From NCBI RefSeq assembly GCF_041956535.1, contig NW_027192217.1:348797-412796 (forward strand): DNA of 64,000 nt. Direction: 5' to 3'. The DNA is from Calcarisporiella thermophila CBS 279.70. Taxonomy: Eukaryota > Fungi > Calcarisporiellomycota. Below, piece after piece: positions 1 to 64,000 of this stretch. The notes below the pieces were generated by a model. That model was not told the origin of the DNA. It saw only the letters and a list, made by a program, of their open reading frames with translations, and searched no databases. Within the stretch, counting starts at the first letter, position 1; every line of letters begins with the position of its first letter. Position numbers and translations under genes: made by a program.

Positions 1-676
1 CTTGAGTATTGGAATGGGTCTCGCAAACGGCGAGGAAGCGGTGGCAAGTGGAGCGAAACGGAAGGATGGAGAGGAGCATGTGCAGCGCAAGTCCCCGAAC
101 GTTGTGTGGACAGAAGGGCTCAATGATGTAGCAGAAGGAGGGCAACCGACAGATAAAGGCGAAGACGTGACAAGTAGTTCCTCCCCAGCCTCTCTTATTT
201 CTCCTGCTGCTGCACCGACAGAGACTCCGGCCCCCACATCCAATGCCAAAACAGGGCGTAAACCACATCGCGAGCTCCTCACCGAGGAGGAAAAGCGCGC
301 AAATCACATTGCATCCGAACAAAAGCGTCGGAATCTTATTCGCTCAGGCTTCCGAGATCTCACGGAAATAGTTCCATCGCTGCGAAATGCAAATCACTCC
401 AAAAGCACCGTACTTTTCCAGGCCATCGAGTATATTCAGCGGCTGGAACAGCAAACTCGAATATTGCGTGAAAGAGTAGCGGTGATGGAGGTGCGTGCAG
501 AGAATAAATTCTATGGCCATATGCAAGGAGATATAAATGGGATAGGTGGGGTCAATCCTGATGGGAATTTGATGATCATGGATGAAGCAAGAAGATACTA
601 TGTACAGCAGCAACCTTCTCAACCTCCTCCGCCAGTGTCACAACCTCACTCTCCCGGTCAAAAATATACTTCTTAG
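1..676 (+). CDS. bHLH(-ZIP) transcription factor, Mlx/Ino4-like, 5'-partial
   Basis: EEKRANHIASEQKRRNLIRSGFRDLTEIVP...SKSTVLFQAIEYIQRLE basic-helix-loop-helix followed by a coiled coil; frame open at window edge. Confidence 0.85.
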   Translation, partial: LSIGMGLANGEEAVASGAKRKDGEEHVQRKSPNVVWTEGLNDVAEGGQPTDKGEDVTSSSSPASLISPAAAPTETPAPTSNAKTGRKPHRELLTEEEKRANHIASEQKRRNLIRSGFRDLTEIVPSLRNANHSKSTVLFQAIEYIQRLEQQTRILRERVAVMEVRAENKFYGHMQGDINGIGGVNPDGNLMIMDEARRYYVQQQPSQPPPPVSQPHSPGQKYTS

Positions 677-1680
677 CGCTAACTTCTTTCAGGGGCTTTC
701 ATTTAATTTCTCTCTTTTTTTTATTTTTTGGTTCTCAGCTATCTATATTTTTTATATATAATTTCTGTCAATTCGTTTTCTTTTTGAATGTCTCCTTAAC
801 TATGAGATTCTTCTGTTCCTCCCTCTTCATTCTCTTCTTCTAAATGTGTGTTTTTTTCATTTTGTTATTTGCATACTCTAATTTTATTTCCGTTTATTTT
901 TTTTTTCTCTGTAATTTTAAAAAGGAATATATCTCCTATTGGTGAAAATCATAATTGTTTTGACAAGAGATATCGAAAACAAAGTGTAATAGAAGTGGAG
1001 AATACTATCAATATGCGCTAGGGTCGTACTTATTTCTGTCCTGGGTACAATGCAAGAATTTTCATTTCTTCCATTACTCTGCTAAAGCATTGAGGTTCAC
1101 TTATAAAAAGTGCCCAAGATTCTCCAAAAGAATTCGTTGATTATCTAATTTAATCACATTTGTATATTTAGGTTATATTTTGACTACCTATATTTTAGTA
1201 CAAAATCGAGTCTTGAAAGGACCCAATTGACCCCTTCTTAAGGTAGTTTGTTAATATACAGCAAGTGGATGTAAATCTTTTATTTCAATAGTTAATTAGC
1301 TACGGCGGAATATTTTTCTCGTTAGCTCTCTCAATTCAGTTTTACGATAACTAGGATTCACACAAAGATATGGTTTATTTAAATGATGGCGATGATACTA
1401 GCACTTATTCAACTAGTGCTGTTATTACTTTCTGACAACGGTATCCACATAAATGATTATTAAAGAGTTTGTTGATTAAATAGGTGAGAATATCTATACT
1501 CGACATCGATCATTGAAGTAGTACCCCGAGCAAAAATGAATACAATAATGAATTCATGTAAATTGGAATGATTCATATAATAATCAAGTTTTCATTATGA
1601 AAAGATACAAATAAAACCACCAGTATAGGAGCAGCTGGTTAGAATAGCTTTTCTTTTGTTTTCTCTGCGCGATTTTGATT

Positions 1681-4600
1681 TCACTGTACGGGGTGAGATC
1701 CGTACTGATTGATGAATGTGATAATACCATCGAGAGTGCGTGGGCCTCGGTAGTCCAGCGGCTGTTTTCGCCCGTCGATAAACAAGCGGATGGTGGATTC
1801 CCATGTATATAATCCAGCGTCCCATGGAAGCTCATTTTTCTCGACATTGAATTTGGCTACACGCAAACCGCTGTTTGCGGGATTACTGCGTACACGCTTC
1901 GCCAATTCCTCCCATGTTTCTGCCAAAGAATCTGGTTTACAACCAGTGTCCTGATATAGCATTAAAAGAACATCTTTGCCAGGCTCTCGTACAAACTTAT
2001 CCCATTCATCCCGTACTATTACTGTAACTGGTGCATCATTGGTGGCGGGCACCGGTTGGGATTTAATGTAGGGCTTTAATTTTCCCTCCAAGTAAGAAGT
2101 GACAAAATCCCGAATATGCTCTGCGTTTAGATCTTTCTGATTCAGAAGATATTTGTATTTAGGTGTGCTATCGGTGCTCATCCTCGATGTAGAGTGTTTG
2201 TATTCGAATTCATGCTCCACAGTCTTAGCGGGTTGATATATTCCAAAAGCGGGTAACGTTTGCAATATCTCGGTCAAATCATCGAAATCTTCAGTATACG
2301 CTCCCCTAGATTTTTTAGTCCATAGGAAATCCAGTTTACCGCGGAAGATGCGGGCAACATCGGCCGTAGCGTTACGCAACTGAGGGTCATCCTTTTCAAG
2401 GAATAGATATGCCTTGGGTAAATCTCGGTTGTAATAGTTGAACTCAAATGGCAAACCGTGATCATCTGCATTGCGAAGAAGGGGCACAGCATTATTCTTT
2501 ACGAACTGTTTAACTCCATCTTCCGTGATATCCCCGTCATATATCACCCGTGGCTCATCGAATTTGCGGAACATCACCACCCCCGGTACCTGCACTCCAT
2601 ACTTAGCCGCCGCCTCTGCATTTGTAGTGACTCCAAACACATAATTGAAGTTATATTCGGCAACTTGTTCCATTACTGCCAAATGCTCTTGGTCATTTTC
2701 GCCGAGGAATGCAATCACTACCACAATATACGAATCCTTGAAAGTATCGACGTCTTGTCCACTGAGAGCAGTCAATGGTTGTCTAAATGATTGAAAACAC
2801 ATTCGTGAGACTAAGATTAAAGCTTTGTATGATATCAAAATTTGCAGTAAAACAGATTTTTTGGACTGGGAAAATGAAAAGAGGAAAAGCAATACGACAT
2901 AAAGATAGGATTGGATTCTTTCACTTACGAATAGTTGCGAGAGGGGCGTGGTGTATAATCCTCTTTTTCGACTGTGGGGACTCCAGTTAGATCGATTTCT
3001 ACGGGATGCGAGGAGTTTGTCTTTAGGAATTCAACGATGTCGTGCAAGGAATATTTTCCTTTGTACGATATCGGCATGTTACTTCCTGGCTTGAAAAGCT
3101 TAATACCTTCAGCTGACCCTGCACTCTCTGGTATGCTGTTAGCATCGGCATCAATTTGAGCGATACGCAAATGAGCATTGACTGGATTGGCTCGCACCCG
3201 TTTACCCAGCTCTTCCCATACAGAGGGTGGTTCTTCCTCATTAAAACAGCACAAGTTTGAGTAGAATCGCAATAGTACGTCCTTGGTTGGGTCAATCACT
3301 AGCTTGTTGAATTCAGCAGCCACTACTTCCACCACAGGACCATCGTTAGACACGGGGATGGGTGCTGATCTCATTGGTGGCTTGAGTTGGCCTGCTAAAT
3401 AAGCATCCAAGTGTTGCCGAATTCGTTGAATCGTCAATGGGGTGCTTTGGTCCAGTGGATATCTATCATGCAACAGAAGACATTTGATATTCAGAACATT
3501 GGAAAGGGAGAAAATGACTGGAAAGTCACTATAATATTTTTAGTGCAAACTTTGATTACCCAACACCACTTCCACTAGTGGAATACACGACTCCTCCGCT
3601 TGGAAGGTGTTTCTCTTCAACTATTGGTTTGCCAATTGCAAATGCAGGCCATTGATCCTTGAGATTGAGTTGTTTTGCTTTACTATACAACGCGTCGCCC
3701 TTTTCTACACTATAGAAAAAAGCAAATTTGCCATCGTATTCTCTAGCCACATCCTCCATAGCTTGTCGCAACTCGACACTCTTATCATCATGAGTAATAA
3801 AGAGATATCCTATTGGTGTGGTTATATTTTTGCGTGTCCCACGGCCGCTTCGTATTGAATGTATTTCAGGCATCCATGGCTTTGACTCTAAGTCGAAGAA
3901 TTTAACCAGACTTGAGATGGTAAAGTCCCCACTATAGGTGGCGAATTTCTTGCGGAAATCGTTGAAGAGAAGTACACCAGGAAGTTTAATGTTATACTTC
4001 TCCAAAGCAGCCGGATCCGTTGTCACCCCTAGTACTGCTTCATACTTCAGCGACTCAGCAAGCTGATTAATGATAGTGGGTGTTGTCTGGTCACTCTGTT
4101 CTAAAAACGCAATGATCACATTTCTATAGTAGTTCTTGAAGATGTCCACTTCTGCAGCATTTAACTTCGACACAGGCGGGACAATTGCTCTAATGAGATA
4201 AGGAGGCAAATGGATGAAGATGTGGTGAATAATCTATTGAATTTTGTCCATTAATCATCAAAAGTGTACTCTATTTCTATAGAGTGAGGAATATGGCCAG
4301 TATATAGCCAGCTCCTTTGAAGGAATATGAGAACCAACCTTTTGACATAATCAACCAATTTGTATTCAAAGTTGAATAGATCGGTGTATTCCCCATCCTT
4401 GCGGTAGAACCGCATAGTCGGGTAGCTCTCGATCGCTTGCTCCTTACATAGGTCAACCGAATCCATACAATCCACTTTGGCGAGCTTGACATTGAGAGGC
4501 TTGAGTTTTGTCGCTGCATTCTCATACGGCTCGACAAGAATACTGGATCCGCTACTCCAAGCCGTGTAAAATGTCACGACAATACTATCGGTATTGCAAA

Positions 4601-4905
4601 GCATAGAGTATGTGGATTAGATTAGTATCAGATAGAGATCAATCTTGTTAATATATGCACGTAATTTCAAAGAAAGTATACAGAGAATATCACAGACTAC
4701 TTGGCGCAATGGGAACGGCTGCAATAAGGAATACTTACAACTTCTCATTTGGTACCACGCTATGGAATGTATCTTTATCAAGAAGGAGAACATCGGAAGG
4801 AACAGCGGTGGTGTTGATGACTGATAGTCCCCGTTCAAATACTGATGCGTTGACGAAGGAGGCAGCAGCTAAAGCCAGCGAGCATAGATATTTCACTGGC
4901 TTCAT
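1681..4905 (-). CDS. Protein disulfide isomerase-like protein, 5 exons, a-b-b'-a'-b-b'-a' architecture, no CxxC
   Basis: Signal peptide MKPVKYLCSLALAAAS from ATG 4905; GT-AG introns near 4738, 4337, 3559, 2928 join the thioredoxin-fold ORFs in frame; PDI motifs LAKVDC...IESYPT and x-linker KSQPVP/RSAPIP twice. Confidence 0.8.
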
Positions 4906-5816
4906 AACTTATTAGAAGGATAGCGTAAATTCGAGGAAGCTATTGTTCACGAATTCAGTAAGTTAGTTAAGAATGCAATGAGTGAAAGTTATAGTGGAAT
5001 ATTACCTCGATGGACTGAACAAGAATTACTCTTCAGCTACTACGCAAAAATTGAAGGCACTACAATTTTTGAAATTCAGTGAGTGCTGTAGAGATAGGCG
5101 GGTATAAATACTTCAATAAACTCCTCAAAGAAACCCTAAAATACTGCCGTCCTGTCGCAATAATATTTAGGTTCCACAATGACAGATTGACTCTTAACCA
5201 CAAAGCTTAGAGTGCTATCTGGTGTGATGTCAAAATAATAACCATTGCTTCGGTAGAGGCTTAGAAGTGCACAAACTTTGAATGAAATGAAGTTAAACCT
5301 GAAAAACCGGATAAGGAGTAGCCACACCCTATAATATTAGCTAGGCAGCGTGGGAGCACGAAAATGTTAAACGTTACTATTAGTACTCTGAGCTCTCAAG
5401 ACCGGCAGTGAAATTGTTTGAAATAGTTGCAATTTTTTTTCGTGTAGCTGCGCGTCTCATCAAATGCTTAGAAAGTCTCTATAGTTATTATATATACTGA
5501 TAAAATCAGCATTTTAGCCTCTCGATTAGAATATACACTCGCCAATTGTGAAATAGAAACTATTATATATGGGAAGAGAGAGTACTTTTTCAAAATTGAA
5601 TTTCGGGTGAGAGCATGTTTGATATACAGGTTCTTTTATGACCACAAAAGGTGTGGATCATAGTCCTCTATTTCACCCGATTTCCCATTGAGAACATTGT
5701 TAGAATGTAAGGCAATGTAATAGGCAGACGACTTGAGATAGCGCTCAGATAGTTAAGATAATCCACTCCTACCACACATCTCCTGTTTCCAACGTAACAC
5801 CATTTTTTGCATCTTG

Positions 5817-6326
5817 TTTTTTTTCTCTAAGGACGCGGGAACTTGCGTTCTGTGGTTTATTCGATATATATTACAAATGTGAGATATGCTTCCGAACAAG
5901 CTTATTAAGTACTACAAAAACATGGGATATAATTTAAAGAGATCTGTGCTTGGAAATGTCGGGTTAGGTGTTCTTTGCTTCCTCGAAATCGAGGGCTACC
6001 TCTTGGCAGTCATCGATCTGGATTAGCGAGCTCTTTCCCCATTTTTGCTTGAACCCTTCTTCGTCTTTTTTCCTCTGTGCCTGTATCCATTGTCCTTTGA
6101 TTGCTATGAGAAGATCTGATAAAAAGATACACTTGAATGCGATGTCCTCGTGTTCTTAGTTGTCCATTACAATTGCAATCCTGGTCTTATGTATACTCCA
6201 CACCATGATGTCGTGTAACAACATGGAGACTTGTCGATCTTTGCCCTGTGTCTCCTCGTGGAATCCGAAGAGTTTCTCGTAATTTTGCATGTTTGTCCAG
6301 GGCTTATCGAGGATCTTTTGATGGAG
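5817..6326 (-). mobile_element. 5'-truncated L1/Tx1-type LINE, family A, 3' end
   Basis: Near-identical reverse complement of 13123-13637 (ORF2 C-terminus, 3' UTR, AATAAA, poly-A). Confidence 0.9.
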
Positions 6327-6401
6327 ATCGCGCTTCCTGAATATCTATGTGGCTGCTTATATGACTTCCCCGTACAAAAAACAATTTTCTCGTAACCCGG
6401 T

Positions 6402-6600
6402 TGTTACGGGGGATTAGAGATTTTGTGGAGAAATGTACGGACTAGTTAAAAATAGGAGATTGGTGAGGAACAATAAGTAAATGTGGATGGGTTTATATAA
6501 GTCAAAAAAAAATATTATACGTAAAAATAAGAAAAATAACGAAATCGAAAAGATATTAAGAATGTCGAGACCGCTGTTGTACGTGTTGTGATATTACACT
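6402..6600 (-). mobile_element. Possible LTR relic
   Basis: Ends CCCGTAACA on the minus strand; patchy similarity to 13830-13959 (TATA region and terminus); far boundary unclear. Confidence 0.35.
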
Positions 6601-6668
6601 ATATTTGTCATGATACTCGTGAATATTGAACTTGCACCCTACGCTACACTCATACTACGCTCTCGAAT

Positions 6669-7507
6669 TTTTTTTTTTTGATCAATCAACGGAAAGTTTT
6701 ATTAGTTTCCGTAGCTTACAAGAGTTTAATGATTACAATGAAAAAAGAAAGGGGGGAATAAAGGGGTGGGGATATATTTAGGCGGCAAGGTGGAACTTTT
6801 TTTTGATTTTGACAATATATGTTAGCCCAGAAAGAGGGAGAAGAGAAGAAGGTAAAGAAACGCAAGGGGGTAAGAACATAGCGAAGGTGATAAACGTGGA
6901 GTAAGGGAATAAAGAGTAGATTAAATGTGTATAGTGATCGGGTATTTGGTGAGGGATATGAAGTAAAGAGGAGGGGAGGAGCTAAAGAGTGGATAGGGAG
7001 TAGAGAAGAAGGCAAAGAAACGCAAGGGGGTAAGAACATAGCGAAGGTGATAAACGTGGAGTAAGGGAATAAAGGGTAGATTAAATGTATATAGTGATCG
7101 GGTATTTGGTGAGGGATATGAAGTAAAGAGGAGGGGAGGAGCTAAAGAGTGGATAGGGAGAGAGAAAGGGTTGCTTCGTCACTCCAGTTTTAGTTTTGCT
7201 CTATCCGAACTTTCCATTACCGCTCCCTGACTGCACCACCTTCTTCGGGATAACTCCATCTCTCGTCTTTTTCGTGCATTTATCAGTTCACCTCCGATAG
7301 CCTCCTCGATGTCCATTTTGGCACGGACGATGATTGTCTCGGGTGGTGCTCAAGTGCATTCGAAATGGTAGGCGATTCGGTCCCGATGGATTTGCCATAA
7401 CACCGAATCAAAGACGATTTGAGCCGCGTGTCTTACTGTCCTTGGGGCTTCTGGTAGGTCGCCAAGTACGAGATTCCTGGGGTTCAGCACCCGTGTGTTT
7501 AAGGGGC
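6669..7507 (-). mobile_element. 5'-truncated L1/Tx1-type LINE, family B
   Basis: Reverse complement of 11580-12106; poly-A tail; 15-bp TSD ACTACGCTCTCGAAT at 6654-6668 and 7508-7522. Confidence 0.9.
6854..7166. repeat. ~160-bp tandem duplication in the LINE-B 3' UTR
   Basis: AAAGAAACGCAAGGGGGTAAG...GGATAGGGAG unit starts at 6854 and again at 7014. Confidence 0.9.
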
Positions 7508-7524
7508 ACTACGCTCTCGAATAC

Positions 7525-7861
7525 TTTTTTTTTATCAATCAATGGAAACTTTTTATTTAATTTCCATATATTACATGAAGTTAATGTCAATGGACTTAAC
7601 ATGACGAGATATAGGTCCTTGATCGATAGGCGTTCAATCGATATGCGTGTATCATAGTTATCGTGAATAGCATGTACGTGAAACCGATGTAATCTTTGTA
7701 TTTATCGTAGGAGCGATCTTTTCAATAATGAAGACTCAATTTCTGATCAAGTGGACAGCAGCCACAAACTAAGAGTAAGTGCTGGTGGGGGAAGTGGGAT
7801 TCGAACCCACGCCGTTCTCATCGGCACACCAGGGATAGTCCACTACACTAACCCTCCCCCC
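7525..7861 (-). mobile_element. tRNA-derived SINE, family 1 (full length)
   Basis: Head with A box TAGTGTAGTGG and B box GGTTCGAATCC, unique body, AATAAA and poly-A; TSD GCTCTCGAATAC at 7513-7524 and 7866-7877; other copies at 16651-16741 and 17421-17768. Confidence 0.9.
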
Positions 7862-7929
7862 TCATGCTCTCGAATACTTTGTGACTGTCAAAGTGGTTTG
7901 CTCGTATGAAAAATTAATTTTCTAGTAAC

Positions 7930-8177
7930 TGTCATAAACTAGAGCGATATAACTAGGGGATACTCGGGGAACATAGGTAAAACTCTAGGTTTATTCAAGA
8001 ACAAGGTGTGTATGTTGGAAGTTCTCATTAGAGTGCTCCTTTTATAATATAAGATATAATAACTATATAACCTGTTAACTAATAAAGCTAATGAATACTG
8101 GTTTATAACTACTTCCTAATTAATGTCGGAGCTTGAATATCGTTGGGATAGCTTGATATGTGACTCGAGTTATGACA
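7930..8177 (+). mobile_element. Solo LTR 1 (248 bp)
   Basis: TG...CA ends with inverted termini TGTCATAAACTAGAG / CTCGAGTTATGACA; 4-bp TSD TAAC on both sides; TATA-like at ~8043, AATAAA at 8081. Confidence 0.75.
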
Positions 8178-8181
8178 TAAC

Positions 8182-8424
8182 TGTTAGAATCTGCGTAGTA
8201 CATGCGAGGATAGTTAAGATAATTACTGGTTTATTAAACAAGAATACTATCTGGAACTTAGGATGTCTCCCTTTACTATAGCGGGAGTTCTGTTCAATAT
8301 ATACTAAAAGAATTACATTACAACGATTACTTAATAATGCTCCGATAATGCTCCGAAATAGCAGGGCTTGAGGGATTACGTGGCTTAGTTGTCCTACTGC
8401 AGATATCTCGATACGATTCCAACA
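8182..8424 (-). mobile_element. Solo LTR 2 (243 bp), 15 bp upstream of tRNA-Gly
   Basis: Inverted termini TGTTAGAATC / GATTCCAACA (9/10); TSD TAAC at 8178-8181 and 8425-8428; TATA-like and AATAAA on the minus strand. Confidence 0.72.
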
Positions 8425-8439
8425 TAACACGGTAACAAA

Positions 8440-8510
8440 GCAACTGTGGTCTAGTGGTAGAATTTCACCCTCCCAAGGTGGAGACCCGGGTTCGATTCCC
8501 GGCAGTTGCA
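8440..8510 (+). tRNA. tRNA-Gly(CCC)
   Basis: Acceptor GCAACTG/CAGTTGC, anticodon loop CTCCCAA, T-loop TTCGATT, downstream T-run. Confidence 0.95.
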
Positions 8511-8810
8511 ATGGTGATTCTAAGAACATCAAATTTTTAAAATTTATCCCGATGGCGTATTTTTTTCAGACTAGGGATCTATTCTTCTTTGGTATTAGAA
8601 AATTAAGAAAAATTGATAGTGCATAAAAGTAGGTTAGGTTAGATAATGTGGGCAATTTTCGCCTCCTATTGTTCTTAGCTTTCGCTCTCCGTTAATCAGT
8701 TGATCATAATCGATTTTTAATTTTTTTTCTTGATTCTGATCTATACAGAAATCCTCTAATTAACATACTACTCAATTCTTCGTATTGCGCATATATCTTT
8801 GTTTTCTCGA

Positions 8811-10832
8811 ATGCCATCAACGAATCCAAGCATTCCAGTACCAACTAGTTCCGATTCTTCCAATAATGTAACACGTCACGCTCCCCACGAATCCATTTCA
8901 TCTTACACGCTGCCTGCATACCTTCAAAATACAATGTATGCTGCTTTACAGCCTACTTCCTCTACAGCAGTAGAATCCACACATTCGATTACCAAAGAAG
9001 GAGGTGGAGATTGCGAATGGAGATTGCCAACAGCTTGGAACCCGAAAGAGAAATGTCAGCTACTGGATTTGTCGAGAGATTGCCTTAGAGTGTCTTACAA
9101 AGGCAGTTATTCTACCTGTTACATTAATTTCTTTGGAATATATGGAATATTGATTTAATTTTAATCTTAATAGGATGCGGCAAAGAAGATCAAGATGCTG
9201 CAGCGGTTCGTGCGAATTACTCGATGCCATCACAGTGTGGATTGTTTTATTATGAGGTCGAGATATTAAGCAAAGGACGAGATGGATATATAGGAATAGG
9301 TTTTTGTACAGGGAATGTAAAACTTGATCGCTTACCTGGTAATATAATTTTATTGGTTTTTTGGGCTCACTATTGAGGATCCCATTGATAATTATGAATA
9401 ACCTATATTATCATAAAGGCTGGGAACCAAATTCGTGGGGTTATCACGGAGATGACGGCTGTTCATTTAATTCGTCTGGCCAAGGTAGAAAATACGGCCC
9501 TTGCTTTACTACGGGCGACATCATTGGCTGTGGTGTAAACTTTATGGATAATACCGCATTCTACACGAAAAACGGGGTGCATCTTGGTAACTTCAGGGCA
9601 TATACCTGAGCAAAGAAGGATTTTTTTTCAATTTATCTATTTCTTATTTTATAGGGATTGCGTTTAAAAATCTTTCCAATTCCCCGTTATTCCCTTCTGT
9701 GGGGCTGCGCACTCCAGGAGAGCTTGTGGAAGCAAATTTTGGACAACGTGCTTTTCGCTTTGATATCCTCAATTTTTACAATGAAGAGCGCAAACGTCTA
9801 TGGAGAACTATCAATGCGTTTCCATATCCATATCTTTCCGCAAGTCCTTCGACACCTGCTGCCCCTACTTCAGGTGGAAGTTCAGAGGGTGAGAAGGACC
9901 GAAATCGAGGAGATAGTGATGAGAAATTAATGACAACTCTCAATGAACTGGTGGTCTCATATCTGGTGCATCGTGGCTACACTGAGACAGTGCACGCTTT
10001 TTCACGTCATGTTCCGTCCACTATGACCCTTGATACTTCCAAAACAAAAAAGTTGAACGGCTCTAATGCAACTGGAGACGTGGAAATGCTACCAGTTGGA
10101 AAGCATGATAAGAGCTGGCTCGAGGACGAAGAAGATATGCACCATCGCCAGCAGATTTGGAATTCTATTGTACACAAGGGAGATATAGATGCTGCGATTG
10201 AGCTTGCGTTACAGCATTATCCTTCTGTGTTTTCACAAGATAATCTGATACTTTTTCGACTAAGACGCCAAAAATTTATAGAGATGATGAGAGCATATTC
10301 TGCTAGTCGGCATGGAATGGACCTCGAGGAGGAAGAAAGTGGCAGAGAACAAGACGGAGCAGCTGCCGATTTATTGGAGGAGGACGTGGAAGGGATCAGA
10401 AATGGAATGGAGGAAACTCAAAGTGGAGATGATGCAATGGAGGTGGATGAGGGTGGTAGAGTCATGAAGAGAAATCTTGCCTTTCGCGGACTTGTGGGCG
10501 GAATTCGGAACGTGATGCAATATGGACAACGTCTCCAAGATATGTATGCAGATGATCCACGCCCTGAGGTCCGCGATGGCCTCATAGAGGCTTTTGGATT
10601 ACTTGCATATACAGACCCGTTTCAAAGCCCCATGGCTTATCTTCTCGCTCGTACTGAGAGAGAACCAGTAGCCAATGCTCTAAATTGTGCTATTTTAGTA
10701 TCACGAGGCGCACCTGCTACCACTCCTCTGGAGCGATGTTTTCGGCACGCTAGTAGTGTTGCACGGGAACTGGTGCGAATTGGACATGGCAGTGCAGCGT
10801 TCCTTAACGTGGAGAAAGATTGTCTAGTTTGA
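8811..10832 (+). CDS. RanBP9/10 (Gid1/Vid30-like) CTLH/GID complex subunit: SPRY-LisH-CTLH-CRA, 4 exons
   Basis: [41 protein letters not shown], Lis[25 protein letters not shown]. Confidence 0.9.
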
Positions 10833-11093
10833 AGTTCGATTTTTATTTTTGCTATGGACCCTTTTTTTATTTTATAATTTGTTGTGATATATCTCTGTTT
10901 TTATTGTCGATTTTTTTCACATATTATTTAGTTTTCTTTGGATGTATTGCGATAAAAAGGGAGCATCAAATATGTACTGCACCGTTTTTCACTCTAAAGC
11001 TTTTCTTTTTTTATTTACTCTTATGGCAAGAATATATTATGGTTAGGATATCTATTAATATAATGTCAATCAGTAAATAGGTAGCAAAAAAGT

Positions 11094-11165
11094 CTCTCCG
11101 GCCGGGAATTGAACCCGGGTCGCCCGCGTGACAGGCGGGAATACTAACCACTATACTACCGAAGA
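11094..11165 (-). tRNA. tRNA-Asp(GTC)
   Basis: TCTTCGGTAGTATAGTGGTTAGTATTCCCGCCTGTCACGCGGGCGACCCGGGTTCAATTCCCGGCCGGAGAG cloverleaf followed by a T-run. Confidence 0.95.
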
Positions 11166-11257
11166 TTCATTATGTTTTTGTAATGTGGAATTAGGGATTC
11201 GTGGTGAAAACAGTAAGCTCGCATTCGAGTCCGAGGACAGAAAAAAAAAAAAAACGG

Positions 11258-12106
11258 GGGGAAGGCACTTCCAGCGAAATGGCTCTCCGGAACCAGAAAC
11301 GCTGACGCCCCAATCCTGGCCAGAGGTTGCATCCACGGCAAAGGAATGGGAAAAGGTCTGGACCTCCATCCAAAAACGGCCAACCCTCCCAAAACACCCC
11401 ACACTACGCTGGCGAATCCTCGTAGAGCGTGTAATTACAAACTCGACATTCCCTGGTCATGACCCGAAATGTACCCGCTGTAACGCTCCGAGGGACACAA
11501 TCCGGCACACCTTCTTCGAATGTCCCGAACTCACTTCAGTGTGGCATTGGACGGAAAGGTGTATCAACACCATCTCAGGCCCCTAAACACTCAGGTGCTG
11601 AGCCCCAGGAACCTCGTACTTGGCGACCTACCAGAAGCCCCAAGGACAGTAAGACACGCGGCTCAAATCGTCTTTGATTCGGTGTTATGGCAAATCCATC
11701 GGGACCGAATCGCCTACCATTTCGAATGCACTTGAGCACCACCCGAGACAATCATCGTCCGTGCCAAAATGGACATCGAGGAGGCTATCGGAGGTGAACT
11801 GATAAATGCACGAAAAAGACGAGAGATGGAGTTATCCCGAAGAAGGTGGTGCAGTCAGGGAGCGGTAATGGAAAGTTCGGATAGAGCAAAACTAAAACTG
11901 GAGTGACGAAGCAACCCTTTCTCTCTCCCAATCCGCTCTTTCCCTCCTCCCCTCCTCATTACTTCATACCTTTCACCAAATACCCGATCACTATATACAT
12001 CTAATTTACCCTTTATTCCCCCCCTTTTCTTATTTCATTGTAATCATTAAACTCTTGTAAGCTACGGAAACTAATAAAAGTCTCTATTGATTGATCAAAA
12101 AAAAAA
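11258..12106 (+). mobile_element. 5'-truncated L1/Tx1-type LINE, family B
   Basis: zf-RVT motif CTRC...TIRHTFFEC; pyrimidine-rich 3' UTR; poly-A; TSD GAGGAC(A-rich)CGG at 11233-11257 and 12107-12123. Confidence 0.9.
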
Positions 12107-12123
12107 GAGGACAAAAAAAACGG

Positions 12124-13637
12124 AGAAGTCTCCTGGAACAACCAAAGGGCTTTAGTCTGGGATTAATTGACCCGAAACACCAATGTACAGCCATCCTTGC
12201 CTCCTGGATCCAAAGAATCCACAATGCGCAAAGAGAACGCATACCGCCGCCATGGTACCACTTAGCCATCCATATTCTTACGAAACACTACATCCCAAAC
12301 CAGTTAGGCCTAGGAATCCTCACAACCGACTACGGCATGCAGAAGCTGATGAGAAGAGGTGGCATCTGGCCAAGCATATACCATGCGTGGCGGAAGCTGG
12401 ATGGGCAGCTAGATATCGACAGAAGAATTACGCCAATGGAAGACTTGACCCTACCGATCAATAGGAACAAATACTTCCTCGAGAGAGGACAACCACTGCA
12501 AACTCGTGGAGAACAACATGGGCTCTCGGTCCTGGGTAACTTCTTCATATACCATCAGAATATCAATAGATATAGGCCATTCTACGATCCTGATCTACTG
12601 GACTACGTGGTGAGGTTTATCCACGTCAAACACCAGGAAGGATTTTACAAACATTATATCAAGCTCAGTACAATGTGGCGACTGGGTCAGCTGACCCTGG
12701 CCCCAAATCTTTGGGAAGCGCTCTCCTATAGGATGCCGGCCTTCACAGACTCGAGAATATTCCCCACCCATAACCTGAAATTAGGTGGTGTCAATATCAA
12801 GCTCTACTCTATCAAGTTCGGCAGACTATACCAGATATCACCAGATCCAGTTGCGGTAACTAGAGAATGGGCGCACATTACCTCATATGAAGGAGCGTGG
12901 AGAAGAGCCTGGAAGAGCTGGCCAAGACGCCCAAGCGAACCAAAGCAAAAGATCCTTCGATGGCGACTCCTTCAACATAAGTTAATAACAACAAGAATTG
13001 CCCAACACTTCGACCACTCAAGCCCCAACTGCAAGAGATGTCGACGAGAAGAGATAGAGACGATAGAACATGCCTTCTTTGAATGTGCGAGAATTGGAGA
13101 TCTGTGGAGGTGGTTTAACAGGCTCCATCAAAAAGATCTTCGATAAGCCCTGGACAAACATGCAAAATTACGAGAAACTCTTCGGATTCCACGAGGAGAC
13201 ACAGGGCAAAGATCGACAAGTCTCCATGTTGTTACACGACATCATGGTGTGGAGTATACATAAGACCAGGATCGCAATTGTAATGGACAACCAAGAACAC
13301 GAGGACATCGCATTCAAGTGTATCTTTTTATCAGATCTTCTCATAGCAATCAAAGGACAATGGATACAGGCACAGAGGAAAAAAGACGAAGAAGGGTTCA
13401 AGCAAAAATGGGGAAAGAGCTCGCTAATCCAGATCGATGACTGCCAAGAGGTAGCCCTCGATTTCGAGGAAGCAAAGAACACCTAACCCGACGTTTCCAA
13501 GCACAGATCTCTTTAAATTATATCCCATGTTTTTGTAGTACTTAATAAGCTTGTTCGGAAGCATATCTCACATTTGTAATATATATCGAATAAACCACAG
13601 GACGCAAGTTCCCGCGTCCTTAGAGGAGAAAAAAAAA
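12124..13637 (+). mobile_element. 5'-truncated L1/Tx1-type LINE, family A (ORF2 C-terminal half, one frameshift)
   Basis: zf-RVT CKRC...ETIEHAFFEC; extra A near 13130 relative to the 6.3-kb copy; AATAAA, terminal hairpin, poly-A. Confidence 0.9.
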
Positions 13638-13639
13638 CA

Positions 13640-13959
13640 GGAAGCACTATATCTTTCAAGTAGGGCAGCCAATAGAATTGATTGTCTCCACGTTGTCGCC
13701 CACTTGGTTACCTGTTATCCCCTCATGGTTACCCTAGGAACCCTCATGGCTACCTTGTTGATGTTGATTGATAATTTGTTGTCTTATCTATCTCATTTTT
13801 GAACACCAGTGAGAGTTATTCTCCTTTGTTCACAATCCTATTTAAACCCTTCGGTCTATTTTAATGTTCTATACCAATTCCCTGAATTATTAAGATAAAC
13901 CTCTTATATTTCTCAAGATTCGGACACCCCTTCACACAAATCTCCTTTCGCCCGTAACA
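13640..13959 (+). mobile_element. Possible LTR relic
   Basis: TATTTAAA at ~13840, ends CCCGTAACA; similar to 6402-6500 in reverse complement; no clear TG start. Confidence 0.35.
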
Positions 13960-14019
13960 ATCGGAGTTGAGCATTTAGTGTATTTAAGATAATTTTTTTC
14001 GAATTTTCGTGCAAACCTA

Positions 14020-15312
14020 CTGTACGCAACTGGACGGCAACCGAGACCTTGTCGCTACTTCTCTACAGATGCCCCTTAATCATAGATTGAGACGGGATCC
14101 GACAGATTGAGGAGCCAAAACCTCCAACACCGCCGTACCTACTTAACGAGATACTAACGTTTGTCCGCTGGGGCAGAAAAATTGAGTACAGATCGCTTCA
14201 TAATCAAGCACTATCTGCCAGAAATAGTGGAAGACAATCGGAAATGGAACATAGATCCTCTATGCTCCCTACTAAAAAGCTAAGGAGAGCGTGTTACCGT
14301 AGATACTGCGACCGCTCTCTTGGATAGGACCTCAGGTTTCTCAACCTACCCCCGATCTTAGTTGCAAAAGTCACAGAATACACTGACATACCGCGGCAAC
14401 ATCCTCACCCCTCGTCTCCCACTCTACCATTGCCATCTGGCCGGTAGGCCCGTCGCGGAATACTCCACTCGACAAGATCGTCACTCCCAGCGCAACAGCT
14501 CTCTAGAACCGAATACACTGGTTCCGCGATCCTGGCCCGAGGTTGGATCAACACCTAAGGATTGGGAGAAAGTCTGGATCTCCGTTCACTAACGACCCAC
14601 CCTCCCATAACACCGTGCGTTACGCTGGCAGATTCTTGTAGAACGAGTAATCACTAACTCTACATTCCCTGGTCACGATCCAAAGTGTACCCATTGCAAC
14701 ACTTCGAGGGACACAATTCGTCATACCTTTTTTTAATGTCCTGAACTTACGCCAGTGTGGCAATGGGTGGAGAGGTGTATCATCACCATCACAAGCCCCC
14801 AGAATTCTCAAGTGCTGACTGCTCGCAACCTTATATTAGGAGGTCTATCTGAATCCTCACGAACAGCAAAACACGGGGCTCAAATCACCTTTGATTCGGT
14901 ACTGTGGGAAATCTATTGGGATCATAGTGCCTTTCATTTTGAAAGCACCTGAGCCTCATCCGAAAATATCATCAATCGGGCCAAGATGTTGAGGAGGCTA
15001 TAGGAGCCGAACTAACAAGAGCCTGAAAAAAGCGACAAATTGAACAGTTTCGAAGCAAGTGGTGCAAATTGGGCGCGGTGAAAGAAGGAACTAATAGAGC
15101 GGCTCTAGAACTGGATTAACGCAGTAGCCTACTTCTATCCCTTCTTTTTCTTCCTTTCTTCCTTTCTCACTCCCCATATTACTTATCAAGTCGTTCCCTA
15201 ATACCCAGCTAGTTGAGTTTTATTACACATCTACCCATTTGAGGAGAAAATTCGTTATGATCAACTTACCCCGAATTGCAATACCGCGTTAATATCTAGC
15301 TTTTCCTTATTT
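14020..15312 (+). mobile_element. Decayed LINE, subfamily B'
   Basis: Stop-interrupted homologue of the family B ORF2 end (PRSWPEV, CTHC...RHTFF); 3' UTR matches 62600-62790; left boundary approximate. Confidence 0.8.
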
Positions 15313-15598
15313 ACATGGGATGCTTATAGTAAGACTTGTCGATATTGAAGGTAAGTTTTACCCTCAATTAGCTTCAGATATTTATTAAGCGGCCTCTATA
15401 CTATTGTCTAACAAAGGAAAGTAAAAATTTTATGTCGTTCTTAAGTAGTATAGTGGTTGCAGAGCGTGATCACAGAGCTATATAAATTATAATGCATGAA
15501 ATCCCAAAATATTTGCTTAAGCCTGGAACAAAATGCCAGCTTTTGATACCACAGTTATCTATTCTCTATGGAAAAATTAAATAAATTAAAGAAAAGCA

Positions 15599-15670
15599 CT
15601 CTCCGGCCGGGAATTGAACCCGGGTCGCCCGCGTGACAGGCGGGAATACTAACCACTATACTACCGAAGA
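15599..15670 (-). tRNA. tRNA-Asp(GTC)
   Basis: Identical to 11094-11165. Confidence 0.95.
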
Positions 15671-16105
15671 TTCCTATTGTTGTGAGGAAATTTGGAACTA
15701 AATGGATCAACGGCGCAGTAGTAGAGAATGGAGGCTTAGCTTTTGTGACTTGATCACTTTATTATCTTTATTTCTTTAACTGAGCCCTTTTGTGAGAATA
15801 TTTAATATTATTCGGTTGTTTATTATGCCAACCTTATTTTATGATAACTATATTATATTGAGATGATGCCATTTTATTACTTTTATTATTTATATTTTTC
15901 CCTATGTGATACGTTAACAACAGTATAAAAAGACCGATATTTCATTTACAATAAAAGACGTGCTATTTTGTATTGAGATAGAACCGGATTACGTTTCAAA
16001 CCACCATCTTGTGTCGTTTATTAGTCTTCTGAAGTGTTTAAGGAAGGTTAATCAAGAGCTTAGGGATAGCTAGAGGATTGTCGGGATAGATCTTATTAGA
16101 CATAT

Positions 16106-16741
16106 TTTTTTTTGNNNNNNNNNNNNNNNNNNNNNNNNNNNNNNNNNNNNNNNNNNNNNNNNNNNNNNNNNNNNNNNNNNNNNNNNNNNNNNNNNNNNNN
16201 NNNNNNNNNNNNNNNNNNNNNNNNNNNNNNNNNNNNNNNNNNNNNNNNNNNNNNNNNNNNNNNNNNNNNNNNNNNNNNNNNNNNNNNNNNNNNNNNNNNN
16301 NNNNNNNNNNNNNNNNNNNNNNNNNNNNNNNNNNNNNNNNNNNNNNNNNNNNNNNNNNNNNNNNNNNNNNNNNNNNNNNNNNNNNNNNNNNNNNNNNNNN
16401 NNNNNNNNNNNNNNNNNNNNNNNNNNNNNNNNNNNNNNNNNNNNNNNNNNNNNNNNNNNNNNNNNNNNNNNNNNNNNNNNNNNNNNNNNNNNNNNNNNNN
16501 NNNNNNNNNNNNNNNNNNNNNNNNNNNNNNNNNNNNNNNNNNNNNNNNNNNNNNNNNNNNNNNNNNNNNNNNNNNNNNNNNNNNNNNNNNNNNNNNNNNN
16601 NNNNNNNNNNNNNNNNNNNNNNNNNNNNNNNNNNNNNNNNNNNNNNNNNNAAAGAGTAAGTGCTGGTGGGGGAAGTGGGATTCGAACCCACGCCGTTCTC
16701 ATCGGCATCCCAGGGATAGTCCACTACACTAACCCTCCCCC
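16106..16741 (-). mobile_element. SINE family 1 insertion spanning the assembly gap
   Basis: Head visible at 16651-16741, poly-A at 16106-16113, perfect 17-bp TSD GATCTTATTAGACATAT at 16089-16105 and 16742-16758. Confidence 0.85.
16115..16650. other. Assembly gap (536 N)
   Basis: Run of N. Confidence 1.
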
Positions 16742-16844
16742 GATCTTATTAGACATATATTTGACGCAACAATTGGAGGGGATTCCAAAGTTACTTTTCA
16801 TTGGAAAGTTCGAAGGCAGCCACATTCTGCCAAATACACCAAGG

Positions 16845-17150
16845 CTGCTGGCACAGTGGTTAAGAGTCCCGGGGCTTAACCAATGTGTGCTGGGTTCGAT
16901 TCCCGGCGACGGCACCTGTACTAGAAATGGATCCGGGACATACTCTAGGAATCGAGCTATAAGCTACTTAGTTCTTAATAATTTGATATTGGTCGTTCTC
17001 AGAAAACAAGAAATACGTTTAATATAGTGACTTGTCAGAAGAAATACATGTAAGCAATGGTTGAGCGTTAGAAATAGCGTGCAAATCCTTTCATTTAACT
17101 TGTATAGGAGACTTTTCAATAAAAGATCCTTTAATCTCAAAAAAAAAAAA
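16845..17150 (+). mobile_element. tRNA-derived SINE, family 2
   Basis: A box TGGCACAGTGG, B box GGTTCGATTCC, non-pairing acceptor, tail CTTTTCAATAAAAGAT...A12, TSD AAATACACCAAGG; single copy here. Confidence 0.7.
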
Positions 17151-17186
17151 TACACCAAGGGTGCCCATCAAAAAAAAAAACAAGGG

Positions 17187-17412
17187 CACCCGTCCATGAG
17201 AGTTTGCCGGGTTTTACCAAAGACTCAATCGCTATCAATAGTATAGCAACAAGCAAGTAATATCAAGTGGCTACAAAAATAGGTAGCAAAAATCCTTAGG
17301 AGAAATCCAACCACAAAAATGGAAGGCCAGGAACAGTATCAGGGTGATTTTGACGTAGAAGCCTACCCTTCCATTCCCTTCAGATAAAATCATCAAGTGG
17401 ATGTAAAAAAAA
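17187..17412 (+). mobile_element. Short poly-A-tailed retroelement 3' fragment
   Basis: Bounded by CAAGGG/TACACCAAGGG target copies; carries the shared GGGTGATTTTGACGTAGAAG motif. Confidence 0.55.
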
Positions 17413-17420
17413 TACACCAA

Positions 17421-17768
17421 GGGCGAGGGATGGGTGTAGTGAACTATCCTAGGGATGCCGATTGAAACGGCGTGGGTTCGATTCCCACTTCCCCCACCAG
17501 CACTCACTATTAGATCGTGACTTCTGTCCACCTTGATCAATAGAGTCTCTATCACTGGAAAGATCGCTCCTACGAAAAAGTACACCGATTACATCGATTT
17601 CACGTACGTACTATTCACGACTACACCAATACACGCCTTTCGATTACATGCATATCGATCGCCCGCCTACCGATCAATGACTTATCTCTCGTTATATTAA
17701 GTCCATTAACATTAACTTCATGTAACATGGAAATTAAATAAAAGTTTCCATTGAATGATAAAAAAAAA
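17421..17768 (+). mobile_element. SINE family 1, diverged copy
   Basis: Colinear with the reverse complement of 7525-7861 from head to poly-A. Confidence 0.88.
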
Positions 17769-17784
17769 CTGCCAAAATCACCAA

Positions 17785-18897
17785 ATATGCGAACATTCAC
17801 GAGATCATCAAAGATGGCTTGTACACGAATAATCGGAAAGTTTCGTGTTATAAAACTCTCTCCACTTCCTAGAGAGTGCTAAACGTTAGAATTAACGATC
17901 TCCCTGGACGGTAAGAGGAAATCCTCAGAGAAAAAATCGGAGGCAACCTTACTCAAGTATGCCTGAGTCATCCAGATTGATTTCAATGCTATGGCAACAT
18001 GGGGTGATTAGAAGACCATTGCTACACTATACTTTAAAGGAATCCTGAGACTACGGAACTTTTAGAATATATTCTACCTCGCCAATTAGCAATCGGATGA
18101 CAAAATAATCCTTTCTTCGAAAGGATCTACTCCAGTGAGTAATTATTGTAAGGCTCCTGGTCACATACGCGTAGAATGTCCAAAGAAGAACAGGCAACAT
18201 CAAGAATATAAATCCGTCCAAACATCCACCCCGTCTATTCGTGAAACAACATCACATATAATGAATACAAGTAATGAGACTGAGAAGCCAAAGAAGAAAC
18301 AAGAAGTTACCATCAAAATAACAGTATTCCAAAGGTAATGGCATCTAACCACGAACTTTTAGAATCCAAATATTTAGCGAAATAACCGGATTTGAATTAT
18401 CCGCCAGCTAAGGGGAACCCCGAAATCAAACCGATCAACCTTCAAGAATTTCTAGCTTTCCCAAAAGAACACGAAGTTCGACTTCAGTACCACTAAATCG
18501 CCCACGCGCAACTACCAAACATTTCGGAAAACTATAAGGCAAAGTGCCCCTCTAAGACCCAAGAGCCTCTCTAAGGCAAAAGTTTCCGGTAGTCCCAACG
18601 GAATATGAACTTAGATATCTATTACAATGATAGCATATGCTGTTCTCCCTTAGCACTTCTGCTCTCTTAATATCAAAAGATATGGGTAAACAAAGTAAAT
18701 TTTTCTATTTACATTACACTTTTTATATTCTCAACCATCCTCATCAATTAGCTCTCATAATTTATCTACTTCTTCTCACTTATATACCACTTCAAGGTAG
18801 TCTGGGGGCAGTGCCCAAGAGATTTTGACGTAAAAGTTACCCTACCCTTTTAGCTCTACGGAATACTTTTCAATAAAAGATTTTTTAATAAAAAATA
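17785..18897 (+). mobile_element. Decayed LINE ORF1 (zinc knuckle) followed directly by a 3' tail
   Basis: Stop-riddled frame ending LPRQLAIG...SNYCKAPGHIRVECPKK (CCHC knuckle, first C lost); AATAAA and A-tail at 18872-18897; no RT seen. Confidence 0.6.
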
Positions 18898-18899
18898 AC

Positions 18900-19187
18900 T
18901 AGATAGTTCATTTTCTTTTCTATTTTCTTCTTTCCTCCTATAACTATTTCTATTTTTTTTTTTCTCTTCCTCTTCTCTGTCCTCTCTGCCCTTTCCCTCC
19001 TATCAAAGACTTTGAGCATATCCACATTTTGTTTCTCAGATGTATCATGTTCTCCCAAACCCATCAACACTTTTTTTATACATATCAAAGGTAGGCCGAG
19101 AGCCTGGGTGATTTTGGCGTAGTAGTCTACCCTATCCTCTTAACTACACGAAAATTATTCAATAAAGGGTTCACAGTTAAACAAAAC
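18900..19187 (+). mobile_element. Retroelement 3' UTR fragment
   Basis: Pyrimidine-rich tract, shared structured motif at 19090-19132, AATAAA and decayed A-tail. Confidence 0.45.
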
Positions 19188-19509
19188 AGGTGGTTCATTA
19201 CCCATTATTTTCTTGTAAAGAATAACCATGTTCCAAAGTTTCCTTTACTTATGTATGATATATTTTAATTAAACAAAAAGGACAAAATTACTCGCGCCCA
19301 AAAAGGAAAAATAAATTAGGGCTCTCTCTCTATAATATGACCCATTATTAAAAGAAAAATGCATCCATAACAGACAACTCATAAGTTTGAAATCGATTGA
19401 GTTAATTTATATTATTAAAATTATTCTTCTCCATTTTTAGTGGAATTCAAACTTCCAGTGTCCGGGTGTATATTAAAATTATAAGGAATAGGACCAAGTC
19501 ATAATATAT

Positions 19510-20792
19510 TTAAAACCAAAAGCTGACGCTAAAGCTTGTTGACAAAGATTTTACATAGTGCCACCACCCTGGAGGAACATATAAGACCTCTCCAGGTCCT
19601 ATCACACAATCTATATACTCTGCAGAATTATAGAGTGGAAATCTCTTCACATCTACCCTCTCGGGATCCACTTGGCTGGTATTGGAAAGCATGCCATCGT
19701 CATGGGGGTATAGATATTTGGTTTCATTGGGAGAGTGAAGGCGAAAAAATTTGCTTCCCACCACTTGGACGAAAAGATTATGGTATGGGTCGTGATGCAA
19801 AGGGGAAACAGTTCCTGCAGGCCCAATCCACACATTAGTGAGAACCGTGTTGTCGGTTGTGAAACAATAATCTGGAATCATTATATCCTGTTTTAAGCGG
19901 GGGATTTGGGCTAAAAGATCATGCTGTGCTAAATATGCAACTTCACCCTCTTCCAATGTATTGCGACGCGTGTTGAGCATGTATCGGGTGATAAACTTAT
20001 CAAGGGGCATAAGCTTCTGTGTCCAGCGACTTTCTGTATATGCCTTACCAATCTCAATGGGAACAAGACGTTCCCCTGCTAGCTCAATAAGATAGGATGG
20101 GCTCCATCGACTTAACGCTGGCCAATGGGATATAGCTTCACGGGGAATGATTATAGGCGTCGGATTATTTAGAATATGTTTCATAAACCATTCAATCGAA
20201 GGGGGTGCTGGTAACTTGGCGACTGGGTGCTTAATTGTGAGATGTGGCAACAGCTCCACTTCCTGCTGCATTTGGAAGACATCATTTGCTAGTTTTCTCT
20301 TCTTCTTTTTTAAACGTTCTGTCCTGATTGCCTCTTCCAATATTCTATCCAGCATTTCTCTGCGGCCTGCCCCTGGTGCACCTGCTACCACAATTGCTAA
20401 ATCACAGACACCCACTACCTCTCTTGCACTTCCCTCCCGAAGTGCCAAAGTACACGCACTGATTAAGCTCGCGTCTGTGAAGAGCCTTCGGTATGCATTA
20501 GGAACAGCATGATATGGATGCGATAGGATTTGGTAATGCGCAAAATCTATAAGAGATTGTGCGAGAAGTAGAGAATGATCTGAAGGATGGAAGGATTCAA
20601 GAAGATTTGTTAACAAATGGAGGGGAGCCGAGCCACATTCCACTAAATCTTAAAAGCAAATACGGATGAACATCCCAAAAAAAGATGTTGAGAATGAGCG
20701 CAGAAATGCTTACACTCGTCGAAGCCCACCTTAACTTCTTGTTGTAGTTGTGTAATTATGTTATGGCAGAGTGTGACGAGATCTTGATTCAT
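19510..20792 (-). CDS. JmjC oxygenase, JMJD5/KDM8-like, 2 exons
   Basis: YLAQHDL, WIGPAGTVSPLHHDP (HxD), PPGWWHYVKSL..SFSVSFWF; ATG 20792, intron ~20714-20643. Confidence 0.9.
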
Positions 20793-22188
20793 TTTAGTAT
20801 GTTCCTCTCATATATAATTGTAGAAGATTTTTATCCTCTGAGATATACAGGGGATATTCAGATAGCATTTGTTTTATCTCAATTTTAGAAAGTCGTTTGA
20901 TATTGGATATTATTGGATATTAGCATCTTAATTTGGAACATTCATTTTATTCGGATTTCTTATTTTGGTATTGAGTTTCGAATTGAGGAGTGGCAAGATT
21001 TGTTTATATTGTCCAAAGAGCATTGAATTAATACATATTAATCGATATATTTTTTCTTCTGTAAATGTACGATGCAAAAGGTTGCAACACATCTCGATTT
21101 TTTCCTATTGCACCATATTTCCATCCTGTTGTTCTATTTGAATTAATGGTTTCATAGTATTTAAATTTTTTAATACGAGAGAATATTAGGAAATAATTTT
21201 TTGGATTGTAAGGTTGTAAGGTATGCTTTTATTTTATCTCCTATTCTCTCATTATTCCCAGCGTTCCCGGATTTTAAAAGATTTAGTAGAAGGTTGGAGA
21301 TAGGTGCGCGAAAAACTAGGAACAAAAACAAGCTTGTCATTAGTTCTTCTGAGCAGAAGGATTTGAGCAAGCTATCAAGCCATAGGAATGAAATCAACCG
21401 GTAGCTTTGGAGGGCTATTTTGCGCTATTAAGGTTTGGATGAAATCAGCCACAAGGACAGATTGTCGTGTTTAATTGTAGCCTGATCGCAATGCTTTTTT
21501 CTATAAACGAACGTTATGCGAATACATGTATCAGTGGCTATTTAGAGAATCTTCAGAATGTTTCGATTCATACTTTTGCGAAGGCTAAATATCATAGACT
21601 CTCTCTCCGCATCTTATTTATCTCCGCGAAGTCAAAAAATTCCAAACTCTCGGCTGGATCGTACAAAAAAGCTTCTCGCGATGGCGAAGCAGCGAATGGT
21701 GAGAATGCAGCGTCCAGCAAAGGTTAAGTGCCGTTTATTCAAAATAAATTATTCGGCAGGAAATAGAGCGTTACATTATGTTTATGATTGCCTGTTTCGG
21801 AATCGTTAATTAAAGAGTCGCATGGCGATTGGCGCGAGCATAATGAGAAACACAGGAACAAGAGGCGGCAGTAATATAGAGTTTTCTGTTGCACAGCATC
21901 GTTCAGTATCATCTAGCCGCCTCACTGTTTGCCTAAGCCAGTCATTGAAAAATATAAAATATTCCGTTCCGTTTTTTGGTTTTATATCTCCACCCTTTTC
22001 ACTTCCTCCCCCCTTTTATCCTCCTCCTATTTCATTATTTCGTCTCTTTAGGCGGGCCTTCTTCCTCCTCCCTTACCCCTCATTTTCTTCTCACCCTTTC
22101 GAAGACTCTAAAAGTCCAGGCGACTTTTTTTCTTCTCTATTGATTGCAGGTTGCATTCCATCTATTTATATATCTATTCCACTTCACC

Positions 22189-22827
22189 ATGAAATTCGTC
22201 ACTCTTCTGGTAACCTTTTTCGCCTTGGTTTCGCTTGTGTGCGCTATGGGATGGCAAGAAACCACCCTGGATGCCGCCACTGTTGGCCATAGCTTCCAAA
22301 AGCGGTCCTTTTTTGAAAAGCGCGGTGAAAAGAAGGTCAAAAAGGGCGGTAAAAAGAAAGGCAAAAAAGGTGGCAACAAGAAAGGTGGGCAAGGCGGCGG
22401 ACCCCAGCGCGGCACTTGGTATTCTGGCAACGACCTTAAGAATTCCTACTGCTATGGTATTGACGGCAAAGGCAGCTATAACGCTAAAGATACCGATATG
22501 ATTGCCGCTATGAAGAATATCGGTGGAATGTGCTTCAAATGCCTGGCCGTGAAGGGTGGCAATAACACCAATGGCAAGACTATTGTTGTTAAGGTAAACA
22601 ATCTTTCTCGCTATCGCGGAAGCTTGTTCTGGATAAATTTTTACAAGGTTACTAAGCGGCACGTTATGCCCCTTTAGGTCATCGATAAGTGCGGAGGTTG
22701 CAAGAATGGAAATGACGTTGACCTGACAAAGTCCGCGTTTTCCCAACTCGCCTCTCTTGGAAAAGGCGTGATCGGGATCTCTTGGCGCGTAGTGCGTTGC
22801 CCAGCAAATGGCCGCTTCCCGAAATAA
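22189..22827 (+). CDS. Secreted RlpA-like DPBB / expansin-(loosenin)-like protein
   Basis: Signal peptide, KR site, K/G-rich linker, GTWY...DMIAA...CFKCL...IVVK|VIDKCGGC..DVDLT.SAF; intron 22594-22677. Confidence 0.85.
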
Positions 22828-23331
22828 ACCTTTCAACATCTCAATATTAGAAACAACCCGTTCTTTCAACCATCTGAATCCGCTCTTTAGTTGGATTGTA
22901 TTAATGCTTTCCCGTGTAATTTGTTCTTTTTCGCCTTTTATCTAATAACCTATATATCTCTCCACATACTTAAAATATTCGATTTTCTCTCTGTCGCTCG
23001 TTTTCTAATTCTTTTCTTTGGAAGAACCGGTTGAAACAGTATACAAATTTATAAAAATAAAAAAAATGAAAGATTACAGGCTCGCGTAGAACTTTATTTC
23101 TCTAGTATTATATATAACTATTAAAACTATGAAAAAATTCGAACTTTTAGCAATTTCAACATACTGGCAATCAAAAGGAAGTTTGATAAGGCTTAGAGTT
23201 GGATTGCCACAGCATTGATTCCTCGATAAGTGTGGGAAGAAGTGGTATAATTTTTAGCCACAGCAAGTTTCCATATAATTTTTTCTCTTTACTCAGATTT
23301 CACATCTCCCAGGATAATAGATCATTTTACT

Positions 23332-24416
23332 ATGAGCCATACGTCTCCTCTAATAGAGGGTAAAATCTAGCCTCATCTTAATTATCAATCATTTTATTTA
23401 AAGCGGTTCAATTTAGTTTGCGTTGACTCTACCGAATCAGCGCAAATTGCAGAACGTGCAGGAGCAGATCGGATCGTATTAGTAGATGGAATGGTGGAAG
23501 GTGGAACTACCCCGAGTGCTGGTAGCATCTCTATATCAATTCGTGAAAATAAATTAGTGCAAAAGGTAATAGGTTATATATAATCTAATTTACAGGCATG
23601 ATATCCGTTTGTCGTAAAAATATCAATACGCCTATTCTCGTTATGATCCGCCCTCGATCCTCAGATTTTTGCTATAGTGATGCTGAATTTGAAGCTATGA
23701 AATATGATATTGAAATGGCCAAATCACTGGGAGCCTATGGCGTTGTTTTGGGGGTTTTAACTAAAGAAGGCGCTGTGGATATTGAGCGGACAAAAATGTA
23801 AGCATGCAAACTGAGCTCTTAATTATAACACTCTTACCTGGAGTATCAATGTAGTTTAGTTAACTGTGCAAGACCGCTGCAGGTGACTTTCAATAGGGCA
23901 TTTGACGTATGTCAAGATCCGAATCAAGCATTAGAAGATCTTATATCATTAGGTGTCCAACGCGTCATGACCAGGTAAAAAACGACTTATTTCGATTTTT
24001 TATTCAACCCCATTCTCAAAGGCACCATATTAGTGGACAAGCAGAGACAGCTTATGATGGGATGGATATGATTGCCAAACTAGTCGAGAGAGCTAAGGGC
24101 AGAATTACAATAGTTGCATGTGCAGGTAATATCCACGCCATTCCTTTCATTTTGCTCCAGAGCCATCCGTCTTATCCCAATATTTTTTTTTTGGGGGGGG
24201 GAATTCTTTAAAGGGATTCATGAACGGAATATAAAGAAGATTCTCGCTCAAACCGGTGCCATCGACGCTCATGTTTCACTCTACGAAACATATCCCTCTA
24301 CAATGACCCACCGTCGTGCCGAGATTTATATGGGTGGCGCAGTGAGCGGTTCACCATACCAGCGGAGAGGAACAAGCGAGGAGAAGATAAGGAAGATAAT
24401 GAATAATGCCCATTGA
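23332..24416 (+). CDS. cutC: Copper homeostasis protein CutC-like, multi-exon
   Basis: EVCVDS...GADRI...EGGTTPS, VMIRPR..DFCYS, VTFNRAFD. Confidence 0.88.
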
Positions 24417-25931
24417 TCTTCTTCTATTTCTATGAGCAGATTAATTTTATTTATATATATATATATATACATCATTTTTATTACGGTGTAAGTTCTATTT
24501 CCCCTAGCTTCTCTTTAAATTCATATGCACATTTTCTTCTGCCAAAAGCTGTCTAGCCACGGCATATCCATATAGGTTAAATCCTATTTCTTTCTTTTAA
24601 TAACTATCAAACTTCATCGTGTTATCTAATACAATGATAGTTTAATTTCGCTAGAGTTCACTCCTTAATTGGATTAATATTCCGTGAAGACGAGCAGAGG
24701 ACTATCGATATAGTTCTTGACTCAATCGATGAAAGGAGAGTTTTTGAGGCTTTTTCATCTCATTTTATGCGCATATATCTATGAATGAATTGGATCAGGA
24801 GAGATTTATTTTTCTCAGTATTTATTTAGCGTAGTCGTCATTCTTCGCCCTATTACACTTCATTCTGTTCAGGCACTAGGGGCTCTATTAGGCTTGGCTT
24901 GAAAACTTGCCGCCACTAGCTTGTCATTTACCCTTTCTTTGGAGACGTCGAACAAACTCAGGCTTTTAAGTCGGTAATATAATTCCTCAACTATATCGTT
25001 CGAACCTTACTTTTCGTTGAGAGTTGAAACAGACCTACACTTTTTATGGTATACAAATTTGCTTTTCGCTCCCTCTGCCCCAATTTTTATATCTTCTTTG
25101 TGTACTCGTCCTTGATCTTGTTATTGTTTATTCATGGTTTGATTTATCATTAAACACTGCAGAGCAGGAGATTAGTCTGCAAACTTATATACTCTGACCT
25201 GAAGGGATCAAAGTGAAACTAATGAAGGGCATCTGCCGTCAGGAGAGTGTAGAAGTCCGCGGCATAAATAGAAGTCTTCAATAGCGTTCTTGAAACAACT
25301 GACCTCTTCATCAAACCGCGGAAAGAAATAGAAAAAATATCCTACGCTTATCAGTGAGTAAAAATGGTGGCTTTCTCTTGTTTATACACCTTTTTATGGG
25401 CATTACGTACACGTTTTCACCATCGCAGCCCCCCATTTACCCATTATTATTAGTATATGTTTTGGTGCCAACCACTATGGCTCTTTCATCTGTTTTTGAT
25501 GGATTCCTATGCAAAGGTTTCATTGTTCTGTTTATCTGCTTTGTTTTATCCGTTTTTATTTTCATTGTTTTTATTTCACACAAACTGTGAAGGTACTCGT
25601 TTCACCAAACACTGGCACTGAGCTCTGATTTGCCTAGAATCTGAGGGGCGTGTACCCCACCGGTAATGATCATTTATATGGACAAATATGGCCGGCCTGT
25701 TCTGTCTGTCCACTTTTTCTTCTTTATTCAATCGATGTTTATTTTCAATACAGAAACTTTTTTTTTGTTGAAAGGAAAACAAAACAACTATTACCTCAGT
25801 TATAAAAGGTGGATTAAGGAATATTGAACAAACAATTCCCACTGAGCTCTACTACTCTATCATACCCACCGCCATTCTTGATTCTTTTGTAATTCCCTCT
25901 ACATTAAGATCATTAACATCTCGTGATCAAA

Positions 25932-27271
25932 ATGTCTTTACTTACGCTCTTGAAGTTACTTATTGGTGCGACACTGACGGCTGCGAGCGTCCTAGATCAC
26001 CATGGGGACCACGCATCTCTAGAAGGTGAGCCGTATAATTCGCCCCCCTCAAAACAATAAAATTTTAACCCAATGTGCTTCACTCAATCAGACCATTTTG
26101 TAGAGTGTCAAACAACGGCCATTCGTGACGATAAGCTTAACCTGCGTATTGCCAGTTTTTTCATCATCCTTATTGTGAGCACGGTAGGGGTATTTTCCCC
26201 CATCCTTTTGAAGAAGAAGAGCTCGATTGTCACTATCGAGCGGATCTTGACTGTGGGAAAATTCTTTGGCATAGGAGTAATCTTAAGCACAGCGTAAGTT
26301 CTTTGATGAACCTCCTCTTCCCCTTTCTAACTGCTTTAATGACATGAGAAAATACCTTATCTATTGACATGTTGATACCTGTATAATTTTTAGGTTTGTC
26401 CACATGCTTGAAGAATCGTTTAATAGTTTCAAGAGTCCATGTGTCCCAACAGAATTCCAGGGTTTTGAGGCTTGGGCTTCCGTATTTTGCATGATCGCCA
26501 TAATGGTTTTCCAACTTATCGAGTTCCTCGCTATTGAGCATGTGGAGAAATCAGGGTTACGGAATGCTCATGCACAAAACCCAACCACATCTCATGAAGT
26601 TCATAATCAATTAACACCGGTCAAAGAGTCCAATTCTCCTCTGCAGCATTACCATGGAGCGGGCTTTCTGGAATCTCAGGAATTAACGAAAAACATTAGT
26701 ACATTAATGCTTGAGCTGGGGATAGTTTTACATTCAGTAGTGGCCGGCATTGCCGTTGGAATAGTATCCAGTGAGAACCAAGTAAGTTTACTTGTTGCAG
26801 TCTGCTTTCATCAGGTAAGTTTCCTGCATTTTATAATTCGATATAATCCTATTATTTTATAACTTACTCACCTCTTCTTAATTGATCTTTTTAATGCGCT
26901 GATTCCATTTATTTCAGTTCTTCGAAGGAATTGCTCTTGGCACAAGAATCGCTGAACTGACTTTCCACAGAATCCTTAAATCTGCCCTTCTTGGCCTTGC
27001 ATTCTCCTTAACAGCGCCATTGGGGGTTGCCATAGGAATTGGTGTACGCGATACGTACAACGGAAACTATGGAGTTGGGCTTATAATCCAGGCGATTTTT
27101 AACTCATTTGCGGCTGGGCTCTTGCTGTACTCTGCTTTTGTGGGATTAATTGCAATGGAGATCAACTATAATTATGTATTCAAGCAACAGAGTCGCTTGT
27201 TCAAGTCCGTGTGCTTCGCCGCACTCTACATAGGGATTATCATGATGACAGTGATAGCTAAATGGGTGTAA
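25932..27271 (+). CDS. ZIP-family zinc/iron permease (Zrt1/Zrt2-like)
   Basis: KFFGIGVILSTA-FVHML, LELGIVLHSV, FHQ-FFEGIALG. Confidence 0.9.
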
Positions 27272-27563
27272 TGGATGAACGAGTATGTTCTCGAGCCTTT
27301 TATGTTGCCACCTCATCTTTATATTCGAGTTTATTATTTTTCTTGATTCCCTTTCTCGGCCCTCTTCTCTTTCTCCACGCTTTCTCTTCTATCTTATGTT
27401 ACTATTATAATTATGCTGTACTATTAATTTTTTTTTTTAGTATTTATATCACACACATGCAATTCTATGTCTCTTGTTTGGAAATTAGGAATATTGAATG
27501 CAATATATAGTGAAATTAGTAATATACAAAATCTGGAAATAAACACAACTTTTAGTTTATCTT

Positions 27564-28718
27564 CTAAACACTTTCAGCCTCCTCCTGCCGCTTTATCTCC
27601 CGTGTCAATTTATCTCTCTCTGCTTGCCGCATCCGCATTAATGTGATGGCCTCATAATCACTGTTGAATATGTCAGGAGCACTACTAAATTGTGGCGGGG
27701 CAGGGAAAGATGATGCGGAAGGCGGATTCAAAGGAGGTTTAGAGGCAATCGACGGCGCAGACTTTTGAGGAGAGAGTGGAGTCTCTATTGATGCCGAAGC
27801 AATAGGAACTGTATTTTGGTTCTGGTTGGAGGTGGTGCGAGCAGCGTTAAGTTTCTGTACCACTTCAGGTTCCACTCCAGATGCCCAGCCAATTTCTGTG
27901 AATGGAGTGAGAGTAGGGTCTCGTCCACGTCGAGTCATTAAGTGATGAGCAGCAACTATTGTCTTGAATACAACAAGCGCAGAACCGCCCTTCTTGGCCG
28001 AAATGGCCACGGCTTCTATCTCGCCATAATTTGCCAATATTTGTGAGATATCTGCTTGAGAAAAAGTGTGGTCTTTCTTTTTCCAACGCATTTTGAGGGT
28101 TCGATCAAGCTCGGAAACAGATTCGAATGCAGACGATTTTGCACGAGCTTCAGCAGCAATTCGTGATTCTTCCTCCTCCTCACGTTTACGAAGTTTCTCT
28201 GTCCTCAATCTATAAATCTGCAAAAAGATAAACCCGATAAGATCTGGAGAAGCATAATATCAGATAGTTCAATTGAATTCACTTACTTCAGCTTGGATTT
28301 GAGCATCTTCCTGGGCGGATTCTTCCCTTCTACGTTTCGCTTCTCTTTCTTTCTCCTCTAAATCAACTTTCATCTGTCGTCGCTTGATATCTAGCTTCTG
28401 TGTTTTCTGCTTTCTGGCGGCTCTTGCTTTTAAAACATTATCATACTCCAATTTCTTTTGAGCATCGGTGAGAGTCTCATATGCTTTCGTTAGTTGATGA
28501 AAGATTTTGACTAATATAGGAGGGAAAAGTCAGTAATCTAATGTATACAATAATAGGTAAGAATTGCGATCAAACTCACCTGCTTCGCCTTCGTCTTTGT
28601 TTTTATCAGGATGGTATTTCAAAGCCTTAAGGCGGTATGCTTTTGAGATTTCTTTTGAAGTAGAATTGTATGTGACCCCCAATAATTCATAATAATCTAC
28701 ATGATCTTCGTTATCCAT
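27564..28718 (-). CDS. DnaJ protein DNAJC17/Cwf23-like (J domain + RRM-like)
   Basis: [13 protein letters not shown]; TLKMRW...YGEIE; C-terminal [14 protein letters not shown]. Confidence 0.85.
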
Positions 28719-29237
28719 CCTTGAGATCAAGTAAATTTTGAATCAGAATTGATCATAAATTCAGAATTTAGGAGAGGTAACTTCATAATAAATGTGGCGC
28801 AGTTTCAATTCAGTCGAATGTTAATATCCAAATTTTATCGGTTATAATGATGATTGTCGAAGCATTGTATGAGAAAGATAGTTACTATCAAAAGATTTGC
28901 TATAATTGTCTTCTTTTGGGAATTTTGTTCCTAAACATAATGAAGCTTCTATCGGACATAGACCCAAATATTATGGCAAAATCACTTTGCTGAGGAATCC
29001 AATTATTTAAATCGTCTCTCGCTTGGTAAGCCTTGGTAGTATGGTAAGAAAGTATAGGGGTAACCACTAGACTAAACAAACTTGTTTCATATCAAGTTTC
29101 GCTACACATTTATTTTGCAAAATGATAATAAAAAGCGGGGGTAAATGACGACACTAAGAATACGAAAAAATTATGCGCTCTATAAGTTCACTACGAGTTC
29201 GCTACTCATGAATACATTCTATACATATATGCTACAT

Positions 29238-29971
29238 TCACGAGTCTTTCTCTGTCTTTTCTACTACTTTCTGCTGTTTTGTCCATAATTTCGCACGTGC
29301 ATTCCTCAAATTCCTCTCTGCTCGGTCACACCCGTATTCCACGGCACGTTCGTAGTTTTCTACAGCACGCTCCAGTTCTCCTCGCGCATCTAACACACAT
29401 GCCAAGTTATACCGTAGCTCTCCATCCCGTGGGCTCAGCTCCACTGCCTTAACACAGTGCTCCATGGCCTGATTAAGTTTCCCTTGAACGGCATATGCTG
29501 TGCCCAAGTTCGCATGAGCGTCTACCTGGTTCGGAGACAATTCTAAAGATCGATGTAATGATCGGATAGCATCATCATGTCTTCCAAGTTGGAAATAGCA
29601 GACACCCATGTTGTAGTATCCTGTGGAAGTAGGATGTGTCTGTACACTTGCATGATAAGCATCCATGGCCTGGGCGATCATTCCCTTGGAGAGCAGATCT
29701 GTACCCTTCTCAATGTGTTTCTGAGCACGATCAAGCGAAGCGAGCGTTTCGGGGACATCTCGCGCATCTGTTGCGTAATTTACTCGAGCTAATGCATTAT
29801 AAATATTTAAATAAAAAGTCGAATGTCTAGATTGGTGATTAAATATAGACAAAGTTGCTTACCAAATCGAAGAGCAAGCGAAGTGGGTGCGCGAACAACC
29901 TCTGATGGTCTTATCAAAAACCGATTGTATAGCGGTTTGATCGCGGCTCTAGCGATGTGTCTACTGAACAT
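29238..29971 (-). CDS. TPR-repeat protein, probable mitochondrial presequence
   Basis: MFSRHIARAAIKP... start; YYNMGVCY, AHANLG, LRYNLA TPR helices; one intron. Confidence 0.8.
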
Positions 29972-30276
29972 GATTATGAATATTACTCGAATAAAAGCAA
30001 AACCGAAAATAGAATAACACAAATTGATTGCGTCACGAATTTATATGGATGCAAATGATAATTTATTTTACAATGTATATAGAGGAGAGATGTGATTGTA
30101 TAAATATGGCTGGGAGGTAAATAAACAACAACAGCTCGTAGCAGGCTCCATATGCTAAATGTCCTATAATGCAAGGTGAAATGCCCGGTATATATCGAAC
30201 CCCGTTATATGAAAAATGCATAAAATAAAATAAAATAATGAAATATGCTTAATGAATCCCCAATGTGGTTATATAT

Positions 30277-31131
30277 CTACGGTCTTTTTTTTTGGTTTTC
30301 ACCGTCCTCATGTTGAATTGTCCCAGATGATGAAGCACCAGTTCGTATCAGTTGTCTTTTTTTTTTTCGTCTTACGAAACTAGGGAGAAGAAATATAGGA
30401 AGGAGCTATTGAAAAAAAAAAACGCATTAGGTTAACAGGCGAATTGGCAGGCCAGTATGTGTAGATTTAACCAGGTGAAGCCAGGTTCGCATCGTAAATA
30501 TTAAAGGGCTCAGTGAAACCTGATGCGACTGCAGTTGCATAGCCAGATCCCATCGCGTGCCCCATGTGTTGTATAAATATGGCTAGACGATACCTCCCAC
30601 TTAGTCGCACACATAAGTCAGAGAAAGTGAAGAAAACACCCCTCCGGTTGTAGGAATCGCGCCGACGCGTAGGACTGGAGACTAGTGTTCCCATAAGGAG
30701 ATTCTTATAGTATCCGTCGACATATACAGAGTCATATCGCTGAGTGCCATCTTCGGTGTAAATATAGACATAGGCAACAAGAAGATCGCTGATCGATTCT
30801 GGGATACTTTTCGGAATTATTGATAGATTTGTTCATTGTTTACTGACTCATGTATCATGTCTTGGCTGAAATTTTATATATACGCCTTAATAAAGACTTA
30901 CTCTGCCTCTTCTTGCCCGTAAGAGTTTAGAAAACACTGCACAACCAAAGGAGGGTTCAGCCGATACTCCTCTGCTGCTGAGTCGTTGTTCCGTATCGCA
31001 TACCCAGAAGTAGGCTGCTGGATTACTCTTATATAATAGCTTCACAAAGAAAATAATCAGATATTTCAGATAGGTCGGGCGTGTCTGAATAGTCTTGAGA
31101 GAAATGACATGAGTCCTCATTACCTTGACAT
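30277..31131 (-). CDS. Small divergent velvet-domain protein (spliced, mostly missed by the ORF track)
   Basis: YYIRVIQQP...YRLNPPLVVQ...NLLMGTLVSS...GVFFTFSDLCVRLSGRYRL...TEPFNIY; last exon uncertain. Confidence 0.75.
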
Positions 31132-32350
31132 TATGTTCTAAAAAATACCTTATTATATGGAATAAGTGCGAAAAGGCAGGTGAGCAACCAAAATATTTAA
31201 CGGTTAAGAAAAAATATATATATGTTAGTTGGAAAGGGGGGAGAGGAGAAAAGAGAGAAACGGATTTATTTTATACCTGGGCTTCTTTTTATTATTTTGA
31301 AGATATACACGATTAAATCAATTAAAGTTCAGCTTCATCTTCATGGAGAGAATACAATTTTTTTGCGTTTACACTATGGGGAAAAAAACTTCTATTTTAT
31401 TTACGATTAATATACAGCAAGCATATGACTTAGGGGATTGTACCTTGTTGCCAACAGTATACTCAGAGAGCCCGATTTTTAATCAAGTATTGTAGACAAA
31501 AGCTTTGCCCGCTGTAGTTTAATGCCTCCTTGGCTATGAGATGGTGATTTAGATCTCAATTTGCTATCTTCATATGCAACTGCGGAAGAGTCAAAAGTTA
31601 ACCCTTATTGCTTTACTCAACTTAAGGTCACGTTTAGGCAAGCCCCGTACATTTATTTTCCGTCTATAGTGGACAACTCTCCCGCGCACGTCTCTATTTC
31701 GGGAAAAATAGAAATCGTACAAGAAAAAAAAAAACATAAAATGAGGTATGCTTCTCGTACAAGAGCAGCATCAACGCTATTTTGTTCCTATTGCGGGCTT
31801 CCTCGAAGTGCCGGGAAATCTCAAATAAAAATAAAAGAAAGAAACAGATTTCAGAATTTGTGTCCACGCCCGACAAACTCTATCTTTCTCGGATTGAGAA
31901 GCGGGGGGGGGGGGGGGTGGTGTAAATCATCGAGGCTGCGGCCCCTGCTGCTCCTCAATGCTTAGTTGATTAGTGTTCTCACGGAGATGAGTTTGAAATT
32001 GATTGATCCCGATTGATGAATGTGGCTTTTATACTCAGCATATAGATTACGCGATCCTGTCGTCATCGCGCAGAGCAGATCGGAAAGCACCACGGATTTT
32101 AGGGCAGTCGTATAAGCCAAGATGGGTTATGTTCAAATGATTTCTCTTCCTTATTAACAAAACAGTTTTCTTTTCTCTTATATACAAGAGTATTAAAACA
32201 CATCGAGAAAAAAACATTACTAAAAAACAGAAAATCCCAATAAAATATATATCAAAGAAATAAAATAACTGCAAATTCCCATAATATCCTGAAATATTCA
32301 TTACCGCAGTTGCTTTTTTATGTCTACTCAGCTAGAGCACGCGCTAACTC

Positions 32351-33976
32351 TCAGTTCCCAGTACGGAGAGAACGGCGACGTGACTGATCGGAGGCAGTTT
32401 TCGGATTGCTCATCAGCGGTAGTCGACGCCTTGGCAATTCAACGACTAAATATATTAAGCGAAAGGAATTTAATATCAAGGGATATTCTATATTGGGTTA
32501 GATTTAAAGATGCTTACCTATACGCTTCTTTTCCAAATTTTCCCGGCATTCAGGGCTGCAAAACCAAGGTCCTTCCCTTTCCACCTCTTGGTCCTCAATT
32601 CTTCCCGCAAAGCAGTTCTGGTGATAGGCCTTAGGGCACCCTTCGCATCTAACCAACACGTTTTCTTTCCAAGATTCACGGCGCTGACATCCACAGCAGA
32701 AGAGCTGCAGCACGGGTCGGTCACGGTCATGGATAGACTCACGGGCAAATTGTGTCAGGTCTAGTCGCGGCAGCTTACATACGAAGCCGTACCCTTTGTA
32801 GTCGCAACCGTGCTTGTTGCAGAGGGTTCGCTTTCCCCATGGGCCTGGGCGCCAGTTAACTCCTTCAGTAGTGCCACAGTAACGGCACCAGTCGAGCTTA
32901 GCTTTGGTGAGTTCTTGGAACAGGGTGGGAGAGCGAGTGGGCCGGGGAGGCGCAAGTTCAAGGCCGGACATGCTGTCGTAGCTTGATTGGGCCTCTTCCT
33001 CATCTTCTTCGTCGGACGAAAAGCACGCGAGTTCTTTCTTGGCCTTGGGCACAGCTTTGAATCCTCTTCGACCGCGCTTCCGCTTCCCCGTTGTTACCTC
33101 CTCCAATTCAGAATCAGAAGAGTCGATCTCCACTTCTCCCTCGAACGCAATGGTTTCCGGCTCCGCAATCGTCCTCGAAGCTGCTACCTCCACCTCTCTC
33201 TCGTTTTCTGTCTCCGTGTCTGATTCACTCTCCGAACCCAAGCCCAGATCGAACGTAGATTCCCACTGGTCACTCATCCGCCGCCGCTTGACTGCAGGTG
33301 AGAAGAAGGGAGAGTCCATCGCCGCCATGGAAGCATCAGGGGTAGAATATGCGCGGCGCGATTCAGGCTGGACCGAATGATATCCGAGCATGCTTGGATC
33401 TACCACGTTCAGATCCTCGAGAGAAGATGTGGAGGATAGCGTGATCCCAAGTCCGACAAGCTCACGCTTCTCGTCTGCCACTTCGCTCCAGTCCTCAAAA
33501 CCACTATTGAAAATCTCTAGTGAATCGCAAGGCGAGGGCAGCGTAGCCTGCTCGTACTGCGGCTGTGGCTGGCTCAGCTGCTGAAGATGAAAATGGGTTT
33601 GTGCGGGGTGGGCCGGAGGCGTCTGAGGGTCTAAGCACACCATTTCAGAGGGCTGGTGCTGAAGCCATTCCGAAGCTTCGTCTGCGGGAGGTGGCGTGAA
33701 GAACACATCGTTCCGGAGGGTTTTATCATAGAGCGCCGCTGTAGTGGTATGGAAACTTATCGTGCTATTGGATAGGGTGTGGTGAATGGGTGGCGGAGAA
33801 GGAAGAGGATATTGAGCCATTGTGTGGAAATGGGGTTTGCACACATTATCTCCCGTGAAATTCCGATAGGGTGGGCCGTAGTTGGTCAATGGCATTGAGG
33901 GGTGGTGTGCGGATTCCCCGAGGTAAGCTGTATCGGGCATACAGCCTGCGGGCATAATGAAAGGGGCGTTGACCAT
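32351..33976 (-). CDS. GATA-like zinc finger + PHD finger protein
   Basis: CRYCGTTEGVNWRPGPWGKRTLCNKHG; CCGC...CEGCPKAYHQNC...WFCSPEC; intron near 32518-32447. Confidence 0.82.
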
Positions 33977-36900
33977 TTTGTATTTATGAACTTCCTCTGC
34001 CGTCACTGTGTTCAAGCCTAAGTATACTCTTCCAGAAATTCAAGACGTAACGTAGCGGTAGGGCAATGGCACAGAGGGGCCGACAGGTATTAAACGAGAA
34101 CAAAGAGAGAGAGTATTGCTGAGGAACGGCAAGATATAGTATTTTTTTTTCTCGTCGAAGAGAAAAGAGTTTCAGCTCGAGCGCTGATTGTATAAATATG
34201 ATAGCAAGTACAAAGTGGGACAAAAATCAGAACAACATAGGCTTGGGGCCAATCACCACAGGGAGTCAGGAGTGATGAAGTTTAAAATAAAAGCTCCTCT
34301 CGAGAGGCGGGGAGAAAAATAAAAAAGAAGAAAAGAAAGCGTGTAACGATCTTATTTCCGCCAACTCCCTCACATTTGCAATTTCTTGAATGGACCGGAG
34401 CTTGCAAGTTAGAACAAGGTTTTCTGTGTTCTCTTATTTGCGGGCGCGTTATTTTTATTTCTAAACTTAGAATGGCCATGCACAATGAGCGTCACCGCGC
34501 TGGTTATTGCGATGATTGCCTCCCCTCTTCCCTCGCCTCTCTCACGTCAAATACTGGGAGAATACAGGGTGAGGAGTGCAGATTGAACCCGACAGTAGGG
34601 ATAAACATTGCGGAAAAAAAATGTGCAAAAGCAGCAAAAACAAATTAGCACCAAGCTCGTTTGTTTGTTTGGCGAGAAGCATTAATTGATTCAGGCGGTT
34701 ATCCCAATTCTTATCCTTGCTATTCACCTTGCTTATCTATATTGGCAATAAAGCTCCGGACTAAACCCAAAGAGTATAAATTCGACTAACAATAATCAAG
34801 TATAGGGTGGATCTCAGAAACAACGAGAAGGCCGAAGACCGACAAGATTGCACCGAGTGCTTATAACCAGCTCTATTCTAGCTATTATAAATGCCGTCTG
34901 TTAATTCGATTCTTGTTGTAAAATGCAACTATTGAAGGAAAAGTACAGTGCAACGGTGCAATAATAGATAATCAATCTATGGTCGCACAACTGTAATCCC
35001 TTGCATGCTCTCGTCTATAGTTTTTTCCCTCCCGCATACCTAGTAGAGAGAGGGTACCCCATTGCTATTTGAGAGGAGTTCCAAAGACTCATCAATTCAG
35101 CACACCAGAACGTATAATGGAGTAGAGAGGGAAGGGTGCCAGACCTCCTCTATCAGATTCCGCAGATTCAGACCCTATTGCGACCTCCAGTCTCTTTTGC
35201 TACACCGCCCGCTTTTGGAGGAAAAACGCACAGGCAAACCTCCCCGTCACCCCCGCCTCTCTCGCCTCCGCGCCAAAATGCACAACAAAATGTCATCGAA
35301 GATTAGTGCGAGGATACTCGGTGATTTTGCTATACATTTGAAGTTTTGTAATATACTTTCGAGATCACGCGAGAGAGCATGGCAACTAGGTTAAAACGTG
35401 CAAAACTTGGCAGTGCCGAAGTTTATCGTTCCATCTCTTAAAGTCCATAATATATTTGCTATAATATCCCATTAAATGAGAGAATGATACTGTGGTAGGA
35501 CCAAGCACAAATGGTACTGATATCAAACTGAGATCGTAGGGCCGTGCTGTCCGGCAAGGGCAACAATCGCCTGAATATTCACAGTAATGTACAAAAGTTC
35601 TATTATACCGGTGGGACAAGTCGTGTTTGTACTAGAGAAAACTGGCCTGACTCTTCCCAAGAATGTGTTCTCACGAGGAACTCTTTTTTTTAGGTTTTTT
35701 GAGAAAAATATTTATTAGATTCAAAACCCAAAAACCCGGCCCTCATATGAAGATATGGCCACGTTTCATTTCTATTCATCCTAAGGTTTATTATTGATAA
35801 ACACTTTTTTCAAAGGCTTTAATTAGAGATCAAGCTTAAGCCTGGCTGCTAAGGTTTATTGACTGAATGAACATTACCAGATTTTTACATTGGTGGATTT
35901 GAAAGTGCGCTTTTAAGGAAGGGACAAGGAGGAGAGGAAAGAGAAGGAGGTATCAAGGAGAGCGAGTAAGAAAAGATCTGTGAACCTTTTCCAAAGAAGA
36001 TTGTCTCTTTTGTCCACGGTTCCACATGATAACCCATAGACGTAAGAAGTTGAGTTTAGGAATAACAGTGATGTTAAACCAAACCGGTTGGTAGTTCCTA
36101 GTACATCCGAGGAATATTGCTTGAGTTGAAGAGGGACAATATCGACGGGCACTACAATTATAAAAAAAACTCTTTCTGTAAGTAAGTGGAGGAAAACAAA
36201 ATCAAGGAGCGGGAATTAAAAACACAACTACCCAGTTCCTGATATAACAAATCATAATTTTCCCGTTTTCCATGAGTGCAAGAACTTGCTTATTCCCATT
36301 TGAAAACTTGTACCTTCCGCTGTTTAAGTTTGGCATTCGTGGGATAATGTTCTTTTATCACAACCAATGGGGGCGGATACCGTAAAGGTTTAGCAAGTCT
36401 ATATAGTACTGCGATGTTTGTACCATACTAGTCAAGCTTGCTGCGCAATTTCGTTTTCCAGTATCCATTTTCTCCCTTGCTACCTTTCTCCCGTCGTCTA
36501 AGCTCCAGCATTAAAATCACAAGAAAAAAATTAGAGGAGGCGGGGAGGTGCCCAAGCACAATGGGTCTTATAGATATTATAGCTAAAAGCGATTAGAAAA
36601 TAGAAGTTTGGGCCTATTCTGAGTAAACCATGTGTGTAAATATAAAGTTAAATTTGAAACTGTAATAAATTGCATCCATTATAGTCGCATATAAGCTATA
36701 TGTTTCATATTGTCTTCACACCATTCACTGTTAGTCGACGACCTAAGATATGCAAGATCTATATCCCAATCATATACGTTTCCGAAGGATCAAAATCGTG
36801 TACCTTTAGATATAGTTCAACTTGTCTTGGGGGGCTACCCGATTGCGGAATTTGTTTAATCTAGCTTACGAAATCAACAAAGCGATCAGCGCTTAGTCTC

Positions 36901-39861
36901 TTATTGCTGTACAAAGTCTCCGAGAAGAGCAGGTGACTGAAGAGGGACAGTGGGATGGTTGGATGGTAGCGGATAGGAGTATTTTCTCCACTCCAATAGC
37001 TTCTAAGCTTAATACTTAGTACTCTGAAATAGCTAAAACGTGTTGCGTCATTCTTGTGCCTTTATTTTTAATATTGCATGATTTCGCCTGACCTAAGGAC
37101 CACAGCCATCTAAAGCAAATTGCATTTTCTCGAGCATAAAAGCTTACTCACCCAATCCACGCTCTCCGCCCCCTTTCACTTTACCTCAACATGGTTGGCT
37201 TTACACTGCATTGATTTCCACTCAACTACATGCATCAATAATTATACTTCAATCCAAGCCCACGGTGTTTTGTTTGTCCTCTAGATATGGAATTAAACAT
37301 TATGAAAACCCATATTAACTCACAATACCAGTAGTTAGAGTCAATAACGTCCCAGTGCTTCACAAATAAACTAGCATAGAGACAAAGGAAAACTCCCTTA
37401 TAATACTGTAAAAAAAAAAGCAAAGGTACAATGTGGTTGAGCTGGCTACAAAGGATAGGCTAGGCCTTCTCATAGCTGAGAGTTTTTAACTGGTGTTTAT
37501 TCAGCAAGAAAATGTAAAGCTACTTTATCCCGTAGCTATCCTTGCGGTTCTGAAGGTGTAGTATTTATCTAATGATCGTCAAATGCAAGGATTTCCGAAA
37601 ACCTTCTGGTAATATCATGTTCACATCTTTATTTTCGGGAGATTGTTAAAGCAATTTGCTCAGCATGTTTACTATTGAAGTGTCTAATTGGTAAATAATG
37701 CAAAAGGACGAAGAGCATTATCTACTTGACTAATAAAAATGTGTTCAATTATAAATAAAACTAGCTATACTGTAGTTCTCTAAGCCCTACACCAGCAATT
37801 CGAAATAAATCTCCATCCAACCCAAAGATATAGAATTAGAGAAAAAATAAAGGGTTTATATAAGTTAATATCATGTAAAACGATCGTGTTTCTTTCAATT
37901 TAAAATGGGTGCATGGATGATAACAGAATGGGAAAAGAAAAAATTATGTACAATTAGAAGGTGAAAAGAGAACTCGAGTGAAAATTTGGCCATATTTAGG
38001 TACGAATGCTCCGGGAGTGGGTTCCTTGAATTAGTTAATATTGGTCGGTGGTTTAGGAGGAAGCGGCATATGCGGAAGAGGAGGCCAAGGATCGCGTGCG
38101 TTTGTCATTTTCGAGAATATCGTGTTGTGCAACTTATGAGTGCAAAGGCGAGGAACCGTTAACTTGAATAGTTGGTATTATTTAAGAGACAAAAAAATTA
38201 TCTAATAGTCGGGCTGGGCGTATAGGCCGAACAAAATATGGGATCGATATCACATTTTATACTTTTAAATGAGAAAAAGGCTGGTGAAGATGCGTTAAAA
38301 GTTTGGGGGTCACGAGCGAACCTGCTTTCTTCATGTTCGCTGATTCCGCCAGGCCATTTTGAATCTTTTTTCAGCAAAATCTAGCGGTGGCCAAATTAAA
38401 GTTTTTCTTATAGCAGCTTGTTTCTTTCATCCTTGCATGCATCCACATCTGGCTCAAGGCGTAAGGCGTATAGTCATCAGAAAGACGCAACATTTTTGAG
38501 AGAAAGAGATGAGCCTCATATCTTCTTTGTTTTTCCTTGTGCCAAGCTATTTACAACTAGCAAGCCGAATATTACGTACCCCTTTGATGCTCTCAGCGGC
38601 TCAGGATAGTTAGTTGAGTGGATTGTAGCCACATCGCACTAATCTTCTCTCTTTCGTACTAAGGAACGGCAGCTTTCGAATTTTATCAATGTGGATCATA
38701 ATCTTTGCGATAAATATAGCAGTTAGCTAGACAAAACGCCCATTAATTGTTCCGTCTCGATGCATTATTTTATGCATGCATAAGAGAAAGAAATGATTAA
38801 TAAAATGATGCAGCTAACCATCTGAAAGATCGGCCTCTTTACTAGCTACCTCTTTTTTGACGCTGATTACTTAAAGTGGCCATTTTTCTTAGTCAATGAA
38901 CGGACCACTCGACTAATAGTTTGTAATTATGCTGATTTTCTTCTGGCGTTAAGTTGGCTGAAATTTTTGAGAGTTAAGAGGCGCAAGTGCTCAAATATTG
39001 ATTCTTTCTATATTCTTTCTATACTAACAAATCTTTAATGATGATTGGGTAGGCTTTGTTTTAGTAGAGGATGTAGAGCAGAAGGGTCAGTGATTTGCAT
39101 GCATGTTTCCTCCCTGACCTCTACCGTCATGTGCTTGTAGATAGCATAGTATCAAAATAGTGCATAACTTAATGCAGATTTTATTATTTGTGCTTTCACA
39201 TCAATTCTTTATCAAGCCAAGTGCATGAGACGGAAGTTGATGGAAAAAAGCACTAAAAAAACGAAGGGTCGCTCTTAATATCAATAATAGGTGAGCAAAA
39301 TCGTCACGTATGTTTTTTAAGTCTCTATTTAACTGTTATTGGTTATCGTATTTAGAGCGGGTAAACCTGTAAACTTAATCCACCTTTGTATTGCAAAAAG
39401 CACTTACACTTAAGAGAATATGTACTCTGCGAAGATACTACGATATTTCGATATTGAAGAGAGCCGTTTTATTTGAAAAAAAGGATTTCGTTTTATGTTG
39501 CTTATTTTATATGTTGTTAGGTTAACCAGGATACGTTTTGAAAGTGTGGTCTCAGATCGTATTAATGGTTTTCGGTGATCCAAGGTTAATTTGGAAAAGG
39601 ACTGGAGAGAATTATTATTGGGCCTATCACTTGGCCAACCGTTGGGCTGATAACCAACGATTTTTCGGTTCATTTTCAAAATAAGAGTGCCAAATTTCAG
39701 ACCCTGATCTTAACCTTTTCCCCGTGAAGTATGTTTTGCGAATGAAATAAAATTTTACATAAAAGAAAACCTCTCTATCTCTCTTGTCCTTCACGCATCT
39801 ATTTTTTGCTATTTAATTCTACCCCTTTATCTTTTTTACTTCCCACCTGGCATCTATCGCA

Positions 39862-40152
39862 ATGATACGTGTTTTTATATTTATTGTTTCTCTACTCTCT
39901 CTCCTTCTCCCTATCAATGCCATCCCCATTAACCCTGAGGCCAGCACCTCTCTAACACTTACCTCGCAGCAGCTTTCTGATTTGGCCAGCGGAATTCGGC
40001 CCCCTCGTAACCTTTACAAAATTCTGCGGCGGCGGCTTGCAGAGAGGAATATTCGTGTCACCAAACGTGAACTGCGCAAGTTGGGCCAGCAAGTATATCA
40101 AGAGATCGGGAAACGAAGGGATATTATGGCTGGAGTTCTGGCCGAATCCTAG
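39862..40152 (+). CDS. Small secreted cationic protein (96 aa), unknown function
   Basis: Clear signal peptide, upstream TATA-like/CT-rich promoter, R/K-rich mature part. Confidence 0.6.
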   Translation: MIRVFIFIVSLLSLLLPINAIPINPEASTSLTLTSQQLSDLASGIRPPRNLYKILRRRLAERNIRVTKRELRKLGQQVYQEIGKRRDIMAGVLAES

Positions 40153-40423
40153 CCCCCACTATGAATATGCAACGCCAGGAATAAGGAAACCTATCCAGTG
40201 AAACCCACATAAACTAGTCGTTTCCCGTCACTGTTCTATGTTGATACATTATTTAGTATCTAGTATTAATAACTGCACTGCTTAATGGAGCTATTTATGT
40301 ATTTTAAAGAAAACAATATAAGCAACGGAATTGAAATAAAGAAGAAAATACACAACAATAAGGATATCAAGTACTAGATATATGTTTGTACAAGAAGGAA
40401 AATAAATACAAGTCTGAAATATG

Positions 40424-41089
40424 CTAATCTCGCCAACTTCTGAGAATCTTTTTCAGTCTCACTATCGCTTTATGGCCCCACGATTCCCTCTGTGTACTCC
40501 CTTGCATCTCGTAAGAGGAGCGATGGGACTTGTGCAGCATAGCCCACGAGAGTCGATTTTTTAGTAGGTGAGGTGGATGCTTTTCTCCTAATTCTTCGAT
40601 TTTAAACCCTAGGTCCTCCGGAAATTCACTCTCATCCTGAATGGTCAATGAGGTGCCGCACCATGAAAATTGCTTTCGAGCACTCGCTTTCCTTTTGATG
40701 GTGTCATTATGACTTTCTTTTTCTTCCTTATCAAAATAGGATCTCCGTCGCGGTGTGTTGGAAAGCCTGAGAATGCTCATCTTTTTTGATATGCTCTCCC
40801 CATATCCAAGCTTTTTCCTTGGTACTTCAGGTTGCACGATTTGGTTAGGCAGCGGCAACTCGGCTACTGGGACAAAAACACTGTCATTGTGATATGGAAA
40901 GGTAAGAAAGAGTTTGTCTTGTGGCGGGAATGGGGAGGCTAAGGGGGAGGGACATGAAGCAGAAAGGAAGGGTGAGAGGGGCCTGATGGATGGAGAGGGA
41001 GGCTCGGAATTTGTGAGAGGAAGAGTTAATGAAGAGGAAAGTGAATTCGATCTGGAATGTGAATGTGATAATGGAAATTCAGTTGACAT
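40424..41089 (-). CDS. Hypothetical Ser/Pro-rich protein
   Basis: 221-codon ORF in AT-rich context; no recognisable domain. Confidence 0.55.
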   Translation of the reverse strand: MSTEFPLSHSHSRSNSLSSSLTLPLTNSEPPSPSIRPLSPFLSASCPSPLASPFPPQDKLFLTFPYHNDSVFVPVAELPLPNQIVQPEVPRKKLGYGESISKKMSILRLSNTPRRRSYFDKEEKESHNDTIKRKASARKQFSWCGTSLTIQDESEFPEDLGFKIEELGEKHPPHLLKNRLSWAMLHKSHRSSYEMQGSTQRESWGHKAIVRLKKILRSWRD

Positions 41090-43124
41090 CACTTTTTATG
41101 AGGAATTGTATAGAGAGGGAGTAATGAAAAGTAATTGGTGTTTAATTGTATTTTTTTAAAAAAGAAAATAGGTGAAGTGCGGGGAAAGATTCCATTTGGG
41201 TGCATTTGAAGGAATATCTGTGCTCATGGTGACGTCACGCGTGAAGGTGCAATTCTTTGCAGACGAAACCCACTTCTTCGTGTAGCTAGTTTTTGACAAG
41301 GCAGAAGAATTCTAGATAAAAATAATCGTAGAACTCCTATATTGATATTGTTTCTTTATGGCTACATGCCACGCAGTATATTTTGGAAAAAAAAGTACTG
41401 ACTTTTCATTGTTTAAACATTAGTAAAGATATGATTCAATATATGTACAAGAATTCTAACATTGATTCAAGAAGTTTTCGTCCATAATCGCAATAAAACT
41501 TTGGAATTCAGAATGCGCTTTTTGGCTAAACTGGTTGTCTCATTTCCTCCAGTCATATCTCCCCATTTTGCCTGTTCATTATACTCTATTTAACTAAAAA
41601 TCTCAGAGTGGCTGCGGGTAACCGCATGAGTATGCATTTTTAGGATGCTTGAGAACGATAGTTTGAGATATCGCACCGAATATCTAAGAGCTTCGGATGC
41701 CATAGGTTGGAACTGGGATGAAGGTGAGATAAATCAAGCTATTTGAATGATTAAGTTCTCGCATAATGATTTCCAATATCTTGGTGATATTAACGTATAT
41801 TATGAAACCTATGTGACTAATACTACTTGATATTATTGTTTTGTTTAGTGAAGGCAACGTACATGTTTAGGATAAAATATATCATGCAATATATTATAGC
41901 ATTCTGAGGATTTTCAAGGGAATACTTATTGGTCTATTTCCTAACTAAATTAGCACACAATTAACAAAATTTAAATCCGGGCTTACAAATTCAATATTGA
42001 TGTGTTAGTAAAGAGAAGTAGTAAAACTGGGCTTTTCAGTCTTATTGAATTCTTTACAACTTTCCTTTTCTTTTTTTAATTTCGAAAATATGGCTCTAAC
42101 ATGTGAAAGGGGATTACTTTATGTGGCGCAATATTTCCGTGTGCTACTAAGTCTAATATCATTCAATTTCATTTTCCAGCAAGGTAACTGTTAATTATCG
42201 CACGTTTCGAATACAAGAAGCATGCCTCAAATACCCATCGTTGCGGCGTGGTGATAGTTCAAATAAAAGAAGTTTGTTGTCGTTATATGTTTGATATTAA
42301 GAATAGAAGATGTTTATAAGCTATGTATAATCTATGTCGAAAGATTTATGAAAGTTGCACACATAGTGCGGTGTAAGAGAAGAAATAGCTTTTCAAAGGA
42401 AAGTCCAGGTTTTCGGTAAAATATAAATGCCGTTTTAAAGCCTCTTGAAGCAGCTCTGATATACAAGTACCATGATTTGATTCATGTTAGTACACTAACT
42501 ATGTAGATGATACTGTTTTCATAAGGTTTATAACCCGTAAGCATTAAGCTATATTGTTGATGAAGTGCACCACAAAATATCGATCTCTCCCATCGGATCA
42601 GTTTTACTTTGGTGAAGAGAACTAGAAATATATGTGAGTCGCAGGTGGATACCGAGTTGTTTAGAGCAAGTGTAGCGATGGAGAGAATGGGAAAGAGAGG
42701 CACAGTTACAAAAGCTTGGCTGATTAGGAGTACGTGGTTCGATAACTATATAAGTAATAAAGATTAGAGCTTTTGGATGCTTTGGTTGTTTGAGCACATT
42801 TTGGTTGCTGAGAAGATGTCGATGAAAAACGCAAAATAAAAAAGTAGGTAAAATACAGCACAAAACCGCCAGCAAATATTCTTGGTATTTTAGCGAAATT
42901 TATGAAAACCGTCGATATTCAACCACTAACAATCAGTTGCTTTTATTCTTTGAACTCATCGTCCTATCCTCGAAAAAGTAATCTCGCCCTCAACAATCGA
43001 CAATTTAATCACATGCCGCGTTTTCCCAGAAAATTGCCGATACTTAAAAAGAGCCCACGCACTTTTGCTTTTCACTCTCACAGTATCAACATAAGCTATC
43101 TTCTTCCTTTTTATATTTGAAAAT

Positions 43125-44689
43125 ATGTCGCAGCTCAGATTTGACGGTAAAGTTGTCGTTGTGACAGGTGCTGGTGGAGGCCTCGGCCGTGCTTATGCGT
43201 TGGCTTTTGCGTCGCGTGGCGCCCAAGTTGTCGTTAATGACTTGGGAAGCACTACTACTGGTGATGGAGCTTCGAGTAAAGCAGCCGATAAGGTGGGATT
43301 AGACTCATTTTGAGAGCTGTTTCTGATTACCTGAAATCTAATTCCCGTGATTATTATATATTTTGGCTAGGTTGTGGAGGAAATCCGTGCCGCTGGTGGG
43401 AAGGCTGTCCCTAACTATAACTCGGTAGAAGATGGCGACAAAATTATTGAAACAGCAATGAAGGCTTTCGGCCGTGTGGATATAGTTATTAACAATGCTG
43501 GGTAATTACATTGGAGCTTTACTCATTTTCGCATCTTTCATATATCATTTATTATTTTTCCTCTTTTCTTCCATTTTAGCATTCTCCGTGACAAATCATT
43601 CGCTAGAATGACCGATCAGGACTGGGATCTCATCTATGCTGTGCATGTGCGCGGTGCATATAAGGTGACCAAAGCAGCATGGCCCATTTTCAAAAAACAA
43701 GGCTTCGGACGTGTCATTATGACATCATCTGCTGCTGGTATCTATGGCAACTTTGGACAAGCCAACTATTCTTCTGCCAAGCTAGCGCTCTATTCTTTTG
43801 CCCGTACTCTTGCCGCGGAAGGCAAAAAGGACAACATCCATGTAAATACAATTGCGCCAATGGCTGCCTCACGTATGACTGCGACTGTGATGCCTCCCGA
43901 GGTCATGGAGAACTTGAAGCCTGGTAATTGAATCCCTCCTTTTCTCCTCTTCTATATCAGGCCAAACTTAAGTTTTATCTCTGTCTGTTTCAACTTTCAG
44001 AGTTTGTTGCTCCACTTGTTCTGTATCTTTGCCACGATTCCTGTGAGGAGACCGGTGGTCTTTTTGAAGTGGGCGCTGGCTATGTCTCTAAGCTGCGTTG
44101 GCAACGTGCGGGCGGTGTAACTCTCTCAAACAAAGGTTTTACACCAGAGGATGTTGCGAAGAACTGGACCAAGATTACCGACTTCGAGACCGGGGCTCAC
44201 TATCCTAACTCCCCGCAGGAATCCATGCAGATCTTCTTTGAAAACCTCAGTGACAGCGAGCAGGGTTCGGGTCAGAGCGAGGGAGCGCAGCAGAGCGAGG
44301 GAGGTGGTTCCCTGAAGGTGGAGGGCTTCGAGTCTTCTCAAGTCTTTGATCAAATGGCCAAGGGTATTGGGGCGGCTTCAAAGCAAGAGCGCGAGGCTCA
44401 AGCCAAGAAAGCCAAAGGCATTTTCCAGATCGATGTCACAAACGCGCAGGGTAAAGTGCAGAGCTGGTTCATCGATATGAAGAGTGGCGATGTGGTAATT
44501 GGTTTGGGTGCCGCTCCGAAGAAGGCCGACGTGATTCTCCAGGTCAAGGATGCCGACTTTGTGCAGATGGCGGCTGGCAAGCTCAACAGCCAGAAGGCAT
44601 TTATGCAGGGCAAATTGAAGATCAAGGGACAAATGATGCTAGCAACCAAGCTAGGCGATGTGTTGAATGCTAACCGATCGAAGCTCTAG
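43125..44689 (+). CDS. Peroxisomal hydroxyacyl-CoA dehydrogenase (MFE-2-type SDR) fused to SCP2
   Basis: [32 protein letters not shown]; C-terminal SCP2 ([11 protein letters not shown]) ending SKL; 3 introns. Confidence 0.9.
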
Positions 44690-45179
44690 ACGGCGTCTTG
44701 TATGCGGAGTTTTACGTCTGAAACTTTTCAGTATTTGTATAGTTTAAAGAAGTAAAAATAATAATATAAATGAAATGACTGTTATACGGCAAGCTAAGAT
44801 TGGATTCGCTGATACTTATTCGAATTTAAATATGCACCTGAGCGGCTCATTGCTATTTTTGGGTATTTTTTTTGGGCTTTTTTGGTATCCTTAAAATAGA
44901 TCTACACTTGTCCTATCTTCAACTGTTCCTCCTTCCCTTGTTTCTGCTATTGTTAGTTTGTTCGGCACAACGTTTGCCTTAGCATATCAAGGGACCGGCA
45001 TTGTCTCGTAAATTAAGATCCTGCCAGGTTTATGTAATGAGCTTGTGATGGAGCGGATCTCAGGATATTTTCTATAGTGCCTCTTTATGATTGGATTTTT
45101 AATTTCCTTTATTGATTGGTAAATTCTCCTTCTTCACGATCTTATGTGTATATAATCATAACGGCCTTGCGGAAGCATC

Positions 45180-46126
45180 ATGCTGCTGAGAAAAAATATT
45201 TTCATACTCCCTCTTCTGTTTCTTCCCCCTCTGACTGCCTCGCTTCCTACTCCTTCAGTTGTCTCAACTCCGGTGGCCACGTCCGCTTTACGACAAGAAC
45301 CGTCAGAACCAATCGCGCACCAACTCGCCGTATTTCTCTCGACCCACTACCATGAGCATTTCGATTCCATGTTTACGCGATTTACACAGTCCATTTGCGA
45401 CAAATTCGGAGAGCGGATATATTTCAGGGCTGAGGGAACACAGGGCGGGAATACAGGACCTCTGGACGAGAGCGGGCAGATTATATTCGAGGAGGGAGAA
45501 GAAGATATCAAGGTATTAAGAGAGCAGGTTTTGGGTGGAGTTGAGAGTAAGTGTTTCCTTTCCATTTTCTAGCACGGCTTAATTACATTGGCTATGCCGA
45601 TGGGGCGATTTTTCTTTTCTTTCTTCTCTACCTTTCTCTGCTCGACCTCTATATTAATTTCTCTGATGATGTTTGTTTTGCATTAGCTTTTGTCAAAGAT
45701 GAGATCCCGATTATTCTCTCTTCTTCCTCATTTTATTCCACCTCAACCATACAGCTTATCGAGGACACTCTCTACCGCTACTGCCCCTCATCCTCCCTAG
45801 AATGCCTTGAGTCGGATGCGGCGGAAATAATGTCCGACTTAGACACGCTTTTCCTATCTAACGCCCGCAGTATCGTACGCAGTATCCACGGGGCTCTTCC
45901 ATGGATGTGGAGAAGTATTAAGAGGAGTGTGCAGAGGGTGGTTACCCAGGTGAACAGGGACTTGGGAGTCAATGTCGATTTAGATTTGAAGGAGCCAGAG
46001 GAGCCCACCAAGTGGGATGGGACATGGGCGAACGGTGAGAGCGAGATGGTCTGGAAGGAGGAGTTCAAACACCACGATGAGGACACGCTGGTCAAATTCA
46101 TAAAATTGGTAGAGGAGCGACTCTAA
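45180..46126 (+). CDS. Hypothetical secreted protein, 2 exons
   Basis: Signal-peptide-like N-terminus; GTAAGT intron ~45547-45686 joins the two ORFs. Confidence 0.6.
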
Positions 46127-46506
46127 GGATTCTCCTTGTATTCTAGAAAAAAAAAATTGTTTATAACTAGCGATTTTTGTTTTCTTCCCCCCCCCCTCCC
46201 CCTTTTTGTCATAAGTTATATATATATATTACTGGTATATGCACGCGATTATCTTGGGTACGCTTGCTCAAGCGGTTCATTTTATCCCTTTATACTCATA
46301 TCTCATTCTTAAGCCATTTTCGATTCTCTGTCTATTTTACGCCAACTCTTTCAATATATGTTTCAACGATTAAGAAGAATGGATAGTATTTCTTTTTCAA
46401 TACTAAGACAGCATGAAGGGAAAAAAGGAAAAAGAAAAAAATGGAAAGAGAACAAGAGAGGGCAAAGAAGAAAAAAACCAAGAGGAACGAGGGTTCAAGG
46501 GGATTT

Positions 46507-47184
46507 TTACACGGACTGCTTCTTGAGGGCAGCGAACTGAGGGCCGACGATGGCACGACGCTATAGATAGAGGAAAAGAAATTGGCTTTAATTCAGCGCC
46601 ATGTTCTCCATTCGAAACCAGTAAGAGGACATTACCTGCTTCTTCAACTTCATCAGCTTGAAGCGATCAAAGTCATTCGTGGCAGCACGCTTCTCGCGCT
46701 GTTCCAATTTCTTAGCCCAGGAGGAGGCTTCCCACTTGGCCATCACGCCGGATTCTTCAAAAGCCTTCTTTACAACACTAGAGCCAGCACCGCGCGGGAA
46801 CTTCACCACATAAGGGAGAAGGGTCAAGCGGCGGAACGAGTGCTCATGGCGCGAGACGCCCGTCGAGGGGCCGTCGACGATCGCACGACGGTGGTCGATG
46901 ATCTCGACGATGACAGCAAGTTTGCCCGCGGAGGGGCCAGTGTGAAGCATAACAACGCGACCAACTTCGACGAGGCGGTTGAACGAGCCTTGCTATAAAT
47001 TAGTAAAACTTGGGAGTGAGCAAACGGGATCTCTGATCGTAGTTAATCTGTTTTTTCATCCATGACTCTCCTCCCCATCCCACCGCATCCCCATTCTGCA
47101 TATCAGCCCAACCCTGGCCAACAGCATCCCTTTACCAAAATAAAAACCAATCCATCTGTCTCTTGATAGACAACTTACCACCAT
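46507..47184 (-). CDS. RPL14: 60S ribosomal protein L14 (eL14), 3 exons
   Basis: RLVEVGRVV...GKLAVIVEIIDHRRAIVDGP...DFDRFKLM. Confidence 0.95.
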
Positions 47185-47475
47185 CTTTTCCTTTTTGATG
47201 AACTTAAAAAGTGTTGATGGATGGATGTAAAGATTTGAAAAAAAGAGGAGGAAATCACTTTGTCCGAGTTGCATTGCTCTTTGGAGTCTGTCGAGCGGTG
47301 GCTTAGATCAACAATTCAATCCGGCATTTTATCCTAACCAAATTATTTTTTCTATTAGAGTAACGATCTCTGAAAATTGGGCAAACGAAGACGGCTACTA
47401 GACAGCCATTGCTTAAGGACAAGAGAGATTGCCAGAGACGAGAGACCTGTAGTATATATCTTTAGCTTATAAGGG

Positions 47476-48726
47476 ATGGATCTCAGCAATGGGTACGCGG
47501 ACGGGGTCGATTCGGGTGGCGGGCCAGAGGTTCATATTCGCGAACTTAACGCAGAACATGTTGATTTTGTGCTCTCCAACACAGATCTTAGGTAAAATCT
47601 GCTTGCATTTCTGAACCCAACTCTTCACTTTATCAATCCCCGAACATTGTTTCGAATAGTGTTGCCAATTCACTTCGCAGAGTGATGATTGCGGAGGTGG
47701 CTACAATGGCCATCGATATGGTCGAAATTGATATCAACTCTACAGTTCTAACGGATGAATTCCTCGCGCATCGACTAGGAATGATACCTCTTATATCTAC
47801 TACAGCAGATCGATTTGTGTACACTAGAGTAAGCTCAGGTTGCAGAAGTGAATATCTATCTAGCATTGATTAACACAGGAGATTTGGAATTTAGGAATGC
47901 ATGTGCTCACAATATTGTCAAAATTGCTCGGTGGAATTGACGTTGCACGTGATGTGTAATGAGGACAGAACGCGCGCTGTTACGAGCCGGGATTTGATGA
48001 GCAGCGATCGCACGGTACAACCAGTTGGAAGCGGTAAGAGATCTTGTATCCTCCAGCCCACTGAATCCTCCGAAGCATTTCATCCTTGATCCTTTTAAAG
48101 ATTCGCCTGATAGCCCTGGGGTGCTCATTGTAAAATTGAGAAAAGGCCAGGAGATTAAACTCAAATGCATAGCACGAAAGGTAACCCCTCTCCTCTACTC
48201 CCTCACCTCCATTCATCTGACTGTAATGTTGTCTTTTCCATTAGGGCGTCGCAAAGGAGCACGCCAAATGGAGTCCCGTCACCGCGGTTGGCTTCGAATA
48301 TGATCCGTACAATAAGCTGCGACACACAAAATACTGGGTAGAGGAGAGTGAAGAGAGGGAATGGCCAGTTGGCCGCAATGCAGAGGAGGAAGAACCGCCA
48401 AAGGAGGGTGAAGGTATATGCGAAGTTTGCGATTCATATAGATCTTCTCACATGATACTAACCTGCCTCCCAATGTAGCGTTTGATCATGCAGCCGTGCC
48501 CAATCGTTTCTATATGGATGTAGAGGTAATATAGTCACCGTTTCATTGTGCGATTTGTACGTTAGTCTGAACTAATCATGTTTGACTGAAGACCTCGGGT
48601 GCATTGCGTCCGGAAGAAGTGGTCCTTAAGGGCATACGCGTGCTGACGGAAAAGCTAGGACTTTTACAAGAGAGTTTGCAGGATCGAGAAGGGGGGGCTG
48701 GGGTGGATCAAGGTTGGAGATACTAA
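47476..48726 (+). CDS. RPB3: RNA polymerase II subunit Rpb3, multi-exon
   Basis: [64 protein letters not shown]. Confidence 0.95.
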
Positions 48727-49480
48727 GAGAGTAGGGCTGTGTTTTGATTTTTTTTTCTTATTGTGTTTTGCTATTCATCCTTAAACCAAAATATAAACTG
48801 TAATAATTTTTTTCACTATTCGGTGGCACCTCTATTTTCGCGAGCATTTTACAAAGGTAGCCCTGAATATCCTCTATTTAGCGAGGTTATGGTTGGATTT
48901 TTTTTTTTATATTCTCATTTTTGATAAACTGCTTGGATCGAATGTCAGTTTATATTACGAGAACCTGCATGACAAGTTTAACCCGACTACTGCCAGAGTT
49001 CATCCCTGATTAGAGTTTGAAGCTTACAGTTTTTGGGTTGAGCTTGCAGCCAAGCTTTCATTAAAGTCTTCTATTCGTAGCGAACCAAGTGCAAAGAGAA
49101 GCGCGCATAATAGCTACTTTTCCAGCCATCCAGGTCTATAAGGAACAAGCTTTTGAAATAGTCTCTCTTAGCATCGGAGAGAAGCGAGCCATGGTGACAA
49201 AGGCTCTGCTATGATGAGTTCCACAAAGCTCGCTGTCCTTGCCTTCAGATTCACGACTGAAACGACATAACACAAAGATGGGCTACCTCAACATGGCTCC
49301 TTGTAGCCAAGGGGAGCTCATCATGGGATATAAATGTTGAAACGATTCGACTCTATTTATCGACGTATACTTTTCACGTGATAATAAGAAATCCAAAACA
49401 AAAAGAAAGATATATAAATCCGCAACCGCAGTGTATAATTATGAATAAGTTTAGTGTTATATTGTAGTTTTTGATAGCTG

Positions 49481-50362
49481 TCAGAGCAAAGAGATAATGA
49501 CAAAGCTCCAGAGTGATATAAGTATATATACGGAAGAGCAGGCGTGCACAGATGCCGTTGAACCCATGAAGTCTGACGGCTTTCCGAGTGTGGGGGTGGC
49601 CGTGACAGTGACCACTGCATTCTCGATTAAGGGCTCGCCAGTTGTCCGAGCATCCGCCGCAGATCCCTGAGAAGAGGCGGGCATGGATTTGGGGATCACT
49701 GTCACAACCACGTAAGATGGATGGGCCGCGTGAGACTTCTTGGTGGGGGAGGAGGCGGGTGGGGGTGAATGTGGAGTGGGGGGGCTTCCTGCACCAATGT
49801 GATGGCCATGAGGGTCAGCCATATCCAAGTCGTCTTCATCGACGTCCGTGTCCACCAGGATAGAAGGTTTGTCTTGGTCTCGGCCCAGATAGCCCACGTC
49901 CTTAGCTCTCGACGCCGTAGAGGAGGGAGAGGCATTTGCCTTCCCAGCCGATGGTTCAAATGCGAGCATTAGAGCCGCCGGCCCTCCATCTTCCTCATCG
50001 GTCTCGTCGTTGTCATTGACGTCCCGGCTTGAATCCTCCAGCATGCTCTCCAGTCGCAATGGCTCTATTTGCGATGGTCGGAAAGGCAACATGCTCAGCA
50101 ACGAGCGCCACAGTCTGTTGCGTTTGGGAGAGGTGTTCGCATTCTCGGTTTGATTGAGGCGGGGGGGCACCGCGCTCACACTCGTTGTCGTGAAGGCATG
50201 GCCGGCTGCAGCGGTCATGTTTGCCCGTATTACCGTGGCGACGTCCTTTTTCTTGTTGTTCTTTCGGTGTGCCATCGGGTCCTTTGGGTGTTGCCCCCCA
50301 AGGCACCCCACCAGAAGGGAGAAAAGAAGAGAGAGGGTAAGGAGACGAATGCAGATAAGCAT
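49481..50362 (-). CDS. Secreted low-complexity protein, probable GPI anchor
   Basis: N-terminal signal peptide, S/T/P/D-rich body, hydrophobic C-terminus after small residues. Confidence 0.65.
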   Translation of the reverse strand: MLICIRLLTLSLLFSLLVGCLGGQHPKDPMAHRKNNKKKDVATVIRANMTAAAGHAFTTTSVSAVPPRLNQTENANTSPKRNRLWRSLLSMLPFRPSQIEPLRLESMLEDSSRDVNDNDETDEEDGGPAALMLAFEPSAGKANASPSSTASRAKDVGYLGRDQDKPSILVDTDVDEDDLDMADPHGHHIGAGSPPTPHSPPPASSPTKKSHAAHPSYVVVTVIPKSMPASSQGSAADARTTGEPLIENAVVTVTATPTLGKPSDFMGSTASVHACSSVYILISLWSFVIISLL

Positions 50363-50833
50363 CTATTCTCGACGAGGGGTAGCTTGGTTCAAAGGGAAGG
50401 CGAAAAACGGTGCAAGGGATTCATAATAAAAAGACAACGAGCGTAAGAAATGAACAGATAATTCTTGAATTTGTATATATAACGTATTGGACACATATTG
50501 GAATGCGCCGATCAAGCCTAGATAGGGGGGTTTTCTATTATTGAGCGCGCTCAGGTACATTTTAGCTTAAGGCTGGAAAAAAAGATGCGAGGCGTGGATC
50601 TTACGGGGATGACGCAAAAGGCCTCCGATAAAATTGCAGTAATGTCTCATAATGACAATGTAGGTTTTACAGATGGATCCGGTTGGGAAAAAAAAAAGCA
50701 TGGGCTATCTTTAGAGATGGAATCCTGCGGAAAACTTGGCAGAACGCGAATCGCCAGAACACTGAAAATTAAGCGTGCCCCCAGGATGACAGAAGCCAAT
50801 TTATTTTTTTGTCATTTTTACTCCAAACCATCA

Positions 50834-53298
50834 ATGTCCTACTTACTTTGGAGGTCCGATCGACCGCAGTCACTGGGTCATACCGAATTTAAAGGAACCT
50901 TTTATCAGAGCGAGCGCTCCTACCATACGCTTCCACTCTCCCATGACTACTCATGTGCGGTTGAGACGAAGCTCGAAAGTTACGACTGAGGAAGAGGAGG
51001 AAGAAGAGAATGCATCAGTAGTCAGCGAGGAGGAGGATGGAACCCATTTCATTAATTTAAAGGCATTGCGTAAACCATCACGGCTCCTCCCTTCGGCCGA
51101 AGTTTCCAGAAGTAATCTCGTCAAGTTGCTGTTTTAAACGGGGCGTAGGCATAACATGGAATTTCTTTATCTCTCTAAACCTTAGGCGAAGACGACGAAA
51201 CTGACACCCATTCCTTTTCTACCAATGGCTGGATCACTCCAGGTCGAGCGAAGGAATCCCGCCGTCGCCAAGGACGTCTCCTCCTCGTCTCGCTGCTGGA
51301 GAACTTTTGCATGGTGTATGGGCAAAGCCCGGAGCGCAACCGCAAGCTCTTTTTCACCCTTTGCAAAGCGCTGAGTCTGGTGGGCATTATTGATGAGGAT
51401 GATTATCGTGATGAGATGATAACGGTTCGGAATGCATACCAACGGGCATTTCGAAATTTGGTGCTTTCCGCAATGAATGAGATTAAACGCTTGGGTGAGC
51501 CCAGGCGCTTTTTGACAATGTCTGAGAATAGCGAGAGCCCGGAGACGGGAATGTCCCAAAGCACGCAAGATTCCTATTTCGACTCAAGGTAACATCATGA
51601 TGCTTTGTGCTGGTGCAGTTTGGGCCGGTTTCTTAACCCGTTCGCTTCCAATTCATCACTAGACTCTCGCATTCTTCGGATTCCTACACGTCCGGCACTC
51701 CTTTCTCCGAACGTAATTTTGGCAACATGCTGGATGTGGAATCGAGTCGCTACGGCAACGATTTTGAAGAATTGCGCATCCTGGGACGAGGCGGGTTCGC
51801 CAGTGTCTGGGAGGCGAGGAATCGTTTGGACGGCCGCAAGTATGCCGTGAAGAAGATTCGCTTGAAGGATAGTAAAGTGCAGTTGGACAAGGTAGGCGCT
51901 GGTTGAATCGTTCTTGGGTGGTATTCGCACGGTTAACCCTTGGCTGTCTCATAGATCTTTCGCGAGATCAAGAGCCTGGCTCGCCTCGACCACCCCAACA
52001 TCGTGCGGTACTATTCATCTTGGCTTGAGCACGCCTCCTATGTGGGGAAATCTCACCCGAGCTCAGAAAAGGCTCACGTTTCGTATGTGTCTGAGGGCGT
52101 CTATGAGGAAAATACCCTTGAGAGCCGAATTACCGAGATCCGCTGGAGTGAGATTGACATCAAGGAGGAGGTGGACTACAGCGGGGTCGACTTTGTCGAG
52201 GATTCAGGCAATGCTGCGGTGAGTCGGGGAAGTTCCGCTCGCAATGACTCGTCGGCGTCGTCCTCGCCCTCCGCCTCCACGCACACTCACTCACAGCGCT
52301 CTTCGGATTCCCGCCGGTCTATTTCCAACGCGCCCTATGAGCCGTCGACGCGCGAGCTCACGCTCTTCATCCAAATGCAGCTTTGCCATGCCACCCTCCA
52401 GGACTATCTCACGAATAGAACACGAGTCGATCCACGCGCAAACCGTTCGCTGCTGCGCGGCATCCTTAACGGGCTGGTGTACCTGCACGAGCGAGGCCTG
52501 ATCCATCGAGATATCAAGCCGTCCAATATTTTCTTGGTCCGAAAGGAGGGCGTGGGCGGAGGCATGAGGGCCGAGCACCAGGAGATGGAGTGGGAGTTTG
52601 AAGAGATGGAGGAGCTGGTTCCCAAAATCGGGGACTTTGGGCTCGTATCGGACCATGACTCGCCCTTGACTCCGGGAGGCGAGTTGGGGACCTATATGGC
52701 CACTACATGGCAATCCGAGAGTGAAGCCTCGCCGGGTCCTCAAGGAGATGCTCCACCACCAACGAGGTCTCTGGCCCGCAGATTCTCCAGCAACACCTCC
52801 ACACGCACGTCCGGAATCGGCACGACCAGCTATGCCGCGCCGGAGCAGCTCCTTCGCCGCGACTATGACACCAAGGTGGACATCTATTCCCTGGGCATTG
52901 TTGTGTTCGAACTCTATCACCTACTTACCACGGGCATGGAGCGGGCGCTGGCGTTGAAGGATTTGCGCGAGGGCAAGCTTCCCGAGGAAATGGTGAGGAG
53001 GTGGCCCCAAGAGTCTGCGCTGGTGTTGTGGATGACGGCACGGGAGCCTCAGATGCGCCCCTCCATTCGCGAGGTGCTTGGATGCGAGGTGCTGGATTCG
53101 GCCGACCACCTCGGGGAGTATCCATTTGAGGGCGAAGGGTCCAGAGCCACTCTGGAGTTAAATGGGGCGAGGGAGTCCCATTCGCCGATCGAGCTGGGCC
53201 GGCTGGCCCAGCTGGAAGCGCAGGCGGAGGAGATCAAACGGTTGAGATCTAGAGTCCAAGAGCTGGAGTTGAGGCTGTCTCACTGCCAGTGCAACTAG
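50834..53298 (+). CDS. eIF2-alpha kinase, HRI-like
   Basis: HRI N-domain LLLVSLLENFC...RKLFFTLCKAL; LGRGGFASV, YAVKKI, kinase insert, LFIQMQLC, HRDIKPSNIF, KIGDFGL, T(G)MER; start approximate. Confidence 0.88.
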
Positions 53299-53406
53299 AC
53301 GGGCGCTTCCCTTTTCTTTTTATTTGTCTTTTTGTTTTTCGTTGTTTATTTTCTTGGTTGTTGCTATCTAAATGATATTTCATACACCCTTTGCATGAGT
53401 GCATGT

Positions 53407-53462
53407 GTCATTGACGACGAGCGAGGCCGCCTCTGGAGGAGGCCTCGCCGTCATTCGATGAC
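53407..53462. other. GC-rich hairpin between convergent genes
   Basis: GTCATTGA..GACG.GCGAGGCC.CCTC / GAGG.GGCCTCGC.CGTC..TCGATGAC. Confidence 0.6.
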
Positions 53463-53625
53463 CAGGGCCCTTTAATATTTTTGAAGTAGATGCGGATCTT
53501 TACCTGTCGCCTTCATGCTTCGTTGCCTGGATATAGAAGTCATTTTAATTTATTTGAGTTCTCGTGAAAATGGGAGCGAAATTAAATAAAAGTAAAGTAC
53601 AGACGCATATTATAATAGAGTCAAG

Positions 53626-53627
53626 GG

Positions 53628-53672
<45 letters not shown>

Positions 53673-53673
53673 A
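53626..53673. repeat. (GAAA)n(GA)n microsatellite
   Basis: Direct reading. Confidence 0.9.
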
Positions 53674-53790
53674 AGTAAGAAAAAGACATTGCATTATTAT
53701 TATTAATATTACTATTACTAGAGGGGGTAGATCCTGGACTTGGGCAGGCGGAAAGGGGGTTGGTTCAAGCCGGCTTCCAAGTCATGGTAT

Positions 53791-55476
53791 TTAGCTGGGG
53801 ACGTTCCATTTCCACTGGGGAGGATCCAGGTTGCACGCGCCAGGGTTGCGCACGCACCAGAGCGGCTGCAGCGACTCGGCGGGGACCCCGCGGGAGACGA
53901 GGCGGAAGCGCTGGTCGTTCAACCGGTAGAGGGCGTCGATGGGGTCTTTGCCGTGGCCGGACCACCAGACCTCGGCGGCGGCGGAGGCGCGGGGCCACAG
54001 GAGGGTGTCGACGTTGTACTGGTCGGCCTGCTCGGTCCACATCGCGACCTCACCGCCCAGCACGAGCTTGGCCTCTTCCTCCGTCAGGTTCACGCGGGGG
54101 TTGTGGTCGTAGATGTGCTGCCAGTGCTTGTAGGGGGAGCACCACGACTTGCCGTAGGTGAAGTTGCCGACCCACGGGCCGCGGCCGCAGTCGAAGTAGT
54201 AGTAGCGGTAGGTCGAGTCGATGATCTTGTAGCCGCGCGAGGTCGCGTTCTTGATGTTCTCGGGCTCGTTCCAGATCTGCACCACCACGTCCTTGCCGAG
54301 GTCGATCTCGTGCTTGAGGATCATGTCGTCCCACGAGACGGGCACCCTGCCCTTGGAGCGCAGGAAGGAGTGGGTGTCGTTGAAGAACTCCTTGAGGAGG
54401 CCGTCGATGGTGAGCTGCTTGGTGGTCATGTACTGCTTCACGTTGGGGTCGTTTTCCCAGCAGCCCTTCTGCACCTCGTCGCCACCGCCGTGCACATACT
54501 GGTCGGGGAAGAGCTCCGCGAACTCGGCGAAGATGTCCTTGACCATCTGGCGCACCTGCTCGTTGCCGGGGTGGAGCTGGCCGCTGGGGGGTTCCGCGGC
54601 GTTGTTACTCCAGTCGGGGAGGGCGTTGGGGCACGCCGTCCACTCGGGGTGGGACAGGGTGACGGCGTAGGAGTGGCCGGGCACGTCGAACTCGGGCATG
54701 ACCCGGATGCCGCGCGCCTTGGCGTAGTTGACGATGGTCTTGATGTCGTCCGCGGTGTACACCATGTTGGGGCCGTAGGCGCCCTTGGCGGCGAGCTCGG
54801 GGTATTTGGCCGAGACGTAGGGGAAGGAGGGGGCGTCGACGATGTGCCAGTGGAACACGTTCATCTTGTTGTACGACATCCCGTCGAGGATGCGCTGGAT
54901 GCTCTCCACGGGGAAGTAGTTGCGCGATGTGTCCAGGAGGAGCCCGCGCCACTTGAACACGGGGGCATCCTCGATCTTCCAGGGCGCGCCCGGGATGGTG
55001 AAGGCGTCCGAGTCGCCGGCGTAGTTGACGAGCTGGGAGAAGGTCTCGAGGGCGCGGATGGCTCCGTACTGGGTCTTGGCGTTGATGGTAGCCTGGCCCT
55101 CGGCGGTGATGTCCAAGGTGTAGGACTCGTCCGTCTCAATCCCCAGGTCCTCCGCCGCATTCTCAACCTTGATGGCCACCGTGCTCAGCGATCCCTTGGT
55201 GGCCTTGTCGGTTTCGTTGGCGGCCGCGGCGCCGTTCGGAGCCCAGATATCGGGGACATGGTTGGTGAATTTGGCCTTCATGATGAGGTCCTTGTAGCGC
55301 TTGGCCGCCTCCGTCACCAGGGCATTGTCGCCCGCGATGTCGAATTGGATGCCGCGATCGAGCGAGAGCGTGGTGCTGCCGCGAGTCACCTTTTGGGGCT
55401 TGGGCCAGAGGGCGGTGGCCTGGACCGCGGGGAGCATGGCCACCGCGAGCAGAACAGCGGTGCGAAGCAGATTCAT
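53791..55476 (-). CDS. Secreted beta-N-acetylhexosaminidase (GH20), intronless
   Basis: Signal peptide, LWPKPQ, RGLLLDTSRNY, NVFHWH, PEFDVPGH, catalytic HGGGDE, LGGEVAMWTE, WPRASA. Confidence 0.95.
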   Translation of the reverse strand: MNLLRTAVLLAVAMLPAVQATALWPKPQKVTRGSTTLSLDRGIQFDIAGDNALVTEAAKRYKDLIMKAKFTNHVPDIWAPNGAAAANETDKATKGSLSTVAIKVENAAEDLGIETDESYTLDITAEGQATINAKTQYGAIRALETFSQLVNYAGDSDAFTIPGAPWKIEDAPVFKWRGLLLDTSRNYFPVESIQRILDGMSYNKMNVFHWHIVDAPSFPYVSAKYPELAAKGAYGPNMVYTADDIKTIVNYAKARGIRVMPEFDVPGHSYAVTLSHPEWTACPNALPDWSNNAAEPPSGQLHPGNEQVRQMVKDIFAEFAELFPDQYVHGGGDEVQKGCWENDPNVKQYMTTKQLTIDGLLKEFFNDTHSFLRSKGRVPVSWDDMILKHEIDLGKDVVVQIWNEPENIKNATSRGYKIIDSTYRYYYFDCGRGPWVGNFTYGKSWCSPYKHWQHIYDHNPRVNLTEEEAKLVLGGEVAMWTEQADQYNVDTLLWPRASAAAEVWWSGHGKDPIDALYRLNDQRFRLVSRGVPAESLQPLWCVRNPGACNLDPPQWKWNVPS

Positions 55477-57047
55477 TAGGGGGATCGATTAGACGAAGAT
55501 GGGGATGGGGAGAGAAGATCAGAGGCGATAATGCTGAAGACAAGCGATGAGGCCCCAGCCGACGAACCAAGTGCCAGAGAGAGCGGAGAAGCAAGAAGCG
55601 AAAAAACCCGGCCAGATTAGGGCGGGGGGCAGACTCTTTATACAAACGGGAAAGGGAAGCGTGGAATGAGAAAAAAAGAGTGAGTGAGCACGCGGGGTTC
55701 TTCAGGAACTGTGAAACCAACGTGGAGGTGGAACTCTGCTGAATTTTAGGTTGGTGAATAATCTTCGTTTCGCCCGATACGCTGCGGCTCTACCGATTCG
55801 CTAAGCATTGCTCACACTTTTCTCCTTTCTTTTTCGTTATCCCTGCTCCCCCCCGCTTGCCGCCGCCCTCCTCGTCCACGGCCGCGCGCGGCTAGCCGAG
55901 GGGCGACGTGCGCAGTGCGATGGGCGGCCAGCCACCCTTGGACCAGGGCCGGCGTGCGCTCGCCGCGACCGCGGCGCGCTGGCTGAGGGTTGGCCGGCCC
56001 TCGGGACGCCCGCCGTGTATAGACTTTTTGTCGATATGCATCCGCCAATATTGATTATCAACAGGCGGCGGCCTTCCAGTGCCCGCGCGCAATCAAGGTT
56101 CCAAAGAATTACTCATGGCCAGCGAGCGATAACATGCAAGCCGGTTAGGGTTTTGGGCCAGGATTCGAATTCATGCAGATACCAGATATGCGATATCGCT
56201 GCGAACTCTATCTCCCCCCACCCCTGCAGCCATGGGCGCGAGCCTATTCTCCAATGCACCGGAGGTTGAGGCGTATGGCGCCGAATTATCGATGAGGAAT
56301 CTTCGCTGAGAAAAGGCCGGCGCGAACTAAGTTTGGGTGCGAACGGAAAACTCTTCCCCCGCCGCGGCCGCCTCTCGCCTCCGGGCCGAGCAATCGGGCG
56401 GCGAGCGCCGTCACGAGACCAACGCGCGCCGCGCCGCACCCCATCGCCGCCGCCCGGTCGCCGGCACTGCGGGGTCTGCAATCGCGTGCGGTTCGGCTGG
56501 ACGGGGTGGTCGGATTGCCTTATTCGTCAACCCAGCCGCGTGCCTCTTCCCCGCCATGACACAAAATCACGGCCAATTCCATCGAGTGGTACGGATTGCC
56601 CGCAGTGGCCCTTCAGCCTAGGTGCTACAAGCCTCGGTTCCAATCGAGACTGGGACTGCGCGCTCGACTCCCCCGCAGGGCCTCGGCCGTATGGTTTGCT
56701 GGCGCGCAGCCGCTCTCCAAGCGGCCGGCCACGGCGGGCGTGACTGCGGGGCGCGAATTGGACGCGCAAGAGTGTCACTTTGGCTTGGAGCCTAGTTGAC
56801 ACGCAATGGAAATGGAATTTATGGGCAGGATTTTTTTTTTTCCCAAGGATTCTGGCCGGGGTGGCAAATGTCGCGCCTTTTTTCATCGGAGAGATTTCAA
56901 ATTTCCCACATATTAATGCAATCGAAAAAGTTTTTCACACTTTCCCTTCTGCCCTCCGCTGCCTCGATCTCATTCCTCAAAGGCTCCATTCTCTGACATT
57001 CAAATCATCCCCAATTTCAAATTCGGAACAGCTCCATTCGCATAACA

Positions 57048-58224
57048 ATGCCGCAGCGCACACGCAAGTCCTCCACAACCTCCAAATCAGAGCCCGTCCC
57101 GTCCCCCACCCTCCTTCGCAAGCTGCTGGACCACTATCCGCAGTCCGCCCTCGACATTCTCGGCTTCCCGCGCGCCTCCTCCATCCAGAATCGCGAGCAT
57201 CTGTCCAACGTGCTCTTCAACGCGCTGGTGTGCGCGAAGCTGCTGGGGTCGCGCGTGCCTCACCAGCAGGCGGTGCAAGCCGCAGACGCCTTCGTCCACT
57301 ATGACTGGAGTAAGGTGGCGGGCGCGGAAAAAAAGGAGGCCCACGGGGCGGCCAAGCCGGGAGAAAAACGAGAGCGGCAGAGCGAGACCCTGACCCTCAA
57401 CCCCGCCATGCTCGAAAAGCTGACCACCGACCAGCTCGCGCAGGTGTTGCGCGAGAACGGCTTCGAGAAGTACGAAGATGGGGCGGCCAAGTTCTTCAAC
57501 CAGCTGGCCGAGAACATCAAGCAGGAGCAGGGCGAGGCCGGAGATTTCTGGGCCTGGATGGCTAAAGGCCTGGAGACCAAAGAGGGTGAAGACATGGGCG
57601 CTAAGATGGTCAAGCACATGCGCGGGCGGGTGAGTAGCTTTAAGGGCTTGAGCGACCACGCTGCCGACTTTTGGATTCGGTATGGTTGACATGCGATTCC
57701 CCCGCTCCCCCGACTAAGCTCACCCTTCTAATCTTGCTCTCCCCCTCCCCCTCCCCCTCTCCTTTTCCCTTTTGAATAGTGTGTGCCAGGTGTACCTCTC
57801 CAAACCCATGCTTAGCAAACTCTCCCTCCCCAATGTCGACTATTTCCCCTTCATGGACGATCGCACACGCAAGCTCTTCAATGCCAATTTCCCCCACGAC
57901 AAAAAAGAGGACGGCGAGAAAAGCCGCAAGAAGGGCGAGGAGGAGCGTCGGCTGCTACGGTATATAGTGGGAGGAGAAAAGGAAAAAAGCGTGGAAGCCG
58001 CCAGCGACGACGAACGTTGGATGTTCGTTAGGGCGCTAGACGCAATGGGCTTGTGCGAGGCCGAGAAGAAGTGGAACGAAATCGCCGAGCAAGTGCGTGG
58101 AGGAGGGGCGGCCGTGGGCGGGGAGGCTAAAAAGGGCGAGGCGGTCGAACCTGTAACGAAAAAACCCAAGAAAATCGAGGGCGAGAGTGAGCGGGAGGAG
58201 ATTGCCAAGGTGGTGGAAGAATAA
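57048..58224 (+). CDS. HhH-GPD (endonuclease III/DNA glycosylase)-fold-like protein, 2 exons
   Basis: LFNALVCAKLLGSR..., GFEKYED, degenerate HhH FKGLSDHAADFWIR, PFMDDR; intron ~57680-57779; family call by motif recall. Confidence 0.55.
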
Positions 58225-59226
58225 AATAGGCTCCAACAGCCCAGCTCCATTCATGCTTCATAATACTCCCTTCTCTTTCGTTTTTTTTTTCCCCCTCTCA
58301 TCTGTAAAATAAAGCAGTTTTTTTTGTTTATACAATAAATAAATGGGTTGCAATTTTTTCTTTGCACTTATCCAGTCCCTCTTTGAAGGAGTCCATGGTT
58401 TCCCTTTACGAGACTAAACCATTGAAAGACGCTGATACAGTTATGCAAAACTGCGTCAATAGAAAATAGACCGCATATCTTGAGCGAAGCTGGTTTCTAT
58501 CATGGTGGGAGCGACACGATACACCACAAGTTGCCATACAGAGGTTAGCTCCTGCTCGAGCCAAGAACAAGATTTGTTGTGTGCCGAGAAGACTTTTAGA
58601 AAAGAGCATTGGGTCAGGAGAAAAGAGAAGAAATGAGAAGTGAGGGAGGGTAGATACATAAATAAAAACTTCTACTAGAACTTCTACTGGCTGTTGAATA
58701 TAAGCATTTTAATATCGATAGCCAAATTGCACCGTAGCTGACTTGCTCCAATATGCAGTAGCCAAGATCTGCAGCCATCCTCAACCCAATTGCTGCTTCA
58801 GGGCATATTGAAAGAATTAAAGTCTTCCTATCATACTGAAGGTGGACGGATCCGAATCATGAAAATGGGAGCATGTGTACCTCCTTTATAGAATATCCTA
58901 TCCTATGCCCACAAATCCCTCAAAATAGCCTCTATATATTCATTAGAAGAGGTTATCCAAGTATTGTATTAAATTATCAAGCAAGCATATCAAGGGAGTT
59001 TACATTGATCCACATGCGGAAACTTTATTTTGTTTGTATCTCTCTATTGTAACAGGTAACGAAATGATGGGGGCAAAGCATTTAATATATAGGATATGGA
59101 CAATTGGAATTGGGCTGACGAGCAGGTGGCTGGAGACTTGGTGTGCCCATGCTGGTACTGCGAAACCCGTGTGACGATGTCAAGCTCGCGTTGCTCTACC
59201 TCGAGCCTGCGGAGTATACCTGTTGG

Positions 59227-59835
59227 TCAGCCCACCAAACACCACCGGACCCGTCCTAACATGTCCCGTGTGTATGCCAGTGCCATCCAAGCAATAGCTT
59301 TGATGTCTATGGAATGAAGCGCGGCGAGAGTTCTTAAATTGCGGATGGTATTCATGCCGAAGATCGAACTCTCACCAGGCGCACTAAAAAACACCACAAC
59401 GTCGTCAGACGCTGGTATGTCAGCTAGTACGTGTGCGCAAGAACGTGGCTCTGGCGCAGTGCGGTTCTCGTATATAGTCCACGCGCACTCCAGTCCGTCA
59501 GTTCCTCTGCGTACCCAATGATCCATGGAACTGCCCATGGCAAAAGTGGAAAGTAGGCGATGCCACTGGCTGGGATCGGCGGAACATGGGAGAGTGCTCT
59601 CTGGGAGGTTGACCCCGCAATCGCGCACGTCGCACATCACGCGAGTTGCCCACATGTGCACGTCCTCACCGTGGTTTGGCAGCAGTTGACCGAGGATGCC
59701 GCCACGCCCATAAGTGCGATCTAAGGCTTCAACTGAATCCCAAGTGGTAGGATCGATACAAAGGCCTCCAACGATGGAATCAATGAGCGCCGGAGTGGCC
59801 AATGTAACCCTGTTGGAGATGTTGTATTGTTGCAT
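59227..59835 (-). CDS. Orphan intronless ORF (202 aa), possibly a pseudogene
   Basis: ATG-initiated ORF, more GC-rich than flanks; frame stays open ~60 codons past its TGA. Confidence 0.45.
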   Translation of the reverse strand: MQQYNISNRVTLATPALIDSIVGGLCIDPTTWDSVEALDRTYGRGGILGQLLPNHGEDVHMWATRVMCDVRDCGVNLPESTLPCSADPSQWHRLLSTFAMGSSMDHWVRRGTDGLECAWTIYENRTAPEPRSCAHVLADIPASDDVVVFFSAPGESSIFGMNTIRNLRTLAALHSIDIKAIAWMALAYTRDMLGRVRWCLVG

Positions 59836-60010
59836 TTGTTCGTCTATTATGTGAATGTGATGTTGCGAATGTCACTCAGATGTAATGTGAGTATAATGTT
59901 AATCCGAAGAACCTTCGTCGAATGTGATACTCGTTTGAGTTTGATTTTGCTGTATAAATCATAAGATATATACTGTAGCCTCCATAACGCCGTCACAACC
60001 TTATTCTCCA

Positions 60011-60274
60011 TAAACATGTAATCGTTGCTAATAAACATAATGTATAACAAATGTAGCCCTCAATCGTGAAGTGTTGCTCTTGTAAAAATAAGGTTTACCC
60101 TATTTTCAGTGTAACACACTGTTATGGACCGTGGTGTACTTAACCAACGAGAATTGATTAGCGAGGGGATGATCTAAACTTTCAATCTAATCCTTATTTT
60201 TACAAGAGCAAATCTTTAAGATTGAGGGCTACATTTGCTATACATTATGTTTATTAGCAACGATTACGTGTTTA
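60011..60274. mobile_element. MITE/foldback element with ~83-bp terminal inverted repeats
   Basis: Arms 60011-60093 and 60192-60274 are near-perfect reverse complements; TA at both outer ends. Confidence 0.75.
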
Positions 60275-60315
60275 TTAAATATTACTACATTTATGACATT
60301 TCTCATATACTCTTA

Positions 60316-62470
60316 TTTTTTTTTTCGCACTTATATAAGGATGTCTTTTTGAATTGTCAATATCAACAATAATAGTTTTTCATATTTTTTTTAGGAGGAG
60401 GATATTTAATAAAGTATCCTTTAATAAAGATTGATAATCATCAAGAAATCCATACAAGAATAGGGGAGTACATTTTCCAAGTGGAAACGTGCAAGGGAAA
60501 ATTGTGTTTGTTACCAGCACTAGTGTAACAGTTCTGGGGACTGTCAGATATCCTTATTCTTATAGAATAGAATTCAGGAAAGAGGTGAGGGACAACAAAC
60601 AAAAGAGAGTGAATTTAAATAGAATCTCGGGAGTATCTAAGTGGAACATTAATACACCAATAAAAGGAAAGGTAATTAAATAGGTAAATAATGTAAATAA
60701 GAAAGTATTATAATTAATATTATAGTGTAAATTCGGTCGTGTTTCAAAGGAGGATTCGCTGTGTGAGAGCCTCGGCGAGTCGTTCGTCTAGGCGGAGTAG
60801 CTTTCTCCTCCATAGTAGGTGAAAATTGAGTTAATGTTCTCTGAATTCCCTCGAGTATCTGTCAGGGTTCCTTGCGACTAGGGCGTGCACCTCGGGTTTG
60901 ATCATCGGTTGGTAGATATTGTCTCTGTGCGGTTTGAAGAAATCTTCCAATTTCGCTAGCCCGAATTTTTCTGCCTTCCCTTTCACTGGTGCTCCTTCTA
61001 TAGTAAAATAGGAATTATTACTAATGAGGAGGGGGAGTACTTCATCTAGGGTGAATCTGTATCCTTTGGTTAAATCCAGTTTTCCACCTAAACTCTGCCA
61101 CACTCGTACGAGGTGTGGCCTCAAGCCGTCCTTCCTCATCAGCTTGTGCTGGGTGTAACGGGTGGCTAGGATGCCCATTCCCAGCGCGTTGGGAGTGTAG
61201 TGTTTTTCTAGTGTGCAGATTGCTAGGCTTGCCCAGGGTTGTCTGTAAGACGAGGTTGTGGCAAAATGTTGGAACCACGAGGCTAAGATTGCGTCGACTT
61301 GATGTTTGGGGTTGATGAGGCTTAATCCAAATCCTTATGGCTGCTGCATTGTACTCAGGGCGATTTGCGGGCGTTTTTTATCCCATAGGAAATCTTTAAC
61401 GATTGTGTCCAACTGTTTCAAGAATTTGGCTGGAGGGGGGATCAATTTTGCCGTGTACCATAGTTTGGATAACAGTTTCGAGTTGATCAAAAGAGCTTTT
61501 CCTTTCAAGGAGAGAGCTCTTAATCTCCACGTTTTGACTGTTTTCCACAGTTTGATGAGCAGCTCTTCAAAATATTCATCGCCTGGGAAGATCTTTTTGG
61601 TGTTGAACGGTATTCCAAGAAGAGTGAATGTCCTTTCTTCATGGGTGAAGTCACATGGTGGCGAAAGGGTTGCTCTGGCTGTCGCCGAAAGAGGGACGGC
61701 TTCTGACTTGTGATAATTGATTTTGGAGTTAGAGGCTCTCTGGAAATCGGTGAGTGTCTTCGAGAGGGTGTCTGTGTCTTTCATGTTTTACTACCGCAAC
61801 TGTAATATCATCCGCGAAGGATGTGGTGACGATTATTGATTCCAGTAAAGTTCGCTCTTAATTTTATCAGAAGGGGTTCTATGGCAATGTTATAGAGCAG
61901 GGGTGATAGAGGGTCGCCCTGATGTACCCCTTGATTGACAGGAAAGGGTAGGGTGATGTGATTGTTAATGATGACTGCCGCTGTATTTTATTTGTATATG
62001 GATGCAATTAGACGTGTAAACTTCACCCCGAACCTGAAGGCTCTAAGACATCCCATGAACCATCCTCGGTCTATCCTATCATACGCTTTTTCGTTGTCCA
62101 GAAGAATGAGGGCCCCGTTTAATTCCTCTATCTTTGCGAGGTTGAGTATCTAGTTGATGGTCATGGTGTTTTCAGATATATTCCTCCCTCTGCTAAAGCC
62201 AGATTGTGATGAGTTAATAATGGTTTTCATCGCCGGCTGGATCCTGAAAGCTATTATTTTTGTCATGAGCTTTGCGTCGCAATTTATTAGGCTGATAGGT
62301 CACTAGTTCTTTAGATCTTTAGGGTCGCCTTTCTTTTTGTATATGAGTGTTAGTAGCATGTATTTTCCTAGAGCTTCGTTTTGACCGGAGAGGATTGCGT
62401 TGAATACTTTCGTTAGGAATGGCGTCAGTATGTGGCTAAAAGTTTGGAGAAATTCGAAAGATAGGCCAGG
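60316..62470 (-). mobile_element. Decayed L1/Tx1-type LINE RT (family A-related)
   Basis: PISLINCDAK, QSGF, LLDNEKAYDR, QGDPLSPLLY, FADD, INYHKS, LSLKGKALLINS with stops and frameshifts; region after RT aligns with 12124-12600; 3' boundary tentative. Confidence 0.85.
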
Positions 62471-62521
62471 AGCATTACCTGGGTGATTTTGACGTAGAAG
62501 TTCCCCCACGCTCTCGGAATA

Positions 62522-64000
62522 TTTTTTTTTGATCAAAAGTGAGCCTTTATTGTTTAATAAGACCCTAAAATACAATCGTTACATTATTAAAAGTAATAAA
62601 ATGAGATAAAAGCTAGAAATTAACGCGATATTACAATTCGGGGTAAGTTGATCTTGACAAATTTTCTCCTCAAATGGGTAGATGAGAAATAAAACTCAAC
62701 TAGCAGTGGGTAATAGGGAATGACTTGATAGGTGATATGGAGAGGGAGATATGCAGAAAGAGAAGGGCTAGTAGTAGGGGCTACTGCGTCAGTCCAGTTC
62801 TAGAGCCGCTCTATTAGCTCCTTCTTTCACCGCGCTCATTTTACACCACCTGCTTCGTAACTGTTCAATTCGACGCTTTTTTCGGGCTCTTGTTAATTCG
62901 GCTCCTATAGCCTCCTCAATATCCAGATTGGCCCGATTGATAATGGTTTCGGATGAGGCTCGAGTGTTTTCAAAATGAAAGGCGATTCGGTCCCGATGGA
63001 TTTGCCATAATACCGAATCGAAGACGATTTGAGCCGCGTGTCTTACTGTCCTCGGGGCTTCTGGAAGGTCGCCAAGTACGAGATTCCTTGGGTTCAGCAC
63101 CTGAGTGTTTAGGGGCCTAAGATGGTGTTGATACACCTCTCCGCCCAATGCCACACTGACGTGAGTTCGGGACATTCGAAGAAGGTGTGGCGGATGGTGT
63201 CCCTCGGAGCGTTACAGCGGGTACATTTCGGGTCATGACCAGGGAATGTCGAGTTTGTAATTACACGCTCTACGAGGATTCACCAGCATAGTGTGTGGTG
63301 TTTTGGGAGCGTTTGTATATCAAGATGATTGTCGCTCGTTTGGAGAATAGAAGTGGGGAGTTGGTTGTGAGAGCTTCATTAAAGAGTTCTAGGAGGAAAG
63401 GGGCCAGTTCATCTTCGAAAGCTCTATAGAACTCAGCTGTCAATCCATCGGGGCCAGGCGATTTGTTTCGCGGTGCTTTGCGGATCGCTCTTCTTACTTC
63501 CTCCTCTGTGGTCGGTCGGTCGAGGAGGGTTCGGTGTTCTGGCAATAGAGTGTTTTCAATGTGGCCTAGGAGTTCTTCTTGGTCCGCCGAGGATGTTGGG
63601 CCGGCGGAGTATAGTTCTGTGTAAAAGCGGTTTGTTAGTATGGCCATTTCACTTGGGTCCTCAGTATTTGCTCCGTCTGGCTTTTTGAGTGCCGTCATCG
63701 CGTTGACGGCTCGTCGACCCGCGATTCGGCGGTGGAAGTAGGCTGAGGATTTTTCCCCCGCGTCGGTCCACATTATTCTGGAGCGAATGCGGAGGGTCTC
63801 TGCTTTGCGATTTGTGTGAGTCGCGAGTTGATTACGGAGCTCGTCATTTTGAGAGCGTGATGCTTCCGTGTCTGGGATATTCCCTAGTTGGCGGAGGGCC
63901 CTATGTATGCGTGTCTCCTCTGCCCTGAATCGGCGTTGGCGTTGTGACGCGTATGCTGTTGTGAATTTTTGAAATAACCTTTTGGCCTTGTTCCAGAATT
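62522..64000 (-). mobile_element. Family B LINE with internal deletion of the RT core; runs off the window
   Basis: GEKSSAYF, KSPGPDGLTAEFY, then a jump at ~63310 to the zf-RVT end; 3' UTR and poly-A at 62522-62530. Confidence 0.9.

Follow-up and report, generated by a model that had tools for sequence, protein, structure and literature searches.

In the thermophilic fungus Calcarisporiella thermophila (Mucoromycota), L1-like LINEs and SINEs insert upstream of tRNA genes at a distance of about 85 bp, the 5' end of each element being turned toward the gene. This was confirmed in a 64,000-nucleotide part of contig 27 (hereafter the window) and in about 100 loci sampled on contigs across the genome. 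A first-pass annotation of the window had proposed that non-LTR elements insert upstream of Pol III genes at a specific position and in a specific orientation, with variable target sequences, and this proposal is supported across contigs. No earlier description of tRNA gene aiming by fungal non-LTR elements was found in the searchable literature, which describes it only for social amoebae.

Element stacks in the window

ARAGORN and Rfam called the same three tRNA genes in the window (Table 1).

Table 1. tRNA genes and repeated elements of the three stacks, in window coordinates
Feature	Position	Strand	Evidence and remarks
LINE-A 3' fragment, poly-A tail	5817-6326	-	98% inverted match to 13131-13636; LINE-A positions 1000-1512 (library match)
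LINE-B 3' fragment, poly-A tail	6671-7507	-	Inverted-repeat and library matches
SINE1, 337 bp, tRNA-like head, poly-A tail	7526-7862	-	Target-site duplication GCTCTCGAATACT at 7513-7525 and 7866-7878
Two solo LTRs, TAAC duplication	7927-8424 (~7927-8178, 8181-8424)		Block edges compared with other loci
tRNA-Gly(CCC)	8440-8510	+	ARAGORN and Rfam; target gene of the minus-strand stack
tRNA-Asp(GTC) number 1	11094-11165	-	ARAGORN and Rfam; target of the stack on the plus strand at 11.3-15.3 kb
LINE-B 3' fragment (ORF2 end with zf-RVT, 3' UTR, poly-A)	11260-12105	+	Nearest to tRNA-Asp number 1
LINE-A 3' fragment (ORF2 end with zf-RVT, poly-A)	12124-13636	+	Second in the tRNA-Asp number 1 stack
Older LINE-B-like 3' fragment	14482-~15250 (end approximate)	+	Third in the stack; ~75% identical to LINE-B
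tRNA-Asp(GTC) number 2	15599-15670	-	ARAGORN and Rfam; absent from the reasoning of the first-pass annotation
Solo LTR1, 431 bp	15678-16108		95-97% identical to copies in loci L039, L073 and L092
SINE1 copy with an assembly gap inside	16111-16742	-	17-bp duplication GATCTTATTAGACATAT at 16094-16110 and 16743-16759
SINE2, different tRNA-like head, poly-A tail	16845-17149	+	Sequence read; first in the plus-strand stack
Family D (third LINE-like family), short 3' fragment, poly-A tail	17162-17410	+	Sequence read
Old SINE1-like copy	17421-17769	+	Repeat and library matches; ~15% diverged from the SINE1 consensus
Two more family D fragments, poly-A tails	17780-19180 (ends near 18898 and 19180)	+	Direct repeat D6; sequence read

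Upstream of tRNA-Gly, every LINE and SINE element at 5.8-7.9 kb lies on the minus strand. The head of SINE1 is now 577 bp from the gene, because later insertions of solo LTRs, at 11-15 bp from the gene on its upstream side, pushed the stack outward; without these 498 bp the distance is 79 bp. The same strand and distance had been claimed before, and the LTR edges on which the subtraction depends were confirmed against other loci. The LINE-B fragment of this stack contains an internal 160-bp tandem duplication (6835-7154) and is flanked by a partial target copy, GCTCTCGAAT, at 6659-6668. The LINE-A fragment is the outermost element.

All elements at 11.3-15.3 kb are on the plus strand, upstream of tRNA-Asp number 1, and the closest of their 5' junctions lies 94 bp from the gene, near the value of about 92 bp first reported. 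The target of the nearest LINE-B fragment, GAGGACA(A)nCGG, is present at 11235-11258 and again at 12106-12122.

The stack beginning at 16845 had been placed about 103 bp upstream of a SINE head, and the heads of SINE1 (minus strand, at 16742) and SINE2 (plus strand, at about 16845) indeed face each other 99-102 bp apart. This was the single case found in which a SINE head may have served as a landing pad. By reconstruction from the LTR block edges, the original target of this stack was tRNA-Asp number 2, which was about 87-89 bp away before the insertion of LTR1, now 7 bp upstream of the gene, and of the minus-strand SINE1. With later LTR and SINE insertions subtracted in this way, all three tRNA genes in the window fit one pattern (79, 94 and about 88 bp). 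The SINE2 target ATACACCAAGG was found three times (16834-16844, 17150-17160 and 17411-17421), and SINE2 copies elsewhere lie 88-102 bp head-to-head from tRNA genes (loci L077, L089 and L092). The assembly gap in SINE1 (16115-16650) is preceded by a T-run, i.e. the poly-A tail, and followed by SINE1 positions 3-92. The part of SINE1 that is lacking here amounts to just 245 bp or so, against 536 N, so either the N count is too high or the gap hides something more. The tail of the family D fragments at 17780-19180 is similar to that of SINE2.

The first-pass annotation saw no elements at 19.5-59 kb. A search for repeats shared with the 101 sampled loci agreed, finding none between 18.9 and 60.7 kb; LINE fragments return at 60.7-63.3 kb.

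Distance and orientation across the genome

Many stacks in the sampled loci are interrupted by N runs. Among the 30 best SINE1 copies, 19 faced a tRNA gene head-to-head at a distance of 76-108 bp from the SINE head, with a chance probability of about 8e-51 if as many as 1459 tRNA genes are assumed in the genome. In the 28 proximal SINE1 copies the head was 87.6 ± 7.2 bp from the tRNA 5' end (median 85, range 78-110), all 28 were head-to-head, and 21 isoacceptor types were covered. Measured to the tRNA 3' end, the distance was looser (SD 9.1, as against 7.2 for the 5' end), and the SINE1 distance was the same for long (89.6 bp) and short (87.0 bp) tRNAs. The genome-wide comparison of junctions and orientation proposed with the first-pass annotation thus gave a sharp peak (median 85 bp, SD 7) and a strong orientation bias.

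For a second sample, 40 tRNA genes were picked by Rfam score alone, blind to repeats. A repeat junction was present at -68 to -104 in 27 of these, although for 6 of the 27 it was only the edge of an N run. Five genes were clean, and in the remainder LTRs had inserted later, at -7 to -17. Upstream of 35 of the 40 genes, and downstream of 5, repeats were found within 500 bp. Element pieces that share a locus with a tRNA gene (n = 105) were mostly upstream and head-to-head (89), with 11 upstream in the same direction and 5 downstream. The 5' junctions of LINEs were 94 bp (window), 83 bp (L046), ~71 bp (L069), 87 bp (L063), 95 bp (L088, LINE-A), 77 bp (L087) and 124 bp (L052) from the gene, indicating that LINE fragments follow the same placement rule as the SINEs.

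The specificity for tRNA genes is not absolute, and a few copies lie away from them. A LINE-B fragment in locus L038 is situated within 1.5 kb of unique DNA without a tRNA gene, and a SINE1 copy in locus L002 has no Pol III gene ahead of its head. For the LINE-B of contig 34, the only full-length copy with a readable 5' flank, no tRNA gene was detected in the nearest 830 bp, and a sequence at 83 bp that resembles a tRNA remnant scored no better than shuffled controls. Four 5S rRNA genes were found, and none had an element close by in the element lists, which are incomplete.

Insertion sites

Target-site duplications of 12-23 bp (median 16.5 bp) were detected in 32 of 42 SINE copies. The duplications and nicks had no consensus except A or T at the first base, which was A in 19 of the 32. 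The spacers between tRNA genes and elements were unrelated unique sequences or LTR pieces. In the window and in loci L063, L028 and L010, the duplication derived from the spacer is repeated between stack members, indicating that the same site was hit repeatedly. Divergence was 3.4% in nearer and 4.2% in farther copies (p = 0.07), which makes the position of the youngest copy nearest the gene a trend only.

Element structure and classification

At least two LINE families are present, A and B, with 34% identity at the ORF2 end. ORF1 encodes a short protein with a single CCHC knuckle, and the 5' UTR of LINE-B is about 12 nt long. Over its first 83 residues, LINE-B ORF2 aligns to residues 8-77 of P0256 (39% identity, 8e-16), within the Exo_endo_phos domain at residues 8-225 of that protein. 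Through this alignment an APE-type endonuclease is recognized at the N-terminus of LINE-B ORF2, whose direct Pfam match is weak (E = 0.032). In a LINE-B-type copy, the RT piece matches RVT_1 (5e-31), and among solved structures it is closest to human L1 ORF2p (1.7e-36; R2, 5e-22). Both LINE-A and LINE-B contain zf-RVT (PF13966, 1e-8), the C-terminal CCHC motif after the RT, and P0251 and contig 88 each carry RT and zf-RVT on a single element. The readable parts of LINE-A and LINE-B showed no RNase H domain. The earlier assignment to an L1/Tx1 type therefore stands at the level of the L1 superfamily only, as judged by the APE N-terminus, the RT nearest to human L1 ORF2p and the zf-RVT C-terminus. 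The nearest relatives are at most 42% identical.

The head of SINE1 was scored as tRNA-like by ARAGORN, and with its LINE-derived 3' tail, poly-A tail and target-site duplication SINE1 is a tRNA-derived SINE. The last ~55 nt are common to SINE1, SINE3 and LINE-B, which supports the earlier suggestion that SINEs are passengers of the LINEs.

Comparison with other targeted elements

An intact B box counts among the defining requirements of TRE5-type targeting. In TRE5-A (formerly DRE), an L1-type non-LTR retrotransposon of Dictyostelium discoideum, the geometry is the same with a distance of about 50 bp, and ORF1p binds TFIIIB (PMC3159450, PMC5911963). TRE5-A shares with the elements described here the two ORFs, the APE endonuclease and the insertion upstream of many different tRNA genes without target-sequence specificity. 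In C. thermophila the orientation (89 of 100 upstream pieces head-to-head) and the motif-free insertion at many tRNA types are those of TRE5-type targeting, while the distance of ~85 bp differs from that of TRE5-A (~50 bp, 40-54). Occupied tRNA genes amount to 61% in D. discoideum (PMC5006619) and to at least 27 of 40 in C. thermophila. Further differences are the host, a fungus rather than an amoebozoan, the tRNA-derived SINE families that accompany the LINEs, and the short CCHC-knuckle ORF1 protein. LINE and SINE placement in C. thermophila is thus supported as analogous to that of Dictyostelium TRE5, in line with the comparison originally drawn, and TRE5-type targeting here denotes a behaviour and not membership of a clade.

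NLTR-B of Polysphondylium pallidum and NLTR-A of Dictyostelium purpureum are independent non-LTR lineages aimed upstream of tRNA genes, indicating that such aiming evolved more than once (PMC5006619). They carry RNase H, unlike the readable parts of LINE-A and LINE-B, and sit at ~50 bp and 2-6 bp, respectively. Two reviews name only dictyostelid elements as tRNA-targeting non-LTR elements (PMC5911963, PMC5006619), and our literature search likewise returned social amoebae and no published fungal case. In Zorro3 of Candida albicans, an L1-superfamily LINE, the 5' UTR is very short and ORF1 is of the zinc-finger type (PMC7175516). Zorro3 resembles LINE-B in these features, but targets poly(A) tracts without a preference for tRNA genes.

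Fungal LTR elements, i.e. Ty3 and Ty1 of Saccharomyces and Tj1 of Schizosaccharomyces japonicus, also use tRNA genes as safe sites, and the solo LTRs of C. thermophila at -7 to -17 behave like Ty3 or Tj1. These elements use integrase and not target-primed reverse transcription. Ty1 and Ty3 have no fixed head-to-head rule, and Ty1 is spread periodically over ~700 bp. LINEs of the Tx1 group, which belong to the L1 superfamily, insert in tRNA repeats (Dewa) or 5S genes (Mutsu) by recognizing a DNA sequence inside the repeat. In C. thermophila, by contrast, the sequence varies and the position is constant.

Model of insertion and alternative explanations

We consider it probable (about 0.8) that Pol III-guided, target-primed insertion with aiming in trans explains the stacks in the window. 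Each of the three would have arisen by repeated non-LTR insertion at a constant site upstream of a tRNA gene. On the tRNA-sense strand, the LINE endonuclease would make a nick ~68 bp upstream of the first mature tRNA base and prime reverse transcription there; a second-strand cut ~85 bp upstream would then produce the 12-23 bp duplication and leave the 5' end of the element toward the gene. Since the target sequence varies while distance and orientation are constant, the site is most likely chosen by a LINE-encoded protein. This protein may read the Pol III transcription complex on the tRNA gene (candidate partners are TFIIIB, TFIIIC or Pol III itself), or DNA or chromatin shaped by the complex. 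From the observed anatomy, distances, orientation, duplications, domain content and shared tails, and by analogy with known systems, we infer both the order of the nicks and a protein tether to the Pol III complex. The SINEs encode no protein and have the same landing place, which indicates that the aiming component works in trans; SINE1 and SINE3 probably borrow the 3' tail of LINE-B. Each new insertion at the same distance would displace older copies outward, and Ty3-like LTR elements inserting at -7 to -17 would displace entire stacks farther.

Every active tRNA gene could also provide a cue in chromatin or DNA shape, such as TFIIIB-bent DNA or the border of the first nucleosome on the upstream side, that guides insertion without direct contact between a LINE protein and a Pol III factor. 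At yeast Pol III promoters the usual TFIIIB footprint excludes positions ~-68 and ~-85, so that the proposed nick sites would lie beyond it. Upstream of tRNA genes, moreover, yeast Ty1 makes use of nucleosomal DNA (PMC5911963). This explanation is nevertheless unlikely, as strict orientation and one narrow peak without a periodic ladder are more easily explained by a directional protein tether, and the closest known analogue, TRE5-A, relies on protein contact (PMC5911963). The 7-bp spread is compatible with either a tether or a chromatin cue.

Further explanations were weighed against Pol III-guided insertion as well. An endonuclease preferring A-tracts could land in older poly-A tails and make the link to tRNA genes secondary, as the frequent A at the first duplicated base, the A-run within the tRNA-Asp number 1 target and the poly(A) targeting of Zorro3, a fungal L1-type element (PMC7175516), might suggest. 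It is contradicted by the distance of 85 ± 7 bp that the first element of each stack already keeps from the gene and by spacers and duplications of which the majority are not A-rich; the duplications between stack members, too, come from the tRNA-side spacer and not from tails, and we regard this possibility as very improbable. Even less credible is random insertion followed by selection that spares only copies placed harmlessly upstream of tRNA genes. In its favour, genes are dense in this genome, and no shared repeats occur in the 40 kb that separate the two repeat-rich areas of the window. Such selection could, however, yield neither a 7-bp-wide peak nor a fixed orientation nor the near absence of repeats downstream (5 of 40 genes, with 35 of 40 upstream), all of which contradict it, and it leaves repeated insertions at identical base pairs unexplained. 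A sequence-specific endonuclease, as in Dewa and Mutsu, would need a motif recurring upstream of tRNA genes, and we give it almost no weight. Some spacers are alike, but because they are the same LTR ends; many others are unique and unrelated, and neither nick has a consensus, which contradicts a specific target. The same LTR is hit only beside a tRNA gene: LTR1 in the window is intact at the position hit in loci L011 and L013.

SINE and LINE insertions upstream of tRNA genes

One protein of the window matches VTP21DRAFT_6542 of C. thermophila at 99% identity, which identifies the source as this thermophilic species of the Mucoromycota; the window corresponds to contig 27, positions 348797-412796. 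The 28.2-Mb assembly of C. thermophila (116 contigs) was searched for SINE1, a SINE family with a tRNA-like head, and 40 of 152 candidates were scored. The 30 best copies were examined with 1.5-kb flanks, and about 300 kb was read in 101 loci outside the window (designated L001 onwards). In 19 of these 30 copies a tRNA gene in the opposite orientation lay 76-108 bp before the SINE1 head, and a tRNA gene in the same orientation was found at that distance in none of them. Assuming 1459 tRNA genes in the genome, a rough candidate count, the probability for a random site is 0.0009, and that for 19 of 30 copies is about 8e-51. For all distinct proximal SINE1 copies in the loci read (28 copies, next to tRNA genes of 21 isoacceptor types), the distance to the mature tRNA 5' end was 87.6 ± 7.2 bp (median 85). 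The spread was greater when measured to the tRNA 3' end (SD 9.1), and the distance was similar for long tRNAs (82-86 nt; 89.6 bp) and short ones (87.0 bp), indicating that the ruler begins at the 5' side of the gene. Divergence of SINE1 copies from the consensus was about 2-5%, and the copies with the highest values (15-16%) were all displaced outward; age order inside the stacks showed a trend only (p = 0.07).

The same relationship was seen from the tRNA side. Forty tRNA genes, ranked by Rfam score and blind to repeats, were read together with 1.5 kb of upstream and 0.5 kb of downstream sequence. In 27 of them unique or spacer DNA gave way to a repeat at -68 to -104; 21 of these junctions were read in sequence (SINE1, SINE2, three other SINE families, LINE-A, LINE-B and a LINE-B-like family) and six were seen only as the edge of a run of N. 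Five genes had no element, two of these having a divergent neighbouring tRNA gene, and at the remaining eight LTRs started 7-17 bp upstream and older elements were displaced; removal of the LTR at one such locus (L095) returned a LINE-B-like junction to about 90 bp. Repeats or N runs began within 500 bp upstream in 35 of the 40 genes, versus within 500 bp downstream in five. Where a locus contained both element pieces and a tRNA gene, 89 of the 105 pieces were upstream and head-to-head, 11 upstream in the same orientation, and five downstream. The first-pass annotation had expected a junction map to show a distance peak near -80 to -100 bp and an orientation bias; in the sampled loci, which come from many contigs, a peak at about 85 bp and a head-to-head bias were both found. 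At two loci (L093 and L086) a divergent tRNA gene 103-205 bp upstream took the place of a retroelement.

LINEs follow the same rule as SINEs, with exceptions. LINE 5' junctions lying directly on the spacer were measured at 94 bp (window), 83 bp (L046), about 71 bp (L069), 87 bp (L063), 95 bp (L088, family A), 77 bp (L087) and 124 bp (L052), and many more LINE fragments lay behind a proximal SINE in the same orientation. As exceptions, one LINE-B fragment lay within 1.5 kb of unique DNA (L038), and nothing recognisable preceded one SINE1 (L002). A single full-length LINE-B, on contig 34, had a 5' flank that could be read; neither ARAGORN, with and without introns, nor Rfam at E ≤ 1 located a tRNA gene in the 830 bp upstream of it. 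Motifs resembling an A box and a B box are present exactly 83 bp before the 5' end of that copy (L061:4080-4260; contig 34, about 37379-37560). This tRNA-like stretch did not outscore shuffled sequence in local alignment (score 29; shuffled mean 25.7, maximum 31) and was called by neither ARAGORN nor Rfam; it could be the relic of a Pol III gene, or of no significance. Two 5S rRNA genes were found in tandem, 408 bp apart (contig 31:280129-280655), and none of the four scored 5S rRNA places in the genome was close to a LINE or SINE on the element lists, which are incomplete.

Stacks at the three tRNA genes of the window

Through repeat finding and reading of the sequence, 5'-truncated, poly-A-tailed LINE fragments of families A and B were identified in the window, alongside a 337-bp SINE1, another SINE (SINE2) and pieces of a third LINE-like family. 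All elements upstream of tRNA-Gly are on the minus strand, and all those facing the two tRNA-Asp genes are on the plus strand, so every element has its 5' end towards the tRNA gene.

Features of the window, and solo LTRs at loci outside it
Feature	Position	Strand	Remark
tRNA-Gly(CCC)	8440-8510	+	ARAGORN and Rfam agree
tRNA-Asp(GTC) number 1	11094-11165	-	ARAGORN and Rfam agree
tRNA-Asp(GTC) number 2	15599-15670	-	ARAGORN and Rfam agree
Two solo LTRs	7927-8424 (498 bp)		TAAC between them and on flanks; edges are block edges in other loci
Solo LTR	15678-16108 (431 bp)		Between tRNA-Asp number 2 and stack; 95-97% identical to full copies elsewhere
SINE1 with its duplication	16111-16759	-	Between tRNA-Asp number 2 and plus-strand stack
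17-bp duplication GATCTTATTAGACATAT	16094-16110 and 16743-16759		Bounds the gapped SINE1
Assembly gap	16115-16650		Within minus-strand SINE1
Tandem duplication, 160 bp	6835-7154		98% identical; in 3' UTR of minus-strand LINE-B fragment
CCHC zinc-knuckle coding stretch (CKAPGHIRVEC)	18130-18200		In third LINE-like family, about 700 bp from poly-A end
Degenerate LINE-B-like fragments	60747-64000	-	To window end; RT-like and zf-RVT-region pieces
Solo LTRs outside window	L004, L011, L016, L020-L022, L029, L073, L075, L091, L095, L099		

The distances proposed in the first-pass annotation held at each site. The SINE1 head facing tRNA-Gly is now 577 bp away, which becomes the proposed 79 bp once the two solo LTRs are subtracted. 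For tRNA-Asp number 1, where about 92 bp had been estimated, the LINE-B 5' junction was measured at 94 bp, and at 16.8 kb the facing heads of the minus-strand SINE1 and SINE2 proved to be 99-102 bp apart. The plus-strand stack at the latter site begins at about 16845, which places it about 87-89 bp from tRNA-Asp number 2 when the intervening LTR and minus-strand SINE1, both of which arrived later, are removed. One rule therefore fits all three tRNA genes of the window.

The tandem duplication in a LINE-B 3' UTR is accompanied by a similar break in LINE-B copies elsewhere, near positions 750-761 of the query (window 11260-12105), and the length of the 3' UTR around this break may vary among copies. 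No tRNA gene was found within the window 5' of the degenerate LINE-B-like fragments at its end; the expected target would lie past 64000.

Target-site duplications, spacers and LTR elements

The target is a position rather than a sequence. Duplications were identified for 32 of 42 SINE1 copies (median 16.5 bp, range 12-23). They were regular only in their first base, A in 19 and T in eight of the 32, a feature partly mimicked by the poly-A tail. In many loci the spacer that separates the SINE from the tRNA gene is unique sequence, unrelated from locus to locus; in others it is the terminal 65-75 bp of different LTRs, earlier arrivals beside the gene; the same LTR is cut solely where it adjoins a tRNA gene. 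Duplications derived from the spacer recur between stack members, with three copies at the tRNA-Gly site, three or four at 16.8 kb, two at tRNA-Asp number 1, and further cases at L063 and L028. Between a tRNA-Pro gene and a SINE1 (L010:1390-1500), just the last 15 or so nucleotides of the LINE-B/SINE tail (TTGATC and an A-run) are inserted with a flanking duplication of their own, an extreme 5' truncation at the usual site.

Solo LTRs of several families, with termini TGTTG...CAACA, TGTCATAA...TTATGACA or TGTTAG...CCAACA, stop 7-17 bp before the 5' end of the mature tRNA, a targeting of the Pol III start site like that of Ty3 or Tj1. Such LTRs are cut at about -85 by LINE and SINE insertions, and later LTR insertions push LINE/SINE stacks outward.

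Structure and relatives of the elements

LINE-B is about 4.85 kb long, with a 5' UTR of about 12 nt if its 5' end is placed where other copies start matching. Its ORF1 encodes 207 residues, with a single CCHC knuckle and a tail of low complexity; it had no Pfam match, and the ESM Atlas gave only weak leads to CCHC proteins (scores up to 0.83). The start of ORF2 aligns to an APE endonuclease. An RT piece from a copy of LINE-B type matches RVT_1 (5e-31), and its best solved relative is human L1 ORF2p (1.7e-36, versus 5e-22 for R2). A zf-RVT domain lies at the ORF2 end in both families A and B, which are 34% identical over this region, and RT and zf-RVT occur on a single element in an annotated protein and on contig 88. 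The nearest full-length relatives share the APE-RT-zf-RVT architecture at no more than 42% identity and come from scattered sources (a turtle, an alga and metagenomes). The C-terminal 423 residues of LINE-B match Calcarisporiella proteins only. Four contigs carrying the nearest RT relatives contained no tRNA gene, three of them being barely longer than the element.

SINE1, a third SINE and LINE-B have their last 55 or so nucleotides in common; this stretch contains a GGAAA...TTTCC inverted repeat and ATTGATTGAT(C)An. Such a common tail is the classic sign of SINE mobilisation by the LINE machinery. Three or more additional SINE families, each with a tRNA-like head of its own, lie head-to-head about 76-100 bp upstream of tRNA genes (L028:1100-1500, L083, L090 and L065), which with SINE1 and SINE2 makes at least five SINE families in one 28-Mb genome. 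The third LINE-like family, which carries the CCHC zinc-knuckle coding stretch, has a tail like that of SINE2.

Probable targeting mechanism and comparison with dictyostelid elements

In the proposed mechanism the guide would be a protein encoded by the LINE and acting also on SINE RNA; the presence of SINE passengers shows that aiming acts in trans. This protein would be directed to the Pol III transcription complex on the tRNA gene, or to DNA shaped by that complex, and would cut at a fixed distance on a fixed strand. The geometry expected for target-primed reverse transcription would place the first nick on the tRNA-sense strand at the duplication edge nearest the tRNA (about -68), and the second at the far edge (about -85).

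Guidance by the Pol III complex, or by DNA that it shapes, appears most likely, since target sequences vary, orientation is strict, and the distances form a narrow peak and are set from the tRNA 5' end. The parallel with TRE5-A, a dictyostelid element whose ORF1 protein binds TFIIIB and whose targeting requires the B box (PMC5911963, PMC3159450), argues for the same. The main rival explanation is that chromatin or DNA shape is read instead. The results can be combined in a single reading, to which we assign a probability of about 0.45, somewhat short of even. Pol III-directed target-primed reverse transcription would have arisen in fungi independently of the amoeba TRE elements, with its own ruler (first nick about -68, second about -85) shared by two or more diverged LINE families and five or more SINE families; Ty3-like LTR elements would occupy -7 to -17 on the same tRNA genes, and SINE heads, through the Pol III promoters they carry, would seed new landing sites. 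If such seeding occurs, the system would produce its own targets.

In a 2018 review of Pol III targeting the non-LTR entries are dictyostelid only, namely TRE5, TRE3, NLTR-A and NLTR-B (PMC5911963), and a 2016 survey did not find TRE-like elements beyond dictyostelids (PMC5006619). The best-studied fungal L1-type element, Zorro3 of Candida, targets poly(A) tracts (PMC7175516). The first-pass annotation knew of no description in fungi, and the literature searched, outside which most subscription journals lie, likewise yielded no fungal case and no work on Calcarisporiella repeats. The C. thermophila elements behave like TRE5, with head-to-head geometry in both; they differ in distance (about 85 bp versus about 50 bp for TRE5-A), in kingdom, and in the inclusion of SINE families.

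How a LINE without sequence-specific DNA recognition aims at a safe place in a compact genome has so far been modelled in dictyostelids only, chiefly with TRE5-A. A second system in another kingdom makes a real comparison possible, bearing on the identity of the Pol III factor that is read, on what sets the distance, and on whether the habit is ancient or convergent. Proteins of thermophiles are often favourable for structural work. Because the host is a thermophile, it may be feasible to solve the structure of a LINE protein bound to its Pol III factor and DNA.

Runs of N in the assembly

Many stacks are broken up by runs of N, which also interrupt the one full-length LINE-B internally. At many loci (e.g. 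L070, L076, L081, L082, L084 and L097) they start 76-95 bp upstream of tRNA genes, at the expected LINE/SINE junctions, the pattern expected of a short-read assembler that breaks at young repeats; the annotated assembly thus under-represents these elements. With such stacks at most tRNA genes, the assembly is broken by N and many ORF2 fragments are annotated as 'uncharacterized proteins'. The gap in the window is an example: the poly-A tail of the minus-strand SINE1 (read as T) stops just before the run of N, and SINE1 positions 3-92 resume just after it. Together with the bounding 17-bp duplication, this indicates that, unless something is nested inside, one element spans both sides, with about 245 bp absent versus 536 N written.
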